A stretch of DNA of 64,000 nt from NCBI GenBank assembly GCA_036172245.1, contig JAYWIR010000023.1, positions 186,001 through 250,000 on the forward strand, given 5' to 3'. Both the position numbers and the translations under genes were made by a program. A model generated the notes under the pieces. That model saw only the letters and a list, made by a program, of their open reading frames with translations, ran no database searches and was not told where the DNA came from. This DNA is from Raillietiella orientalis (taxonomy: Eukaryota). This document shows, piece after piece, positions 1 through 64,000 of the stretch. How positions within the stretch are numbered: the stretch's first letter is position 1; every line of letters begins with the position of its first letter.

Positions 1-479
1 ACCCTCTAGCCGTCTTTGGAGGTTTCGATGAGTGCGCAAGAGAAAAGGGAGGGAAGAAAAGAAAAAAAGAGAGAGATGTGAAGAGCAGAAACGATGAAGA
101 GTTTCTCTTTGCTCAGACCCAAGAGGGAACTCCCCGGCTCGTGTTACTCTGGATCTGACAACTGGGGCAACACGCTCTCCGTGTAAGGGTCGCTGACAAG
201 TGCTTCTGTCTACTGGAAGATTGATGCGCGTGTGCGGGTTGCCGGATTCGTGCACGACGTCAGTCATTGGGAGTGAAGGGAATGAATCCTGTAAAGGAGA
301 AGGCGTCCCGGGTTCGAAGCGAAAGATGTCATTACCTCTCGGGAACGGGCCGGATCATCCGAGGGCCTCCCGTGCTCTCATCACCCCCAGACAGGAATCT
401 GGATTTCCCTGATCCTTCTGAGAGGCTTCTCCATCTTCCTCTCCTGTCGAGAAGAAAGACCCGTCGAAAGGATCCTCAT

Positions 480-1110
480 CCGGCCGCATGGGAGTGGAAC
501 CGAGAATCTGGTTCTTCGGGTACGAAGAGCTCTTCTCGGGAGAGTTCATCGCGTTTCCGCACACACCTGCACGCCGTTTCCAAAGGCGTCTGTGCGAGAG
601 GCGCTAAGGCACAGAAGAGCCGGAGCCCGTGACCGCCCCGCGGTCGAGCCAGAGTGCAGATTCCATTCTTCCCGGCCGCATCCTTCTGCAGGTTTCGAAC
701 TGATGTCGCTAGCAGAAAACCCTCGAGGTCACGACCTTGAGGATTTGCTGCTTTCCCCAAAAGGTGCCTTATCGACTTGTCAATTCGTGCCTTTCCCGGC
801 ACCCACTGAACCGTTTCTGTTTCCCCCGTTGTCAAGAGACATCGGCCTTTTTCGCTTCCCGAAGAAGGAGAGTAAACGGACAAAAACCTGAGGCCTGTGC
901 TTGGCAACCGAAGACGGGAACTGCAGGAGCGCTAGGATGGCGTTTTTTGCTTTGCTCTTGGGCACACGACGCGCACGTTTGGGCCCTCGCAGCCCATCCC
1001 GACTTCAGACTCTGGTCTTTCGCCACCAGAAACCAAAGATATTCCATCGACGCCAGGAGCTCGCGTTCTCTCTGAAGCTTCGTCCGCTTCATCCGCCCTC
1101 CTTGGTGCAC
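480..1110 (-). pseudogene. Possible decayed APE-endonuclease domain of a non-LTR retrotransposon
   Basis: Minus-strand ORF 476..907 has LRFLSVYSPSSGSEK (like the APE INVYAP motif) and ARIDK (like SRIDY). The rest is disrupted. Confidence 0.3.
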
Positions 1111-1589
1111 CAGGCAGCATACCCTCGATTTCCAGAGTCAGTAGTTCCAGAGGAGGCAGAACCAGCTCTTGCTTTTGCAGGCAGCAGAGGTCGGTGCAAA
1201 TCCTTGGCACTTTCGGCTGCCGCTACTGCCAATCGCGTCAATGACGGCTGTCGTTGCAGCAAAGAAGCGCCTCTAGTGGCTGCGGTCAAAACTGATCCCC
1301 GAATAAACCCAAGATAATGGGGGAAATGAGCGTAGAGAACCCGATGAGAAGTGGAGGATCCTTGAAGGTTCCCGCAGAACAGATCGCTGGATGAGATCGA
1401 TGTCTAAAACGTGCCGGCACCGTGAACACCGCGGCCGTGTTGCCATGACGTCCGTGCATCCGTGGATTCCAGAAAAGGGAAGGCTCAAGCCAGAGAGTAC
1501 ATCCGTAGGACGCACACTTGCGTCTGCTACCTGATGTCCGTTGATTAACCTCGTAGCCTCGATGCGACCTCTCTCTCGACCAGATGCCA

Positions 1590-1790
1590 CCTCAAAGACG
1601 ACGGTCTTTGAGGTGTCCCTTCCTGTGCCCATGGGTCGTGAAAGCCTCCACATGGTGTTGTCGGGTGGCCCCAGTGGGCGAGAGTCAAATATATGCAAGC
1701 ACTGAAAGGTCAAAGGTCATACTCACTACCCTACAAACTGATATCCCGTATCAGTGCAAATGCTGCTCGGGGAACGAGAAGAATGGCATT
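1590..1790 (+). pseudogene. Possible decayed LINE ORF1 zinc-knuckle region
   Basis: ICKH*KVKGH followed by (shifted frame) IPYQCKCC resembles YCGHGDATGH...PHIQCFLC in the ORF1 at 16113-16919. Confidence 0.3.
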
Positions 1791-1832
1791 TTCCAGAAGA
1801 GAACTTCAAGAAAATGCCATTCTTCTCGTTCC
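1771..1832. repeat. Perfect 23-bp inverted repeat with a 16-nt spacer
   Basis: GGAACGAGAAGAATGGCATTTTC (1771-1793) is the exact reverse complement of 1810-1832. Confidence 0.95.
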
Positions 1833-4800
1833 GAGAGAAGAGAAAAGCGAAGAGCTGAAGAGAAAACACGGCTGCTCGAGGAAACATGGTCTGCCTACAG
1901 CTCAGGACAAAGCTGATTGTGACCTCCCTATACCCATATGTGTCAAAAAAAACAAGCACCGGAAGCAGAAAAGACGGAGAAATCATGTCCCATTCCAGGA
2001 TGACCACTTCCAGAAATGGAAAAAATAGGTGGAAAAGAATCAACGTACAAACCGCAGGCAACAACGCGCGAGCTGAGCACCGCTGCTGGGCAGTCGAAGT
2101 GAGGAGAATGAGGAAGACACGGGGGTGGAAGCCATTAGGCTTGACTTCAGAGTTTCTCGTGGCGCAAGAACGAGTGATCCGTGGAGATCTGCCCGGAAGG
2201 CATCTCCCAACGTGGTGAAGGATGGAGGATACAGTCGATCTCGCGACGTACTCCTGAATCAGGGAAACTGAGGCCGGAGTCACACTTGCCTGCCCCCCGG
2301 TTTCATTTGAAGTTTCCGTCATCGCCCGGATCCACATGGCTTCAAGAAACGAAAAATGAAAGAAGAGGTCTTTAAGATGATTGATGGCGAATTAGGCGTG
2401 AGACTCATCCCCTCGAGGGCTTCAGGAAGTCGTCCATTCCGTGTCCTCGTAATGAATCTGAGCAAGTCATCCTGCCTCACACCAAATACAAAAGATGGCG
2501 CCTAGAACACTCTCCAGCGTTCACTACCAAAACAAAAGGAAAAGGGAAATGGACAATGGACTGACTGATAGTGTACGTTCGTGTGAGAGGCATGATTCAA
2601 AAAATCCCAGCAATCCGATACAAGCTTCTAGAGACAAACGGAAGCCATTAGCAAAAGTTTTCGTCAGGAACTCCTCCCATTCAGATCGCAGCAGTCGGAC
2701 AAGGGCGGGTCAGCGGCAAAGTGGAGGTGAACTGCCGCCCTGGTCCTGCCTCGACGTCTCACTGGCATGCAGCATTGGAAAGGAGTGATCTGCTTGGACT
2801 GCTGAGCATCCCTCGTAAATGCTGCAGGTCAGCAACCACCAGTCTCTCAAGCGGGGATTTCGTGGGGGTTGCCGGTGCGTCCGCCACCAGAAAGCCTGGA
2901 GCGCGCTCAACGCTCAGAGTGGTCCTTCGGGAAAGAGAGGGGAAGAGAGCGAGCCCAGAAGGGCTTCTGAGGAGCCCAGGCAATCCACTCGGTTAAACCG
3001 AAAGTTCCACGGAACTCTTCCATTTCCATCGTTAGGGACCATTGAGACGGGCTCCTGGAAATCGAACTCGGACTTCTTCCAGGAGCAGAACTTCCCAGAA
3101 AGTTTCGTAAAAGTGAGAGCACCGCGGCCCCAAGGGATCACGGCGTTCCCCCAGCAGAGCCACAGGCAGACTGGGGAAGAACGTGCGCTTTTCGGGAAGT
3201 CTGTTCTCAGCCTGTTACGTGGGATAACCTCTCCTGGAAGGACGAGATGATTCGGAAGAACAGCGACGTCCTCCAGACAGAAGTAGAGAGGAAGCGGACT
3301 GGGAAAAGGGAAGCAAACCCTTTAGTGTCTCATGCCACCCGATGATACTGCGGTCGCTTTGGCAGAATTGCCAGGAGCGAGATGCAGGTCCCCTCGCGGG
3401 AAGTTCTCACGGAGTCTGGGAGGAAATGCTTCGGAGAGAAAAGCGACTCCTTAGCTCGGGTCCACCTCCAGGAGGAGAGAATTATCGGATGGATTCCCGT
3501 TCAGGACGTCGGGGGAAAACCGGCACGAAGCGGAGGGGTTCCTGAAGGAAGCATGGCGCGGCGTTTCCCCGGCACCCCACCCGCTGGCGCGGAAGCCTGG
3601 ACCGACGCGGCCAGGACGAGTGCAAGGGGCGGGAGGAGAAGGGAGGTAGGCAACAATGAAGCAGCACCTCGCGGAGATGCTCCTGACGGAGGCTGCAGCT
3701 CCGCAGCTGCCAGGGGGGCGTTCGAAACATCCCGCTCCGAAGTTCGAGGTGCTGGGAAGGACGGTTCTTTGCTCCCCTTCCCCCCTCTTCTCCTTTTCGG
3801 AAGAGCAATTCGGTCTCCCGATCCCAGAAGTAGCTCCCGGTTTCCAGCTCGCAGCAGGTGTCTCCCCGTTCTTTCTTTCACGCAAGGGAGAGTGTGGACG
3901 GGAAGAGTGGGCTCACGCCAGGGGTGGCCATCCTTCCCTCTCTTTGCCCCTCCTCCGGGGCTCCTCCAAGGACCTCGCGAAGTTCTGGGAGAGACGAGCG
4001 GATGAGAAAGGAGGACGCGGGAGGAGTTCAACTGGCGTCAGAGGCAGAGCACCCGGAGAGCAGCGGTTTCGCTTTCTCTTCCCGCGCTGGCAGCAATCGA
4101 AAAAAAGCGGCGACTCGATCTTCTCGACGTACGGAAACGGACTTCCTTCGCGATTAGGGCTCCTCCTGAGGGCGAAAGCGATCAGATTTCCAAAAGCGGC
4201 CCTTCACACGAGGGGCTTACTTGCGGAACCTCGAGTGGATCCGGGAAGTTCGTACCTTCGGGGACGTTCCGCGGGAGCAAGCCGGGAGAACGCTCCGTAC
4301 CCCTGCCACTCGTCCTCTTACCGGAACAGGAGTGCGTGCCAGTAACCATCTGCGGCGGAAAATCCGCATGGACCAGCTGATAGGTCCTTCTGAGGGTGGG
4401 TGGACCTGGTGCCACCAGTCGTGAGGAAGGGTGGAGGGTGGAGGCAGCTTCCGGACGACCGCTCGTCGATTGGATGCCGTCCATGGCCTCTGCACGAGTT
4501 CAGGGCGCGCAACCGCCGACCGGACGTGTGCATAAGCTTGAGCGCCCCGTGTGCCTTTCCCTAAAGATGACTGAGCTCTTTTCACCACCACCCTTCCTGG
4601 CCGCTCCGTCTCCCCTTCTCCCAAGCCGGGAAGCTCTGCCCGTCGCATCTTGGGGTCGGCGCCCACGGAACGGCCAGGACCGTCATCCCGTCGCTAAGAA
4701 AGAGGTCGCCGTGGAAAGCTGTGGTTCCCTGAGAAGTCTGGGAGGAAGCTGCGGACGGGGGAAAGATGGCGGAGCAGGTCCGTCTCGCTATCCAGGATCT

Positions 4801-5989
4801 CCAGAACGCAAATGGAGGAGGCAGCAGCAACTGCCAACAAGATGATTCAAGATGACCCCCTGTCCTGCGCAACCTGCTGGTCTCTGCCGAGGTAGATGAT
4901 ACCGCTTCCAGACGGTGCTCTCGTCCCCCTCCCCCAGCTCGGGTCCATCTGCCCTGGAAGCGCTCGGTGAGCGGCTCCCCAAGCGATCGGGGAGGAGAGG
5001 GTGGAATCCCTTCGTTTCGCGCGGGAAGGCGACTCCCGGGAGGCCGACTCTGGGCGATTTCCCGACTCGCGGCGGTCCGTTCGACGGATCCCAGGAGAGA
5101 GCCTACGGCGGCTTCCGCAATGTGTCCGGTAGCGCCTTCCTTCCAGAGAAGATTCGGGAAAGGGAGGGCAAGCGAGGGCAGAAGGGAAGGGATCCTGAGA
5201 GGAGTCACGTGCGCTCTCGAATCGCCTGCGACAAGTGACCATGGAGGAATCAAGGAGTAAATCTTCGGAAGGAGTTCTCCCTTTCTCCTTCTCCCTCAGC
5301 ATACTTCCTGAGGCATTACCGAGAAGCCCCGACCCGAGGACGTGTGCAGGAGCCCCACGTCTCTCGAAGGGATCCCCCACGTCTTAGAGAGACTGCTCTT
5401 CCCAGAGTCGGTAGCGGACGCTCCCCTTCCGCCGCCTCTGTCTCTCACCGGACTTGGCAGCGTTCCCGGATTCTCCCTTATTCCCAGTGGCGCTACGGAG
5501 AACACCCTGTGGGACGTGCGAGAGAAAATCCTGCGGCGTGACTCACCCCTCTCATAGAAGCCCCTAGGTCTTGGTCCGGAGCTCTCTTGATGCTTCCGAC
5601 CTCCCGCAGTTTAGCTCGCGAACCGCTCCCGAATCCCCCGTTTTCTCCGCGCTCCCGATGGAACCTCCGAAGACCCGACGAACCTTGCGAGCGGAGAGGA
5701 AATGGGGTGGGGATGGGGATGAGAAGTCCGGCGAGGTGAGTTGCTTCCTCCTTTTCCCCCTCCTGAAGTTTCCCACGGGAGACGAGAGCCTTGGGAGCGG
5801 TGGGTCCACCGCCTCCCTTCCTCGAGTCTCCTCGATGCAGGCGCGCGGGAGGTGGTGCGAGGGGTCCGAGGCAGCAGGAGACACCCCGTCTCTCGTGCTG
5901 CCCACACGCGGAGGGAGCGCCGGCGTGGGAAGGACGTTGAGACCTCCCTGATTGCAACCTAACTGTGCCCCCGCGGGCCTGTTTTCAAG

Positions 5990-6153
5990 GGAATGAGCTG
6001 AGACCCCACAGCCTCCCGGAAAGGCCCCAGAGGAAGGACAGCGGTAGCCACCTGAAGCCGTTCTTCTACAACTTCCCTAAGAGTGAGATTGAGGCCGGCG
6101 TCAGCTCGACGGTCTTCCTGAACTGCGCCGTGAAGCAGCTGGAAGACAAATCA
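5990..6153 (+). CDS. dpr/zig-8-like Ig-superfamily cell-surface protein, internal coding exon (start of Ig1)
   Basis: Acceptor ttttcaag|, donor |gtaggt. Encodes ...KPFFYNFPKSEIEAGVSSTVFLNCAVKQLEDKS and joins the 8381 exon in phase 0 (LEDKS|VSWIR). Confidence 0.85.
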
Positions 6154-6199
6154 GTAGGTGCCTTCCTGACTCCAGACGCTCTTTTCCCTTGCCGACGTC

Positions 6200-6415
6200 A
6201 TCCTTCCTTCTTCCTTTTCCTCTTCTTTCTTTCCTCTCTTTCCTCTTCCTTCCTTCCTCCCTTTCCTCTTTCTTCCTTCCTCCCTTTTCTCTTCCTTCCT
6301 CTTTCTGACTTCTTTCTCCCTTCCTCCTCCTTCTCCTCTCTCTGTTGCTCTTTTTCTTTTCTTCTTCTTCGTTTTTCCTTTCTTCTTCCCGTTCTCCCCT
6401 CTCACCCTTTCTTTC
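6200..6415. repeat. Low-complexity polypyrimidine (C/T) tract in intron
   Basis: About 215 nt that are almost all C and T. Confidence 0.9.
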
Positions 6416-8380
6416 GAGAGAAAAGCAGATGACGCCACTAGTAACGCTTTTGTCAGAAGCTTCACGTTCGGGGTTCTGCGGTCTCTTCCGCTGCCTCAAG
6501 AGCGCCCGCGTGCAAAACCACGAAGGACCCCAGTGACCACCAACAGGAAGTATACAGACCGGACGAGAAAGCGCAGGAAGACCCGGTCGACGTTTTGCGC
6601 CCCGGCGCCGCAAAGGCTCCTGACCAAAGCTCTCCCCCCCCTTACCATGGCGATTCGGAAGGGAGAGTTACTATAGCGAGAGTGGAAAGGAAAAGACTGG
6701 CAAGGGGTCTCCACGGAGCATCCCCGGTGAGCGTCCGGGTGGTTTGCCTCCGTTTCGCCCTGGGATCAGTCTCCAGCCTCTGGCAGATGAACTATGCGAT
6801 CCCTCCCTGGGAAATCCGGGGTGGCCCTGAGGACAACGCTTGCCAGATGAAAGACGAATAGGCGGCTTCCAACCCGCTCTCCTGCCTTGGAGTTCAGGGC
6901 CGAGGGGTTGCTCTGGGCCAGAAGGCAGTAGCCGGACCGGACGGACCCTGACCTCAAGGCGCTCCGGGAGTCCGGACCCGCCGTCCTCTCCAGGTTACCT
7001 TTGACAACATCCTCTCATGGTGTCTCGGACGCGCGGGGTGGTGGCAGGCTCTGACCCACCCCGCAGTCCGAGCTTCGCCATGGACCGGAGAGGCGCGTGC
7101 GACGGGAGCGATCTCCTCCAGGATGTCGGGTTGCCGCAAGACGGTGGTGCAGGGGGATCGGCGAGAGCGAAACTTCCGGGCGCCTCATGTACCTTCCGCC
7201 CAAGAGATGCCCCCTCCTTCCAGTGTCTGGACGAAAGCGTGTCCCCCAGGATGGCGGACATTCCAGCCGGATGCAGTGGTTTGCTCCCTGCTCTCCAGCG
7301 AAGAGGGAGCGATCCACTCGACCGGAGGAACGGGCGCTCCCCCTGGAAGAAGGGGGAGAAGGGAAGTGAGAGGAAAGGACTCTTTTTCGCTTGGCAATTT
7401 GTCTTGTCCCTCCCGCGCAACTCCCCATTCCGAGATCTCATCTGGGGGACCGGATCGAGACGGCGAAGAGCTGAAGAGAGATCTGTCAAGCGAAGGGCGA
7501 TGGTTTCCATGGGAGCCGTAAACCCATTTCGAGGGGAGGGGAAATCCTTAGCGCTTGGGATCCCGATGCCCGTGCGGTCGAAATCGCAGCCTCCCTGCCA
7601 GCAAGCGATGCGCGTCCCCTTCTTGCTGCTGGAAGCTGGCGAGTGTTCTCGAGATAGAGGCTCCCGGGGACTGACCATTCTTGGATCGGAGGCACTCTCG
7701 ACGGGCGCCTTTTCGATAGGCAGCCATCCGATGACAATCGGACAGGCGAACTGCCGTCTCGGATCCGAGGAAGAGGGAAAGGAGGGGGGTAGGTGAGGGA
7801 GGCGGGTAAGAAGAAGGAAGCCTTGTATCCCCTTTCCATCGCTCCTAAAGCTGCCATCGGTGGGGGCTCTCCTCTGCGCCTCTGGAGGCCATCTCACGCA
7901 AGAGAGGAGAGAGGTGCGAGACGCAGTTCCTGCGCCCCTGAAGTCACCTCACCCTCCATGGAGGAACTGCGGATGGTGGGACCTGCGAGAGGAAGAGTCA
8001 GAGCTTCCCCACCGATTCGACCGACCGCGGGACGGACCGGGAAGCTCGTGGGAGGGCTCCATCGTCTCACTCGGGAGGAAAGCGCCTCCCACTGCTCCGG
8101 CAGGGAGCGCGGAGGAGGGGAGGGTAAGAGAAAGGTGCTCGCTCCGTTTTCCTTCCAGGATCCTCCTCCTTCTTCCACCAGTGCCGCCACGGTGCTCCTC
8201 TTCCGGCAACCCTGGCGATCTGGGAACCTCCCCCCTTTTCCTGCTTCTTTGAAAGCGGAGAGAGGGCAGACTTCCTGTAGGGGTGAGCCAGTCGAACGCC
8301 TTCCGGGCGCTTCCGGAGTGGCTCTGCCGCTGCCGCCGGCGTCGCCCCTTCCCCCATGTCGCTGACGAGCTCTCGCGCAG

Positions 8381-8591
8381 GTTTCCTGGATCCGGAGACG
8401 GGACCTCCACATCCTCACCGTCGGGATCTACACCTACACCAAGGATTCCAGGTTCCAGTGCCTGCACGACCACGGGTCGAGCGAGTGGGTGCTCAGGATC
8501 CTATCCGTGAGGACCAACGACTCCGGCACCTACGACTGCCAAGTGAACACCGAGCCGAAGACGAGCCACTCCTTCGTCCTCAAGGTGTACG
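8381..8591 (+). CDS. dpr/zig-8-like protein, exon encoding the Ig1 core
   Basis: Branch-like gctgac, acceptor cgcag|, donor |gtcagt (phase 1). Encodes VSWIRRRDLHILTVGIYTYTKDSRFQCLHDHGSSEWVLRILSVRTNDSGTYDCQVNTEP, the characteristic dpr Ig1 signature. Confidence 0.92.
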
Positions 8592-11500
8592 GTCAGTGGA
8601 AAAAGGAGGGAGCTCCCTTCCCGCTCTTTGGGCTCTCCTGAGGGGACTACAGAGAGGGAGGGTCTCGCGCCTTCGCGCCGGATCCTTCCCAGTACGCGGC
8701 GAGAGCTCGAGCGAGAAAGACCGGATGGTCACTTCTAGGACTCGCGTCCCGGAAGGACACGGAAGCTGTGATGGGGAAAAGCGGACAACCTCCGTTCCTT
8801 CCCCGGATCGTTTCCCGGTCGGGCTAACGCAGTCCAAGGAACCGCCGTGCGACCCTGGAATCCGGAAGTTGCATCCGAAGGTTCCATCCTGCTACGGAAG
8901 CGGGATGGTTCCTGGGGGCTCCGTTTGCACTTGGGACGGATCAGGAGTCCTCTGGTCTCGGCAGGGGGTCCCTCAGGGGAGAAGTCCGCAGTACGTTTTC
9001 TCGGTCGCGGCCCTTTTCTGTCTTCTGACTTGAACCTCTTACCATCTTTCCTCAGCTTTGAATTCCGTAGCTCGGAACTCTCCGTGTCCTTGGTTCTCCC
9101 GTCGTCTCACTTCTTCCTCTTGGGACTTCCCTGTCCTTCGGATGGCGAAAACCCGCCCACGTCTGTCAGCGACTCCCTTCGATTCGGTCTGTGCAGGCGT
9201 TCCCGGCTCTGGATGGAAGCCATGTGTCGTGGCAAGCCATCCGCTCGAGCATCTTCGTTGGCAACCGGTCAGCAACCCAGATCTTCCAGCATCTGGCAGG
9301 CGGATGCTCTTTCTCGAAACGTGAGCTCGCACAAGAGGCATGGTCTCCAATAAAGTGGACTTCTTTTCCCTCCCTTCATCTGGCCACCGCCCGCACCTAT
9401 CATTCCCTGAGGTCGGTCTGGTCTCCAAGCAGCACCGCTCCAGGAAAGTCGTCCCATCTCTGGTTTGCCGCTTCCCCCTCCCTCAGGGCTCCTCTTCAAG
9501 CCTCGAGAAAAGTCCCGTGCTGCCGACGTCACGGGGAATTGGATACCCCTCGGTGTGCGACGACTCCAGGACGGACAAGCCGCTGAGCAGACGGCGTGTA
9601 TGCGTCAATTGGAGACAGCCAGCGACACGCACACGGCACGTGGAGTTCCCGACACTCCGGCATGCGGAAACTGCGTGACTGTCCACCATTTCCGGCCACT
9701 GGGTCCTCCTCGGTGCACTCTTCATCTGTCCGTGAAAGAAAAGGAGAAAAAATATAAGACCTACTCCTGATCATCGCCGCTTTCCCCTAAGTGAAGGCTG
9801 AATCCCCGCGAAGAATTCCATCCCGGAATTCCTCAGAGCTTAGCATGGTTGTCTTCTATATTGCGTAAAAGCCGGATGTTCTGATATAGAGATTTTCCAA
9901 AACCAATACCAGGATCAATAACGACTGAGTCTTAATCAAAACCTAAAGTTCGCAATCTGTTGACAATCCTCTCTGCCCAATGGTTTATAGTATTAATCTG
10001 ATCTGGCAAACAGTATCCCTATGTGGTGGTCTTGGAACGCATCCGACTCACCTGGTCGTTCCTCTTATGTGGATCGTGTCGGGAGGAACGGCCAGGTGAG
10101 TCGCTCCTAACCGCATCATGAGGTTATCCTGCCCCTACAAACCGCGGCGATTCCTTTCCCGTTCCCTTCCCCTTACCCCTTTTCTCTCCCTTTCCCCCTA
10201 GTAGCGACGGAGGTGCAGTCGCCAGACCCAGAAAACCAACAAAAACGAAGCAGGAGTTTGCCTGCTGCTCGCCGTTTCCTTGGCAGCGAACTGACGTCCA
10301 GGAGACAGGAACATGGGAATTCCCGCAGTTGTTCCCGGGTTGACGGAAATGGATAGTTGGAAGCTGGGAAATCACGAAAGCTTTTAGGGAAAACGGGAGA
10401 CCGTCATGGGCGAAAAATGGAACGAAACCTTCGTGACGCGATCACGTGGGGAGAGGCCGCGAGAAGATGGGAATTCTCCTCCCGCGGTCGCAGCCTCTCT
10501 CCCTTCCTCTTCTTCTTCCAACAACTTCCGGCTTCCGCTCCTTTCACAGTCAATCAAAGAAGGCCTTGTGGAATTCCCGTGTCGGCACGGAGGCGGCGAC
10601 CGGCAGGCCCTGCAGAAGACAACGCCCCGAGAAGGAAGGAAGGAAGGAGATGCTTCCGTGAGCCGGGCGTGGGTGTGCAGCCACCGACGACGACGACGAC
10701 GTCCAGGAGGTGGCGCTGCGCTCTCTCCTGCCGAGGTCGGCTACCTCTGCCCAGTCACCCTCTCGAGCGCGCCTGAGGGGACACTTGGCGGTCGCGTTTC
10801 TCGCAGAGAACAGGAGTCCTCCCGGCCGGAGTGCCCGGCTTCCTCCTGCTTCTTCTGATGGGCGCTTCCTGGGAGCTCTGCACTCCCCGAAGAGTGCAAT
10901 GATGGATCGCAATGAAATCTTTTCCATCTTTATTATTATCAGACACCTGTCACACTGACCCAACACATCTTCATTTCCTGATCTCATCCCTCTCTTTCGT
11001 TCGAGCTCCCGGCAGAAATATTTATGGTCGACTGTCGCCCTCGAGATCCCAAAAGCGTCCTCATCCAAGAATACCCTGCTGCATCGTGTGCGAAACGTGA
11101 ATTGCTTTCCACTCGTTCTCGAGACCAGAGCTTTTCTAATCCCGTGTTTTTTTTTGGTTTAAAAAAAAAAGGGAATTGAAAACTCGCGAATGAGTTTCGA
11201 GCAAGCGAGATGAACGGCGCAGCATCTGGAGCCGGTCTGAAGCTAAATCTCCCTGACTGACTTGGGGGAGCGGTTTCACGGGGGCTGGCGAGGGGTCGGC
11301 AGCGACAAGAGCGCCGCTACGCAAAAACCTGCCGAAAAAATCTGGAAGGTGCCCGCAGAAACGCATGGGAGGAAGGGGGGGAACCCGATGTGCTTCGGTA
11401 TTTCCGGTGCGCGCGCCCCTTCGCGGCGCCAGCGGGATCGGAGGGACGGGCATCCTGAGACCTCTCCTGAGACTATCCTGTCGAAGCGTCGGTCCCCCTA

Positions 11501-11967
11501 GCGCCCAGCGCCGCAGCTAGGGGCGTCCGCATCTGCTGCGTCCGAGCTCGCGGACTCGGTCGGGTCAGCCCACCCTCCCCCTTCCTCCTGCACGCGAACG
11601 CCCACAATCCCGAATCGAAAGCCGCGGGCAGCGAGGACCTTTCGGTAAGCCAAGTTCCCTTCTCGTCCCTCGGGTGCAGGGAAGAACGGGGAGAGAGCGC
11701 CTCGGCGAAAAGCGCGACGACGCGTTTCCCGTGGCGGCAGTCCCGAGGAGAATCCTCGAAAGTGGCTACTCGTCACGAGAGCCTCGCCCAGACCTTTATC
11801 CACCGCGTTGCTTCGCGCGTCCCCCCCCCCCGTACTGCGGTGGTCGCGAGGCTGGGGAGGCTGCGCGCGCGTACCCGCCCACCGCGAAAGGCAGAGGCCG
11901 GTCTACCTCGCCGGAAGGTGTCCCTTAGCGACCCGCACACTCACACTTGCCTTCTCCCGTCTCCCAG

Positions 11968-12228
11968 AAGCGAAAGCCATGATCCTCGGCAACGGGGAAG
12001 TTTACCTCCGCAGCGGGAACGCGCTGACGCTTACGTGCAAAGTGGAACCGTCGTCTACGCAGATCAGGTGGATGAAGGACCAGGACGAGGTTTCAGACGA
12101 CCTCGTGAGGCAATCTCAGGGGACGTCCCTCCTCCGGATAGACAGGACATCGTTCCGCCACTCGGGAAAGTACACCTGCACCGGGAAGAATGTCAGGAAA
12201 GATTCCGTGCTGGTGCACATCATCAGAG
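11968..12228 (+). CDS. dpr/zig-8-like protein, exon encoding Ig2
   Basis: Acceptor ctcccag|, donor |gtaaag, phase 1-1. Encodes AMILGNGEVYLRSGNALTLTC...IRWMKD...HSGKYTCTG...VLVHIIR. Confidence 0.9.
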
Positions 12229-12897
12229 GTAAAGGAGGTTCGGCTGGAGGGTGCGGGTGTGGTTAACCGCGATGCGAACGAAAAGTTCCGCTCGCAGGGA
12301 GGTGGCCACTGCGTAGAGCTCGAAGCGCACGCACTCTCGCGGCTGCATGGTAGGAGGGGGGAAGAGGGTCGGAAGCTGCGAAAAAAACGATTCGCTCCCC
12401 TAGCATCTTCCGTCAGTGCCCACTCCTCCCTCCTTTCGCCCTACTCTCCTCTCCGACGGCCCTGCACGCACCAGGCGCTCGTGCGCGATCAGAGGGTTGC
12501 CATCCGCCCCGAGGACCTCACCCCGTGAATCGGCAAAGCGCTTCGGGGTGCCGCTGCTTGCGTGGACTCCGGCGGCGCCTGCGCCAGCATCGAGGCTCTA
12601 CGATTCCGGATGTGCGTCCCATCGGGGCGCTAGCACATTCCAGGAGACCTGTCGACTCGCATCCCTGTGGGCCGCACTCCACCTCGCGCGCACCTTCAAT
12701 GACCTCTCGCAAGAAAGCCCGGCTGGAGTGCCGCTCTCGTAAGCGGATGCGGTGCAAAACCCTGCCGAAGCGGTTCTTTCTCTGCCCTTCTCCGGTGCGG
12801 GGGCAGTAGTGACGTAATTGAACCTGTTTGCCTAACCTCGCTTCCGTGCTGATCAAGCTAACCTCGGGTCATCGTTCTTGATGTTCTTTCCTTTCAG

Positions 12898-12992
12898 ATG
12901 AGCAGCAGGCAGCCATTCATCACAGCCTGGGTTCGAAAAAAGCTCTTCGAGAGTCACTAATTTGGATACTGCTCTCGAAGATCATCCTCTAA
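12898..12992 (+). CDS. dpr/zig-8-like protein, last coding exon (hydrophobic C-terminus, GPI-signal-like)
   Basis: Acceptor ctttcctttcag|, phase 1. Encodes DEQQAAIHHSLGSKKALRESLIWILLSKIIL*. AATAAA follows at 13164-13169. Confidence 0.75.
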
Positions 12993-13788
12993 ATGATGTA
13001 GAATGCCAGTCGATTGGTCCAGAAAGCTCCCTAAAGAAGATCGGTTGCTCCTCTGCGCACGGAACAAGTCTTCGAAAGGATTCCTTGAATTTTCCTCGGG
13101 GCAACGTCCTCCGCGCGACCTTTCCAGCGACCTGTAACCCTTCTCGAAATTTCCTCAATGCTCAATAAACTGATGAGCCCACCACGTTCTTGCGCGCGAA
13201 GCGCCTTCGACGCCGCTCAAGAGTGCGTCTCGTCGCAGCGTCTCCTGGAACTCGACGCCTGCTCGACATAACTATCCGCAGCGATCCCGCATGACCCTAG
13301 GCTGTTGGGACTCCGATCTGGGAAGCCAGGTCCCGTTCCGATTTGTTTCAACCCATCGAGGTCACTGTGGAGGAAACTGAAACGCCACTCGTTGAATCCC
13401 CTGACGGCGGAAGAGCCGCTGAGCGCTCGGAGGCGGCTTGCCGTGCTCCATCGTGTTGCCCCGCAACCACGAACCCAGCTACCTGGAGGAGAGAATGGCT
13501 GCCGAGGGTCCGTCGGCGCGGTCCCATGTGGAGTCCCCATCCACTGCGACCCACCTTACTGTCCACTCGCGTGACTCCACGGTGCGTTTTTTCTCCCTCC
13601 CTCCCGCCTGAGGAGAGGGACCCCGCGTGGGGTGCAGGACTGAAGAGCGCCACGATGCGGGGAAGAAGCGCACGTGGTCCCTGCAGCTTCGTTGCGAGCG
13701 TACGAGCCGCCAGTCACGGCATTGCAGAGGAACGCGTGCCCAGCGGCGGTCCTCTGCGATGGAACCTTAGTCTTCCCGCGAAATCGCC

Positions 13789-15546
13789 CGCCGGGAAGGG
13801 ATCACTGTCCACTGTAGGAAGAGACCATCCTTTCCAGGATGCCCTCGAGGTCCTCTGCATAGCTCCCAGGTGCGACCATCAGATCGCGATTCGCAGGTAA
13901 CGTGTACGATGGAGTCCCTATCGCTGCTTAATCTGTTGGCTGCGCTCCACGCAGCCACAATCCCTCGTAGGCGGCAGAGCTCTGCCAGGGCTGAGGCTGG
14001 TTGCAGGGCGTCTCGCACGGAGTCGCACAACGTCTGGGGGGACTGCCGACCGGCTTCCGGAGGGTCGTAGCAAAACGTTCCCACAAGGGACGAAGGACAG
14101 CGCAGTCCACTAACAGGTGGGGAAGGGATTCCTTCTTCTCACACACTGCACACTTCTGTCCCACCTTCCCCAACGTCCAGTGGTGGCGGCGCGCGTTGCA
14201 GGGGAGTCCCCAGTGCAACAGCAGCAGCGCCGTTTCCTGCCACTTGAGGGGAACGATTCTTTTTTCGGTTATCACTGGGGGCCACTTCAGGTCATCCGTC
14301 GAGATGCCGAGCAGCTCGCCCCATTTCTTCAGTCCTCGTGGAAGGACGCTCTGGATCGTGGCGTCCGCCAGCTGTCCCATGGTCCAACCGCTCATCAATT
14401 TTTCTCTACCTGCAATACGGCAAGAGACTTGCCACCTCGGCGTCCGGCTACTAACGAGGGCCCTCCGTAGGAAGGGCAGCACCGTCGCTAGGCAGGTCGT
14501 CTCTGACCACGTGCTCCTGGCTGGACACTCCAGGATCTCGCGCAGAGTGCAGCGGGCGTATCGGCCGCGTCGCAGGCTATTCCACGTCTCGTGGCTCCTC
14601 TGATTCACTACCGCCCACGTGCCAACTGTTTCTTCCAGCCATGCGCTGGAGTTGACGGGACTGCAGATCATCCACGCATTCTCCCTCGCCAGGGTGGCTG
14701 TTCGTCCTAGGAGAAGGCCGCATCTTCTTATCTTCTTTCCACGACATAAGAGATGAGACGCAAGTCCTCCCGTTCCGGATACACGTCTGGCGAGAAGGCG
14801 GGACGGAACACACCAAGGGGTGCTCCACAACTTCGCTGCAATGGCCAAGGTTCGCCATCTCAGCTGAATTTCCAAGCGCTCCTGCGTCAGGAGGCCTAGA
14901 CGCCATCTCGACGCGGAGCGCACAAGTCCATCATGGGGACTCGGAGCCTCCCCTTGCCCCAAAGGGCGATGCGCAGGAGGTCCTTCGTCCTCTTCTTTAT
15001 TTTCACGGGGACGGGGCAAACGAAAAGTAAGGGGCGAAGGATGGGGGCTGCAAATGCGTTCCATACCGCAGCCCAAGTGGAACTTGCCCTCCAGGAACGA
15101 GCCGATGGCCAACTCCACTTTCTGGAGACGGCCTGACCAGGCTTCTGACGGGCAGAAGTCTCCCAGCGGAACGCCAAGGTACTTCAAGTACACGCCCGTT
15201 GGGATCCCCAAGCGGATCCAGTCAGGCCGTCCTGCCCACGTCGCACCAACTGGCACCACCGACGACTTCGCCTTGTTCACCTGCAGTCCGGTCCCGCGAC
15301 TAAGCAGATCGAAGAAATCCCCGACTGCCGCTGCCAGGGCGGACATGGGCAACATCAGCAGAAGATCGTCGGCATAGGCTGCTACAGCGGGCGTGCCGGG
15401 GCACGAGCTAGGCAAGGCAGCCAAAGTCACCCTGCACGCTCTCAGTACCAACTCAAAGTAGGTGCTAAAGAGCAGGGGACTGAGGCTATCGCCCTGCCGC
15501 ACCGGCACGCCGTACACCCTCTGGCCACTGGAAGTAATGTATGGCC
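13789..15546 (-). mobile_element. L1/Tx1-like LINE (family A): RT C-terminal half through to the C-terminal zinc finger, decayed
   Basis: VRQGDSLSPLLF, AYADDLLL, KYLGVPL and CAVCEKKESLPHLLVDC, with frameshifts. Ends at the start of the family 3' UTR (TGATCCCTTCCCGGC). Confidence 0.93.
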
Positions 15547-15735
15547 CCAACTGGGGCAGTTGCGGATGGACCTCGAGGGCATCCTGCGAAGGATGACCCT
15601 CCTCCCAGTGGACTGTGATCCCTTACCGGCCCTCCAAACTCTTTTTGTTTTTCTTATCTTTGTTTTTATTTTTTGTTTTCTCCCCCATCCCCTTCCACTG
15701 CCGAGGAGAGTCACACCGGGCTGCATCCCGGTGTG
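15547..15735 (+). mobile_element. Family A LINE 3'-end fragment, inverted relative to its neighbours
   Basis: QLGQLRMDLEGILRRM plus a T-rich 3' UTR closely matching 20310-20495. Confidence 0.88.
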
Positions 15736-15739
15736 ACTC

Positions 15740-17415
15740 TCCTCTGACTGGTGGGCAGCTGCTCGGTCACGGGAAGTAGGAAATTCCCTTCCTCCGTTCC
15801 CACGCTGCCGGCTTCCCCCTCGGCTGCCTGTGCGTCCCCCTCCTTCTTCGTCGGGATGCGCCTCCTTGGATTCTTGGACTTCCGTCCCGTCTTCTTTGGA
15901 GGCGCCTCCGCGGAGGAGGACGCACTTTCGGCATCCGGATCAGCATCACCTTCTTCAGGTGCCTTGACCGCGGTCGGCCTTCTCAAGGTCTTTCGTGCCG
16001 GGATCTCACGGCCGACGTGTTCAGCCGCGAGCTCTTGCGCCGCCTGTTCGAAGGCGGCGTCCTCGATTACGGCGAGCGCGTCGCACGGTTTCCCTTCTGT
16101 TTGCACAGAGGGTTAGGCTTCGGGAATCGCAGCTTCGACGCAAACCAGACGGTGGATATGTCCCCCGGTGGCGGCCTCTAAGGCCCCTACGCGCTCCAAG
16201 GCGACCGAACATTCGCGGAGCAATGAGAGGCGCTGTTTCCTATTTAAAGGATTCGCTGCACCTTCTGCTTTCGGGACCTCAGTTCTTTTAACTTTTTTCG
16301 GCTTCGCCGTCCGCCAGCCTTCGTTCTCACTAGCGTCGTCGGGAGTTTTCTCGATCGGCGTTTGCTGGGAGGGTTCGGGCTCTGGCTTCTGAGTACGCCT
16401 TGCAGTAGCCTCTTTAGACTTCTTTGCTTGCTCCGCGCGTTTCCCCTTGGCTTTTTTCAAAGCAGAGGGAGCCATAGTTTCACGCTTTGGGCACACTTTC
16501 CAGAGGTGGCCCTTCCCTCTGCATAGGAAACACTGGATGTGAGGGCACCGTTTTTTCAGGTGCCCTGTGGCATCACCGTGCCCACAGTACTTGAGTTTGC
16601 CCACGTACCAGACATCGACCGTCTCGTTGCCGATGTCGAGCTTGTGGGGTAGCCCGCCGTTTTCGTTCACAGTTACACGCGCTGCGCCCATGCCACTGAA
16701 CAGTCTTCCATAGGTTTGGAAGACATTGGGCTTGGTCCAGAGCGCGTGTACCGTGCCGTACTTGCTGAGTTCCTCCTGCACGCCGGTTTTCGACATGCGG
16801 AGGGTAACTCCAGTCAGGCGCGCTACTAATGAGCGGTCCTTAGTCACCGGGAAGAGCTTTCCGCCTCCAGCGTAATGGGGGTATTCAACAGGCGCTGAGC
16901 CAGGCTTGCATCCCTGCAAGTCAGCTCCACCCGCTGACCCCCACTAAGCACGGAGAGACCTTCCAGCTCCTCCTCCTTAACGTTAAGCCACTGAAACTCC
17001 CTTTCGAAGTTGCAAGCGGTATTCTCTACAAATATATTGCCTACCTTATAAATCAGGGATGGCTTATAACCTTTTGCCCTGTCGGAGGTTTGTTCGGCAA
17101 TGACTGCAGCGGATGGTGCTTCAGCCACGGCGCTCCAGGTACTCGTCGTGGGCGAAGACGGCTCCGAGGGGACGATTGGGGACGATTGGGCAAAGTCCTT
17201 TTTCAAGAGGACGGTTGCCCTCGCTTCCGTGGGGGCGGTCGCCCCCACCTCCGTGGGTTGGGGAGAGGAACTAGCCTCTCCTCCTCCGATCTCCATCGCG
17301 GTGTCCTCAGGCATTTCTGCCATGGGACACCGACGAGGAGCCACACACTCACACAAAAACAAAGCTATCCAAACTCGCGCAGTCGGAGCGCTAAAAAAAC
17401 ACGTCCGTACGCGAA
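15740..17415 (-). mobile_element. LINE 5' UTR and ORF1 (gag-like, two zinc knuckles), disabled
   Basis: ATG at 17323 (MAEMPED). RRM-like segment ELSKYGTV and knuckles CGHGDATGHLKKRC / CFLCRGKGHLWKVC. Frameshift near 16870 and in-frame stop at 16113. Confidence 0.88.
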
Positions 17416-17419
17416 GTTG

Positions 17420-17850
17420 CTTGTTGCCACCCGGTCACGCCGGGGCGTTTATTATGAACTTCCATATTTGCGGTACAAGGCCCCACTGCTGCCAATAAAA
17501 CTAGGGAACTGCCGGGTGGTCGGTGCGCAGACCGACTTGACACTCCACATTAGCGGAGGGGGATAGAGAGAAGCAAAAATAAAAATAAAAAAAACTGAAA
17601 AAAGAAAAAACCATAGTTCCTTGGAGGGTCGGGAAGGGATCATTGTCCGCTTTGTGGAGTTTCCATCCTTTGCAGGATGCCGACGAGGTCCTTCTGCATG
17701 TTTCCCAGGTGGGGCCATTGGGTTGCTATTCGCAGGAAGCGAGCTGCATACTCCATGACATCCCTGTCGTTTGCATCTTCTACTTCGTCGGATTCACTCC
17801 AAGCCGCCACAGTACCGCGGATGCAGCTGAGCGCTGCTACGAAAGCGGCA
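17420..17850 (-). mobile_element. Family A LINE 3' end with complete 3' UTR
   Basis: CIRGTVAAWS...WPHLGNMQKDLVGILQRM*, T-rich UTR, terminal AATAAACGCCCCGGCGTGACCGGGTGGC. Confidence 0.9.
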
Positions 17851-18545
17851 GGAGTCGGCGATTCTTCTGTTGCATTGGGGCCTCCCCGCAAAGCCCGCCT
17901 TCGCCATTGGACCCGAGGGAATACGAGCCCCCACTGCAGCAGGTGTGGAGAAAGAGAGTCCCTCCCGCACCTGCTCTTGGATTGTGTTGCCCTCCGCCCC
18001 CTGTGGGAACGCTTTGCCGCGTCCCTGAGGAACCCCGAGGGCAAAACAGAGACGCTTTGAAACGCCTCTTCCTGCGCGACGTCCTCATACCGGCCGCATC
18101 CCTAACAGCACTCTACTGACTACTCAGGATGGTGGCTGTATGGAGCAATGCCAGAGGAGGTCAGAACGACAGAGATGCCATCTATTTTTCAGTCGTCTTT
18201 ATGGGGATAGCGTCAAGATGGCCACATCTGGGAGTCTTGAAACAGGAACTTGCCAGCATCCTGCAAAGGATGCAGAGGACACCCTCCAGCATCCGGTAAT
18301 CCCTTCCCGAACCCTCCCAATTTTTTTGTATATATATTTTCTGTTTTATTTTCTTATTTTTGTTGTTTCCCCTCCTGCTCTGCTGCCGAGGTGAACCACG
18401 CTGGCCTGCGCCCCGCTTCTCGGCAAGTCCCTTTTTGTATGCAAAAAGTATTCCTTTTTGTATAACGTGCAGGACCAAGAGACCTGCCACTGTCCTGCCA
18501 CTGTAGGTTTATTTTTTATATAAATAAACACCCCGGCATAACCAA
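17847..18545 (+). mobile_element. Family A LINE 3' end, back-to-back with the previous copy
   Basis: QESAILLLHWG, CSRCGERESLPHLLLDC, WPHLG, T-rich UTR, AATAAACACCCCGG. Confidence 0.88.
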
Positions 18546-18879
18546 ATGTCAAACCAGGTCCACCTCCGAGCACCAAGGAAGAGTCTCCTACGCTTTCGCG
18601 GCCACTGTTCCTCTTCGCAAGGGGTGACCTCAAGGCGCACAGCGGCTCCCTTGCCCCGTCTCTCTGCTTCGTTCGAGTTGCGCGAGGCGGTTGCCGCTCG
18701 CAGGATCTCCCGGGCTTCGCGAACTGTCGTATCTAAGGAGATTCGGCCACGATCGCCTTCTCCCCCTGCCTCGCGCGCGCGAGGAGACCCCTCCCTTCCT
18801 TTCCTTCCCAGGAGAGGAGATGCACCTCCCCTGAGAAGGAAAAGAACCATCCCCCATCCTTTTCCCCCGCATCTTCGCG

Positions 18880-20605
18880 GGTAAACAAGGCGAAGTCGTC
18901 GGTGGTGCCAGTTGGTGCGACGTGGGCAGGACGGCCTGACTGGATCCGCTTGGAGATCCCCACGGCCAGGTACCTGAAGTACCTTGGCGTGCCCTTGGGG
19001 GACTTCTGCCCGTCAGAAGCCTGGTCAGGTCGTCTCCAAAAAGTAGAGTCGGCGATCGGCCCGTTCCTGGAGGGCAAGTTCCTCTTGCCGGAACGGGCCG
19101 CGGTATGGGACGCGTTCGCGGCTCCCATCCTTCGCCCCCTGCTTTTTGTATGCCCCGTTCCCCTCCAGTTGAAGAAGAGGACCAAGGACCTACTCCGCAA
19201 CGCCCTCTGGGGCAAGGGAAGGCCTAGAGTGCCTCTGAAGGACTTGTGCTCCGCGTCGGGACGGCGGTCTTGGCCTCCTGACGCTGGAGCGCTTGGAAAT
19301 CCAGCTGCGATGGCGCACCTTGGCCATCGCGGCGAAGTTGTGGAGCACCCCTTGGTGCGTTCCGGCCCGCCTTCTTGCCAGCCGTGTCTCCAGGATGCAA
19401 GGACTGGCATCTTATCTTCTGTGCTCCGGCCGGAAGATACGAAGATGCGGCCTGCTCCTTGGACGCATGTCCACCTTGGCTAAGGAGAAGGGCTGGATGG
19501 TTTGTAGCCCCGCCAACTCCTCCGCATGGCTAGAGGAGACCGCTAGCATGTGGGCGAAGTTGAATGAGAAGAACCACGAGACGTGGAACTGCCTGCGAGT
19601 CGGCTTCTACGCCCGCCGCACTCTTCGTGAAATTCTTCAATTTCCAGCGAGTTGCACGTGGACGGAAGGGATACCCCTTGCTACGGCGATGCCCTTCCTC
19701 CAAAGGGCGCTTCAGAACAGCCGGAAGCCGAGGTGGCAAGTCTGCTGCCGTATCGCAGGCAGAGAGAAGATGATGAGCGGCTGGACCATGGGAGAGCTGA
19801 CAGACGCTACGACCCCTAGTGTCCAGCCGCGTGGATTAAGAAGATGGGGCGAGCTGCTCGGCATCCGGTCGGATGACCTGAAGTGGTCCCCGGTTCTAAT
19901 TGGATCCAAGATTCTTCCCCTGAAGTGGCAAGAGTCAGCGCTTCTGTGGCTGCATTGGGGTCTACCCTGCAACGCGCGCCGCTTCCACTGGACACGGGGA
20001 AGAGTAAATCCTGCATGTGCCAGGTGTAGGGAGCGGGAGTCCCTCCCTCACCTCCTAGTTGACTGCCCTGCCCTCCGGATTCTTTGGGATCGTCTTGGAA
20101 CGGCCCTCGGGATACCGGATGGTGGCAACCCCAGAGGCGTTTACAGTCTTCTCTTCGTGCGGGACGCCCTCAGTCCAGCCGCAGCCCTGGCAGCACTTTG
20201 CTGCATTCGTGGTATCGTGGCGGCCTGGAGTGATGCCAAAGATGAAGATTGCAACGTGACGGACGTCATCCAGTATGCTGTTCGCTTCCTGCAGAGAGCT
20301 ACAGGATGGCTCCAACTGGGAAGAATGAAGAAGGACCTCGAGGGCATCCTGCAAAGGATGGGCCCTCCCCGAAGTGGAACGTGATCCCTTCCCGGCCCTC
20401 CAAACTCTTTTTGTTTTTTGTTTTTCTGGATTTTATTTTATTTTTGTTTTCTCCCCCATCCCCTTCCACTGCCGAGGAGAGCCACACCGGGCTGCGTCCT
20501 GGCGTCCTGGCAGGTCCGGTGGCCGTTAGTGGGGCCTTGTACCACGTTCTGTAATGACCGAGAAAGAGTTTTTTCATGAACGTCCCGGAGTACCCGGGTG
20601 GTATC
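18880..20605 (+). mobile_element. Family A LINE, 5'-truncated ORF2 C-terminal half and 3' UTR
   Basis: VNKAKSSVVPVG...KYLGVPL, one frameshift near 19270, CARCRERESLPHLLVDC, stop at 20384, then the UTR. Confidence 0.93.
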
Positions 20606-23319
20606 TCCACTTCGCACTCGGATGGATGAGCCCGTCCGGAGAGAATTCGGGGATGGGTGCTGGCAAACAGGACAGCTCGCGGTCTCCATGCCCAAAGGCA
20701 GGTCGTCCGCGCGCCGGCGAACGGAGCTGACCGGAGGGACCAACTGCGAGCGAGGCAGATAAGGGGATTCCTTGGGAGAGGAGCGTCCCACGAGCCACCC
20801 AGCTCTGGTGCCACCCGGACTCCAGCAAAACGTCCGAGAAAACAGGCGTTTCCACGGATACGCCCTTGGCTGAACGAGAGGAATTTCTCTCTTAAGTTCG
20901 TCTCCCCAAGAAGTCGAGTCAGCGCCCCGCTCCCGCGCGGAGTCATGGGCCTCCAGCATCCGCGCAGCGGGTGGATAACCCCCTGCTCGCAGGGTAGCGC
21001 TCTTTCCCCCCTCCTCCCCCTCCATCCCTTCCCTTCCCCAGTGCCATCCTGCAGCGCCCACCGCCCTCAGAAAGTCAACGGGTCGGCCTAGGTGGCGGCG
21101 GCGGCGCACCTGCTGCCGGAGCAGTGCCAGACAAGCGACTGCGGAGAAAGGGGGTAACCAGGAGCAACGGGTGCAGAGAAGAAAGCGACAGCTTCCAAGA
21201 GCACGGCGCGTTGCAGTCTCCTCACCCTTCACCCTGGAGATCGATCGATTGCCAAGCGCGCGTGATTGGCCCCCTCCCCTCTTCCCGGGGAATTACGCGG
21301 CTCCCTTCTTCTCGGGGGAAGGGGTGTTGCTGCCCCTCTTTCCCTCCCCCTTCTCCTCCTCTTCACTAGGAGACGCGTGCTACCATTTCCCGGGGCGACT
21401 CCCTGGAGCTCGAAGGCACTCTCGCTCGTAGATCCAGAGACTCCCAGACGGACGGCTTCCTCGCCTGCCCTTAAATTTCTTCCGTTTCAATTTTTAATCC
21501 AGGAAGGGATGCGTTCCAAAGGGAGGCGGGGAGGGCGTAGGAAGATGAGGAAAGTAGGGGGGAGGGATGAGCAGAGGAAAAGGGGGGGGGGGGGGCGAAG
21601 TAAAAGCGGGAACTCCAGGATAGCCGCTTCGCAAGTTTCCGGGAGGGGGATTCATCAGCAGGATCATCAGCATCGCGAGGGAACAGTGGGAATCCGAGGA
21701 ATCCCGCAGGAGCGAGGGGCAACGCGGCTCCCGCACGGTCTCCGAGGCGACCACGCAGGCTGCCTTTCGGGATCCGGCAAAAGTCATTTCCTCGAAAGGA
21801 AGGGAAGGGGAGAGGAACAAGGAAGGGAATCGGGGGCGAACAAATGGGGGAGCGGAGGGGAAGGGAAAGGAGCGAAAGGGAAGAGGGGGGTGGAGGGGCA
21901 ATCGGGGAAGTCTCCATCCGTCGGGTCGTTCATTGCAATAAACATGCATTTTCAGGAGCGACGCTGCCTGCAGGGAATCCGGATGAGAAAGGGCGAAGGG
22001 GGAGGGTCAGGTGATGCTGAGATCCTACCGGGAGCGCGCGGCAGCCCAGGAGAGCGGGGCAATCACTGCAAGGGTCACGCGAGCATCCGACAGGCATGGA
22101 GAGGAAAGCAGGCGCTCTTCCAGGTGTTCCGGAGAAGCTTTCCCTTCCAGACGCGGGCTGCCTGAGGGCCCCGGAGGACCCTCCGGAGCACCATTCATCC
22201 AGGCGGGCTGCCATGATGGCTAAGCCGCTGCGAGAAGCTCTTCCGCGGGGGCCTGCTGCGCATCCCAGTGCGCTGGAAAGGGAGGAGGCGCCTCCTAGCG
22301 GGAGAGAGGAGGCCACCTCCCCGCACTCGCAGAAATCCTGGCACGGCGGGATCCGTGGCCCTATGCCCCCCGAGGGCAATGGACATTGCTTTCCCCCTTC
22401 CCCTTGCTGCGAAAGGGCGCAGGACGTCCCTCGCGCACGTCCACGGACGGGTCCCGAGACCGAGCCGCAATGCCCCAAAAGCAGAAAGGGGGACATCCCT
22501 CCGAGAGGACTTTGGCTGGCTTCAACCCCGGAGGGAGAGACTCTGCCCGCCTTCCGTATCTTCGGGGCAAGCCGAGTACGGAGGATCTCGCCTGGATCCT
22601 TCCAGTGCCTGAGGCGTGTCCATTGTCGGGAAATCTAGGAGCCTGCTCCTATGCAGGGAGCGACCGGACCTCGCAGGAGACTTCGCTCCGGCGGGAAGGG
22701 AACAAACGGCGAGGGAGGGACGCGTCAAGGGTAGGTATTGGGGCGGGGACGCGCGTAAGGCATGAGATGAGAGTCGGGACTCGCGAAAGTAGGGCTATGA
22801 AGTGGAGGTTCGGGATCTGCGCCAGTGTTGAGGGAAAACCGTGGGGCGGAGGACAGTGTAGGGAGCTGGAAGATGGCAGTAGATCCCTTCAAAGAGGTCT
22901 GGCGACTCCCGCGACGTCAGGAGCCATCGACCTGCGGGAGGAGCCCACGAACGCTTCCCCCGTCCGCTCCCTCCCCTCCCCGGTGGCGCGGAGGACGGTT
23001 CTGGATTGGCGTCTCTTCCTCGCCTCGTATCCAGAAAAGATTCCCTCTACGCAGTCCCTTCCCTGGGCGACCACAGCCCTCCCTCCGCTCTCTCGCGGCG
23101 CAGTGCAGCAGTAGCAGCCGCCAGCTGCACGGAGACCCCTCCGCTCCCCCGAAACCGATCCGCCCCATGCGGCACGTTCTTCGTTGAGCGGCGCCTCGCT
23201 TCACCGCGTCCTCGGAGTGCACCTCCTCTCTCCTTCACTCACCGCTTGGACCACGACTCACTCCTTTGAACAGTTCCGGATCCACGTGGCCTCCGCCTCC
23301 GGAAGCCGCGTGGCTTCGG

Positions 23320-23990
23320 ACCCGCGTCGGAGGCCGTGCGGTTGCTGCGGTCGCTGACAAGTGGAACCGCAAGTCGTGAGTTCGAATCTCGCACGGGGCG
23401 AAGTTTCGACTCCGAGAAAGAGGGAGAATTGAGTCGCGTGGACTTCGAGTCCTCTCCCGAGGGATGGCGCTGGGTGCTTCGGATGTGGCACTGGTAGCTG
23501 ATAAAACCGGATACCCCCGATAAGTGGCCGGAATTGGGAATTCGTCCTCCAGATTCCTTCCAGGAATCAAGGAGCGCCGGCTCCTTTTTGAATTTCCCCT
23601 CTCCGGTTATGCAGAGGAGAGTCCCCTCAGGAGAGTGGGGTGGGTGGTAGGGACCCTCCATTGCGTACCATGGAGTGGGTGGATCGATGCCTCTTCAGAA
23701 TGTTAAGAAGAAGAGCGCTGCCTCCTTCAGGGAGCGCCCTTCAGAGAAATTGGGGAGCGTCCCTTCGTGGCTCTCTTCAGGGGAGCAACGAGCAGGTCTT
23801 TTCCTGGGATCCCTCCAGAGAGAACAAGGGAGAAGAATTTTCCCTTCGGGGTTCCCTTCGAAGACAACTGGAGCGAGGGTTCCCTTCTGGGTTCTCTCCC
23901 AAGAGTTAGAGGAAGGGACTTTTTCCTCCGGAGCGCTTCCCGGATTCCGAATTAGGGTGGTCCTTCTCGAGGTCCCCCTAACTCCAAAGA
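23320..23990 (+). mobile_element. tRNA-headed SINE-like dispersed repeat, copy 1
   Basis: A-box-like AGGCCGTGCGG and B-box GAGTTCGAATC. The body block CACTGGTAGC...CCCCGAT..GTGG...TTGGGA is shared with the copies at 28.3, 34.1 and 42.9 kb. Confidence 0.7.
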
Positions 23991-26652
23991 GGCGCTGGAT
24001 CCCGCTTCATCCCGGCCGTGGATCTCGCCCTCGAGTTCCGTAGCCGAAGAGTACGAAAAATAGCGGGTTCCCTACGAGGTCAAGAGAGCGAGGAGCCGGG
24101 TGCAAAGTCTCGTCCACCCACGCTTCTCTGACCCTCCAGAAAAGGCCGATGGGATCACTTGGGAGTCCTAGGGGGAGAGGGCAGGACGCGCACGTGCGGT
24201 GAGGACGGGACGCCCGTCCAAAGAAACCAAGGAACCGGCTCTGGAGCTCGAGCGCTGGTGGTGGACAAACCACCGGCCTGCTACGCTCATCCCCCCTCTC
24301 AAAAAAAAAAAAAACACCCGGACATGCTGAAGCGCCGCCTGCTGCGTGGCGCATGTCACCCGCCGCGACTTCATTCCCGTGGAGTCGCGGCTGGAGAGAA
24401 GCTACGCCGACACGATGGGTCAGGCGGACAGACCCATCATGTCCTCTTTCCCGAGGATGGGCGGCAAGTCGGAGGCATCTCTCCCTTCCCCTCTCCTCCT
24501 ATCCATGCACGAAGAGATGTCCATCTGCGGGCTGAAGACCCAGCGAGGTCCGCTCGCGAGCGGGAGCGCTCCAAGTGTGGCGGACTTTCCAATCCCGCCC
24601 ATGAAGGAATGACCTTACGTTTGTATTTATTTCTCGACTGACGGGAAACGGCTTCCCCCCCCCGTCCCGACGCATGAGGAGGTGAACAGAAAGAGCTTGG
24701 CATCCGTGACCTCACCCCTCACGCGGGGAGTGACTTCCTGGACGTCCAGCTCCCGGCAGAATCGAAATGCCATTCGCCTGGAGCCAGTCCGTGTTACCCA
24801 CCTGTTGCCCGGGAAGCCCCGACCCATGGGGAATTCTAAGGTGCAGGGGAGTTGAGCTCACAGCGGGGCTTGAGGATCTTTGAAGAGAAGATGGCGGCCA
24901 TCCCTCGGACCTCCATCAAGGCACCGACACAAACCTCCCAAAGCCCTGCTGGGACATTATCTCCGTTAATTGCAGATTAAGAAACGAGAGCCACTGTCCA
25001 GCGGCAATGGATTGGGCTTTCCGCATCCGGAACTCTCCAGGAATCCTTGCTTACCCGTAATTTCTCTACTATGGATGGCTGTGGCGGATCGGCTATGACG
25101 TATGCAAGGAAGCGGAACTAACACACTAGAAGGACAAAAGCCTCCCCTCCCCCTCAATGACCCTCCGAGGGAAAAAAAATAAAAATAAAAATGCGTGAAT
25201 TCCAGCCGGGTAGCACCGAACAATGAGAGCAAGTTGCTATGGTTACGAAAGCGGATCCTGGAACCAGATCCATAAACTCTCATTCACGCAAGACTCGACA
25301 CCATCGGCACCCTTCCAACACCTAGCAGCAGATTATTTCCAGCATCACGCGTCAGCGCCCATTGAACTTGTAATATCTGGCGTGACTGACGAACCTTCTG
25401 GAATCGCCATTGTTGTGGGAGAATGGCGGGAAAATCACCGGGACGAGCCTTCCGCCGCGGCTTTCCGTTTTACTGGCTGTGGCGGCCGCCGACCAGATTG
25501 ATTGCCTGAGAGGGATCGTTTGCATCCTTGTCTCAAGCCGTTCCAGGTCATAACTGCTCCTTCCTTTGGTGCTGCTGCTGCTCTAGCGCAGACGTGGCTG
25601 CGAACCCGCAGGGCAGCCGCATCCACCCCGGGGTTTTGCCCTCCCGCCTCGCGCCGAACGAGCGATGAGACGAACGGCCCGCTCCGCATCCTTGGCTGCG
25701 GCAACTCGCCCTTTCCACCCCAAGACGTCCCGAAGCGCTTTCAGCTTCCACACAACCGAAACCCCCCTTCCTCTCCCTTCCCCTGCCAGGCTTTCTCCCC
25801 TGCGGAAGACGCCCCCATCCGTCCCCCCGAGGACGCTGCCCTCTGTGGAGTCAGCTCGCACGGTCTGCCTCGTGAAGGGAAGTTCCCATCCCGGTAAGGG
25901 GGAGGGTGCACACGCATCCCTCTGCCTATCCGACTCCGCGTGAGGGCGCTGCCGTCGCCCCGCCGTCCGCAGCCATCCGCAAGGCGCGCAACACGAAAGG
26001 GGGGGGATCTTCCGTGTTCCGGGAGTAAGGAAACGTTGACAGGAAGGAAGGGCCGACTCGGAAGAAGACCCAGGGAGAAAATCTCTTTTGTCCTTCCTCA
26101 CTCTTTGTTTGCCGTTGCCGTTCTTGCTGCTGCCGCTGGTTTCTCTGCCCCAGATTTCGCTGCTGCCCCTCCCCTTCCCTTTTGTTTTTTTTTTTCGTCT
26201 CTGGGGACGATCGAGAAAAGAAACCGGTGGATTGTTCGAGGAAGTCATTGGCTGCAGAAGCAGCGTGGACACTGGAAGACTTCTCGCGCTGCAGGGAACG
26301 CAAGATGGCAAATTATGCGATCCCGGAGGTTTCTGCCTGGTGACGGCGGAACGATTATTTGAAAAAAAATAAACCACAATTCAGAGGGGAACGGCGTCTT
26401 TTGAATACAAGAGATTCCGAAGAAAAGAAAAAGGAGTTCATTGGGGATGACCACCGGCACGCAGGCCGGCTTCTAAGATAGTAGGGAACGGCGCAAGGGG
26501 ACGATAAATAGACCAAAAAAAGACAGGTGGGTAGGGACAAGGGTCTTTGGTTTTAATCGTTCCTTTCTTCCTACAAGCGACCGTGGCTGGTGGTGGTCTC
26601 GCTGATGACCTCTTCCGGCAGATGAGGCCGCCTTGCAGCTGTTCTTCTGAAG

Positions 26653-28200
26653 GTGGCCACCATGTTGGTGGCCTCCTTTCTTTGTGAAAGAGAATCCATC
26701 TTAACGCGGACCGTCACTATCGCGCGGATGCAACAGATCGTTGCGATCACCGAGCGAGCGTTCTTGCAGGCGCGGCCATGGAAAAGACGGCCAGACGTAC
26801 GTCGCCTGGCGGAGTTTCGAGCGGGGGCCGAGCGCCAGGACTGGCAGTCCGGCGCAGCCACCTTGCTGGACGAAAACGGCCAGGAATGCTCGGCCCCACC
26901 ACAGGTAAAGCGCAGTGTGCGCAATCAGTACTCTTCCCTTTACACAAAGGTACCACTGGAACGCGACTTCTCGAGGCGTTTGCTGCCGGAAGGTGCTCCC
27001 GCGTTAGGGGAGGAGGCGCAGCAGCGGCTCGCGGAACCTTTCTCGATTGCCGGAATCACCAGTGCCATTGGAAAGCTCCGGAAAAGAAAAGCGCCAGGGG
27101 AGGACGGCCTGCCTGCAAAGTTTTACCAAAGCTTTGCGGCAGAGCTAGCGCCCTTGGTGCAGAAGATGGAAGTGCTGACTCGGGAAACGGGCGAGGTTCC
27201 TGACTCGTTCCCGTCAGCTAAAGTGAGGCTCCCCCCGCAACATTGGCAGCTGGCAGTAGTAAATAAAAATGCCAAACTGCTGGCGAAGCAGTGGTCCGAT
27301 TCTCTCGGACGGGTGGCCGAAACGTTCATAAGTCCGGAGCAGACGTACGCTGTTCCCGGCCAGTCGATGGAAGCCAACCTGTTCCTCAAGCGGACCTGGC
27401 TCGCGTTGCTACAGCGGGATGACACAGCAGGCCGGGGGAATCCTCGTTCCCTGCGAGCCAGGGACAGGGAGGCCCTCTGTCGGGGGATGCGTCGGGAAAT
27501 ATGGCGGTTGCGGTCGATCTGCGCAAAGCGTTCGACTGTGTCGATCAGGAACTCCTCCCGGAGCTTCTGGAACGCTTGGGATTCCCGACCGTCTTCCTAA
27601 CCTATCTGCGCTTCAGCTGGCGCTCCGCGATGCTGAACATTTTTTTTCAACGGCCGGCACGTGTACGGCATTCCGGTGCGGCGCGGCGTGAGGCAGGGGG
27701 ACAGCCTGAGCCCCTTGCTCTTCAGCACCTACCTCGACATGGTGCTGAGGGCGTACAGGGATACTCTGGCTTCCCTACCGAGCTCGTGCCGCGGTATGTT
27801 GGCCGTGTAGGCCTACGCAGATGACCTGTTGCTGCTGCTCCCCATGTCTGCCCCTGCAGACGAACTCGAGGAATTCTTCGATCTGCTAAGCAGGAGAGTG
27901 GGTATGAGGTGAACAGAGCAAAGTCAGCGTGTACCCGGTCTGCGCGACGTGGGCTGGGCAGTCGGACTGGGTCCGTTTGGGGATCCCCACGGTTCCTTAC
28001 TTTAGGTACCTAGGGGTGCCGATGGGGAACATTATCCCTACGGAAGCGTGGTCCGGCTGCCTCCACAAAGCAGAGTCGCTGTTCGGCCCGTTCCAAGGAG
28101 GCAACTTCCGATTGCCGGAACGTGCCGTCATTTGGAGCACTTTTGTGGCCCCTGTCCTCCGACCTCTGCTTTTCGTGTGCCCCGCTCCTACCGGTGTGTA
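26653..28200 (+). mobile_element. Family A LINE, linker plus RT domain, decayed
   Basis: KAPGEDGLPAKFY, ISPEQTYAVPG, VDLRKAFDCVD, VRQGDSLSPLLF, YADDLLL and RYLGVPMG across frameshifts. Confidence 0.92.
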
Positions 28201-28339
28201 CCGTCTCTCCCTGAGCGTTAAACCGCTGGAACCGTCTCTCGCTGACTAACCGATTTGATGATCGCACCCTAGCATCACTGCTTAGGGACGGGAGAGAAAG
28301 TTTCTGAGTGGTTTTTAAAAATTTAATAAATTTGCCCGC

Positions 28340-29272
28340 ATCGGAGGCCTTGTGGTTAAGTCTTCCGCGCGTGGCACCACGCATCGCGGGATCGAATACA
28401 CCGGCAGAAACTGACGCAACTGCGTCGTTCGGTTCCGAGTTTCTCCTGCAACGGCGCCGGTTGGCCGAGACATTCAGGCGTGGCCCCGGCGGTGGATAAA
28501 GCCGGCGGCCTCCCGATGAAGGCCGGAACAATGGGAGTCGACCTTCGAGTCCTCCCAGGAATAAAGGAGTGGGGAGTTCCCCCTCCGATCGTACAACGGA
28601 GAGCGGACCCCCTTAGCGGGGGTACCCTTCCTGTTTCAACATAGAGCAGGAGCCCTCTCCTAGTTGTTCGATGGAGCTGGGGCCCCCTAAGCGGGGGTTA
28701 CCCTCCTAGTTACACCCTCTTCACAGATTGCAAGAGTGCAAGGAAGCAAGCGAGAGCGATTCCCTGCGGGAAGCTGCAGCGCCCCTTCTGAGTTTCGGAA
28801 GCGTCCCTTCGGGGTTCTCTTCAGAGTGAACAGGAGCGGTTCCCTTGCGGGTTCCCTCCGGAGAAGAAATTCCTACTAGCGGATCCTTTCCGGGTTCCCT
28901 TCGGAGAAGTTGAAATGAAGTTGAAATGGAGAGGACAGCCCCTCCCCATTGGGGTGGGGGGGGAGGTGTCCCTCCGGAGAGAATGAGGAAAGAGATTCCC
29001 TTCGGGGTTCTCCTTCGGAGACAACCAGGGTGGGAGGTGCGATCCCCATCATCCGGAGGATCCCTTCCCAAGCGTGAGAGGAACGGACTCCGAGCCCTTC
29101 CTGGATTCCTAGGGCGGAACCCCCCTTCCGGGGTGTCCTATCCTGAAGAATTACGCCCCCTTGCCTCAGGCGGAGAGGCGTGGAAACAAAACAGTGTGTT
29201 TAAAAGGGCCACGTGCGCCGCGAGGCATGCGACCGGCTCTTGAGGCTCACTTAGCGAACCAAAACAAAGAAA
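28340..29272 (+). mobile_element. tRNA-headed SINE-like repeat, copy 2 (most complete, A-rich tail)
   Basis: Degenerate tRNA head (GGAGGCCTTGTGGTTAAG...GGGATCGAATAC), the shared body, and 3' end GCTCTTGAG...TAGCGAACCAAAACAAAGAAAA matching 43708-43770. Confidence 0.72.
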
Positions 29273-29280
29273 ACCCCGGT

Positions 29281-29962
29281 GTTGCCACCCAGGTACGCCC
29301 GGGGCGTTTATTGAAACTCTACAAAAACGTGGTACGAGGCCCCACTAACGGCCGCACAACACCGGACCTGCCGGGACGCCGGGACGCAGCCCGGCGTGAC
29401 GCTCCTCGGCAGTGGAGGGGAGTTTGGGAGAAAACAAAAAAAATAAAATAAAGAAAAACAAAAGGAGTTTGGAGGGAGGGGAAGGGATCACTATCCACTA
29501 TGAGGAGGGCCCATCCTTCGCAGGATGCCCTCTAGGTCCTTCTGCGTTTGTCCCAGATGGGGCCATCTCGCAGCTCTTCGCATGAAGCTCACAGCGTACG
29601 GGATGACTTCCCTCTCGTTGGCATCCACTCCTTCGTCGCAAATGTCGCTCCAGGCCGCCACGATGCCCCGGATGCAGCAGAGGGCTGCGAGGGCTGCGGC
29701 GGGCTGCAGGGCGTCCCGCACGAAGAGGGGCTGAAGAACGTCTCTGGGCGCGCTGCCCATTGGGAGCCCGAGGGTCGTCCCGAACCGTTCCCACAGGGGT
29801 CGGATGGCAGCACAGTCAACTAGAAGGTGGGGGAGCGATTCCCGCTCCCCACACCTGGCACACTCAGGGCTTACACTTCCTCGCGTCCAGTGGAAGCGGC
29901 GCGCGTTGCAGGGTAAACCCCAGTGCAACAGCAGCAGTGCCGACTCTTGCCACTTTAGCGGG
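29281..29962 (-). mobile_element. Family A LINE 3' end with complete 3' UTR
   Basis: PLKWQESALLLLHWGLPCN, CARCGERESLPHLLVDC, stop at 29491, UTR and terminal hairpin. Confidence 0.92.
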
Positions 29963-30845
29963 AAAACCCCGGTGTGGTAAAACGGACGGAGGACCTTCTT
30001 CGAAAAGCCCTCTGGGGTAATAGGAGATCCCGAGTCCGATTAAAACACTTGTGTGCTCCTTGCCGCGACGGAAGACTTGGACTCCTGACGTTGGAGCGGG
30101 TGGAAGTTCAGTTGAACTTTCGAAGACTGGCCTTTGGTGCACCCCTGCGCGTTTGCTCTCCCGGATGGCGGTCGGTGGGAAGGACTCGCAACCCTGTTTG
30201 CGTGTCACCACCGCCGGCTACCATCCTGCGGCTTCCCTCTCCGGTGTGTCGCGGCTCTGGTGAGAGCGAACACGTGGATTCGCTGCCGCCCTGCGAACAT
30301 CCCGGCCTGGCGGCAAGAGAAAGTGAGGACGTGGGCCCAGCTCACCCGGACCCCGTCGGAAGTTACCCGCTGCCGAGAGTTTCAGAGGAACAGCGGAAGA
30401 ATACTGGAGGCGGCGGGTAGTGAGCTGACCATGTTGGTCTACCCAGCAGCCACCCCCTTCGCCGCAGAGGTGTCCTTCGCTATCGAGGTACATGGCACCT
30501 GCCTATCGGCGAAATGGAAGGTTTCCTGCGAGATCTCGGCCCGCAGGAAGCCTGTTGGTGGCTGGACTCCGCGTCAGCTGGCTGACGCGGCAACAGCAAG
30601 CACCGTCTCCAAAGGACTGGAACGTTGGGGCGAACTCTTCTTCATTCAGCCCGAAGAGTTGGAAGTGCCCCCCGTGTTCATAGACAGTAATCTGCTTCCC
30701 CTCAATTAACAGCACGCGGCGCTGCTGGTACTGCACTGGGGTCTCCGTGCAATGCGCACCGGCACCACTGGACGAGGGGAAGCGCATCGCCGAACTGTGC
30801 CAGGTGTGGAGAGAAGGATACCTTCCCCCACCTCATAGTGCAGTC
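29963..30845 (+). mobile_element. Family A LINE ORF2 fragment, heavily decayed
   Basis: KRTEDLLRKALWG...LCAPCRDGRLGLLTLE and GLERWGELF. Confidence 0.85.
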
Positions 30846-31486
30846 CTCACCCTCCGGGAATGGCAGACTCTCCGTGAACGATCCCATCTCTCCGCACCTG
30901 GAACGGTTCGCGGAGGCAGCTCCCCCGGAAACCAGGAGCCTGCGCTGGTTGCAAGGGCAATCTCCAGTGTAGAAACAGCAGAACATCCTGCGGTTTCCAA
31001 CGGAACCGGAACGGATGTGTCCGCACACAAGAAAGTGACCACGAGTTCTTAGGGGCGGGGCACTCCGAGCAAATCGCTGAGAATCACCCTGTGGGACACA
31101 GGGAGGTCCCGAGTCCGCCTGAAGGGCTTGCGCGTCCCGAGTCGCGACGGAGTCCTCGGCCTCCTGACTCTGGAGCGCCTAGAGCGGCAACTCCAGTGGA
31201 GGACATTCGCCCTAGTGGCGAAGTTTTGGAGTACGAACTGGTGCGAGCCCGCACGATACCTGGTCAAGCTAGCCACCGGCTACGCGGGACTGCCTTCGTT
31301 CGTGGCGCCGAAGCAGTGTCCCGCTGAGGGCTGGAACTCCAGCGGGTGGCCAAGCTAACCAGGACCAACACCTGAATCTCGTACCGGCCCGCGAACGGCA
31401 GTGCCTGGTTGCGGAAAACCTTTCGCACATGGGTCAAGAACAACGAAGCGAGCCCGGAGATGAGGCAGTGACTGCTGCACTCCTTC

Positions 31487-32157
31487 CAAGGAGCCAGAGA
31501 CATTAGATACTAAGGTTCTGGATGAAATATATCTGTTACTATATGATTTGTAATTCCTTTGTTTCTTTCACTGATGAAGTGTACTATCCATCTATCTGAA
31601 CTCATCTTCTCGTAGTTGGGGTCCATGTTTGCAAAAATTATGACATGTAGACAGCTGAACATCTCTACATGTCCTTGGTATTTTGTGGAGCATAGCATTC
31701 CATTTTTGATGGTCTCTATCCGTAGTTTATGATTTCTTGGGAATCTTTCGTTAAGTCTAAGATAACTATTTTCTGTCCTGAATACATGTATGCAGCATCA
31801 CATTTTCTACAGTTTGTAAGGTAAAGTGCATCATATTTCAGGTATGTGTGCTTGGCCATCGTAGTCTTTCCTGAGTAACCTTGGTAATCCGTGAACCAGT
31901 GTATGTCTCGTTCATTCGGTTCGTTGTTGATTATTTCAAGAAGATTTAGTTGCCACTGTTGAAGGTTTTTTCCAGCCATTGGGTCAGCTCTGTTGTATTT
32001 AGTGAATCTAATAGTGTCGTTTATGAATTGTCTATGTTAATCGTAAATTTCAGTTTTTCTTTCCATAGCCAATGTTCAGTTTTTCCTTCCTGAATCTGAA
32101 ATGTTGTATCTGAAAGATTGTTTGTTAGTATTAGTTTGTTTATTCTTACTTACTTAC
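31487..32157 (-). pseudogene. rep: Endogenous CRESS-DNA virus Rep fragment (intron plus SF3 helicase exon), EVE2
   Basis: IHWFTDYQGYSGKTT (Walker A), IVILDLTK (Walker B), KNGMLCSTKY, HVIIFAN (motif C) and SDRW (Arg finger). AT-rich island with frameshifts and a stop. Coding stop at 31510. Confidence 0.92.
32110..32157 (-). other. 48-nt spliceosomal intron of EVE2 Rep
   Basis: GTAAGT donor, TACTAAC branch site (32124-32130), TTTCAG acceptor. The downstream exon aligns with EVE1 Rep exon 2. Confidence 0.8.
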
Positions 32158-34139
32158 CTTCTGCAACAACCGCCCGCTGAAGGACGTCATCGTGCAGCCC
32201 ACCACGTGTGCGTAGACGCAAAGAACCTCCCTAGCTGCGGTACTGCCTTCCCTCTGGGAGTAGCTGGGCAGTAACCAGTCGGCCAAATGGTCAGTTGCAA
32301 AATCAGTCAGAAGACGACGGAACTAGGTGGTGAGACTACGGTCCAGCACAGAACTACGAAGAGGGGAGTAAGTGTTGTGTATAAGACATGCTAGGGAAAG
32401 GGTTATGGATGGGAGTGGAAGAGAGATGAGAATGGGTCAGGGTCTGTTGAGACCCCAAGTGCCCCGCCGAAAAAACTGTTGCGCTGGAGTGAGCTGCTGG
32501 GAATCCCACAGGGAGACCTCGAGTAGCCCCCAGCGCTGAAGAACAAGACCTACACATGTATGTTTATTTTTTATAAAAAAACATGTCAGCGTGATGACGT
32601 GATAAATCGAGCGGATCATCCCACCAAAGGAGTCCCCTCTCCCGGAAACGAGGACTGACGCCGTCCACCGACACGCTCGTCTTGAAGCCGTCAGGGAGTT
32701 TCTCGACTGCTCAAACGGACAAAAGGTCCGTGCGAGCAACGGTGATTGGGTTCGGTGGGAGGTAGAAGGGACCCAGAAGAACACCGGAGAATTTGGAATC
32801 GGGGAGGAACATCTTCCATACGGGATTTTTGTGCCAAGGGTCCACTTTTTAGTCATCTTTTTTGCTCCATCCGCACCGCCAAAAACTGTTTGCTGCCTTC
32901 GTAGGATCGCGGCGATGCCGCATACTGGACTTCTGCGTGTACGAGGAACGTCGAAACCTCATGTACATTAGAGACCAGGAGAAATTTTTCTTCTACTTCT
33001 TGTTGTTCTTCTTCCTCTTCTACTTCTTTTCGTTCTTTTTCTTCTTCCTTTCTCAAAAAATGAATCTCATTGCTTCGTGGAGCAGATAATTCATGCGAGA
33101 GTCCCACGAGATTGGGAGTCTGGAACCCGACAGACAGTGTCCCTGAAGACACCATCATCTTGGCCAGCAGCTTACCGGTGGCCTGCCCTGGGACACCCGC
33201 CGCACCGCTCCGAGTGTTCGCTAAGGGCTCCAACTGAGCAGAAGGAACCTCCATGCCATCTGGGAGGACGGGGCATCCTCCGGGGTAGGACTCCAGGGCA
33301 GCCTGCAGCTCCGAAAGGACCACCCCGAGAGCTGCACGAGCCCACCATCGTCAGGAAGAGTCGCATCGAGGAAATTGGAAACGCAGGGAAGTGGGAAGCT
33401 CTGGGAGCCCCTACAGCCGCTTGCAGTTTGGCTCTCGCGTGAGATACGAGACCTAGTCGGGCACGTCTGACCACTCACGGAACCCTGGAAAGCGGGTTGG
33501 GTGGTCTCTCCTCCTGTTCCACCCACACCCACTCGGCATCGGCAGCTGCGGCGACCACCGTGGCAGCCGCTGCCCAACAGGAGCTACGTCCAATTGGCTT
33601 CGACCACCGGTCGCGTCGGGTTCGCCTCCCATCCGGACGATTCTCTGCCACGTGCGAGCCGCGGTATGCATCAAAGCAGGAGTGAATGACCACTGTCCTC
33701 CCGCCTGCGACCCCCATCGCCTATAATGTGGAGGGCTATGGGAGAGCCCGATTAGTATGTGAGTTGCAAGGGAGCCTTCGGACGACTACGGGCAGACAAA
33801 ACCTCAACCCCATGCCGGTCACACCCAGTCCTCATCCGACGCACGCTCCTAGGAACCACGATGCCTCCCCATGAAGTCGGCCTATTCTGTTCCCTAGTCA
33901 TTTGTCTATCCATTGGCTCTCTTCCTCCTCCCCCTTCCCTCCTCCCTAGTTCTGTCCCTAGCGCCTTTTCTGTAAGATCCGAGCAACTGTCAGCCTAGGA
34001 TGATAGAAATTCTTTGGAGTTCTCTTGTTTTCGCCGCATTCCTTCGACTTTTTTTGGGGGGAGGGGGTCTCTGATTGCTGAAGAACCGTTCATCTCCTTA
34101 GGAGTGCTCAGGAAGCCCTTTAACACTGTCCACGCCACC

Positions 34140-34860
34140 AGGGATGTGCATTAAGTCTCAAGTTAGGGGGTGTTCCGGTAGGAGACCACCCCATGAATCC
34201 CGAAAGACTCCGGGGAAAGGGGTCTTCTTGCCCAAAGGGACCACGCGTGGTGGCGCCAAGCGTCTCGGGTTCGAATCCCCACGTGGGGGGATCAAAGAGA
34301 CGAATCATAAATGGGGAGGAAATTCCGAAGAGAACCACTTCTTCCTCATCCTATCCGGAGGGACTCCTGCGTTTCTTCTCCGCAAGGACTCCCCGGAAAA
34401 GATCCTCGTCTCCTCCTCTACCGAAGGGAATCCCGAAGGAACTCTCATAAATTTTCTCTGGAGGGTGCTCCCCGAAGGGAGTCGCTTGCTTCTTCACACT
34501 CTGGAGAGGCGACCCCCGAGGGGAGGATCAACCAGATCCTCGGTGCGGGATGGAGGGTCCCCCTCGGAGGGCTGGAGGGGAGGCTCTACTTTCACAGCCA
34601 GAGAGAACCCTGGAGGGCTTTCCAATGTCAAGGAAAGACCCCGGAGGGTCTGCTTCCAATCCCGGAGGCCACTCAGCGGGGACATCCAGATTTCACCAGT
34701 GCTGCCACCTCCGAAGCCAGCCGAGGCCAACCAGCGTCACCCTGCGAGAGGTGCTCTAAACCCACGGCGCACCCGTCGATAGGCTTTGATCCCCCCACGT
34801 GAGGATTTGAACCTGCGACGCTTGGAGCCACCACGCGCGGTCCCTAGCTGTGGATGAAAA
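34140..34860 (-). mobile_element. tRNA-headed SINE-like repeat, copy 3, containing an inverted duplicate of its own head
   Basis: Head at 34784-34844 (GGTTCAAATCC B-box-like), shared body at 34640-34700, inverted head copy at 34237-34297. Confidence 0.7.
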
Positions 34861-36599
34861 TGAGTCCCTAGTCGCGCCTATTTCGATCTAACTGGAACAA
34901 ATGGCCTGGCTATCCTGGATAAGAGCACACCAGGGCGTTTATTCCGGACAGACACTCAGACAAAGCAAGGAGCAGGGAGATATGGAGCGCTGCCAAGGTA
35001 ACGGATCGTCCGGCAGCGTGGCGCTGGAAAGAGGGAGGGGTGAAATGGATGCAAAAAAAAAAAGCGTGCGCTGACATGAAATCCGTGATTTTTTCTCCGG
35101 AAGCGATGGAACCTGGGGAAGCACTGACGTTCGGCAATGAGCTTCGGGCAATGCCCACTTCCGGCCTCTGGGTCAAACGGTGTCCGTCGAGCGGTGGACT
35201 CCGCGAGTTTGCAAGAGCGCCAGCAGGTCGGCTCGTCTCCCGCGCTGCCGCCGCTTCCTTCTTTGCATTCGGTGACCCCAGGACCACTTGCTGCATAGGA
35301 AACGTCTCCAACAAAAGGGTAGAACCGGAGATGGGGCTCCGCATCCCTAGGAGTCCTAGAGGTGTTCCCGTGGACTCTTGCCCGGCGAGGTCCTCTCCGG
35401 GAAAGCTCCGGTCAGCAGAGGAGAAAAGGAAAAAAGATGGACGGGCGAGTACCTCTTTCCTTGGAAGAGGTCCGGAAATGACAACCATGGCATCCTCCGT
35501 ATCTCCGAAGATGAGGCGATCTCGCTGCAATCTTCGAGAAGGGAGCTGCGGTGGGGGAGATAGCGTTGCTGGAAGGCAGCGGAGGGCTGCAATCGTCTCA
35601 GCAGTCGATCAAGGGGAGAGAGCTACGAACGCTCTCGGGATCGTCCACTTGGCGGTGGAGGTCCTTCGCTCACGCTCTTGGGAGGGAGGCACGGCCCATG
35701 AGAGATCCCGGCGCAGTTCGAGGCCGCGCGCTCCCTGGTTTTCAGCAGCGCCGACGACGAGAGACAGCTGGGACCAGCGAGGATCCGGCAGCGCCGGAAA
35801 ATCCGTCCGACGAGACTTGAACGAGGAAGGCACCGAGTTGACCCGAAGGGACAGGGGAATCCTAAGGGATATTTTTGACATCCGGTAAGAGTCCGGAAAC
35901 GCCGCCGACTGACCCGCGGTGACTAGGGCAAGCGCGGCCGAAGCCCGAAGGCAGCACGCGTCCCCAGCGGGAGAAGCAGAAGAATCGCACGGCTCCTCCA
36001 TGGAAAGACTCCTGCGCTCCCAAACATCGGAGATACAGGGAGGGTAAAGGTGGTGCAGTGGTCCCTTAGGTCGCTTCCCTCCCTTAGGGAGACTCGCTCG
36101 ATGGCGAAGTGGAAGCCACTCCGGAACGCACCCGGTGGAGACGCCAGGAATCTCCTCCTCTTGCCCCGAGAAGTCGCTAAGAAAGTTGTCCACATCCCAA
36201 GAAAGGCTGCAGAGAAGAGGGAACGACCCTGTGCCTCAAGGATTCTCATCCCTTCCCTCCCCATCTTCTGTTCATTCACTGCCCCCTTTCCTTTCGTTCT
36301 GGACTTCCTGCCTGTCCAACCTGAGCCTCGGCAAACCCTCCGCGCGGACGTTCGCCCGCTTCCCTTGGGAACTCCTCTTTCGCGTCTCTGTAGTTTTCTT
36401 TTTGGAGAAAGGAACGCTTAGAAGCTGGGGAAGGGAATCACCCCTTTGTGTCGTCTGCAAGCTCCCGTTCGGAACGTCAACGGAATTCCCGACGGCTCAG
36501 GAAACCGAGCCGCGGCCGAAACCCTGCGAGCCACTTCGCCCTCGCTCTCCCCCAGTGAGTCTGCGAGATTCCCACGGAGGAAGCAGTGGACGCAGAGGC

Positions 36600-37560
36600 G
36601 CCCCCGTCCAGGATGAGCTGCGCTAGCATTGCAGTTCCTCGCGCACGCGCGCACCTCGCGAATACCACGCTCAGCACCCGTTTCGACGGCGTCTACCGAG
36701 TGGACCAGTTGGGCTCGAGTGGCCCCGTGCGGTCGATCCCTCAGTGGCGAACACCCCGCGCACCACAGGGCGCGCACACCGAACGGACTCTGGGGTGAGC
36801 TGCTGGGAATCCCACAGGGAGACCTCGAGTAGCCCCCAGCGCTGAAGAACAAGACCCTCACCCTGAATAGTGGCAGGAGTCGGCACTACTGCTGTTGCAC
36901 TGGGGCATACCGTGCAACGCTCTCTATCTCACTGGACCCGGGGTCTGTGGACTCCAACTGCTACAGGTGCGGGAAACGGAAATTCCTCCCCTCCCGCACC
37001 TGCTTGTAGACCGTGTTGCCCTCCAGTCCCTGTGGTTGCGTTTCGCAACGGCCCTTGGTGCACCGACGGACAATCCCAGGGACGTTACGAAGCGCTTCTT
37101 CGTGCGCGATGCTCTTTCGTCTGTCGCATCCCCAGCAGCTCTTTGCTGCCCACGCAGGATTGTGAAGGCCTGGAGCGACGCCATTGGAGGAGGACGGCGC
37201 GATATGAACGCCATCTGCCCTTCGCCCTTTGCTTCCTGCGGACGGCAGCAAGATGGCCCCACCTGGGGCATACTCGGATGGAACTGGGACGGCATCCTGG
37301 AAAGGATGCAGAGGACGCTCTCCAGCAAACAGCGAGCCCTTCCCGTGGCCCCCAGATTTTTCCTTTTTTTATTGATTTTCATTTTTATTTCATTTTTGTT
37401 TGCCCCCTCCCCCTCTCCTGCCGAATAGAACCTCGCCGGCCTGTGTGCTGGTCACTCGGCAGGTTCCGCGCATTTTCGGACGACTTAGGGCCGATGGCCC
37501 TGAACACGTATGTTTATTATTTTTTATAATAAACGTCCCGGCGTTACCGGGTGTTAACCA
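36600..37560 (+). mobile_element. Family A LINE 3' end with 3' UTR
   Basis: WGELLGIPQGDLE*, WQESALLLLHWGIPCN, LPHLLVD, and a UTR ending AATAAACGTCCCGGCGTTACCGGGTG. Confidence 0.88.
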
Positions 37561-37929
37561 AAGGTGTCGACTGCCTCCCGCCTCCGCACTCACGAGCTGA
37601 CGCAGCGACACGAAGTCATGTTCCGACAGAAATGCCACTAATGCCAACAGGTATCCGTGCCTTTTCGTCCTTTGGAGTAGTCATATCCGGCGGCGAAAAG
37701 CAGGATGAGGCGTTCAGAGACATGCCAGGCACACATCTGTGGCGACCGCGCGGGAGTGGGGATGCTGACCCCTTGCAGCCAACTGCCAGCCTGAGGATGG
37801 AGCGCACGGGAAGGTTCCAACGTTTTTTTCGCCGCCGCCGGACGGATCTTCGGAACCGCATCTGAAGCTCGATTCGCTCCGGAGCCGATATTCTTGGTCC
37901 AGCATCCCGACGAGGAGGTCCTCTGAATG

Positions 37930-38397
37930 GGCCTCATTCCAAACCTTCATTCCAAACTCCTCGCCCATATTTCCTATAGTTAAGCCTAAAGACAACGGCT
38001 CTATCTTCACAGCACAGCCTTTCACTCGCACATATCTATAATACTTCGCCAAACCATCCAAATTACATATTTTCAACAAGTCTGACACAGCAATCTCTGA
38101 TTCTAAATAACAATACATCCAGGAACAATTCACGTGATCTCCATCTGCAGTTCGCAAAGAAGAGTAATGCTCAGCACCTTCCGCTACATCACGAGCTACC
38201 ACACGTGTTGTACGGCCTATACGGTAACGAGGAGACCTGAACCGTCTCCACTTACGACGACGATTATTCCAAAGACGCCGACGCTTAAACGTACTATATC
38301 CAACCCCGCGCCTAGACAAACGACGACGCTTCACGCCATACGATGATCCTCCACGCTTTCTCTTCCGAGAACGAGAAGCGCGAGGTGCCACTGCCAT
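37930..38397 (-). pseudogene. cap: Endogenous CRESS-DNA virus capsid protein, C-terminally truncated (EVE1)
   Basis: Very Arg-rich N-terminus (RSRKRKR...RRRKWRRFRSPRYR), then YYRYVRVKGCAVKIEP, like the Y.YYRI..V.V.F.P strand of CRESS capsids. Divergent from Rep. The ORF formally runs on to 37714 in non-viral sequence. Confidence 0.88.
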
Positions 38398-38472
38398 TCC
38401 ACTGCTTGACAGCGTACTGGCGACCTAAGTCAACCCCCCTCCCTTTTTAAGTGTGGCTGGTGGGACACGCCC

Positions 38473-38505
38473 ACCCGACCTCATCAGCCTTCCACGAGGT
38501 CGGGT
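38473..38505. repeat. Second intergenic hairpin (10-bp stem, 13-nt loop)
   Basis: ACCCGACCTC (38473-38482) pairs with GAGGTCGGGT (38496-38505). Confidence 0.85.
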
Positions 38506-38644
38506 TACGCCACGCACTTCCCACGTGGACAGCAACAGCCTGTTCCGCGTTCCAAAGTCTTCCACGATTGCGGACAAAAACCAGACACTAAAAATATCAC
38601 TTACAACATATCGGAATTTCCCAAGGTTTTGCGTTGTCAGCGAA

Positions 38645-38679
38645 ATGCAATCTGGGTAATACCATTTACCAGATTGCAT
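38645..38679 (-). promoter_or_regulatory. Rolling-circle replication origin stem-loop with nonamer TGGTATTAC
   Basis: Perfect 11-bp stem ATGCAATCTGG/CCAGATTGCAT. The 13-nt loop reads TAAATGGTATTAC on the minus strand (nonamer 38656-38664). Confidence 0.92.
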
Positions 38680-38698
38680 CTTCTGCGCAGTTACGCAC

Positions 38699-38705
38699 TA
38701 TAAAT
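38699..38705 (+). promoter_or_regulatory. TATA box for Rep
   Basis: TATAAAT about 65 nt upstream of ACCATG (38768). Confidence 0.6.
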
Positions 38706-38767
38706 ACCAACACACAGACAACCAAAGCCAAGTCTTACCTACAGTGAATTACCTACAAGCAGAGACC

Positions 38768-39106
38768 ATGCCGTACGCACTGTTTTTCAATCGGTGCTTC
38801 ACACTGTGTAACTTCTCCGAAGAAGACTTGAAAGACATCAAGAACTGGTGCCGTGCCAACTGCGGCTTCGCCTGCATTGGACAAGAAACAGCAAAAACAG
38901 GGACACCACATCTCCGAGGATACTTCCAACTTAAAGAGCCACGCACCATGCCAGGACTCAAAAGAAAACCATTCCATGAAACTCACTTAGAAAAACCAAG
39001 AGGATCAGCACAGAGCAACCTACGGTACTGCACAAAGGAGGATAAACAAGCATGGACATACGGCAAAATCCACGAAGCTAACGAACCCACCGACTACCAA
39101 GACCTA
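38768..39106 (+). CDS. rep: CRESS-DNA virus Rep exon 1 (HUH endonuclease), EVE1
   Basis: Motif I CFTLCN, motif II TPHLRGY, motif III YCTKED; no stops. Confidence 0.93.
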
Positions 39107-39154
39107 GTAAGCCATAAACCTTTAACAACAACATTAGAAATCCTCTTCCACTAG
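39107..39154 (+). other. 48-nt phase-0 spliceosomal intron in EVE1 Rep
   Basis: GTAAGC donor, branch-like CTTTAAC, pyrimidine run, CTAG acceptor. The acceptor TAG is the only in-frame stop in Rep. Confidence 0.82.
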
Positions 39155-39613
39155 ATACTCCAACTCATCGAGGATGGTGCAGACGAACACTTCATCCTCA
39201 AAAATCACACAAAGTTCTACAGCAAGAATATTAACTTCGTAAAAGAATGCTTCAGACTTACCAGAAGCAGAGCACACCCCAAACCCTTAACTAATCTCCA
39301 ACTAAGAAGCTGGCAACTCGACATACTTAAACTCATACGACATAAACCAGACAACCGCAAGATCCACTGGTTTTATGACCCTATCGGAGGAATAGGCAAA
39401 ACAACCATGGCTAAATTCCTTTACTTAAAAAAGGGTGCCATATATATGCATTCGTGCAAAAAAGCAGACGCCGCCCACATATACAACGGCGAGAGGATCA
39501 TCGTTGTCGACCTCACAAGGGACAATCAAGAACTGGTGCGATACGGCTTCATAGAAACCATGAAAAACGGCATCATGTTCGACAGCAAATACCAAGGATC
39601 AATCAAATACAGT
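39155..39613 (+). CDS. rep: CRESS-DNA virus Rep exon 2 (SF3 helicase), truncated before motif C
   Basis: IHWFYDPIGGIGKTT (Walker A), IIVVDLTR (Walker B), YGFIETMKNGIMFDSKY. The frame stays open into GC-rich flank up to 39928. Confidence 0.92.
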
Positions 39614-40559
39614 CCCGCAGGGCTTTCCTCGGGAAGCCAGCGGTCCTTCTACGCGCCGCGTAGGGAGAGGGAGAAACGAAAAGCGGAAGTCAGAGGAGGG
39701 GCAGCAAAAGCGTTCTACGCCGCGGACCGCTCCGGTAAGAATCTGCTACAGACGAACGTGCTGAGGTCATCCCGCCTCCCGAAAACCGCCGCAGGATCAC
39801 CCTTTGCCGCGCAGAAGTCTTCCATAGGCCGGCATAGGAAGTTCAGAGCATTGGCCAATGGGAACCCTCAGACGAGTCCAAATCGGTGGCATCTCAAGCA
39901 AAACTACCCTTTGCCGGCACCGACGTAATCTGATGACACCGAGGTGTTTCTTTCCCAAAGGAACGTAGGCAAACAAAGTAGGGAGTGAACCATTTGCTTC
40001 TAGGAGTTCAAGGGGGAATAAACCATCGACCCACAGGTTGGCAACAGGAAGGACAAAGAGGGTTGTAAGGGTCACATTATGGATGGCAAACAAACAAAAA
40101 AAAAAGGAAGAAACAAATAAGCGAGAGAGGGAGAAGGATCAACGGAGATGCCGGCAGCATCCTCCTCAGCTTCCGGTTTCCCATTTCTGATCGTTGAAGA
40201 GGCGGGGCGTACGGCCTTCGATTCTTGCTGACGTACTTCCTGCGTGTACCAGGAAATCCTTCCCACGCAATCGAGCCGGCGAGACATCCGGGCTGCAGGC
40301 GAGAGCCCTCCACTAGGGAAGCAGCGCCGCGGCGACTTCTTGAGGGTGTCCTCCGGACTCCGGGGGTCGCACAGCAGACGTCGGACAGGAGATCCGTCGA
40401 CCATTCCCTTCTGTTACTCCTGCTACAGAGCACGAGATCTCCCACTATCCCACCATGCCCCCTGTCGTTTCTCTCTCATAGGGAGGACAGCACTACGGCT
40501 AGGGAGCTGGCGGAGTCCAAACCACATCTTCTGGTCCTGTCGCACTTCCTCAACAAACG

Positions 40560-42850
40560 GCCCCCATGTTGAATCACAATGGCAGCGGTCCCCGTGATGC
40601 AGACGCAGGTGCCCATTGTGCTATGCGTTGTAGATTGCAGGACCGCAGGAGATCCATTGGGGTTCTTCCCACAGGGGAGCAATCTACCTCAGTGGAAACT
40701 GAAGCAAGTTCATACGGCCTCGGTTGCGAGATAGCAACAACGCCATTTGCTCTCAGCCAAGCGCGCGCAGACTGGCTCCGAAGCCGCATCCACTTCTCGG
40801 CCATCAAGGTGATAATTCCGATGTGAAGCTGGTGGTTCCATCTTCTTAAGCGTGAGGATGCCGAGCTCTGCATCCCTTCGTCGGCCAACCAGGTCTTTGA
40901 AAGGAACCTTCGATATTGCGGAGCTCCACAGGGCTTTCCGTAGGTCCCTCTTACTCCTCGCCTCGTATGGAGGGAGAGGAACAAAAAGAAGGGGGTGGAG
41001 GAGGGGTGAGGCGAAGGCGTTCCAGATGGAGGAGGGTCTTGATCGACAAAAAATACCAGCTCGGAATGGCACCAGCGCCATCTGTGCCCTCTGGAGACAT
41101 CCTTCTAAGATCACACAGAGGTGCACCACCGTGCCGGCAAGGAGATCCCGATAGGTCCGGTCCGGATTCCGTGCACCGGCAGGAAAGGCCTTCGACTTCG
41201 TCCCGTTCCCCTCGAGAGACGCTTCCGGGGTTGACATGGGAAGCAGGAGAAAGAGCTAGCCGGCATGTGCCGACACGGCCGGCATGCGGAAGCAGGAAAT
41301 TGGTAGTCTTCTTGCACACCCCAGGCTCGCTGGAGAACAGACTGGAAATCCCGACTCCTGCAGCACATCGAAAACCAACCTCCACAGCACCGCCACCCCG
41401 TTTTCGTACCATGCGGGGCGGAGAGGAACACGGAAATTTGCAGCTACCTTGCGATGCAGGACTTAGGATCTCAGAATTACACAGGTCCTTCATATCCCTG
41501 TAGAATCCCATGCTTTCTTCACCCAGTCGGTGGTTGACCTGCATGCGTCCATAATGCCGAGCTGGGTTCAACTGGACCGTCACGGCAAAAGCGAGTCCAC
41601 TCCACCGGCCTCGTCGAAAAGCATCCCAGGCACTTTGTCTGTGAAAGACTGGTGCACGAGAAAGACGACTTTTATACAAGTCCCGTGCTGCGCTTGAAAT
41701 ACACCGTGTCCCCAGAGAGACCTTCGATTTTTAATGCTTCCTTCGAGAATGATCCGATGAATCTCCCGGAAGAGTACTGCGGCAGCTGTTCTGCTTCTCT
41801 TCGTGTCATCGCGTAGCCGTCGACATTCCAACAGGTTGGGCAAAGCCGACGCAGAGGTGACGTCACGCATGACTCAATGGAAGGCGATACGTTAGAACCC
41901 TCCGTTTTCTCCAGCTGGAGGAACTCACGGGCGGGAGGGAACCCAACGGAGTCAACCTCTCCTCCAGGAAGCCACGTGAATTGAGTGGCATGGCCTCGCT
42001 TCCCGATTCAGAGCCAGCGTTCACCTTCGGAGAAAACACCTTGTCCACGTGCTTTCGGCTGACGCGAGCTGACAGCGATGCGTGGATCACCTGAGGTCAC
42101 ACGTTCCGGATCCAATTCCTGAGTCTGAAGAGAGAGGTCTGGTTCCCGTCGTGCCTTTGACTAAGTGGCGCCCAATCTTATTGGAAGGTGTGGTTCCGCC
42201 AACTCCCGAGGCCGAGCATTCCGCCGCGACATGGTCGGAGTGCACCTCAGCAGTGCGGCCGACATCCGCGGCCTCCCCTGACTCCATCTGCGAAGTTGAA
42301 GCGGCTTCAGAGGGGGCATGGCTTCCCCGTTCGTGGGATGCTCAGCTTCCTGCTTTCGCAGCCGCGGAAGCAGAGTGCACCTTGGACTCACTGCTCTTGA
42401 TCACTGGACTTCTTTTCTCTACCAGATGCCCAGATGCTTTGCAGCGGCCACAGATTTGTGGCTTCCCTGCAATCAAGAGTCGTGTGCCACGTACACAGAT
42501 ACGTGTTATGGGATGACATCATCTTATAGGGGCACCGTGACTCGCGCTGCGGCCCAGTCCGCTGCCTTCCCTACGGGCAAGCGACAGCCGCTGCCAACTG
42601 GCGGGGCGGGAGCTCTCCTGCACTGCTTCAGGAGCTGCAAAATTCCTGGACGGCTGGGCGGCGAGCAACCCGGTGAAAGCTTTCACTCCTTGCCTCCAGG
42701 CGGAAGGGACTTCTTAGCTGGAGAAAAATCTTGAGTGTGCCTCCTGAGGAAATCGCGGTTCCTCCTTTGTGTCTGGACACTTCAATGTTTCCCTCGAAAT
42801 GGAAACAGGATTGCCCGCGTCGGAGGCAGGATTTGGAAACAGCCCCCGAA
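40560..42850 (-). mobile_element. Strongly decayed L1/Tx1-like LINE (ORF1 knuckle, endonuclease start, post-RT region)
   Basis: GKPQICGRCKASGHL (~42420-42480), TCWNVDG (~41830), SIWNAFASPLLHPLLFV...DLRKALWS...LGILTL (40850-41040). Confidence 0.7.
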
Positions 42851-43770
42851 TTCCAGGTGGTTGCGGTCTCCGCGTGTGGCACCACTAATCGTCGCGGGTT
42901 CGAACATTCGGAAAGAATCTTCCCGGAAGGAACCTCTTCACTACCGCGAGTCGGTCAGCGTGTGGCAGCCACGAATGCTGGTCATCGCTTTGCATGCCCT
43001 GATGGAGAAGTCGGGCAGTCGCGCTGGCAGGCTGCCCTCACGGTGAAGCGAACTTCGTTGGAAGGTGGCTGCTGTTCGACGTGCTCGCTCTCAACGCTGG
43101 ATCTGCGGAGGATTTGCTTGGAGAGGGAAAAGGAGAAAGACTCCGAGAGATGCATGTGTGTGGGTTCAAGTTCCTCTTTCAAGATGATGCTGCATTTGGG
43201 TGCCGCACTGGTAGCGGTTCAAACTGGATGTCCCCGATGAGTGGTCAGGATTGGGAGTCGACCTCCAGGTCCTATCAGGAAACAGAATCAAGAAGTGGTA
43301 GTCCTCCTCCGGTTGTGCAAAGGAGCCATCCCTTCCCCCTCGTAAATGGATCCTCCGTCTCGCACCATGGGGCTAGTGTGGTATCTCTCCGGAATGCAGA
43401 GAAACGCGCCGTTCCCTTCGGGGAGCACCCTTCTTAGAAATTTCGGAAGCGTTCCTTCGGGGTTCCCTTCAGAGGGGGAAACAGGGAGAGGCCCCCTTGC
43501 AGGTTCCCTCTGGAGAAGAAAAAATGGAACGGACCCCTCCGGGGATCCCTCCCCAGTCGTGAGGGGAAAGGACTCCCTTCTCTAGAGCCCTTCCTGGATT
43601 CATAGGTGGTCCCCTCCCGGAGTGTCCCCTATCTTGAAGAATTACACGCACCTCCGGGTGGCGTGGAGCAGTGTCAAAGAGCTGTGTGAGCCGTTGGGAG
43701 CGCGGCAGCTCTTGAGCTATTCAGCGAATCAAAAAAAAAAAAAAAAAACAGAAACCCGAAAAAAAAAAAC
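42850..43770 (+). mobile_element. tRNA-headed SINE-like repeat, copy 4, with poly(A) tail
   Basis: Head GTGGTTGCGG...GGGTTCGAAC, shared body from ~43205, poly(A) from 43731. Confidence 0.68.
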
Positions 43771-46169
43771 TGAAAGGAAAATAGCGAAGACAGAAAAAGA
43801 ACCCAAAAGGATTTATGTATCTGCACTGGGGAGTTCCCAGTGCCATCGGCTTCGGCACTTCGTTTCCAAGGGATTTGCGTCCCCAAAGCGTTTAGCGTGT
43901 GGGACGATCGAGTCGTTCCCAAGCCTGTTGTCGGACTCCAAGAACTGTGGAGGAGGTCGTCTTCAGCGCTCCTGCTCCCGGAAACACCTGGACGAGGTTA
44001 GGTTTCCGCCACAAAAAGTAGGCGGTCGCGAATTTTGAGTTTCCCGCCGGACCCTTTATTCAGGATCTCCGCTCTGGGAGATCATAAAGGATCCATCCTC
44101 CGCCACCGCGAACACCTTGGAACCCATGTAGTTGAACGGGCGTTTAGGGAAACAGAGAGTGAGCGTGGCGCGTCTGTGGAGACTCCACGCGCCTCTCGCG
44201 CTAAGTATGAGGGTCACGAGATCCGCCCTATCTTCAGCCACGAGGTCGCAATGCTCGGCCCAAATCATTTACAGCCACCTGGAAGCCAACGTGACTTACC
44301 TTGTAGAGCAGAGCAGGATTGAAACCCGGGGATACGTAAGCCATCATCTCTACGTGTTCGGGCGGAGCTCTTTCGTTGGCTACTACCGCCGCCATGTCAC
44401 TCCACAACCTGGAAGCAACTGGAGAGATGGCCATTGCGACTCGTTTGCGGGCAGCAACAACGGGCTGAGATCGGAAGCATTCTCGACACCGTTCTCCTTG
44501 AGACCAGCACAAAATGCAGGCGATCCCCCCTCTCGACTTCCTCCAAATGGGGGCACTTCGCTGCAGTCCCCACGGAGGCCGCTGCCACGCGGGTGGATTC
44601 CTGTCACTGCGCATGCAACTCGAAAACGTGACCAGCAGCAGTCACGGTAGAGAGGATGCAAAGAATCGTCTCTGCCACGGCTTCTTGGGGGAGTTCACCT
44701 CGCGCGGAAGGCCAGAATGGCCAGAATCGCCGCAGCAAGTCCTCGGCCATGCCCCCGAGTGCAGCAGCGCTGGAGTCGGCTTTCGGCACGGCTCTTGGAG
44801 TGACAGCGCAGTCGAAGAAACAGTTGCGAGAAAGACTCGCTTGTTTCCGCACTTGGAACAGTTCGGCGATGAGGCACTCCCGGAAACGGGGTGTCGGCGC
44901 TGGAAAAGAGCACTACCAGCTCCTGTCTCCACTTCAAAGGGAGCACCGAGGAAGAATGGTAAGTAAGCGTGACAGGAGAAGTGTCGAAAAGCATCCGAAA
45001 CGAAGGATCTGACACCCCAAGTCTCCCTTTCTTTTGTTATTTATCTATTGTCCCTTTCCCTTCCTCTCCGGACATCTTGTGCGACAGAGCTGTGTGTCGG
45101 TGATCCGTCCGGTGAAATTCTTCCTGTTTGCCCAGTTCCCAGCATGTTTGTTAATTTTTACAGTAATCCCCCCCGCCGCGGCCGGGTGAACACGCACGTG
45201 CCATTCTATGGTGAGTTGGCGTTCCGGCAGAGCTGTGAACCGCGCAGCAACACTCAAAGCACACGGTGCAAGCGAGTCCTACCGCCATTCTTCGAGTGGC
45301 AAAACCTCTCTGGCGCCCCATTTGCACGGTTTCGTGGAAGTACCACAGAACATCGCTGCTCGCGCTCCACTGCTGTAAGCGCATCGCTGCTCGCTTTGCA
45401 TGACCATTGGTTACTCGCCACGTAGAGACTGCTGATGTGAAACCTCCCAATTTCAGAGAGTCATGGCGATCTCGGGGGAGACAGGCAGGCAGAAGCAGTG
45501 GCGCCTTCCAAGAGCAATGCTCTTCCCGACCGGTGCAGCAGTGATTCGAAGGAGGCGGAATGAGAAGGAGGCAAGCAGTTTTCCACGCCCTAAGAGAGCT
45601 GCTGCTCCTCCAGGAAGGTAGGCAGGCACAGATGCCATGTGCCGCCTCTTCGTAGGCTCGTTCGTAGGCTCAGCTTCGTTCGTAGGCTTGTCAGCTGGCA
45701 ATCCACGATCGGAAGAACTAGGAAAAGCTCCTTCTCGTCGGGACACCCTCCCAACTGCGCAACTGTTTCACCGAGACTCCGGACTCTTGAAGATCCACAG
45801 AGCCGACTATCGACTCGAGGAGATTCCCATGGGAGTCACGACACCTCGGTTGAGATCACCCTGTTTGGAGGCCTTTACAAAGGTGTAGAAAAGGGGCACG
45901 CGCACCTCACGACTCAGTGAGGCCATATCTTTGACCAGATCTCAGTGAAGTAGCAGACACGGTTGTGCTCTGCAAAAAGGGAGAAGAGACAGGACAACGA
46001 GCTATCTCGAGGGGCACCGTAGACCAAGAAAGAAGGGCAGCTCTATCACTTCCGCTCCTGTGAACATACTGCCCAATGTTCATAGGAGCTCCCTTGTCTG
46101 CGTGTCTTTTCTTTCTTCCTCCCTTCCCCTTTTTAACTTTTGAAGCCGTGAGGCAGCGCCCATCCAGCC

Positions 46170-49100
46170 GGCATGCACATAGAGTCAACCAGCGAGGGAC
46201 AAAGGAATACCATGGATGTAGCGATCTCGATAAGGAACGAGCTCGCTCACACCATCCTGGAAACCTTCTGCTCCATGACGGGAGGAATCGTCGGCGCACG
46301 AATTTCCTGGTCCGCAAATGTTCACTGGTTCTTGGTGAACGTATGCGGACTGCACCACCAAAAGCATCAGTGCGCGGAGGCGCTCCACGGAACACTCCGG
46401 CAAAATGTCGCACCGAAGGAGATTGTGATCATCGTGGGGGATTTCAACATCCTGAATGAAATCATTCATTCCCGAGACGCCAGAGGCAGGGCAGCGTATC
46501 GGCGGCTGTCCGACAAGTTCAGGCTGCTGTGGCTAACAGCCAGCCACAAGCCTATCGACCACATCCTCTACAGCTCCGATATAAGGAACCGTATCCACGG
46601 GTTTCGTGACACGCCCACCTTGCTGTCCGATCACCCATTGGTGAGGTTTTCCCTGAGGACTGAAAACCCTCGGCGAAAGAAGGCCACAAGGGCGGCACTC
46701 ATCAGCATGCCTGCCTGGTTCGAAACGCTACCCTGCCATCAAGAAGTTACAGAGACGACCAGCATCCGCAGAGTCACTGACTGGGATAGCCTGAAACACT
46801 GAGTTCACCTGTTCTGCAACATGCAACTCGAAAACAACTCGAAACATGCAGTTCAAGATGCAGTTCGGTGACAAGAGACCGAGGCAGGAAGCGTACCGGG
46901 AGCTGCACATCCAAAATCGCTCCCTCTCGAAGTACTGGGAACAATGCGAAGGTCGGTACGTCTTCCAAAATGTAAAAGGGGAAATCGACGTGCTGGAGAA
47001 GAAGAATCTGGCAACAGACATCTTCTGGATCCAATACGATGGCCACAGTCGGCACACGTCGGAGGACATCGCGGACGCCTTCCAGAGGCATTACGTGAAG
47101 CACTTCCGATGAAGATATCTGTGCCCGACTAATCAAGGAATTTTTTTGCGACACCTGGAAAGACGAACGAGTGAAAACCATCGGAATATGCTTGAAGAGG
47201 AAATCTCCGAAGAAGAAGTGAAAGCTGCGTTTGTGGAACTTCGGCGTTTGTGGCAGCGAGCCCTGATAGTGTCCACATCTCTCACTATCAGCGGTACTTG
47301 CATGCCTACCGACGTTTGTTTCACTAGCTAACGCTCTGCATCCGACAAGAAGGACGACTACCTGCATCCTTCTACGAGGAGGATGAGATTGTTGTCGAAA
47401 GGAGGTAACCTGACTAAGGTTACCCAATAAAGGCCAACCACAATCCTGAACAGCGATGCCAAGTGGTTAGCAAAGATCTGGGTTAACCGCTTAGGCAAGG
47501 TCATGCCGAAGCTCATCTCTCCCGTCCAGACATGCGCAGTGTCCGGACGCCACATGTCGGACAATGTCAAGTGTGCTCAGGCTACCATTGGTCTCAGACG
47601 ATATATCGGTGAGAACTTAGTACTGTGTTTCACTGACATGTAGAAAGCTTTCAAGACGGTGGACCATGGGATGCTGTTGAAGATTCTAGGAAGACTGGGC
47701 CTCCCGGAACAATTCAACAACTTCGTAAAGATGATATTGGAAGAGCAACACTTTCGGATAAAGATAAATGGGGAAGAGACGGCAGCCATCCGGATGGAAC
47801 GAGTCCTCCAAGGCGATGCTCTTAGTCCGATGCTGTTTGTCAATGCTGTTTGTCATGTCCTCTCATCATTCATAGAGAGAAGTGGGCACCTCCGCGGAAT
47901 CACTGTCGACAATCAACGGCTCACCCATCTGGCTTACACGGATGATCTTCTCAAAGGGGAGAGAGGTCAACGTACGTTTCTGGATGTACTGGAGCTTATT
48001 GAAGAAGGATTGGGCTTAAAAATCAACGCCCAGAAAAGCCAACTTTTGCCCGTCGGAATCCTGGATCTCTCCATACTCATAGAGGAAGGATTCCGAACGA
48101 TGGACAATGCGAAGTACCTGGGTGTCCACATTGGCGACAATTCATCGTCCCAACTATTGTGGAAGGAAATCCTGGGGAAAACAGCGAAAGAAGGAGCGAA
48201 GTATACCCGTTTGGACTTTAACATGAAGAAGAGGGCCAATCTTTGGAACGGAGTACTCCTTCCGAAGATACTCTTTGGAGAGGCCTTCTACAGAATGTTC
48301 AAAGATACCAAGAGGGAGGTAGAAAAGCTTCAAAGGAAAACTCTATGGGGAAGATACCAACCAAGAGTCCTCCTCAAACCACTGTGTCATCCTAAGGAGG
48401 AAGGCAGTACCGGGATGAAGTCGCTTGCACACGCTGTGGACACCTTGGACGTGCGACAACTCCTGGACATGTTGGAAAACTGGGAAGACTGGCCGTATGC
48501 AGCGCATAGGGCTTACTCGTTGTTGATAAATAACTCGAGAGGACTGATGACTGCGCTGCTCGGCAGATAGGTGAATGGGTCATCATCGACCCAATCTGGA
48601 GACGAAAGCAACAGCTGGTACACAAGCACCAGCTGAAGATCATACCAAGGAGCAAGGAACTCTGGCAGGAGGAATCCATCCTGGCGATCCCGTGGATGCT
48701 CCCGGTACCTCCGGATACGAGGAGCTGGATCCACCAGCGGTCCAAGGTTACTTTGCAAGCAGCTCAAGTATGGAGACGACGAGAGTACTTTCACTACTCC
48801 CGAATATCCCGATAAATTGATAGGATAGCTGGAAGATTCACCCACAGAACCCGCGAAGTGTGGAAAAAACACAACAACTTCGTGTGGTCCAGGGTAACAA
48901 AGAAAAAACTGTGCCAACTAATAGTTGAAGAGGACAAAGACACCAGTGCCCTCCAAGAAGCCGCCGATAGCCACGGAAGTGCTGGGATAAACCTGTTGGC
49001 TATTGGAACGACGCTCTGGAGGAGGAACTTGTCACCGGACACACAGGATAACCTCCTGATGTTTTATCATGGAGGAATCCTGTGCGGGACAACCATGAAG

Positions 49101-49670
49101 CGTTTCACGAAAAGAAGAGAAGATGAGGAATGCAAAGCATGTGGAGACAAGATACAAGACTCCACGTCTTGACCTGTCCCACGATGCAAGAGTGACACAC
49201 CCTCAAAAAGGTTATCGGGCTACCCACCACATCGACCATGGGAATTTAAGCAGGCATGTTCCAAGGAAATGTGAACGTTCCCTGTTACAAACCTTTGGTA
49301 AGGATGACCATCTCCCTCTTCATCACCGCCATCCTACACTTTGATCTTAGCCAAAAGGCCGAGAAGCGATTGTGCGGTGGTGGAAGATGGAGACCACCAG
49401 CACAGCCGTATCTCCAATGGAAATCCTAAAAGGGCTTATCCAAAAGGAGATCGGCATCAGAAACTGTGGAAGAGTACAGACCTGGAATTACCGATATATC
49501 CTGAGAAGGATTGAGGACAACGTCCAGGCACAAACGACGCCCAGTCCCCAAGTGTAGTGAACCTCAGTGTTAATCCCACGAAGCAGACTTCCAGGTGACA
49601 CAAGTGGAATGATTGGAGAAAATGAATGCATGAGTATGTAGAGTGAATGATAAAAGAAAATAAATTCACC
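46170..49670 (+). mobile_element. Second L1/Tx1-like LINE (family B): decayed ORF2 with endonuclease, RT and zinc finger
   Basis: VGDFN, IDHIL and SDH (APE). ISPVQTCAVSGR, DM*KAFKTVDH, LQGDALSPMLF, AYTDDL and KYLGVHI (RT). CKACGD...HVLTC. Multiple stops and frameshifts. Confidence 0.93.
49334..49370 (-). pseudogene. U2: U2 snRNA 5' fragment (nt 1-37)
   Basis: Reverse complement reads ATCGCTTCTCGGCCTTTTGGCTAAGATCAAAGTGTAG, the conserved U2 5' end. The rest of U2 is absent. Confidence 0.95.
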
Positions 49671-51936
49671 CCACCCCTTGTGGGACTTGGGAAAAATAGT
49701 CAACCAGCTTTCACTGCCCCTCGAAATAATGCACGATAGGAACTCCATGGAGAGCACCTACCCCCTTCGGGGAGTTCCAAGCAGGTCTTCTCTGTTGCTC
49801 TAGATCGTGCTCTCTGAAATGAATGTCCCCTCCATTGCCTGCTCTTCGTCAGGGCGTAAGGGACCTCAGCTGCTGAGGAACGGAGGAAGGCTGCAGAAGA
49901 GTACGTCCAGACAAGCCATTTCGCCTGTCTTCATGACATCCGCTCTAGAGCGCCCCTTGCAGGAGTGTCTGCAGCAAAGGGCGGTCTCTTTGAAGTCTTC
50001 CGGAAAAGCGAATCCCACTGGCCGAAAAACAGATCAGCTGAACACATTGCCCTCTCGGGAACAGTCCCCGAGTGTCCGAATAGGGAGAACCACCAATGCG
50101 CAGATGCGACTCGAAGACCACCTCGGGGTGGTCTTAAAAGGAGTGACTCCGGAGAAACAGAGGAGCATTTCTCAGGACCGAAAGAGGGCACGGCTTTCGT
50201 GGCCAAATACCTTCAAGATCGTCCACCATGACCTATATTCTCATCCTTGAGAAGTGCCAAGACGGTTTACTCGAGCTAGCGGAAAGAATCACGAGACGAC
50301 AGATCCGCCATGAAGGGCCGGACTCCCAGACTAACAGGAGCTTTCGGATAACAAAAACAGGAGCGAGTGGAAAGGAGAGAGCCTTTCCTTCCTTCCTGTC
50401 CATGTTCTTTCTGGAAAGGGCCCCTTCTGGAGAAGAGTTCGCCTCGCCCTTCCTTGGAGTCTTGCTCCAACTGCCGACCCAGCAGCTGCGAAGCAGCACC
50501 GGAAGATCGGGGAGCATCCGACTATGGCCTCCAGCCGTCCCGATAAAGTGGATGTGAAACATGGCAAGGCATGGACGCACCCCGTTATCGCACCTCGCGT
50601 GATCTAGCGGGACACCGCAGTGTCCCCTCCTCTCACCATCTCAGGGGATGAACCAGCAGCGCCAAACAGCTGCCGAGAGCACTAGCGCTTGAAGCAGCCC
50701 GATGAGGCAGACGAGTAACGCAGCCTACGACGAGAGATCGGAAATCGAGCAGTTGAAAATATGGTCGGAAGGATGCCGCCACAACCGCCAAATTCACGCT
50801 TTTTGAAGGCATACTCCACTTCTCCAGCGTCAGCACCATCTCCGAGATCCGGTGATTCCGAGAGGCTACACTCAAGACCGCTGTCCTGTTGACCAGACCT
50901 CGTTGAGGATAGGGAAGCTATCGATGGGATGTGCCAACGAGACATGCACATGACAAAGGCACTGCAGGCAGTGCGCAGGAAGTGAGCTATGCTACAAGAA
51001 ACACCAAGGACATAACCGGATTTGCGTCGTACGCCGAGCGAATCCTTCTGTTCGTTCTCGGCTATCCCGGACAAGATCCTAATGGATAAGTTTCCGAGAA
51101 CAAAGACAAAGTTTCCCGCCGAAAACTGAGAGCTTACAAGGAGAGCCTATGCTTCTCAGGGATGAGTCTACTGAGGAAAGCTACCTGAGACCAAGAACCA
51201 CAGGCACGTCCCGGCGTTACCAGGTGATAATGGCAGGTCGCTCATGGTTGCCTATCCTCGCTCACCGAGAAACACCACGCATCCCTAGCAGTAATGGTAG
51301 TTTAACGAATATGAATGAACAATCGAGCGAAACGGGCACTTTCCAAAGGTGGCTCTCGCGCACCTTGGAAGGCATTTAAAGCAGCACTTGTGTGTGGGGG
51401 GGAGGTCACATGGGCAATCGGCATCCTGAGAAAATGAGATAGTGATCTCAACACTCTCCTATCTTCTCGAGGAACGGACAGACAAAGCTGTAAAGTAAAG
51501 TTCAGAGAGAAGTACCAGGAATACGCAAACCAGCAGGCAATTTATTTCCAACCTATAAAAGATGATTTACACGAAATAACTCCGCATATTTCTTGCCAGC
51601 AGAGATCGGAGCAGCTGTAGAGCAAGTCAAAAGTTTGCACTCAGGGACGAAATAACCAGATGCACAAAAACTATTGCCCCAAGTGGAACCCAACAAATCA
51701 GATATGCCAATGCTAGGTTTGTAAGTGCAATTTTGAAAACAACCATACGGGGATTCAAATCGATATAATAAAAACCATAAAAAACTAATGAGAAAACATA
51801 AAAACCTACTTTGGGCCTGCAAAAAATTACAATCCGTTTGTGAAAACCGCTGCAATTGTGCATTTCTAATGCAAATCTGCATTTGGAACCAAAATTCTGG
51901 CTAGCTACCAGTAAATTAAAGTAAAAAAGAGCAGCA

Positions 51937-53312
51937 TTAACTGTCATATTTTTTCCTTTTGTTTTCTACAAAATACACATCGACGCATTCGTCCTGCTCC
52001 ATGAATAAGCTACTTGGGGTATCCTCTGGTGATAACTCCTCTCCATCAAAATGGAAACGCAACTGATCCATTGGAACATGTTGATGTTCCGCATAAAGTG
52101 CAAACAAGATATGGAATGGATCATCCCTTTTGATATGCATCGTTACAGTGTCCTTTCTTTTGCTTGTCTGCATCTGCAGCCTGATCATGTTGGTATCATG
52201 GATCTCATCGTGCAATGATGAAGCACTGCAGACATTCCCTGATGACTGAGCAACATATGCTTCTACAAAAGCTGTGTAGCTCCTGTAGATAGATAGAGGT
52301 CTCACCAATAACATCTGTAACAGACAGCTGGAGGTGATAGGGAGTATCTCTGGGATACAAGCATCTATCTCTCACACTCAGGTTTATGTGAGATGGATCC
52401 ACCTGCATCAATTCAGCAAGATGCTGCTGCAGCACAGCCATGCCTTGAAACTGTTAATATGATATAATGATTACAGTGAGTAACTACTCTTACTTGTTTC
52501 ATGGGAAACCTGATGATTTTTCCCTGAAACTTGACTTTCAGCAAAATCATCTTATTATTTACTGGACTCTGCGCAGGATCACTGTCATCCTGAAACACAA
52601 CTGTAATCTCTCAATGAAACAGAAAACGTAAACTAAACACACAAGCACTTGCTCCTCTTGCATGTATTCTATGGCCTTCTTCTGCAGCTGCAAACTTCTC
52701 AAAATAGAGCTGACTTCTTCATTGAACGTCACTGTATTCGTACTTTTTTTGTTCTCAAAATCAACTGCTGGCATGTCATCATCACTAATAACAATATGAT
52801 TTAGAAAAAGTACATGATCTTGGGCTTTAAATACGTGCTCATGATCATGATTACACCCAGTATTTAACAGTTTCATTATTCATAGTATAGTCAGATGACT
52901 AAATGACCACAATTTCAAGACCAGTATTTATTGCACAATCAAAAGGAGCAAAATTACACTAAAATATAAAATGAAAATTGGTATGAAAAAACGGCCATCA
53001 AATGTGTCAGCACATTCATCTATATAAAATCTCAGATGCTTAAGACACTATGGATCTATAACTTGGGCAAAAATGCAACAAAAGGTCTATAACCTAGATT
53101 TTTAATATAAACATCAACATGAAAATCCCCATGGATTTTGAAATTTCAACGTACAATAAAATCTAAAACTTACTTTTCGGAATCACTGCTCAATGAGATC
53201 ACACAAATGTCACTCTTGGCCTTTGTTTTCGCATTTTTTTCTTTGTTGCAGATTTGAGTTTCATGTGCATCCTTGGGTTGGCTATTAGCAATTTCATCAT
53301 AGCATGGGATGT
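51937..53312 (-). CDS. Rad60/Esc2/NIP45 (NFATC2IP)-like protein with two SUMO-like domains, 3' exons
   Basis: Phase-compatible exons ~53312-53174, 52784-52649, 52589-52494, 52450-52306 and 52262-51937. SLD1 ends ...PRDTPYHLQLSVTDVIE; SLD2 has LRFHFDGEELSPEDTPSSLFMEQDECVDV. SIM-like VISLSSDSE upstream. 5' exons not resolved. Minus-strand AATAAA at 51541-51546. Confidence 0.82.
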
Positions 53313-56300
53313 CTGCAGCTTTGTTTGTTTCAAACATGAAGAAAAAATAGTTCAACATACGAGCTTTTATATTTCCTATACGGAATTCTCAGAATAAAGA
53401 ATGTTTAACACGAAAAATATTAAATATTATATACAACATTTCTCGGATAACAAATAACTGAAATTAATTTCGGGCAGGAAATAACATTTTGGACTATTAC
53501 AAGCATATTTCATGGCTGCAGCTGTTTCAAATTGATTCAGTGGAATCTGATTTATCTTTGCTAATTTTCTGAATTCACACTCCCTCTTGTAAGCATAACT
53601 GAATATAAATGTTTAGTATTTCAATAATATTTTAAAATGACAAACACAAGACACATCTATACAAACAGCAGTGCCTTCTTTGTAAATGAGGAATTTCTAG
53701 AATCCTATTCATACTATTTCTTTTACTATTTCAAATTCTAATCATGAGTTGGCATGACTTATCATTGCTGTAAGAGTTCTATTTTTATCTCAATTACTAA
53801 ACATTTTCTACTCTTGATCATGAATATTCAAAAGCATCAAGAGGCATAAGACCTATGTGAACATTTTTTTTCCCTTTATATACATAAGAAAATCTATACA
53901 CCAAATCATAGTGAGCTTTAAAATCAGACATATACACATGTCTTCATCAAAACTGTCACCTGAATTCTTAAGATCAAGGCAATCTCAGTAACTGACTAGT
54001 TAATGAACTTCATTCTGTATATTACAAATAATTCTATTTCCATTCTAGATCTAAAAATTAGTCCTCACACTTATTTGCTACATCTGGACCGAACAAATTC
54101 TGTTTGTGAATATTTAAATACTCCTGTTGCAAGAGAATAGTGTTCAGTGTGTTCACAAAAATGAGATTTCTAATAAATTTCTAAAATGAATACCATAGTT
54201 TTTAGAAAATTTATTGTATCTACAAAGTTTCGCATTATTCTTGATTAATTGGAATGCAATACCTATGGTAGTCCATAAAACTCATGCCCTATGACAACTT
54301 TACTTCCAGAACACTTGAAAAAAAGTTCACATTCAATTTCATAAAATTTCAATTTCGTTCATTATTATGTTTACTCATTGTATACTCATTTACAATACAA
54401 TACCCCCTTAATTGGTAAGCTTCAAAGAGAACACAGGTGCTTTATTCTTGATGTTGTTGCAGGATATAATCCATTATTAGATTTTTAAATAAAAAAAATA
54501 ATAAATGTCTGTCTGTCACTTTTTAAAGCCTAGCTTGCAATCTTTTGCAAAAGAATGCTCAAACACAAACATACTTAAGTTAACCCTGCTGTTGAGTATT
54601 ATGACTTACAATTAAGCTTTCAAAAAAACAAGCAAGAAAAGCAATAAAGTGGCTGTCGAATTTGCTATAGTGAGAAATGCAAATATAGAATCAGAATACA
54701 TAAAAGTGCCCATTCCACAAAATCAATGACACAACTTAAAGCACTTCTGACATTTGTCAGCACTAACAATACCAATCAACAGGCAAACAGACAAACATTT
54801 CTGCCCTATTGCACATACAGTATATAAACAGCGAAATTCTGACACAAAGTTGACAATTTGTAAATCTTGTACCAGAATTTTAATGTTACAAAGTTGATAA
54901 TTTGTATTATTTCCTAAATTAATATGATCACATGGAAATTATCTTACCCATTACTATGATGACAATGGACTACCATAGGTATTGTATTCCAATTATCTTA
55001 CCAAATTAATCACGCATACATTATACGTAACTTTCGAATATTCCAAACATTCCAAACGATATTATTATGGTTGTCATATTTAGTCACTAACAAATACTAT
55101 GGGGTTTGCCAGGATAGAAAACTATGGATGAACTAAAAATCTTACATCGATTAAAAAACGATAGAAATATAAAGTTGTCATTTCTAAGCACCTGATCTCT
55201 GGAAATCTCAATTTGGCAATGCACATTACAGGAATTCTCATCAATACAATTAATGCTCACAATGTGCCATTTTTTTCAAATCTTGCAATCATCCTTTTTT
55301 GGTACTGGAAGTTTTATTGCCAAAAGTTTATAAAAGTGTACCTGGGAGCTCGATGCTAATACATGTACTATCCAAAGAAACATTAGAAGAAAAAATAGAA
55401 AAATCCAATTAAAAAACCTTCCCTTACATAAAAATTTACAGAACATGGTAATCCCTTGTTGGGAAGAATTTACAGAAATTAATTCACATGCATAATTGGT
55501 TTGTAAGCTTCACTGATAACTTTAAAGATGTAACTGAGTTTTAAGGAACTGTAGATTTACTGTAATCCTATCATAAACATTAGGTAAAATCATGGTCTTT
55601 GTTGTTAAAACGAGGTAAAATGGGCCAATAAAAAATAAATTTCTCTTTGAATCTCTTTGGAAGGGTGGACAAGCTTCGCTTTAAAATTTGACAGCGTTTG
55701 CTTTGGCTTAAATCTTTGAATCAAAGGATACACTAAAAATATAAATATCACAAAAATAAGGAATATGTATTCTTTCAAAACCAAAGATACAAACAACAAA
55801 GTCCGAACTATAAACAGCAAGATTACTTTGAAGTAACTGCAATTAGACCTAAAGCACTTCGCTTTCAAAGTTTAAATTTTCTCATTTCAGATTTATCAAG
55901 AAAGCTATTCCTGATGGCAAAACAAATCAGTACTGGCAGAATGTATGCACGATAAACAGGAAAAAGAAAATACAATTAATGATCTCATCGAATTCAGAAA
56001 ATGAAATTCTCTGAAAGGCTTCATCTTTTACCAGTCATGGCCAGATTTCCGATTCCATAAATATTCTTCTCCGTGGAAAATGCATTTAATTTACAAATAT
56101 TCAATTCCTTATGAAGTTCAAACTCCTTTCCAATGCGCTTTAAAAGGCCACGTCTTGTCTTTAATTTACATCCAACTAGATCATCTTTGTTATCTGGTAA
56201 CACAATTGTATGGCTCATATTTTAAACCGGGTGTAACGTTCATTTTAAAATGCGTACACTCCAGCACTGTTGTTGCATGATGTTCTATCATAGAACTTCG

Positions 56301-59300
56301 AGGCATCTTGAACTGCACGGTTGCCAAGATTGCTTAAAACTAATGTGAGTTTTCTCTGGAAAACAATTTCTGCAATGAGAAATTGTTTTCTAGATATGCA
56401 AGCAGGAAGAAGTGAATATTTAGGAAGAACGTTTATAAATGAATATTTATAACACCTTTTAAAGTATGTTTGCATAAAAATATAAGTGCTTCAGCTCTAG
56501 CTTAATTTTGAATTACTGTAATAGAATTCCCTATTTCTAAATTACTTAGTTTCATTGTTTTTCAACAAAAAACTATAAAAATTAATGATTTTGAAAAGTC
56601 ATATGCACCGTCTAGTAGTACCAACTATTGATTTTTTTTGTACTTTCAATAGGTCGATCTGCTTGCCCATTTCCTGTATCAGTACTGTTGATTGCACACT
56701 AATGTTATTATATTGCTTGTGCATTTCAGCGCTGTTATCTACACCCTGTGATACCGATTTTCGATAAAGTACACAGAACGATTCAGCCTGCATCAAATGA
56801 CACAACGTCGAAGGCATTTTAATTTTGTGGGTTTCATGCTAATTCTGATTTCACAAATGCTTTTCACAACGCAGAAGATTTTGGTTTCATTCATTCTTTT
56901 CAAGCTAAAATTACTAAGATTAGCTATACGAATTCGATACTGCAAAAAATATATATATATATGCAAACACACAGCAGTATTTCCTATTTGAAAGTCAAAT
57001 ATGTGTATGGAACATTTCTATAAGCATGTACAAAGATTATCAATAGCTGTTTTGGAAATCGCTAGCGCTAATTGATGTAGATGCACGTAAAGGAAGCACT
57101 AAAAGTTTCACAAATCCTGAAAAATCGTGCGGTGCGTGTCGACGGGAATACAAGAAAAACAAAATGTATTCTTATGTTTGCCTACAAGCACATCTAAGAT
57201 TTTACTAACCTTATGTAAACCGGTCGTAAATGAAATGCAGGGGCACCGCACTCGAGTTTCTAAAACCAAATGCAAAAAAGTCTGTCTTTGAACACATCAC
57301 AGTATGAACAAGAACGAACAGTATCAATAATTTTCAACATATCTGATGAAAATTATTGATTTTAAAAATATGTCTGTCCATTTTGTTAGCATAAATAATC
57401 ACAATGCTGCTTAAATGTTACTTGAGATTTTTATGCATAAGGGAAATAAAGAGAAATTTTAGAGCTGAAGGTTAGAACGAAATTTTTTTGTTTTTATAAC
57501 ATATGGTCAAAATCAATTACTTCGTAGTTCTGTGTAATTTTTACTTTACATTTAAGTATTTTGATCTTTGGTCTTTAAAGTTTACGATATTTATTATGAA
57601 TCAATGTCAACCGACGATTATAGCAAAAGCATTTCTTTTCTATTGAAACTGAATGTAAAAGATGGCGATAAATGATAACTAATCAATAGGTTGATAAAAT
57701 GCATTATAAAAAGGAAATCAATTAAGCGTTTTGAGGTGCAAAAAACTTATCTTCCTTTCCACTAAACTGAGGCTGTTGCTCTTTAGTAAACAAATGTGTT
57801 TTCCGTAAAAGTAGAAAAACAGGCAAGTAAATTCGGAAATCAAGTTTGTAACCATTTCTTCCTACTGCCAAAGAAAAAGAACCTCGAACAGCATTTGCGA
57901 TGGAGACCTACTTATTCTACAAGCATTCATTATGAGATGTCACCTAATCTCTTGTAAGATGATCGAATCTTAGCTTTGGTACAATTATTTCTTCGTCACA
58001 TACATCTGCAACTGTTTCGGAGGGTTTTTGTTTTTTTTTTTTGTTTGCTGTTTGCGAAATCGGGCAATCCGTTTGGCAGAAATCTACTCTTGACTTTTCT
58101 GAGTACTCTCCATCATTCCCTGAGAAAACCGATTCTTACATTTTTCGAAAATCACGCATTCCGTTCGTGTAGGGTGTTTATTTGCATACTCTGAAAACCG
58201 AATCTTTTCCTTTGGTGAAGAAAATCTTCTCGAAACCCGAGAATTCAACGCTGCTCTGAAACGCCTTCTACATTCCTGAACGCAAATACGAAATTTAGAA
58301 ACCACTCACATTTCGAGTGATGCAAAAGCGTCCCCTGTAATGACATTTGCAGCTATTCCCATGAGTGTGCAGAGCAATAAGCAAGCAGGAATCGGAAAAC
58401 GGTTTCCACCTTTTCCAAGCCATTTACTTTATGAAAGATGGCCATAAAAAAGCTTGCGCGGAATTTTTACCGTAGCACCCGGAAGGAATTTGTGAAAATC
58501 TGTCTCCGAATGGTGAAATGCAAACGGACGAAAGTGCACAATAGGAAAGTTCTCTCCCAGCAGCTACTGAATGAAGAAGAAATTCGTTCTCGCCTCTGAC
58601 CTGCAGGAAACAAAATAAGCAAAGAGAAATAGCTTCAAAGGATGCCTCAGGCCAATGAAGAATCTGAATCTGCCCAACGCTGTTGCAAACATTCATCAAG
58701 ACAATTCATTGAGGTAATGTACAGAGGTAACGTATTTACGCCATTTTCGACGAAGGCTATATTTACTTTTAATTATTGTGAGCGTATTTTACGTATCTCC
58801 GAGTCCGTTTGAAAGATGCAACAGCGAAATCCTTTGTAGCAAGTATTTAATTTCTACCCCATTTATAGAGCAGACATGAAGCAACGTTACGTAGAGAACC
58901 GGGGGAAAATAGGATTCTGAAATTTATTTTGCTATAGCAAGAGTTCAGCTCAGTTCGCATCTGTAATCATGAACAGGATGGAGAAAAGGGACAGCTCTGC
59001 AGATAATGACGGTGTACAAACCGGTGATGACAAGCAGCTGGAGTCCAGCGACTGCAAACCACCAGCAAACCACGAGGCTTTGCAGCTTGGGCACCATTTG
59101 ATCTTGTGACGCGTTGAGAAAGCTTCTTTGTGTACGTCCATTCACATAAAGGAGCCATTTTTTCGCACTGACATTCCTATTGCTGGCGATAGTTCCTTTT
59201 CATGCAGAACTAGTGAAAATCCACAGAACTACCTGCTCCAGGACCACTACATCAAGTCTACGCTTTGTGGACGCGGCGACGAAAGCGTTCGAAGTTCGAG

Positions 59301-61525
59301 GATAATTCCAAGATGTCCTTTGATACAAGGTTCAGCTATGGTGAAGCGATAGCTGCGCCTTCGGCTGCATCATCGGTTTGTTTACTTTCGAGCCCCATGT
59401 CTGTACCGGGAAAGCGATTCCGTTACTAGGGAAAGGTTTCACCTGTTTCCCCGCTGCTGCTGTCTTAATTTGTCCCGTCTCAGCCGGCCAAATGCCCGCC
59501 CTCTGCCATGCCCTCAGCCTCCTGTGGTTCGCAACCGCAACTTCCGACATCCAAGTCAATGCGCCCCGGTACGTCGGTCACTTGCAGAAAGTCAACGCCG
59601 ACCACAGCAGAGGTGCTCGAAACAGGAGCTGGACGTTCTGTCTGACGTTTCCTTTTCTGGTCGCGTACTCTTGGAAGAAGAAAATCCCCCTGTGGTCTCC
59701 TCCTCCACCTCAGAAAAACTCCGTTGGATATGCCTCACACCGTCTCCGAACAGACCGTCCTCACATTAGAGGTTTCCGTGCGTGTGTGCGTCTTCTTTAG
59801 AACTCCCGAATTGTTGTTGCTGTCGTTCTTCGTGGAAGCTCATGCGTCCCACATCCTCCCTGATACTGCTGGACCTTCCGTTCAACTCTGGAACAGAACC
59901 GGAGTGGTTACTCGTCCCTCATGAAATGCAGGGTACTTTCATTCCGGCCGCCCAGTCACTCATTATCCCCGGTTTTTCCCCAAGTTCGATCCTCCACCTG
60001 CCGCTCCCTAATCGCATAATTTTTCTCCAGAATCGATCAGCCTACTCATTACCGGAGGAATACCTGGAGCCTCTCCCTCTTGCGCTTCGCGCCCCTTCCT
60101 CAGACACTTGCAATATGAAAATGCGACCACTTTCACAGGCACCTGGACGGCCATTAGTGTTCTCTTGTCCGCAGATTACGTGACAAGCACTTTTGCCCAG
60201 GATTTTTGGAATCAATGGACCTGCCCCGCCACGTGACGATGGCCGGCGTCTCCGACCGCTTCCTTTGCTGGGCGGAACAACGATAGGCCCAGTCGATGAC
60301 CCCAAGCGTCTGTCTCGAGGACACTGGATCTGCCGGTTTCCGGGAAGCATCGACGACTCCCGATTGCCACACTTTTGTGCAAATGCCGAGTCCCCGGGCG
60401 CAGCAAACAATCCAGAGATGGTGCAAACGCGTGTTGATTGATACTCGGAGAAAGCCACGAGAAAGGACTCAAAAGAAAGCGAGCAAGAGGGACGGAGAGA
60501 GAGCATCAGTCGACAGGCATGGACTGAACTCTTGCCCAGAAATCGGGAATAAATCTACCTTGACCTGATTCCAATTAGCACTGTCCACTGTACAGCTGCA
60601 AGAAAAAGAGGACGACGAAGAAGAAAGTACGAGGAAGACGAAAAAAAAAGACGCAAACGGCGTGACTTTTCAGTTCATTTAAGCTGCAGGCGGTACGCGA
60701 AACTTCCGTTTTCCACCCCTGCGTGCCCTTTCCCGAACGAAACGAAACTTTTGTAAAAACCACGGGTTTTCATAGCTAACGGCAATGAGACGCGACTCCC
60801 TACATGGCACGGAACGTTGATTTTCCAGGAGGGCAGGTCGCTGCTGTTGCGACAGTTCTCCGAGAGGCATTTGTTTTTTTCCAAAGGTTTTTTTTTTTTT
60901 TTTTCCGCTCGCTAAAAGTCCAAATCAAAAAAACAAGAAGCAAGCGAGCCATCGTTTCTTACGCAATCGCGTCGCTTATACGCATCACCACCTCACGTGG
61001 AACAAAAGTGTCTCGGGGAATACTTTTAAGCCGAGGTGAATGGTCCATCGTGCGCGGGCAGCGCAGGGAGGCAACGCAGAAACAAGTTCACGATGCTGGT
61101 AACTTTGGAAACAGCAGTTTCACTCGATTGAACGGTGATTCGGGAACCTCTTCCGCCGTAATACATGACCACACTGTCTATTCCTCTAAGGCTCGATGGG
61201 GCCTCTCCCGGCGTGTTTCAACGGTTCCGTTCAGAGCGTTTTCATTACCATCGCGAAAGATGCAGTACGTAACCAACCATGACAACACATCAGAGCAACT
61301 GGAAGAAACATGAGGAAAGGCACACGAAAAATCCGATTGCTGCCGTTTTTGCTGATCGGATCGATGTCGTCCCCAGAAAAAGTGATCGCCGGGGGGGGAG
61401 GGGGGGTTTGAAACCAGAGATTGCCAAAACAGCAGCTTCAGATTCTGCAAGGATGGGAATATAAAGATGTTGGCGCTCATTCCGACTTCCATCCCGTCTT
61501 TCCGTGACGCACTTTGTGTTTACAA

Positions 61526-61545
61526 GTGTGTGTGTGTGTGTGTGT
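61526..61545. repeat. (GT)n microsatellite
   Basis: About 10 GT units. Confidence 0.9.
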
Positions 61546-62186
61546 TTTTTTTCTTTTTGTTCGGTTGCACGCAGCAGCTGTAGTAGAACCGCGGGCACGT
61601 TGCACAACGTGTGCTTGCGTCACTGCAAGGTGGGATGAAGAACGCGAAACCGCGCTGCAGAATCTGAAACCGCCATCCTGGCCTTCGGCGGCATTGCCCA
61701 ATGCCGGGGACCCCATTCCCTACGATCCTCTTCCGCCATTTCGCGCAAAACGTGCATCCGGAACCAGCGTGAACGGCACAAGATTCCAAAGCCGCCTGGA
61801 AGGGCACGGAGATTTTTTACGTGCAACGTATCTTCCCCGATCCAATTTGGAATGGTCCCATATCAGTGAGGACTGCTCCCAGATGGGTCCCGTAAAAATA
61901 GCCGTAAACGCCAGACGATTCCTCAACATGATGATGCCACAATGCTAATGGTGGCATCGTAGGTTGCCGAAGACCTCGCGGACGTTTTTATCGCGTCCAG
62001 CAGATCCAGAAAAAAGCCCGGAATCTCGGCGGGCTGAACGTGTGATCAGCCCCGTCATGTCTGAAACTGTCACATCGAATTTCGAACGTTTCCACGACAT
62101 GCGGGGCGCCATTATTTTTTATACTTATCGTTTCAAAACACACGTTTTAAGTTTTACATGCTTGGAATGGTCCTGCGTTATCGATT

Positions 62187-62272
62187 GTTCTAGAACCAGA
62201 TATCGCCGTGTGACGCAGAATTTTCGACGAATGAAATGGCCAGCTACAGTCACATGACGTTCCTCTATATAA
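62187..62272 (+). promoter_or_regulatory. Polyubiquitin promoter: heat-shock-element-like motifs, E/M-box, TATA
   Basis: gTTCtaGAAc (62187-62196), aGAAttTTCg (62217-62226), GTCACATGAC (62249-62258), TATATAA (62266-62272). Confidence 0.6.
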
Positions 62273-62551
62273 GGCAATGGCAGGGTCGGCGTCATTTGTT
62301 TGGTAAAATCTTCAAGTGGGACAGTGCGCTTGAAAATTTTAAAAAAAGGAATTGTAAACCTTGTAAGTTTCCATTTTGCAACTGCAAGCTTTTTGGTAAA
62401 GGTAGGTGTGAGTGTTTGTCGTGTGTTCGTTGTTTGCTTGTGAACTTAAAGAAGCAAGTTTCTTGATATTCGCGTGGTTACCGTTGTTGCCCTCATAAGC
62501 GATTTGTTTTGCATTTATTCGCAGCTGTATGCGTCAAACTGACTAATTTGA

Positions 62552-63502
<951 letters not shown>

Positions 63503-64000
63503 ATCGTTTTTCTGGCTATTGTTCAAAATAAAACTTACTAGAAATGTGTATATTGTTTGTACGGGAGAATGGATGAGTGTCACTAGTGGACTAAAGATTT
63601 CTAAATGGGTGGAGTTTGCAGCAAAGAGTAAAGGGATAACTTAGAAAAAGGTGCTGGTACTTACAGTATGGCACTAGATGGGCGTTGCAGCCATTTTTGC
63701 ACTTTCAAGAGCGCGTACACGGTGGTGGCAGCGTAAGCCAAAGACAGAAAGCGAGCACAAGTCCGAAACGTGTAAGGGCAGCGGTTGTTCCCTGGTGAAT
63801 GTGAAACCCCCCGGCGTAGCTCCCTTTCGGTGGCGCCCGTTCCCGTAGGCGAGGGACCGGTAGCAGCCGCGCACAATTAGTAAGCAATCAGGGTACGTTC
63901 GGGGACCTCGGTGCATATGAGGGGGTGTTGGGATGCTGCGTCTGGCTGTCAGAAGGGAACTGCGGCAACGGTCCGGTACGAAGGAAGTTGACATGAAACA

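Follow-up and report, generated by a model that had tools for sequence, protein, structure and literature searches.

A viral Rep fragment beginning at a splice donor within a LINE of Raillietiella orientalis: captured viral DNA or a copied splicing intermediate?

An AT-rich fragment of a circovirus/cyclovirus-like Rep gene (hereafter referred to as EVE2) interrupts the ORF2 of a LINE in a stretch of 64,000 nucleotides of Raillietiella orientalis DNA (the window, which carries all coordinates below). The viral identity of the fragment, its intron, the clean target duplication around it and its decay by frameshifts are directly apparent, and its end coincides with the 5' splice site of the intron. 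We infer, tentatively and as the slightly favoured reading, that EVE2 is a fragment of viral DNA caught at a staggered break and that its boundary reached the donor by chance. It is possible, though rather doubtful, that a DNA virus, or an older fossil of such a virus that was being expressed, was instead endogenised via RNA, a released and debranched intron-exon 2 intermediate having been copied by a LINE enzyme. For fossils of small DNA viruses, entry into the genome as DNA is the usual assumption. Were a half-spliced RNA the template here, host retrotransposon enzymes would fix DNA-virus sequences by way of RNA, reverse transcription in germline cells would have access to discarded splicing intermediates, EVE2 would be the first such intermediate known from a genomic copy, and splice-donor breakpoints would serve as a signature for sorting viral fossils by the way they entered. 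The locus is of use on the ordinary reading too, its two fossils documenting a spliced Rep gene.

EVE2 occupies positions 31487-32156, with the Rep sense on the minus strand and a GC content of 0.355 against 0.62 and 0.557 in its flanks. An earlier note, made from the letters of the window, had described a viral insert of about 670 bp within LINE ORF2 that ends about 23 nt after the Rep stop codon without poly(A); its length is exactly 670 bp, exactly 23 nt follow the stop, and an A-run is absent. In the Rep sense it comprises a 48-nt intron, a frameshifted exon 2, the stop codon and these further nucleotides, reading (G)TAAGTAAGTAAG...TACTAAC...TCTTTCAG/ATAC... and then the helicase-region exon 2 in three different frames (32149-32021, 32036-31716 and 31797-31510). 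The coordinates of the individual features are given in Table 1.

Table 1. Features of the two viral fossils and of the interrupted LINE, in window coordinates
Feature	Position	Strand	Basis or content
LINE ORF2 fragment, degenerate, left of insertion	31053..31481	+	tblastx/blastn to 19203-19580 and 14976-14588
CCTTC target duplication, left copy	31482..31486	.	frame-continuity test
EVE2 tail past Rep stop	31487..31509	-	TATCTAATGTCTCTGGCTCCTTG
EVE2 Rep exon 2 (linker, SF3 helicase, C-terminus, stop TAG 31512-31510)	31510..32109	-	ORFs, tblastn
EVE2 viral intron, 48 nt	32110..32157	-	GTAAGTAAGTAAG, then TACTAAC (32130-32124), then TCTTTCAG
CCTTC target duplication, right copy	32157..32161	.	frame-continuity test
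LINE ORF2 resuming in register, CNNRPLKDVIVQPTTCA...	32162..32556	+	tblastx 32452-32538 to 19812-19898
EVE1 putative Cap ORF, arginine-rich N-terminus	37714..38397	-	no Pfam match
EVE1 origin-like stem-loop TGCAATCTGG / GTAATACCATTTA / CCAGATTGCA	38646..38678	+	DNA fold
EVE1 Rep exon 1, endonuclease domain	38768..39106	+	Pfam Viral_Rep
EVE1 intron, 48 nt, GTAAGC...CACTAG	39107..39154	+	donor reference; exons collinear on unspliced Reps
EVE1 Rep exon 2, truncated inside helicase domain	39155..39616	+	phmmer

The Rep identity of exon 2 is established by tblastn, in which 153 Rep-type queries gave 290 matches on EVE2, and by comparison with exon 2 of the second fossil of the window, EVE1 (44% identity over 118 aa, E-value 9.5e-32). 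Relative to EVE1, a 4-nt gap is present near 31720; the Walker A motif reads GYSGKTT in EVE2 and GGIGKTT in EVE1, the two being aligned with the invariant G, G and K. The two EVE2 pieces matched none of the Pfam families and, as a fragment without exon 1, EVE2 lacks the HUH endonuclease domain. It is a non-functional relic of a circovirus/cyclovirus-like virus with circular ssDNA, decayed by frameshifts.

The interrupted LINE belongs to a family whose intact copies carry RVT_1 and zf-RVT matches. The CCTTC direct repeats reported earlier are present on both sides of the insert and are not extendable (GCACT/CCTTC/CAAGG on the left, ACTTA/CCTTC/TGCAA on the right). With one CCTTC kept, a single ungapped match (102/103 aa) to two intact copies of ORF2 spanned the junction in blastx (E-values 4.9e-15 and 3.4e-14); when neither or both of the repeats were kept, it broke into two frames. 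Since the frame of the LINE is unbroken only with exactly one CCTTC, the repeat is a true target duplication, and the claim that ORF2 resumes in register stands, apart from the position of the LRVGF/YARR comparison, which lies at 19593-19619 and not at 19293. Nucleotide-level scores of the empty-site variants (77/72/67 against one LINE copy, 65/63/66 against the other) barely discriminate between them, and the decision comes from the protein frames. The duplication measures 5 bp, or 4 bp plus a shared G, with no filler and no loss of target, and the sequence demonstrably common to target and virus at the junctions amounts to at most 1 nt (G). The insert is absent from all other LINE copies of the window, and a word-indexed protein search returned no longer proteins matching the LINE ORF2.

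Only two Rep loci occur in the window. EVE1, at a distance of 5.5 kb from EVE2, is a near-complete viral fossil with an ambisense organisation, in which a Cap-like ORF lies on the minus strand and Rep on the plus strand; a stem-loop origin is seen in EVE1 only. Exon 1 of its Rep matched Pfam Viral_Rep (PF02407; E-value 3.9e-13, 49.9 bits, cut-off 26) and exon 2 gave 4422 phmmer matches at E<=1e-3, while the Pfam RNA_helicase family, at 18.4 bits, stayed below its cut-off of 21.5 on exon 2. The stem-loop consists of a 10-bp stem and the loop GTAATACCATTTA, which we take to resemble the nonanucleotide consensus, and folds at -13.8 kcal/mol (z -5.3; 0/200 shuffles as good). With Cap and an intron-containing Rep on opposite strands and a stem-loop origin, EVE1 cannot derive from one mRNA, and so documents DNA-level entry of its virus group into this genome. 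A second copy of the EVE1 flanks was not found in the window.

EVE1 also serves as the reference for the splice donor of EVE2. The two introns match in length and position, and the donor of EVE2 is fixed because the EVE1 intron is homologous and the EVE1 exons are collinear with unspliced Reps. On this basis the earlier statement that the viral-sense 5' end coincides to within 1 nt with the GTAAGT donor is upheld, and exon 1 is indeed absent from the insert and its surroundings. As the first G of the intron (32157) doubles as the last base of the target duplication, EVE2 starts at intron +1 or +2. Its 5' end reads (GTAA)3G, that is, three overlapping GTAAG, a motif found at positions 1, 5 and 9 only of the 671-nt insert and nowhere else in either Rep; the match to the donor is therefore not trivial through motif frequency. 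The third GTAAG as the donor, preceded by 8 nt of exon 1, was rejected, since it places TAA in two of the three phases, including phase 0 of EVE1. In EVE2, another TTTCAG 14 nt further downstream offers an alternative acceptor.

If viral DNA was captured, the source would be a sub-genomic molecule of it, either single-stranded or of the replicative form, with one break in the (GTAA)3 tract and the other where the 3' ends of Rep and Cap meet. The captured piece would comprise the 48-nt intron, exon 2 of Rep and, of the 3' junction between Cap and Rep, about the last eight codons' worth; end-joining of this 670-bp piece, in antisense, into a break of LINE ORF2 with a 4-5-nt stagger, and fill-in of the stagger, would yield the CCTTC duplication. 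On the plus strand, 31487-31509 can be read as 8 sense codons, with a TAA after them at 31511-31513; this may be where a convergent Cap ORF ends. Capture of DNA is favoured by the retention of the intron in both fossils of the window, a classical sign of a DNA-level rather than an mRNA-level copy, and by EVE1, which documents DNA-level entry of the same virus group. Double-strand-break capture, as of mitochondrial DNA inserts or of the AAV type, leaves arbitrary ends without terminal repeats or poly(A), and EVE2 resembles such captured DNA in being a foreign fragment with all of these properties. Such capture, however, usually brings small deletions, filler or microhomology; a clean 5-bp duplication of the kind seen here is not usual for it but is possible through a filled-in staggered break. 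Integration of non-retroviral sequences is described as proceeding by non-homologous recombination or via LINEs (PMC2987831).

The match of the EVE2 end with the splice donor becomes a coincidence if DNA was captured, and an improbable one. A random end is estimated to fall within +/-1 nt of the donor of a genome of ~1.8-2 kb in ~0.2% of cases, and in ~2-3% when two ends and about five other notable landmarks are allowed for; the restriction of GTAAG to the three overlapping positions likewise speaks against chance. The clean duplication without target loss or filler also weighs against DNA capture, clean target duplications being typical less of end-joining capture than of insertion by endonuclease and reverse transcriptase, as does the insertion site in LINE-rich DNA.

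These features are the ones that a reverse-transcribed first-step splicing intermediate would account for, the explanation proposed in the earlier note, to which we give limited credence. The intron with exon 2 would have been copied by a LINE enzyme at a nicked target; exon 1 would have been cut off, the template debranched or read through at the branch, and the cDNA would end at intron +1. Either an infecting virus or an older EVE that was expressed could have supplied the RNA. An RNA cleaved at the 5' splice site would explain exactly the observed 5' end at intron +1/+2, with exon 1 missing at the site and nearby; otherwise, nothing marks an RNA origin. The clean duplication in LINE-rich DNA fits target-primed reverse transcription. 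Three published observations are counted in favour of such a template: discarded lariat intermediates are reported to reach the cytoplasm (bioRxiv 10.1101/2022.10.13.511998), L1 retroposes intron-derived box H/ACA snoRNAs (PMC1802619), and L1 chimeras are described in which the exon side stops precisely at a splice donor (bioRxiv 10.1101/2025.02.02.635956). The last resemble EVE2 in having a junction exactly at the 5' splice site, 6/17 ending at donors; in those chimeras, however, it is the exon side that is fused to L1, read as trans-splicing, whereas EVE2 carries the intron side, no sense fusion to the LINE and no poly(A). A published precedent for an intron-side retrocopy did not turn up in a literature search. 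Against this origin it also counts that EVE2 is a single case, that splicing intermediates are rare, spliceosome-bound species and that EVE1 shows a DNA route to exist here.

The 3' end and the branch point bear on both explanations. The 3' end reads ...CTCCTTG, with neither AATAAA nor ATTAAA nearby, the sole AATAAA of EVE2 being at intron position 14; by eye, it bears no likeness to the 3' stem-loop of the resident LINE. The lack of a tail and of a signal favours captured DNA and, together with the lack of a natural RNA 3' end, weighs against the splicing intermediate. The resident LINE family has a conserved AATAAACGYCCCGG...CCGGGTG stem-loop as its 3' end, with no poly(A), and LINEs with such ends rarely mobilise foreign RNAs, another point for DNA capture; nevertheless, as the resident LINE itself has no poly(A) tail, the missing tail of EVE2 is not disqualifying for a splicing intermediate. 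The branch box TACTAAC is intact and carries no scar, although branch points pause reverse transcriptases (PMC5399748). This may speak for DNA capture and against the splicing intermediate, but an intact box would fit prior debranching just as well as a DNA origin.

An RNA could also have been copied without having entered splicing. EVE2 would then be a 5'-truncated retrocopy of unspliced Rep pre-mRNA, its cDNA end joined to the target by microhomology, which we regard as improbable. The common 5' splice site form AAG/G would match the target GAAGG; the duplication ends in AAGG, directly abutting TAAGT, and at least the G is common to target and virus. Truncated L1 copies are well known for microhomology at their 5' junctions, and Rep genes with introns can have plentiful unspliced transcripts, as in mastreviruses. 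Exon 1 of EVE1, however, ends in CTA and not in AAG, the microhomology being only assumed; the missing poly(A) counts against a retrocopy of this kind as well, and a stop at the exact donor base is a priori as improbable as a random DNA break.

What probability remains is shared by routes beyond DNA capture, a splicing intermediate and a truncated transcript. It is quite unlikely that EVE2 arose within a chimeric LINE, through a reverse transcriptase that switched from LINE RNA to viral ssDNA or antisense RNA at CCTTC and then back. The viral template would then be of the same polarity and the CCTTC repeat a pseudo-duplication. The Cap-sense strand of EVE2 and the sense strand of the LINE do share their polarity, and CCTTC and GAAGG are available inside the insert (positions 193 and 69, respectively), but CCTTC would be required in the virus at both switch points, the donor coincidence is left without a reason, and none of the other LINE copies in the window carries the insert. 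A misjoining of free viral reads into the host contig, by assembly artefact or contamination, has nothing specific in its favour and is scarcely credible: both junctions fall inside a single LINE ORF, a duplication is present and the ORF continues in frame, and the viral gene has decayed into three frames. An insert of the TIR-transposon or integrase type was rejected, the ends being 5'-CA...TA-3' without inverted termini (by eye). Rep-mediated nicking at the boundary was also rejected: the only origin-like motif of EVE2, TAGTATTAG on the plus strand, which agrees in 8 of 9 positions with what we take to be the origin consensus, is intronic and lies ~25 nt from the end (by eye).

Among known elements, EVE2 resembles the CVe and CRESS-DNA Rep elements (Katzourakis & Gifford 2010, PMC2987831; Dennis et al. 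2019, PMC6372831) as a decayed, germline-fixed Rep fragment; it differs from CVe in keeping an intron, in starting at its first base and in its 5-bp target duplication. LINE association is reported for carnivore CVe as amplification after integration (LINE-1), and excerpts of these two accounts give no splice-site breakpoint. With LINE-mediated insertions of the bornavirus/filovirus type and processed pseudogenes (PMC2987831), EVE2 shares a discrete insert, a short duplication and a LINE-rich genome; those viral elements carry poly(A), whereas EVE2 has none, retains its intron and comes from a DNA virus. Of the features that mark processed pseudogenes, the target duplication is present in EVE2, and intron removal and a poly(A) or LINE 3' recognition sequence are not.

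The Reps of cycloviruses and other CRESS-DNA viruses (PMC6186406, PMC3684831) have, like the two fossils, a short spliceosomal intron between the endonuclease and helicase parts. The nearest proteins or contigs are only ~35-47% identical, and the best library matches are unnamed proteins. EVE1 and EVE2 together document a spliced Rep with a 48-nt intron from a virus lineage without a close sequenced relative. Single-protein scans of IMG/VR, and of metagenome contigs with EVE1 exon 2 and with the EVE2 ORF, yielded no relatives, and a word-indexed protein search yielded no longer proteins matching EVE1 exon 2. From the 115 relatives that a profile scan of IMG/VR gave, 80 were kept, none of them exceeding 45% identity and none near enough to supply the end of exon 1 or the sequence past the 3' end. 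The best library match (P0001) contains two helicase units with a period of ~218 aa, and an IMG/VR scan with it returned only a 44% relative (L001). A frame-changing intron in the Rep linker is also present in one (L067) of the 80 IMG/VR relatives examined, located a few codons upstream of the intron position of EVE1 and EVE2.

The viral fragment EVE2, a piece of the gene for the replication protein (Rep) lodged in ORF2 of a host non-LTR retrotransposon (LINE), is set off from its surroundings by base composition, the GC content being 0.62 in the left flank and 0.557 in the right flank against 0.355 inside. On deletion of the insert together with one CCTTC, BLASTX gave one ungapped match of 102 or 103 amino acids running through the junction to each of the two intact ORF2 copies, at 57.4 bits (E 4.9e-15) and 55.1 bits (E 3.4e-14); when both CCTTC were kept, or neither, the match was split between two frames (against one of the copies, 39.3 + 26.9 bits). 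ORF2 is thus interrupted and resumes in frame, as had been claimed in the earlier note; the codons behind its LRVGF/YARR comparison are also real, but lie at 19593-19619 and not at 19293. Nucleotide scoring of the empty-site variants (77/72/67 and 65/63/66 against two LINE copies) hardly discriminates between them and the evidence for a target duplication is therefore the reading frame and the exact 5/5 repeat. The clean duplication, with no filler and no target loss, and the LINE-rich setting argue for entry through RNA, as in the route proposed in the earlier note, by which an RNA cleaved at the 5' splice site (intron plus exon 2) was reverse-transcribed to give EVE2; we regard this route as possible, if less likely than not.

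Coordinates of the features discussed (positions in the window, except for L067, which is numbered on its own contig)
Feature	Position	Strand	Description
LINE ORF2 flanking EVE2	both sides	plus	degenerate non-LTR retrotransposon
Better-preserved LINE ORF2 copies	19239-20384 and 13928-15622		weak RVT_1, zf-RVT matches
CCTTC repeats	31482-31486 and 32157-32161		exact 5/5; not extendable either way
EVE2 insert	31487-32156	minus = Rep sense	670 bp, AT-rich
EVE2 Rep frame pieces	32149-32021, 32036-31716, 31797-31510	minus	3 pieces in 3 frames
EVE2 Rep stop TAG	31512-31510	minus	then exactly 23 nt, without A-run
EVE1	37714-39616		near-complete circovirus/cyclovirus-like genome; cut off inside helicase
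EVE1 Cap-like ORF	37714-38397	minus	arginine-rich
EVE1 origin-like stem-loop	38646-38678		10-bp stem, 13-nt loop; DNA fold z -5.3
EVE1 Rep exon 1	38768-39106	plus	Pfam Viral_Rep, E 3.9e-13; Rep starts 38768
EVE1 intron	39107-39154	plus	GTAAGC...CACTAG, 48 nt, in-frame stop; frame resumes 39155
L067 intron	~1448-1525		GTATGT...TTGTTAG; Rep linker, just before KRNDL motif

TBLASTN searches of the window with 153 Rep-type queries (150 library proteins and three pieces of EVE1, a second viral fossil) gave 290 matches on the EVE2 block, 155 on the EVE1 locus at 38.7-39.6 kb and no third credible Rep locus in the window; the other matches at E<=0.01 were one of 33 amino acids at 24.7 kb (E 0.008) and that of a Cap piece onto its own locus (37500 bin). 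Pfam returned no family for two EVE2 pieces alone, so that the evidence for its identity is the TBLASTN matches, the Rep helicase alignment A1, in which the Walker A glycines and lysine are invariant (EVE2 included), and an identity of 44% with EVE1 exon 2 across 118 amino acids (E 9.5e-32). The minus strand begins (G)TAAGTAAGTAAGAATAAAC...CTAATACTAAC...CAATCTTTCAG/ATAC and goes on as the second half of Rep from a small ssDNA virus with a circular genome. EVE2 adds a new, distant and anatomically unusual member to the Rep-derived viral fossils already known.

The EVE1 stem-loop was not equalled by the fold of any of 200 shuffles. Since EVE1 holds genes on both strands and an origin, it must have entered the genome as DNA, which favours a similar history for EVE2, namely capture of viral DNA with a boundary that fell at the splice donor by chance. 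The proteins of the two fossils are only ~44-55% identical, which indicates two different viruses of one lineage, fixed 5.5 kb apart. A profile-free protein search of 1.84 billion representatives with EVE1 exon 2 as the query gave 4422 matches at E<=1e-3, of which 1357 reached E<=1e-10 and P0001 alone (36-48% identical by TBLASTN) lay below 1e-30. This predicted protein of 354 amino acids appears to comprise two Rep helicase-half units, in tandem and in frame, without the endonuclease domain; the repeat period is ~218 amino acids (~654 nt), the unit being near EVE2 in size and content. In IMG/VR, 115 relatives were found and 80 contigs retained, none of them above 45% identity; a frame-changing split of Rep was seen in one of the 80 (the CRESS contig L067), by a crude test that in-frame introns would escape. 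Compared with the EVE1 intron position, the L067 intron lies upstream by a few codons. Introns have been described in the Rep genes of cycloviruses and of further CRESS viruses associated with arthropods (PMC6186406).

EVE1 settles the first base of EVE2 as the predicted splice donor. Its exons are collinear with unspliced library Rep proteins: on P0010, the end of exon 1 corresponds to residue 140 and residue 8 of exon 2 to 148, hence residue 1 to 141; on P0012, residue 110 of exon 1 corresponds to 104 and residue 1 of exon 2 to 107. The EVE2 intron (GTAAGT...TTTCAG) has the same length of 48 nt, and both second exons begin with ATAC. In the Rep strand of EVE2, GTAAG is confined to positions 1, 5 and 9 of 671, and in the EVE1 Rep to the donor. 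Three caveats concern the donor and the acceptor. The donor G doubles as the final base of the CCTTC duplication, so that the insert starts at intron +1 or +2 (or, in other terms, a 4-bp duplication adjoins a viral G). The 5' end is a (GTAA)3 tract and its third unit was considered as the ancestral donor; the preceding 8 nt contain TAA in two phases out of three, that of EVE1 among them, and thus do not belong to a coding exon 1. With a second TTTCAG, 14 nt downstream, as the acceptor, the intron would be 62 nt long and the following IQEGKTEH would be in phase. Exon 1 sequence enters the insert under none of them. The structural points of the earlier note are all confirmed, including the 5' end within 1 nt of the donor G, the absence of exon 1 and the ~23 nt without poly(A) after the Rep stop, and an artefact is considered exceedingly remote.

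A splice-site-cut RNA would account exactly for this 5' end. The chance that one end comes to lie within a base of the donor is ~0.2% by the author's own estimate (viral genome of ~1.8-2 kb assumed), or ~2-3% allowing two ends and ~5 other landmarks that would have been as striking (start, stop, acceptor, origin nick, poly(A) site); the coincidence is one event, singled out by a reader seeking coincidences. Joining of a truncated unspliced transcript through microhomology (target ...AAGG, splice site AAG/G) is improbable; EVE1 exon 1 ends in CTA, so that the assumed match is putative. Retention of the intron and the 3' end without poly(A), AATAAA or ATTAAA (the sole AATAAA being at intron position 14) favour chance capture of DNA, to which we tentatively give the most weight; the unscarred branch box fits it too, and would fit a debranched RNA equally well. 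The plus-strand sequence at 32124-32134, TAGTATTAG, is the reverse complement of the intron's branch box region. It agrees with the circovirus origin nonanucleotide at 8/9 bases; it lies ~25 nt in from the end of the insert, and the likeness is probably a coincidence.

The resident LINE likewise favours DNA capture: its 3' ends carry no tail and close with the conserved hairpin AATAAACGYCCCGG...CCGGGTG, and LINEs of this type rarely mobilise foreign RNA. A chimera formed by template switching, the LINE enzyme having moved onto viral DNA in the same polarity, is more improbable still than the microhomology joining; a small weight is left to other routes. In the better-preserved ORF2 copies, the Pfam matches stay below cut-off (RVT_1 29.2 bits, cut-off 29.6; zf-RVT 22 and 19.2 bits, cut-off 27.5). 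A short hairpin, AATAAACGYCCCGGCGTWACCGGGTG..., without poly(A), is common to the LINE 3' ends at ~20480-20560, 29230-29330 (rc), 37500-37560 and 17050-17150 (rc), and inter-copy homology ends immediately after it. A 67-bp segment of the EVE2-bearing copy (32484-32550) is 98.5% identical to 36790-36856, other copies being ~70% alike; the copy holding the latter is 5'-truncated and ends just before EVE1. Beyond 32556 the EVE2-bearing copy jumps to LINE 3' UTR-like sequence, which suggests an internal deletion.

Given the literature, the steps of the splicing-intermediate route are conceivable. Reverse transcriptase is reported to pause at branch points (PMC5399748), lariat intermediates that have been discarded to be exported (bioRxiv 10.1101/2022.10.13.511998) and L1 to retropose intron-derived snoRNAs (PMC1802619); of 17 L1 chimeras, 6 terminate precisely at splice donors, on the exon side (bioRxiv 10.1101/2025.02.02.635956). 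The top matches of searches in open-access PMC and bioRxiv included no intron-side retrocopy and no viral fossil whose start is at a donor.

Elsewhere in the window, a second, different LINE family at 46152-48570 encodes an AP-endonuclease domain (Exo_endo_phos, E 2.5e-7) and RVT_1 (E 1.9e-12), and a 62-bp inverted repeat (34236-34297 / 34845-34784) is 90% identical, with arms ~490 bp apart. The GC content falls sharply to ~30% at 52000-58500, the rest of the window being at 50-62%, and an open frame at 62552-63502 holds four head-to-tail ubiquitin repeats (polyubiquitin gene).

What the first reader, a model, noticed from the sequence alone, without database searches (positions are those of the whole stretch)
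37930..39613. Near-complete endogenous CRESS-DNA virus: ambisense Cap + origin + Rep in an animal genome
Seen: a ~1.7 kb AT-richer island with an Arg-rich capsid gene (-), an intergenic origin hairpin and a Rep (+) with HUH motifs I-III and Walker A/B, both genes truncated at their 3' ends by host repeat sequence. Established: endogenous CRESS elements are mostly Rep-only. The helicase pattern W.YD..GG.GKT / DL.R / YG.IE..KNG...S.KY resembles nanovirus/alphasatellite-type Reps more than circovirus Reps. Inference: this may link an unclassified monopartite CRESS lineage to an invertebrate host. The absence of disabling mutations suggests recent integration or selection.
Basis: partly seen in the sequence, partly recalled or inferred. 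Interest (0 to 1): 0.88.

Follow-up and report, generated by a model that had tools for sequence, protein, structure and literature searches.

The report
Two endogenous CRESS-DNA virus fragments
A truncated copy of a small circular DNA virus (capsid gene, replication origin and spliced replicase gene) sits inside what looks like animal DNA, with an older broken copy of a sister virus 6 kb away, giving a host clue for a poorly known virus group.

Summary
Window 37930-39613 (GC 0.46, flanks 0.57-0.59) holds three features of a CRESS-DNA virus:
- an Arg-rich Cap 5' part on the minus strand, 156 codons;
- a 370-nt intergenic region with an 11-bp-stem hairpin whose loop carries TGGTATTAC on the Cap-sense strand;
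- a Rep gene on the plus strand, with a Pfam Viral_Rep nuclease domain, a 48-nt GT..AG intron and an SF3 helicase that breaks off before motif C.

About 75-85% of a roughly 2.0-2.4 kb ambisense genome is kept. It looks as if the circle was opened at the convergent 3' ends.

It carries the same 48-nt intron position and the helicase through to its natural stop, with two in-frame stops and one frameshift. The two Reps are each other's closest relatives (44% aa) and are sisters in a tree.

All 6 virus-named proteins among the top 120 profile hits belong to Anicreviridae (Mulpavirales, the nanovirus order). Family membership is unresolved.

The contig carries an immunoglobulin-domain exon and LINE elements, so an animal host is likely. 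Invertebrate origin is untested.

Not supported: "truncated by host repeats" and "no disabling mutations" (truncation, and Q-to-R in motif II). Junctions could not be checked with reads.

This is a new member of a known kind.

The parts
37930..38397 (-). Copy A: 5' part of the putative capsid gene (156 codons, ATG at 38397). The C-terminal third or more is missing. The frame runs on by chance into GC-rich flank down to 37714.
   Evidence: The ORF is listed. There are 28 R/K in the first 65 aa, and 0 stops in frame against 14 and 10 in the other frames. Pfam Circo_capsid scores only E = 0.016-0.023, 15-16 bits against a cut-off of 36.2. Language-model features score 0.96 to Cressdnaviricota capsid clusters. 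No sequence homologue was found. The left end is set by the composition shift only.
38398..38767 (.). Copy A: intergenic region between the divergent Cap and Rep start codons.
   Evidence: GC 0.495.
38645..38679 (-). Copy A: replication-origin hairpin with an 11-bp stem and a 13-nt loop, TAAATGGTATTAC. The nonanucleotide TGGTATTAC is on the Cap-sense strand (type II layout).
   Evidence: Fold -17.9 kcal/mol, z = -4.34, and 0 of 200 shuffles fold as well. It is the only one of 18 nonanucleotide-like sites in the window with a stem of 6 bp or more. Similar hairpins occur in 8 of 10 related IMG/VR genomes.
38473..38505 (.). Copy A: a second perfect 10-bp inverted repeat (ACCCGACCTC ... GAGGTCGGGT, 13 nt between the arms) on the Cap side of the intergenic region. 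Its role is unknown.
   Evidence: pair I2.
38699..38706 (+). Copy A: TATAAATA box, 62-69 nt upstream of the Rep ATG.
   Evidence: Read directly from the sequence. Its function is inferred.
38768..39106 (+). Copy A: Rep exon 1, 113 codons, the HUH nuclease domain (motif I CFTLCN, motif II PHLRGY, motif III YCTKE).
   Evidence: Pfam Viral_Rep at E = 3.9e-13. Solved Rep nuclease domains match at E = 4e-10 to 6e-4.
39107..39154 (+). Copy A: 48-nt GT..AG intron. It holds the only in-frame stop (TAG, 39152-39154).
   Evidence: In the alignment, 9 of 14 homologues have no residue anywhere across the 16 codons it would add, and 5 have a few (P0003, P0005, P0006, P0023; P0008 only in the first of these columns). 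An intron of the same length and position, with a different sequence, is kept in copy B.
39155..39613 (+). Copy A: Rep exon 2, the SF3 helicase with Walker A GGIGKT and Walker B IIVVDL. It breaks off after KYQGSIKY. Motif C and the Arg finger are missing.
   Evidence: the profile match ends at 39610. Pfam RNA_helicase scores E = 0.004, below its cut-off.
31497..32157 (-). Copy B: a second, decayed Rep fragment from a sister virus. It comprises a 48-nt GT..AG intron (32157-32110), the helicase frame 32141-31722 with two in-frame stops, a frameshift at 31719-31722, and then 31719-31510, which carries motif C (IIFAN), the Arg finger (SSDRW) and the natural stop. It has no exon 1, no origin and no Cap.
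   Evidence: tblastn with 15 Reps. Profile matches at 1.6e-30 and 7.7e-18. Sequence and composition, GC 0.351 against 0.616 and 0.549 in the flanks.

Best explanation
Both loci are endogenous viral elements: germline captures of two related circular Rep-encoding ssDNA viruses (phylum Cressdnaviricota, class Arfiviricetes, near the family Anicreviridae in the order Mulpavirales).

**The donor of copy A.** It was a genome of roughly 2.0-2.4 kb with divergent Cap and Rep genes either side of an origin hairpin. Rep would have nicked the loop TGGTATTAC on the Cap-sense strand to start rolling-circle replication. Its mRNA needed removal of a 48-nt intron.

**How copy A was integrated (inferred).**
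- A double-stranded replicative form in the nucleus was broken in the region where the 3' ends of Rep and Cap converge.
- It lost several hundred bases there and was joined into a LINE-rich chromosomal region by host end-joining.
- It was not integrated by Rep, because the nick site is intact and internal.
- One break therefore explains why both genes lack their 3' ends.

**Copy B.** It is an independent, older or faster-decaying capture of a sister virus. It keeps only the intron, exon 2 and the stop codon.

**Present state.** Neither copy can replicate:
- Copy A has a single origin and less than one genome unit.
- Its helicase lacks motif C and the Arg finger.
- Its motif II carries an unusual Q-to-R change.

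The loci are most likely inert relics. Their value is as a record that this virus lineage has repeatedly been in the nucleus of this animal's germline.
For: **Rep identity.**
- Pfam Viral_Rep at E = 3.9e-13.
- 7644 Rep homologues at E <= 1e-3, the best at 5.8e-44 and 41% identity.
- Solved circovirus and nanovirus Rep nuclease domains match.

**Origin.** The hairpin is unique in the window and significant. It matches the hairpins found in 8 of 10 related 2.06-2.47 kb circular genomes.

**Intron.**
- GT..AG boundaries, and it holds the only stop.
- 9 of 14 aligned homologues have no residue anywhere across this stretch.
- The same 48-nt length and position are kept in copy B, although the two copies are only about 55% identical at nucleotide level.

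**Host context.**
- Copy A lies 37 kb and 24 kb from the window ends, with no N in the window.
- The same contig has an Ig_3 exon at E = 1.3e-12, which matches titin, CEACAM, Dpr, Robo and DSCAM.
- It also carries LINE RT/endonuclease ORFs, a SUMO-like ORF and a polyubiquitin gene.

**Second copy.**
- Copy B carries stops and a frameshift.
- It is copy A's nearest relative: 51 of 117 aa, 44%.
- The two are sisters with SH-aLRT 95 in a 61-row tree.

**Relatives.**
- All 6 virus-named proteins among the 120 listed profile hits are Anicreviridae, from six genera.
- No close relative turned up in IMG/VR or JGI metagenomes.
Against: - **No read-level check.** No genome is held for the window and no sequencing run was listed. 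So the four junctions rest on the assembly alone.
- **No empty site.** No target-site duplication or empty site could be examined.
- **Cap is weakly supported.** It has no sequence homologue. It is called a capsid gene from its position, its basic N-terminus, a sub-threshold Pfam hit and language-model similarity.
- **Left junction.** The left junction of copy A rests on the composition shift only.
- **Animal origin.** It rests on one Ig exon 26 kb away plus gene-poor, LINE-rich context. No finer host placement was obtained, and a language-model look-up of a LINE ORF gave mixed taxa, Basidiomycota and Chordata.
- **Family placement.**
  - The tree backbone is unresolved (28 of 58 inner forks are open).
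  - No other families were available as outgroups.
  - A+B did not fall inside the clade holding 5 of the 6 named Anicreviridae.
- **Inertness.** Copy A's retained reading frames are intact, which "inert relic" does not by itself predict unless the capture is young.
Confidence: 0.85

Rival explanations
1. Assembly artefact. A free or contaminating circular virus genome was joined by mistake into a host contig.
For: No reads could be laid. The retained frames of copy A are intact and its base composition is unlike the flanks.
Against: - Less than one genome unit is present, and the sequence breaks off inside both genes rather than at a circular permutation point.
- Copy A is internal to the window, with 37 kb and 24 kb of non-viral sequence on either side and no N.
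- A second, decayed fragment of a sister virus lies 6 kb away in the opposite orientation. A contaminant would not produce that.
Confidence: 0.04
2. Exapted element. Copy A is kept by the host. One possibility is a spliced, truncated Rep (nuclease domain plus a crippled helicase) that interferes with incoming related viruses. Another is that this TE-rich locus is a small-RNA (piRNA-type) source and both copies feed antiviral small RNAs.
For: - Copy A has 265 spliced Rep codons and 156 Cap codons without a stop, while copy B has decayed.
- A TATA box and intact splice signals remain.
- Two virus fragments in opposite orientation sit among LINE debris.
- A dominant-negative effect of captured Reps is discussed as a hypothesis for poxvirus-captured Reps (passage of PMC10193959 read).
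Against: - No expression data could be obtained.
- There is no orthologue with which to test purifying selection.
- Intactness is equally explained by a young insertion.
- Motif II Q-to-R (0 of 216 homologues) and motif I N-to-C (1 of 187) fit relaxed constraint.
- The frame running on into the flank is unremarkable in GC-rich DNA (225 open frames of at least 110 codons in 64 kb).
Confidence: 0.08
3. Host misattribution. The contig, or this part of it, belongs to a non-animal eukaryote (a protist or fungal associate). The elements would then point to a non-animal host, as for many other cressdnavirus lineages.
For: - Most EVE-confirmed hosts of newer cressdnavirus lineages are protists (passages of PMC9615429 read).
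- A LINE ORF's nearest language-model clusters were mostly Basidiomycota.
- The 48-nt intron is short.
- GC is 0.57 over the first 51 kb.
Against: - An Ig_3/I-set exon on the same contig matches animal immunoglobulin-superfamily proteins at E down to 1.6e-14.
- The 64 kb is gene-poor and rich in LINE fragments, unlike compact fungal or protist genomes. Only 5 of the 146 longest open frames scanned had any Pfam hit.
Confidence: 0.07

Closest known systems
Anicreviridae (order Mulpavirales, Cressdnaviricota), e.g. [quoted passage not shown]
   Same: - Rep has a Viral_Rep nuclease domain and an SF3 helicase with the pattern RKIxW..D..G..GKT / FDL.R / IE..KNG...S.KY (consensus).
- All 6 virus-named proteins among the 120 listed profile hits belong to this family.
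[quoted passage not shown] That matches copy A's layout.
   Different: - Identity to the named members is only 29-33%.
- A+B form their own long branch outside the clade that holds 5 of the 6 named members.
- The loop reads TGGTATTAC.
- Rep is spliced.
- Members of the family are known only as free genomes associated with invertebrate and vertebrate samples (table passage of PMC11945456 read), whereas these copies are integrated.
Paired Rep+Cap endogenous cressdnavirus elements in animal genomes (Krikovirus/Draupnirviridae EVEs in saurians and insects; a cyclovirus-like element in Hymenolepis microstoma)
   Same: - Whole or near-whole genomes captured with Rep and Cap side by side.
- Used to infer hosts.
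- 17 of 36 Krikovirus Cap-like EVEs were paired with Rep-like EVEs (passage of PMC10193959 read).
- A Rep plus a putative capsid were reported in H. microstoma (passage of PMC6186406 read).
   Different: - This is a different virus lineage.
- Copy A keeps an intact origin hairpin and uninterrupted frames, whereas the published examples regularly contained numerous stop codons.
- Two sister-lineage captures lie 6 kb apart here.
Circoviridae (Circovirus, Cyclovirus)
   Same: - Ambisense Cap-origin-Rep genome of about 2 kb.
- The nuclease domain scores best against solved circovirus Reps: 7kii at E = 4e-10 and PCV2 2hw0 at 1.5e-7. 7kii is Muscovy duck circovirus according to the abstract of PMC9973303 (listing).
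   Different: - The full-length PCV2 Rep structure 7lar aligned only over residues 10-111, not over the helicase.
- The Circo_capsid hit is far below its cut-off.
- None of the 6 virus-named relatives is a circovirus.
Nanoviridae / Alphasatellitidae
   Same: - Same order (Mulpavirales) as the nearest named relatives.
That nanovirus Reps share this style is my recollection; no call tested it.
   Different: - Here Cap and Rep lie on one molecule in ambisense order. Nanovirus genomes are split into components of about 1 kb with one gene each; that is recalled, not tested.
- The nanovirus Rep nuclease domain is the weakest of the solved matches, at E = 3e-4.

Membership tests
Cressdnaviricota (CRESS-DNA virus genome) | Rep with an HUH-type rolling-circle nuclease domain (motifs I, II, III) | tested here: met
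   Pfam Viral_Rep at E = 3.9e-13, 49.9 bits against a cut-off of 26. Motifs are CFTLCN, PHLRGY and YCTKE. Motif II has R where 206 of 216 homologues have Q.
Cressdnaviricota (CRESS-DNA virus genome) | Superfamily 3 helicase with Walker A, Walker B, motif C and Arg finger | tested here: inconclusive
   Copy A has Walker A and B but lacks motif C and the Arg finger because it is truncated. Copy B has Walker A and B, motif C (IIFAN) and SSDRW, but it is frameshifted.
Cressdnaviricota (CRESS-DNA virus genome) | Origin stem-loop with a conserved nonanucleotide in the loop | tested here: met
   11-bp stem, loop TAAATGGTATTAC, z = -4.34. It is the only one of 18 candidate sites with a stem. Related genomes carry similar loops.
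Cressdnaviricota (CRESS-DNA virus genome) | Capsid protein with a single jelly-roll fold | tested here: inconclusive
   Circo_capsid scores 15-16 bits against a cut-off of 36.2. Atlas features score 0.96 to Cressdnaviricota capsid clusters. The single-sequence AlphaFold2 model has pLDDT 38 and is unusable. No homologues were found.
Anicreviridae (Mulpavirales) | Rep falls inside the family clade in a phylogeny with other families as outgroups. That families are set by Rep phylogeny is my recollection, not a result of any call. | tested here: inconclusive
   All 6 virus-named hits are Anicreviridae. In the 61-row tree, A+B lie outside the 17-row clade that holds 5 of the named members. Baranavirus lies elsewhere, 28 of 58 forks are unresolved, and no outgroup families could be fetched.
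Circoviridae | Rep (both domains) and Cap homologous to circovirus or cyclovirus proteins | tested here: not met
   Only the nuclease domain aligns to solved circovirus Reps; the helicase of full-length PCV2 Rep (7lar) does not. Cap is below the Circo_capsid cut-off.
Nanoviridae / Alphasatellitidae | Genome components of about 1 kb carrying a single gene each (recalled) | tested here: not met
   Cap, origin and Rep are contiguous on one 1.68-kb stretch in ambisense order.
Endogenous viral element | Virus-derived sequence joined on both sides to host chromosomal DNA | tested here: inconclusive
   This is met in the assembly. Non-viral sequence with LINE and Ig features lies on both sides, and the window holds no N. 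It could not be verified with reads.
Endogenous viral element | Signs of non-functionality or decay relative to free viruses | tested here: met
   In copy A both genes are 3'-truncated, and Q50R, N14C and two further conserved sites are changed. Copy B has two in-frame stops and one frameshift, and it lacks exon 1, the origin and Cap.

The most novel reading that the evidence does not exclude
An otherwise unsampled, spliced-Rep lineage next to Anicreviridae has entered this animal's germline at least twice. That would make these the first genomic-fossil host links for that neighbourhood of the nanovirus order. On this reading the young copy A, with its promoter, intron, intact nuclease domain and crippled helicase, is not inert. 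It would be expressed as a truncated Rep, or as small RNAs from a TE-rich cluster, and would protect the host against its exogenous relatives.
Probability: 0.1. Interest if true: 0.7.

Novelty: new member of a known kind. Interest (0 to 1): 0.4.

Why it matters
Most cressdnavirus lineages are known only from metagenomes and have no proven host. Integrated copies are one of the few ways to tie a lineage to a host nucleus.

Here two sister fragments in one contig, one of them decayed, argue for a lasting association between an Anicreviridae-like lineage and an animal. For many other newer lineages the hosts confirmed so far turned out to be protists (passages of PMC9615429).

The pair also gives comparative proof of a conserved 48-nt Rep intron.

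Copy A is an unusually well-kept element with an intact origin and an internal nick site. That arrangement points to integration by host end-joining, not by Rep.

The kind of element is well known, so this is a useful data point rather than a surprise.

Tried and rejected

- Whole-genome search of the window's assembly: no genome is held.
- Sequencing runs for 37300-40300: none was listed, and no RNA holder was listed.
- Earlier findings of the scan: nothing relevant.

**Searches for relatives**
- Word-index protein search with Rep: 1 hit among 245 candidates.
- The same search with Cap: 0 hits among 951 candidates.
- Close relatives of either Rep exon in IMG/VR: none.
- Close relatives in JGI metagenomes: none.
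- An A+B alignment against IMG/VR: one locus at 38% identity, no closer than the others.
- Alignment A1 was too diverse to seed a locus search, so single hits P0004 and P0012 were used instead.

**Cap**
- Against the ORFs of ten related circular genomes: nothing better than E = 0.2.
- Against solved structures: nothing meaningful.
- Against the L003 Cap by BLASTP: E = 1.2.
- Single-sequence AlphaFold2 model of Cap: pLDDT 38, so no fold search was made.

**Other features in the window**
- Rfam, tRNA and tandem-repeat scans gave nothing that bears on the element or the host.
- The idea that the 7.7-kb AT-rich stretch at 51364-59051 is a mitochondrial insert was checked with code 5 and dropped, because no gene-like ORFs appeared.
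- A third weak Rep-like match at 60350-60499 was rejected (E = 0.57).
- The idea that copies A and B are two halves of one integration was rejected. They overlap over about 170 codons at only 44-48% identity.
Full report
**Observation.** The stretch 37930-39613 is an island of GC 0.461 between flanks of 0.594 and 0.565.

- **Cap.** On the minus strand an ORF starts at 38397. Its first 65 residues hold 28 Arg/Lys. The 468 nt inside the island have no stop in frame, against 14 and 10 in the other two frames.
- **Origin hairpin.** At 38645-38679 the minus strand folds into an 11-bp stem with the loop TAAATGGTATTAC (-17.9 kcal/mol, z = -4.34, 0 of 200 shuffles as good). Of the 18 NNNT[AG]TTAC sites on both strands of the window, this is the only one with a flanking stem of 6 bp or more.
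- **Rep.** On the plus strand Rep starts at 38768, 62-69 nt after a TATAAATA box. Exon 1 (113 codons) matches Pfam Viral_Rep at E = 3.9e-13, above the curated cut-off.
- **Intron.** The next 48 nt begin GT, end AG and contain the only in-frame stop. The frame then continues from 39155 through Walker A (GGIGKT) and Walker B (IIVVDL).

**Rep is a genuine, divergent CRESS Rep.** Read through with X at the stop, it finds 7644 proteins at E <= 1e-3 among 1.84 billion representatives. The best scores 5.8e-44 at 41% identity. The word-index search, which would pick up close relatives, gave only 1 hit among 245 candidates. IMG/VR and JGI metagenome scans gave none closer than 38%.

- In alignments with 14 and 25 homologues, the 16 codons of the proposed intron are an insertion. 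In one search, 9 of the 14 have no residue anywhere across that stretch, and P0003, P0005, P0006, P0023 and (in one column only) P0008 have a few.
- The protein stops being alignable after KYQGSIKY at about 39610, whereas the homologues continue with PHVxVFAN...P...S.DRW.
- So copy A lacks motif C and the Arg finger.
- At the 44 columns that are at least 90% conserved among the other 25 sequences, copy A matches 34. Six misses lie in the lost C-terminus. Four are substitutions: N14C in motif I, Q50R in motif II, A238I and S272D. The other sequences miss 0-6.
- Among 251 fetched homologues, 216 show the motif PH[hydrophobic]x. Of these, 206 have Q and none has R.
- The statement that the element carries no disabling change is therefore not accurate, although no stop or frameshift interrupts what is left.

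**A second copy.** tblastn with 15 Reps and a profile built from alignment A2 found one more Rep-derived locus in the window, on the minus strand at 32141-31564 (1.6e-30 and 7.7e-18). A third weak match at 60350-60499 is not significant.

- The locus is an island of GC 0.351 between flanks of 0.616 and 0.549.
- It begins with GTAAGT...TACTAAC...TTTCAG, again 48 nt, followed by ATAC as in copy A.
- It then carries the helicase with two in-frame stops, a frameshift at 31719-31722, motif C (IIFAN), SSDRW and a natural stop at 31510-31512.
- The two copies share 51 of 117 residues (44%) by BLASTP, 48% over alignment A3, and about 55% of nucleotides. That is more than either shares with any database protein.
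- In a 61-row IQ-TREE (quick mode) they are sisters with SH-aLRT 95 on a stem of 0.61. The rows were A, B, the six named proteins and 53 unnamed hits. The unnamed hits came from ranks P0004-P0045 and P0140-P0152 and were kept if 250-480 aa long.
- They overlap over about 170 codons, so they are two captures of related viruses and not two halves of one.
- An intron of the same length at the same place in two such diverged copies is good comparative evidence that the donor viruses had a spliced Rep.
- Spliced Reps are reported for some arthropod-associated CRESS genomes (passage of PMC6186406).

**Cap.** No sequence relative was found in any of four searches:
- the word-index search (0 of 951 candidates);
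- the ORFs of ten related circular genomes;
- solved structures;
- a pairwise test against the L003 Cap.

The Pfam Circo_capsid hit is far below threshold. That is normal in this neighbourhood. Language-model features place the ORF next to Cressdnaviricota capsid clusters at 0.96. A single-sequence AlphaFold2 model was useless, with pLDDT 38. I call it a probable capsid gene that keeps roughly half to two thirds of its length.

**Layout and integration.** The nonanucleotide lies on the Cap-sense strand, with Rep divergent. [quoted passage not shown]

- Related free genomes are 2013-2472 nt (L001-L009 and L011), and 8 of the 10 examined (L001-L010) have comparable hairpins.
- With 1684 nt kept, copy A is about 75-85% of a genome (my estimate).
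- In this layout the 3' ends of Rep and Cap converge, so a single opening of the circle there, with some loss, yields exactly Cap(5')-origin-Rep(5').
- The nick site is intact and internal. I therefore infer host end-joining of a broken double-stranded replicative form, not Rep-mediated integration.
- The claim that host repeats truncate the genes is not supported. Within the window, 37465-37930 and 39613-41200 are unique, and the nearest repeat, a LINE 3' part at 36790-37464, ends about 470 nt away.

**Classification.** A profile search returned 1720 proteins at E <= 1e-10 among 5750 candidates.

- Of the 120 listed, six carry virus names. All six are Anicreviridae of six genera: Manawavirus, Otevirus, Rakkovirus, Ketkevirus, Pekavirus and Baranavirus.
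- The family sits in Mulpavirales with Nanoviridae, Metaxyviridae and Amesuviridae.
The full-length PCV2 Rep structure aligned only over the nuclease domain.
- The nuclease domain, however, scores better with circovirus Reps (7kii at 4e-10, which is Muscovy duck circovirus according to the abstract listed; PCV2 at 1.5e-7) than with nanovirus Rep (3e-4).
- In the tree, A+B lie outside the 17-row clade holding 5 of the 6 named members. The backbone is unresolved, and I could fetch no outgroup families.
- Membership in Anicreviridae is therefore open. The safe statement is an unclassified lineage near it.

**Host.** No genome is held.

- The 146 longest of the 225 open frames of at least 110 codons (all at least 130 codons) were scanned, leaving out the three over copy A and the polyubiquitin frame, which had been scanned before. 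Pfam hits were found in only five: an Ig_3 exon at 11649-12263 (E = 1.3e-12), two reverse-transcriptase ORFs, an endonuclease ORF and a SUMO-like ORF.
- A four-unit polyubiquitin gene lies at 62.5 kb.
- The Ig exon matches titin, CEACAM, Dpr, contactin, Robo, LAR and DSCAM.
- This supports an animal. Vertebrate versus invertebrate was not resolved, and a language-model look-up of a LINE ORF gave mixed taxa.

**Comparison with what is known.** Paired Rep+Cap endogenous cressdnavirus elements are in print.
- 17 of 36 Krikovirus Cap-like elements were paired with Rep-like ones in saurian and insect genomes, usually with many stops (passages of PMC10193959).
- A cyclovirus-like Rep plus capsid was found in Hymenolepis microstoma (passages of PMC6186406).
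- Anicreviridae is listed only as associated with invertebrates and vertebrates (table passage of PMC11945456).
- My two searches for the family or order name together with endogenous elements found no report of integrated copies. The library is not complete, and ICTV proposals are not in it.
- The finding is thus a new member of a known kind. Its added value is a host clue, a second sister copy, a conserved intron and an intact origin.

**Limits.** Integration rests on the assembly. No reads, no empty site and no orthologues were available, so age, polymorphism, expression and selection are all untested.

Noticed in passing
window 51364-59051: A 7.7-kb AT-rich stretch (GC 0.342, down to 0.23 in 200-nt windows) in an otherwise GC 0.57 window. 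Apart from the SUMO-like frame at 51940-52371 and one at 51556-51900, it has no open frame of 110 codons or more. Read with the invertebrate mitochondrial code it gave no gene-like ORFs.
   Followed up: partly
window 36790-36856 and 32484-32550; 37505-37537 and 32551-32585: A 67-nt segment is 98.5% identical at the two places. Each is followed, at once or after about 650 nt of LINE 3' sequence, by a similar AT-rich tail (ACAYGTATGTTTATT...TTTATAA). These look like 3' ends of one LINE family lying 0.3-1.1 kb from both virus fragments.
   Followed up: partly
window 32157-32175 (minus strand): The viral part of copy B begins within a few bases of the intron's 5' splice site. The sequence just upstream (…GTTGTTGCAGAAG|GTAAGT) is GC-rich and not Rep-like. 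Whether this breakpoint at the exon-intron border is a coincidence is unexplained.
   Followed up: no
window 38473-38505: A perfect 10-bp inverted repeat with a 13-nt loop in the Cap-proximal part of copy A's intergenic region. It is separate from the origin hairpin.
   Followed up: no
window 11649-12263 (+): An immunoglobulin I-set/Ig_3 domain exon (E = 1.3e-12) that matches titin, CEACAM, Dpr, Robo and DSCAM. It is the only clearly animal-type coding exon seen in the window.
   Followed up: partly
window 13931-15622 (-), 19239-20381 (+), 46152-48567 (+): Several degraded LINE copies carrying reverse transcriptase, a zf-RVT-like C-terminus and an AP-endonuclease domain. Fragments 66-75% identical to one another make up much of the GC-rich part of the window.
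   Followed up: partly
window 62552-63499 (+) and 51940-52371 (-): A polyubiquitin gene of four 228-nt units (91% matches between units) and a SUMO-like (Rad60-SLD) domain ORF.
   Followed up: no
protein P0003: The best-scoring database protein is labelled as a hypothetical protein of a Methylococcales metagenome-assembled genome, on a 3.9-kb contig. It is a CRESS Rep with a partly duplicated helicase segment, so the contig is probably viral and mis-binned.
   Followed up: no
L010 2-1102 (-): One of the Rep-related IMG/VR genomes (3090 nt) encodes a capsid that matches the tombusvirus-type Viral_coat S domain (E = 3.7e-17). It is therefore a crucivirus-like chimera.
   Followed up: no

Follow-up and report, generated by a model that had tools for sequence, protein, structure and literature searches.

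In viruses of the mastrevirus and genomovirus type, RepA is made from the unspliced and Rep from the spliced mRNA. In porcine circovirus (PCV), the full Rep is translated from the unspliced message and splicing shifts the reading frame; the PCV donor presumably lies just after the nuclease domain, near the position with which the donor described below aligns. The splice variant Rep' of the porcine circovirus rep gene (extracts of PMC13618890) also appears as an isoform in the PDB (8h56). As far as the excerpted text of the source extends, a spliced rep occurs in four geminivirus genera (mastrevirus, becurtovirus, capulavirus and grablovirus) and in the genomoviruses, and introns are predicted in some Circoviridae at a place other than the geminivirus/genomovirus location (10.1101/687855). 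Predicted GT-AG introns of 56, 96, 98, 100 and 166 bp are given for cyclovirus Reps in sections of four papers (PMC8622408, PMC3810929, PMC8471302, PMC3684831). The Rep of the cyclovirus Mon-58 is listed as join(1771-1611, 1512-840) in a portion of one of these (PMC8471302), from which a first exon of 161 nt and an intron after codon 53, inside the nuclease domain, would follow. Excerpts of arthropod and bird virome papers suggest that intron-interrupted Reps are routinely flagged in such studies (PMC6186406, PMC11463337). Spliced CRESS Reps are already known, and what is new here is the site of the candidate intron and the lineage in which it is found; a literature search of partial coverage turned up no description of an endogenous CRESS Rep interrupted by an intron.

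The window, by which the whole 64,000-nt stretch of Raillietiella orientalis DNA that was analysed is meant, consists of eukaryotic DNA with a GC content of 55-62% and dispersed repeats. Its ORFs include a LINE-type reverse transcriptase and endonuclease and a polyubiquitin gene, and an AT-rich island extends over 51-59 kb. The Rfam and tRNA scans of the whole window found nothing, and Pfam searches with 42 ORFs at 48.5-64 kb revealed no additional host gene. A look-up with a LINE reverse transcriptase led to clusters of Basidiomycota and of Chordata and is not informative about the host. Rep homology is carried by two AT-richer patches, EVE1 and EVE2, both of which are bounded on either side by host-type DNA, as endogenous elements are. 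The viral genes end at the borders, which are marked by GC steps (~37930 and 39616 for EVE1, 32157 and ~31500 for EVE2), and the flanks hold dispersed repeats and LINE-type reverse transcriptase and endonuclease ORFs. The reading favoured here, to which a probability of roughly 0.7 is assigned, is that EVE1 derives from the DNA-level integration of most of a CRESS virus genome and that the 48 nt interrupting its Rep at 39107-39154 are an intron which the virus already carried in rep.

EVE1 and its interrupted Rep gene

On its sequence features, EVE1 (~37930-39616) is an integrated piece of a CRESS-DNA virus, in which a capsid fragment, an origin hairpin, a TATA box and a Rep gene stand in the expected order. 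The Cap fragment (37930-38397, minus strand) is an ORF with its first ATG at 38397 and a left limit approximated from the GC step, where GC drops from ~0.6 to ~0.4 near 37900-37950. It has an arginine-rich N-terminus, lacks its C-terminal side and matches Pfam Circo_capsid weakly, under the cut-off (E 0.04, 14.6 bits). An origin-like hairpin with a 10-bp stem and a 13-nt loop occupies 38646-38678 on the minus strand; the DNA fold of 38625-38705 on that strand has an energy of -17.9 kcal/mol (z -4.94), and none of 200 shuffles was as stable. The loop reads TAAATGGTATTAC on the minus strand, within which TGGTATTAC differs by one change from NAGTATTAC, and the Rep-sense strand holds TAATACCAT. 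A TATAAA motif at 38699-38704 (plus strand), 69 nt 5' of the Rep ATG, is by its position a putative promoter element.

The first Rep exon (38768-39106, plus strand) comprises 113 codons from the ATG at 38768 and encodes the HUH nuclease domain, with the rolling-circle motifs I, II and III in the form of CFTLCNF, PHLRGY and YCTKE and a match to Pfam PF02407 (Viral_Rep) at E 3.9e-13 and 49.9 bits (cut-off 26). Residues 18-120 of the PCV2 Rep align with residues 10-111 of the EVE1 query, and PCV2 Rep nuclease-domain constructs are 115 residues long. The second exon (39155-39616, plus strand) encodes the linker domain and a putative SF3 helicase with the Walker A motif GGIGKTT. This part matches the profile over positions 117-273, and the Pfam RNA_helicase family at E 0.0032 and 18.4 bits, under the 21.5 cut-off. 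Its homology stops at residue 154, the insertion end removing motif C, and homology and low GC end together at ~39616, beside a GC step at ~39615. In 113+154 codons the Rep frame shows no frameshift and a single stop. Because the antisense Cap, the origin and the unspliced candidate intron are all included, integration would have taken place at the DNA level, and since both genes are cut off at the insertion ends the EVE1 copy is regarded as a fossil.

The 48 nt at 39107-39154 (plus strand) have the form GTAAGC...CTTTAAC...TCCTCTTCCACTAG. The first-pass annotation of this DNA had described them as a GTAAGC...CTAG intron whose TAG acceptor is the apparent stop of the Rep and whose removal fuses DYQDL|ILQLIEDG in frame, and the sequence agrees in each respect. 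The stretch is a multiple of three in length, in phase 0 and in frame with both flanks (...DYQDL and ILQLIEDG...), and its last three nucleotides, at 39152-39154, are the sole stop in the Rep frame. The single defect of the gene thus coincides with the final codon of the additional stretch, as would be expected of an intron. From the ATG at 38768 to this TAG there are 128 codons, the same count as had been given for a nuclease-only product. At the 3' end a pyrimidine run is followed by CTAG (CCACTAG), and CTTTAAC, 27 nt upstream in the stretch, is taken to fit the branch consensus YNYURAY. The donor pattern GTRAG occurs once in the 863-nt Rep region (38768-39630), at 39107; the base preceding it is A, not the usual G. 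The GC content of the stretch is 0.354, compared with 0.475 in exon 1 and 0.427 in exon 2. When the local sequence was shuffled, a bare in-frame GT..AG pair spanning 30-70 nt around the stop was common (7040/20000 shuffles), a GTRAG donor in frame with AG at the stop appeared in 208/20000 and a GTAAG donor in 167/20000.

At 48 nt, the stretch is in the size range (43-59 nt) spanned by three intron candidates of the host, which sit in one gene on the minus strand. These are a 59-nt GT..AG stretch (52648-52590) that joins open frames, a 43-nt stretch GTAAGA...TTAACAG (52493-52451) that joins two open frames in phase 0, and a 43-nt stretch GTGAGA...TTGTAG (52305-52263), downstream of which the last exon matches Rad60-SLD (E 1e-13). 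The two 43-nt GT..AG stretches are those to which attention had been drawn at 52.3-52.5 kb; the exon joins of this gene were made by eye, without homology validation, Pfam giving no support for the short exons. The stretch at 39107-39154 is probably a genuine spliceosomal intron of the virus, situated where the nuclease domain meets the linker.

The intron-like stretch of EVE2

EVE2 contains a homologue of the second Rep exon (32109-31510, minus strand), recognised by tblastn, three-frame reading and the profile, which comprises the linker, the helicase and a natural C-terminus with stop codon and which keeps ...IIFANMDP... in its helicase half. In-frame stops and no fewer than two frameshifts mark it as a pseudogene, and two different frames are needed to cover profile positions 159-250 and 252-304. 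The helicases of EVE1 and EVE2, previously estimated by eye as roughly half identical, share 44% identity over 118 aa by tblastn (E 8e-32) and 49% in a MAFFT pair alignment. A tblastn search of the window with exon 1 found no such exon for EVE2 (next best match E 0.09).

Directly before the exon-2 homologue stands a 48-nt stretch (32157-32110, minus strand) of the form GTAAGTAAGTAAG...TACTAAC...TCTTTCAG, and the earlier description of it as GTAAGT...TACTAAC...TTTCAG is accurate. The composite string GTAAG..TACTAAC..YAG occurs once in the 64 kb, with 0.02 occurrences expected, and it ends where Rep homology starts. None of the three frames stays open beyond nt 13 of the stretch, so that an unspliced message would be affected in the same way as by the TAG of EVE1. 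A second TTTCAG lies 14 nt beyond the acceptor (32096), and its use would give phase 0. One border of EVE2 coincides precisely with the putative 5' splice site and the other lies ~10 nt beyond the stop codon, so that breakage, recombination or capture of the fragment may have occurred at the splice site and not at a random position. An origin of EVE2 by retroposition, from either a lariat or a spliced RNA, was considered and ruled out, as there is no poly(A) tail.

It had also been claimed that the two Reps share an intron at the same position. As regards the acceptors this probably holds, the codon spanning the first acceptor of EVE2 (32110) being profile position 115 and the first exon-2 codon of EVE1 position 116, an agreement within 2 nt on a weak alignment (hmmsearch E 0.04, six sequences). 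It does not extend to the donor side, where EVE2 has no exon 1 for comparison, nor to the phase, which is 0 in EVE1 and 1 at the first acceptor of EVE2, a 2-nt difference. BLASTP produced no alignment between the frame-1 ORF of EVE2 and the 35 residues with which EVE1 exon 2 begins; the G codon and the WQL motif are 131 nt vs 135 nt apart (own count), collinear with the significant downstream match. Likewise, the reading IQH/QIQEG proposed for the start of the EVE2 exon is right in that an exon homologue is found there, but it needs a 2-nt frame slip just past the acceptor; an indel at this point is plausible because EVE2 has other frameshifts. The interiors of the two stretches are no more alike than chance, 2849/5000 shuffles reaching the observed alignment score, in keeping with the dissimilarity remarked upon before. 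Since EVE2 is without exon 1, its phase is 2 nt off and the local alignment is weak, the sharing of an intron is given as probable only; in terms of its string, length and place, the EVE2 stretch is likely to be a homologous viral intron.

The missing exon 1, the phase difference, the unrelated interiors and a position taken from a weak alignment would also be accounted for if the EVE1 intron were real and EVE2 were a 5'-truncated Rep beside or inside a host exon-intron junction, in which case the donor and perhaps much of the stretch would be of host origin. Such a junction is favoured by the upstream flank of EVE2, which has a high GC content (0.54) and meets the stretch in the textbook donor context CAGAAG|GTAAGT. 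The 58-codon ORF in this flank, however, has no homologue in a near-length search (31-102 residues) and no repeat copy in the window, and the GC content of the stretch itself is viral-like at 0.25, against 0.54-0.60 in the flanks, with the step from ~0.65 falling at the donor G. A host junction would furthermore have to match the length of the EVE1 stretch, place its acceptor within 2 nt of that of EVE1 in the profile and supply the full donor/TACTAAC/acceptor string exactly here, where 0.02 are expected per window. This explanation of EVE2 deserves serious consideration and is nevertheless unlikely.

Linker length in homologous Reps

The EVE1 Rep, read through with X at the stop (query P0001), was searched against 1.84 billion representative proteins and returned 7683 Rep homologues at E<=1e-3, with a best identity of 41%. 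In a MAFFT alignment of P0001 with 151 homologues (P0002-P0152), almost every row is gapped across the 48-nt stretch. D109 of the xRxD motif and G137 of the next helix served as anchors, and both anchor columns are filled in 123/151 homologues. The spacing between them is 10 residues in 98 of these and 11 in 10, so that 108/123 homologues have 10-11; a further 13 have 12-15, and there is a single homologue each with 1 and with 27. In EVE1 the spacing amounts to 27 when the stretch is counted and to 11 when it is left out. The BLASTP alignment with P0004 has a gap of 17 residues at the stretch, and in a profile of 25 Reps, of which P0001 is itself one row, exon 1 ends at ~116 and exon 2 begins at 116/117, the two adjoining. 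Removal of the GT-AG stretch restores a frame that is collinear with the unspliced homologues. By these alignments the 16 codons are extra relative to homologous Reps. The first-pass annotation had reasoned that the TAG would be a nonsense mutation if homologous Reps encoded these residues continuously; spacing, BLASTP gap and profile agree that they are absent, and it follows that a plain nonsense mutation within normal codons does not account for the TAG. For annotation this carries a warning, in that the TAG of EVE1 should not be counted as a disabling mutation when the element is dated or classified.

The same alignment allows the proposal to be weighed that the 48 nt are coding, forming a lineage-specific 16-residue loop in which a single nonsense mutation occurred once the element had integrated, with the GT and AG there by coincidence. 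A stretch that is in frame and a multiple of three would suit a loop, linker length does vary, with spacings from 1 to 27, and one homologue (P0042, 1/123) equals the EVE1 read-through at 27, so that long linkers exist. The frequency of in-frame GT..AG pairs in the shuffles also allows for coincidence. EVE1, however, attains the spacing of the great majority of its homologues only without the stretch, the sole GTRAG of the Rep region starts it and the sole stop ends it, such a donor being rare in the shuffles, and a string resembling an intron stands at the corresponding place in EVE2. A coding loop is accordingly considered very improbable.

A second proposal is that the 48 nt arose after integration, as a small insertion or a host-created intron, and were never viral. 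No exogenous relative with this intron was found, the size agrees with that of the host intron candidates and CTAG stands at both ends of the stretch (39104-39107 and 39151-39154), all of which would be in line with a late origin. The two CTAG copies are 47 nt apart, not 48, and no further copy of the stretch was found within the window; a MITE-like insertion with target duplication was ruled out on these grounds. The undamaged state of the rest of the Rep frame implies that there was little time for such a change, a truncated EVE1 offers no obvious selection for the creation of an intron, and the divergent, independently integrated Rep of EVE2 has the same feature at the matching place. An origin after integration is likewise very unlikely. 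Decoding of the TAG as an amino acid in a variant genetic code, with no break in the frame, can be dismissed: part of one cyclovirus paper does invoke a non-standard code to find the Rep frame (PMC8622408), but there is one TAG in 291 Rep codons and none in the Cap frame, where a reassigned codon should recur, polyubiquitin and other host ORFs are open under the standard code, and 16 extra residues would be left unexplained.

In the favoured reading of a viral intron carried into the host genome, the virus would have transcribed rep from the TATA-containing intergenic region and the host spliceosome would have cut out the 48 nt, joining the exons in phase 0 to give the full Rep. By analogy with RepA and Rep, the unspliced message would end at the acceptor TAG and yield the 128-residue nuclease-only protein. 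The 48-nt stretch of EVE2 would probably be the counterpart of this intron, left by a related virus in a separate integration that is older and further decayed. A wider proposition, that an unsampled cyclovirus-like, non-circovirid CRESS lineage was active in the host nucleus, that the minimal in-frame intron of 48 nt, of a size with those of the host, predates the split between two viruses whose helicases are 44-49% identical and switched between nuclease-only and full Rep, and that EVE2 was possibly captured at a splice site, is speculative and doubtful.

Relatives and comparison with known spliced Reps

An intron at the exact EVE1 site was found in none of 80 related viral contigs (79 IMG/VR loci and L080), and the suggestion that the genomes of relatives might have GT-AG at this site was not borne out in this set, which includes no close relative. 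Among the 79 IMG/VR Rep loci, 57 cross the EVE1 site in one ORF and 20 are short-linker Reps in one ORF; of the remaining two, one has the N part only and the other, L033, is split elsewhere. The closest helicase match (L056, 41%) is continuous after removal of its 121-nt terminal repeat, and L080, obtained from viral contigs searched with the EVE1/EVE2 pair alignment, is a continuous short-linker Rep. A word-index search for close relatives with the read-through Rep returned only P0002, a distant short-linker Rep. Viral contigs searched with P0001 gave no close relative, the middle ORF of EVE2 searched against longer proteins gave no relative, and none of the 594 pattern hits that the EVE1/EVE2 pair alignment had among metagenome contigs was a relative. 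A further candidate intron was observed in another locus, L076, between motifs I and II.

The split Rep of L033, which is of circovirus type and 27% identical to that of EVE1, contains an in-frame stretch of 72 nt, GTATGT...TTAAAG, with a TAA inside. It belongs to a family of 15 loci, 13 of them with both Rep halves. The halves are in different frames in 12/13, L033 itself being the one locus with both in the same frame. A GT..AG stretch of 53-79 nt that joins the frames is present in 10/13 loci (L033 and 9/12 of the others), and none was found within the search span used in L081, L089 and L094. The site lies before the xRxDL motif, at profile ~108/109, in phase 1. On the strength of these sequences the L033-family intron is taken to be real and conserved in an exogenous lineage.

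For most CRESS-DNA viruses, to our knowledge, no host has been identified. A spliceosomal intron of host size in an integrated copy would be direct evidence for expression of the lineage in the nucleus of a eukaryote whose introns are very short, and EVE1 would tie the virus lineage to this host group. The Rep signature motifs of the Circoviridae, listed in an extract of one source as WWDGY, DDFYGW and DRYP (PMC3684831), are absent from EVE1 and from every EVE2 frame and occur in 0, 0 and 1, respectively, of the 151 nearest homologues; because they are missing, EVE1 is not placed in the Circoviridae.

The comparison with mastreviruses and genomoviruses that had been drawn at the outset is fair as an analogy, and the cycloviruses and the L033 family are closer precedents. 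Like the geminiviruses and genomoviruses, EVE1 has a GT-AG candidate intron inside a CRESS rep, so that translation without splicing would yield an N-terminal product that includes the nuclease, and translation after splicing the full Rep; unlike them, as far as a comparison by description goes, its nuclease is of the circovirus type (PF02407) and its intron is in frame and 48 nt long. With porcine circovirus it would share a spliced rep message of which one product has only the nuclease part in common, but in EVE1 it is the full Rep that would need splicing. The resemblance to cycloviruses lies in the genome layout. In both, Cap is on the strand of the nonanucleotide and Rep on the opposite strand, the ambisense arrangement and the hairpin with a NAGTATTAC-type loop being those by which Cyclovirus and the Circoviridae are recognised, and the EVE1 loop sequence TAATACCAT is near-identical to the TAATACTAT reported in the Rep sense for cycloviruses in parts of two papers (PMC3810929, PMC12481609). 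The intron positions differ, the EVE1 donor following nt 339 of rep (codon 113) and those of the cycloviruses Mon-58 and Tbat_H_103923 nt 161, according to a section of the description of both (PMC8471302). The L033 family shares with EVE1 a circovirus-type Rep and a short intron at the nuclease/linker boundary; its intron precedes that of EVE1 (116/117, phase 0) by ~8 codons and is of other lengths. The site in EVE1 would thus be the third intron position in a circovirus-type Rep, after codon ~54 of the cycloviruses and the site before xRxDL in the L033 family, and the three positions suggest repeated intron gain near the nuclease/linker boundary, where the choice of splicing can yield a nuclease-only protein.

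Extent and flanks of the two viral insertions

The second, decayed Rep piece, EVE2 (31500-32160, minus strand), consists of exactly 48 intron-like nucleotides followed by exon 2, ends approximately 10 nt beyond the stop codon and contains neither exon 1 nor a poly(A) tail. Both of its ends are marked by steps in GC content, and the 5' border is formed by a perfect CAGAAG/GTAAGT junction. A 67-nt stretch is found in the same orientation beside both EVE2 (32484-32550) and the integrated CRESS-DNA virus piece EVE1 (36790-36856), with 98.5% identity between the two, and is followed at both places by an AT-rich palindromic piece (32549-32587 and 37499-37537, respectively). On the EVE1 side one copy of a ~600-nt repeat family, which is represented at least six times in the window, intervenes between these two elements. 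CTAG is present at either end of the EVE1 intron (39104-39107 and 39151-39154; spacing 47 nt), a pairing which is probably due to chance.

Transposons and host genes around the insertions

Three LINE-type ORFs (13928-15622, minus strand; 46152-46802 and 47644-48570, both plus strand), which as a set match RVT_1, zf-RVT and endonuclease/exonuclease/phosphatase domains, show that the surroundings of the EVEs are rich in transposons. An AT-rich island (51000-59000; 30-44% GC) is embedded in DNA of 55-62% GC, and the composition of the EVEs is nearer to that of this island than to that of their own flanks. The island also harbours the sole recognisable short-intron gene, a Rad60-SLD-like gene (51937-52879, minus strand). 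A polyubiquitin gene at 62552-63502 (plus strand) encodes four ubiquitin repeats within a single open frame.

Rep relatives and their candidate introns

The top protein match of the read-through EVE1 Rep, P0003 (354 aa), lacks the nuclease domain and displays the domain order helicase, linker, helicase. It resembles a read-through across partial Rep copies arranged in tandem and is possibly derived from another endogenous array.

Among the IMG/VR viral contigs, the Rep halves of the L033 family (L033 and loci L081-L094) are encoded in different frames, nuclease versus helicase, in 12 of the 13 loci holding both halves. GT..AG candidates of 53-79 nt are positioned immediately upstream of the conserved xRxDL motif. 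The L033 intron itself (618-689) is 72 nt long, in frame and contains a TAA. In the Rep of another viral contig, L076, a candidate intron (GTAAGC...TTTAG; ~506-570) separates Rep motif I from the section of the nuclease domain that comes next, and the frame changes there. The EVE1 intron site lies some eight codons downstream of that in the L033 family.

Follow-up and report, generated by a model that had tools for sequence, protein, structure and literature searches.

The window analysed here, that is, the whole stretch of 64,000 nucleotides, contains on its plus strand a decayed LINE that covers at least 46.15–49.3 kb and includes, in this order, an apurinic-type endonuclease (APE) region, a reverse transcriptase (RT) region and a CCHC zinc-knuckle. 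Past the knuckle, this host LINE carries an antisense piece of the U2 small nuclear RNA (snRNA), placed between the two arms of an imperfect inverted repeat. The features of the locus are as follows (window coordinates):

46152–46802 (plus strand): APE region of the host LINE (Exo_endo_phos, E 2.5e-7)
47644–48570 (plus strand): RT region of the host LINE (RVT_1, E 1.9e-12; 308 open codons)
49131–49177 (plus strand): C-terminal CCHC zinc-knuckle of ORF2, with its residues at 49131, 49140, 49163 and 49175; a frameshift splits the knuckle
49311–49329 (no strand assigned): left arm of the imperfect inverted repeat (TCTCCCTCTTCATCACCGC), in LINE coding sequence
49334–49370 (minus strand): DNA copy of U2 snRNA nt 1–37 (Rfam RF00004), with nt 1 at 49370
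49371–49560 (plus strand): presumed continuation of the ORF2 tail past the insert, judged from tail lengths in relatives
49374–49393 (no strand assigned): right arm of the same imperfect inverted repeat (GCGGTGGTGGAAGATGGAGA), which is LINE sequence native to the site or else was copied from the left flank, in inverted form, during the insertion
49550–49557 (plus strand, U2-sense, opposite to the U2 piece): second AAGTGTAG, 180 nt downstream of the insert, possibly a chance match
49646–49666 (plus strand): A-rich stretch with AATAAA, a possible LINE 3' end, recognised by reading only

The host LINE stands rather isolated in the comparisons made. Its RT region matched 3696 library proteins at E ≤ 0.001 (HMMER), the best among the matches listed being 24–38% identical. 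A word-based search for longer related proteins gave none at E ≤ 1e-5, and, when 150 listed relatives were compared with the window by tblastn, nothing scored better than E 0.57 in 48600–49900. Similarly, a search for a second DNA copy of the element, with 46000–50500 and 49200–49800 compared against the window by blastn, returned only self matches, and the other LINE copies in the window share with it only motifs that are 40–50% identical (tblastx). Metagenome scans with the host RT protein and with the flank pattern gave no match. As for a target-site duplication (TSD) of the whole LINE, 43000–46200 and 49400–50100 have in common only 10–12-mers of doubtful meaning.

Where in the element does the U2 piece lie? 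The CCHC region is recognisable: 49044–49151 resembles the family A copy at 29842–29949 (tblastx, E 6.6e-4), and the score of 49032–49172 against the tails of relatives was reached by none of 60 shuffles. Decay is evident from this point on: the stretch that separates the CCHC from the U2 insert has a frameshift and two in-frame stops, the first a TGA at 49193 where relatives, including the window's other LINE family, have W. The U2 piece begins 52 codons past the last Cys of the CCHC, and the ATC CTA CAC just upstream of it falls in the frame inferred for the LINE. A C-terminal CCHC is present in 41 of the 69 library relatives of at least 900 aa, and in 40 of these 41 more than 48 residues follow it (median 108). 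Because the relatives' tails thus run longer past the CCHC, the site of the U2 piece is very probably within the ORF2 tail rather than at the end of the element.

Next to the insert, the tail is too diverged to be aligned with confidence. The part before the insert was not detectable against 72 tails (55 of 60 shuffles), and no frame after the insert did better against these tails than 4 of 60 shuffles. When the three frames after the insert were locally aligned with family A tails, 223 to 1699 of 2000 shuffles scored equally well or better. An alignment by eye of the string 'IVRWWK...' to family A was therefore rejected, as no post-insert frame is significantly similar.

Identity and extent of the U2 piece

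The plus strand at 49334–49370 reads CTACACTTTGATCTTAGCCAAAAGGCCGAGAAGCGAT and, when reverse-complemented, gives the start of U2 snRNA, with stem-loop I and the single-stranded stretch through GUGUAG. In the alignment with RF00004, all model positions from 1 through GUGUAG are matched, except for one inserted A (GAUCAAaGUGUAG); past model position ~40, the Rfam alignment is filler and not U2. With 201 nt searched, the match scored 39.8 bits (E = 5.2e-7), and with the whole window searched, 40 bits (E = 1.5e-4). Since these scores are under the gathering score of 46, a default Rfam scan of the whole window shows no U2 match. With up to 3 mismatches allowed, the window has a single occurrence of the 37-mer, and in 100 dinucleotide shuffles no match to it arose.

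These results bear out the original prediction that U2 nt 1–37 lie here antisense to a LINE, which the RF00004 alignment and the unique 37-mer establish, and that the piece stops exactly at U2 nt 1, model position 1 being aligned to base 49370. Likewise, the order of APE, RT and CCHC upstream confirms its placement in the C-terminal coding part of the element. The other end, the truncation point, falls in the stretch after stem-loop I, which is unpaired in the Rfam consensus structure, and is preceded by CAAA. The one A that the piece has in excess of the U2 consensus may be a native base of this organism, whose U2 genes would then read GAUCAAAGUGUAG, or may be a homopolymer slip; a literature search on that string found no U2 variant with the extra A.

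The piece is a member of the long-known class of truncated small-RNA retrocopies. It is a copy without function, a scar that adds a frameshift to a dead element. The U2 feature is thus real and ordinary, and it is the junction that is unusual.

A short U2-like string also lies downstream of the insert. The second AAGTGTAG extends at 49550 to CAAGTGTAGT, as in the U2 consensus. The 8-mer has 2 matches in the 64-kb window against a mean of 0.82 expected, and Rfam found no U2 in 49500–49760 at E ≤ 10.

Could the 37 nt be the leftover 5' flank of a real U2 gene or pseudogene that was split by a LINE of the Keno or Utopia type? According to the excerpted text of Kojima & Jurka 2015 (PMC4640811), both elements have their insertion site between nt 38 and 39 of U2 and lie in the sense direction; Keno, of the Tx1 clade, has an APE endonuclease and Utopia a restriction-like endonuclease. 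The fragment ends within 2 nt of this site, the breakpoint lies in the same stretch of U2 (38/39 there and 36–37 here), and the host LINE has an APE, as Keno does; the APE also means that the host LINE is not Utopia. However, Keno and Utopia lie in sense orientation with U2 1–38 upstream and 39+ downstream, whereas here the U2 piece is antisense, past the LINE's CCHC, inside the element rather than flanking it, and lacks a flank of U2 39+. The Rfam search of the whole window found no further part of U2, its 3' part included, at E ≤ 5. Furthermore, what follows U2 nt 1 on the outer side is complementary to LINE sequence, a misfit with U2 upstream DNA. We therefore consider a split U2 gene extremely improbable, and the tie to Keno and Utopia that had been drawn in the original prediction is not sustained, given the opposite orientation and the lack of any other U2 part in the window.

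Junctions and the flanking inverted repeat

No TSD was found: between the 39 nt to the left and the 40 nt to the right of the insert, there is no direct repeat of at least 6 nt, and the longest one across the flanks is 5 nt, the 4–5-mers being placed away from the junctions. By reading, neither U2 junction has an oligo(A) tail, an A-run or a T-run.

It was during this TSD search, and hence post hoc, that we noticed an imperfect inverted repeat of 19 nt with the insert at its centre and with 17 matches over 19–20 positions and 1 gap. Between its two arms there are 2 mismatches and 1 gap, and another two extra bases lie beside the apex. When the 40-nt flanks were shuffled, 4 of 5000 shuffles scored as high; among control positions, so did 11 of 6000 taken at random from the window and none of 2518 in LINE coding regions. 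Palindromic flanks around the insert, being a post hoc observation, are suggestive as a sign of the mechanism. As single-stranded DNA, the hairpin region folds at −17 kcal/mol (z −1.86); a chance Rfam match to mir-3198 at 49312–49392 follows the same hairpin. The best inverted match of 49371–49700 to 49000–49333 is the pair of 19-nt arms alone, and a large inversion around the insert was rejected on this ground.

At the left junction, CTACAC, extending up to 9 nt as CTACACTTT, is complementary to U2 next to the copied part and forms a candidate microhomology. The length of the inserted DNA is accordingly 28 to 37 nt, depending on how many of the left-junction bases are counted as target. The bases that separate the insert from the two arms, CATC and TGT, are candidates for untemplated ones. 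By reading, the GAT of U2 nt 1–3 is complementary to the ATC directly left of the insert.

Origin of the insert

How did the piece come to lie in the LINE? We consider it likely, with good confidence, that an internally primed U2 cDNA that had run to the RNA 5' end was inserted into a resident LINE. This statement covers two versions, which differ in where the priming DNA end came from: a break under repair or a nick made by a LINE endonuclease.

The version that we prefer, though tentatively and at slightly less than an even chance, is an RNA-templated, endonuclease-independent event resembling a class 2 templated insertion. A DNA 3'-OH inside a resident, decaying LINE copy would have primed the reverse transcription of U2 snRNA in the germ line. 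The plus strand would be the cDNA strand, its end ...CCATCCTACAC(TTT), which can also be taken as ATCCTACAC(TTT), pairing with (AAA)GUGUAG in the single-stranded branch-point region of U2. A reverse transcriptase acting in trans, most likely the LINE ORF2 protein, would have copied U2 to its capped 5' end, and the cDNA end would then have been joined to the other side, TGTGCGG.... The 3'-OH would have arisen from a break at or near the hairpin-prone site, with repair by end joining; the left flank might have served, by snap-back, as the template of the right arm. Where priming took place, which enzyme acted, that a break was the origin and that the LINE had already integrated are what we infer from the scar. 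A break as the origin of the 3'-OH is favoured because there is no TSD and no A-tail and because the insert sits at the tip of the inverted repeat; an RNA template is argued for because the copy stops at the transcription start. The host LINE is decayed and the 37 nt are off the U2 consensus by one A, which, on the evidence of the sequence itself, weakly suggests that the U2 insert is younger than the LINE copy.

In the excerpt of Onozawa & Aplan 2016 (PMC5110952) that was used, class 2 templated insertions are described as RNA-derived, lying at double-strand breaks, with no TSD and no poly(A) and with end-joining marks at the junctions such as microhomology, microdeletion and untemplated bases; the reported patches are of 73–414 bp and come from varied transcripts. 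The U2 piece is similarly an RNA-derived patch without a TSD, poly(A) or cryptic poly(A) signal, and its junctions allow microhomology and a few untemplated bases. On the other hand, it is only 37 nt long and comes from the 5' end of an snRNA, and the break is here a presumed one. Against a break under repair there is also the consideration that, in mammals, tailless copies are far commoner than break-repair patches. Furthermore, LINE coding after the insert has no significant similarity, its continuation being drawn from the relatives' tail lengths only. Blunt or 1-nt staggered endonuclease cleavage likewise leaves no TSD.

The other version is a canonical tailless retropseudogene. In it, a LINE endonuclease would have nicked the plus strand after ...CACTTT, the exposed end would have paired with the A-rich CAAAGUGUAG of U2, and TPRT would have run to the U2 5' end; the second cut would have been blunt or offset by 1 nt, and the inverted repeat would be coincidental. 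Tailless retropseudogenes are the commonest known source of such pieces. First noted for U2 by Van Arsdell 1981, as stated in the part of Kojima 2015 (PMC4494074) drawn upon, these 3'-truncated copies number 666 in human, 638 in mouse, 63 in anole and 8 in maize in the excerpted text of Noll 2015 (PMC5322556, file S1), which reports none in platypus, chicken, rice and Arabidopsis, so that within this excerpt the class is known from therians and anole, plus the 8 maize copies. In the same excerpt, the truncation points coincide with single-stranded regions of the RNA, the copies have flanking duplications, and the targets follow TT/WAAAAWW and are complementary to the RNA where it is truncated; the mechanism favoured there is priming inside the RNA, at single-stranded A-rich sites to which the target is complementary (Noll 2015, PMC5322556).

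Like these copies, the present piece begins with the first nucleotide of U2, breaks off within a single-stranded stretch that contains A residues, lacks an oligo(A) tail and shows a possible complementarity of up to 9 nt between target and RNA at the truncation point. The putative nick, ...TTT/G, is T-rich on the primer strand. In addition, the 8-nt duplications CCGGTGTG at 28191 and 29969, around an insertion in this window that starts with a U3 fragment, make LINE machinery and the trans-mobilisation of small RNAs plausible here. However, the TSD, which is the defining feature of the curated class, is absent, the target is a poor fit to TT/WAAAA, and the piece sits at the apex of an inverted repeat, comparably palindromic flanks being found at only those 11 of 6000 random positions; the LINEs here also differ in being without close relatives in the protein library. 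We regard a canonical tailless retropseudogene as possible, though on balance doubtful.

The original prediction had proposed microhomology-primed reverse transcription to the RNA 5' end and had pointed to 3'-truncated U2 retro-pseudogenes as a known class. The class is well documented (Noll 2015, PMC5322556; Kojima 2015, PMC4494074, both in excerpt). The proposed priming stands in part: the geometry fits, the 5' end is exact and the mechanism is the one favoured in Noll 2015, the microhomology itself being a candidate.

Could the repair of a break have used two templates? The arms of the inverted repeat are more diverged than the U2 piece, which somewhat favours an imperfect palindrome already native to the site over a newly made snap-back copy, the contrast itself not being significant (a chance of ~0.06–0.18 under equal decay, by rough estimate). 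A two-template junction outside mammals would require a break at the palindrome tip in the dead LINE, the copying of U2 from a 6–9-nt microhomology to the cap, and then a snap-back on GAT/ATC that copied ~20 nt of the left flank. We think this unlikely; if true, a single junction would combine an RNA-templated with a DNA-templated segment.

We also considered that U2 was gained during the LINE's own retrotransposition, through a second-strand template switch from the cDNA to U2 RNA and back, or that a master copy carried the segment into many or all members of the family. Template switching from LINE RNA to snRNA is documented for L1 in section 19 of Kojima 2015 (PMC4494074; consulted in excerpt), and a hairpin in the template could stall synthesis exactly at the insert point. 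In the snRNA–LINE chimeras summarised in that excerpt (from Buzdin 2002 and Garcia-Perez 2007), the snRNA lies upstream of the 3' part of a 5'-truncated LINE or Alu, in the same orientation, with poly(A) and a TSD. As in these chimeras and in SINEU heads, U2 here adjoins LINE sequence and was copied by a reverse transcriptase to its 5' end. However, known switch products have the snRNA in the orientation of the LINE and at the 5' truncation point, whereas the present piece is internal, antisense and 3'-truncated, with LINE-like sequence on both sides. A template-switch chimera or a SINEU head was rejected for these reasons: antisense orientation, 3' truncation and LINE sequence upstream. A switch during first-strand synthesis requires an antisense U2 template, and the second-strand version requires two switches. 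Decay also seems to have gone less far in the U2 bases than in the LINE tail around them. We judge it improbable that the segment was acquired while this LINE itself retrotransposed, or with a master copy.

Finally, the patch might be a DNA-level copy that arose without any RNA intermediate, either by a polymerase or through conversion by a U2 gene. DNA-copied templated patches do occur in end joining, and a flank that forms an inverted repeat would suit a polymerase copying nearby DNA. However, a DNA template gives no reason for a stop exactly at the transcription start, nt 1, and we hold this origin to be very improbable.

Truncated U2 retrocopies as such are already known and are among the commonest small-RNA fossils in LINE-rich genomes. 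The new details of the present copy are the lack of a TSD and the inverted-repeat flanks centred on the insert, and this combination of a missing duplication with palindromic flanks makes it a candidate natural example of RNA-templated break repair. If the lineage lies outside therians and lizards, the copy would also be a marker of a reverse transcriptase that accepts untailed nuclear RNAs, and the U3 fragment in the window points likewise.

The U3 fragment and other features of the window

A second small-RNA fragment lies in another LINE of the window. At 28195–28312 (plus strand), we found a match to the 3' part of a U3 snoRNA, from model position ~95 to 219, with 30.8 bits (E 5e-5 locally; Rfam), a score below the gathering score of 34. 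The fragment is 5'-truncated, contains boxes C'/D and stops exactly at the 3' end of the RNA, after which comes TTTTAAAAATTTAATAAA. It makes up the left border of a composite insertion of ~1.78 kb into a LINE copy, which also holds a minus-strand LINE tail at 29326–29964 and is flanked by an 8-nt direct repeat, the above-mentioned CCGGTGTG, at 28191–28198 and 29969–29976. The U3 fragment is thus 5'-truncated and accompanied by a duplication, whereas the U2 piece is 3'-truncated and without one. Since the two differ in this way, small nuclear RNAs appear to have been retro-copied in this genome by more than one geometry.

At 38660–39925 (plus strand), two adjacent open frames resemble the Rep protein of circular ssDNA viruses (Viral_Rep, E 8.8e-13; a weak RNA_helicase match, E 0.008). 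This region is probably an endogenous viral remnant and is perhaps what had earlier been called 'EVE'. The original prediction had also seen a hint of a shared route in the common orientation of the U2 piece and 'EVE2'; an orientation match alone, which has an even chance, does not support such a route.

The second LINE family of the window (RVT_1 and zf-RVT) is represented by several copies and fragments, which share 66–80% DNA identity with each other and are in part nested. Short shared repeats of 50–150 nt, 70–83% identical and G+C-rich, with motifs such as CCCTTAGCGGGGG, occur at scattered places among the LINE fragments. Their positions are as follows:

13931–16943 (minus strand): copy or fragment of the second LINE family
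18800–20548 (plus strand): copy or fragment of the second LINE family
26600–28188 with 29984–30200 (plus strand): copy or fragment of the second LINE family
29326–29964 (minus strand): copy or fragment of the second LINE family
36790–37464 (plus strand): copy or fragment of the second LINE family
23488–23948: short shared repeats
28532–29154: short shared repeats
34325–34692: short shared repeats
43205–43645: short shared repeats

A hairpin at 1767–1835 gives weak microRNA matches on both strands (miR-430 with 32.4 bits against a gathering score of 47.3, and mir-1252 with 33.7 against 70) and is probably a palindromic repeat. A tRNA scan found no tRNA genes in the window. Host genes or exons, which point to the genome of an animal, are represented by a polyubiquitin with four ubiquitin repeats at 62552–63502 (plus strand), by a Rad60-SLD/SUMO-like domain at 51940–52371 (minus strand) and by an exon with an immunoglobulin domain at 11649–12263 (plus strand).
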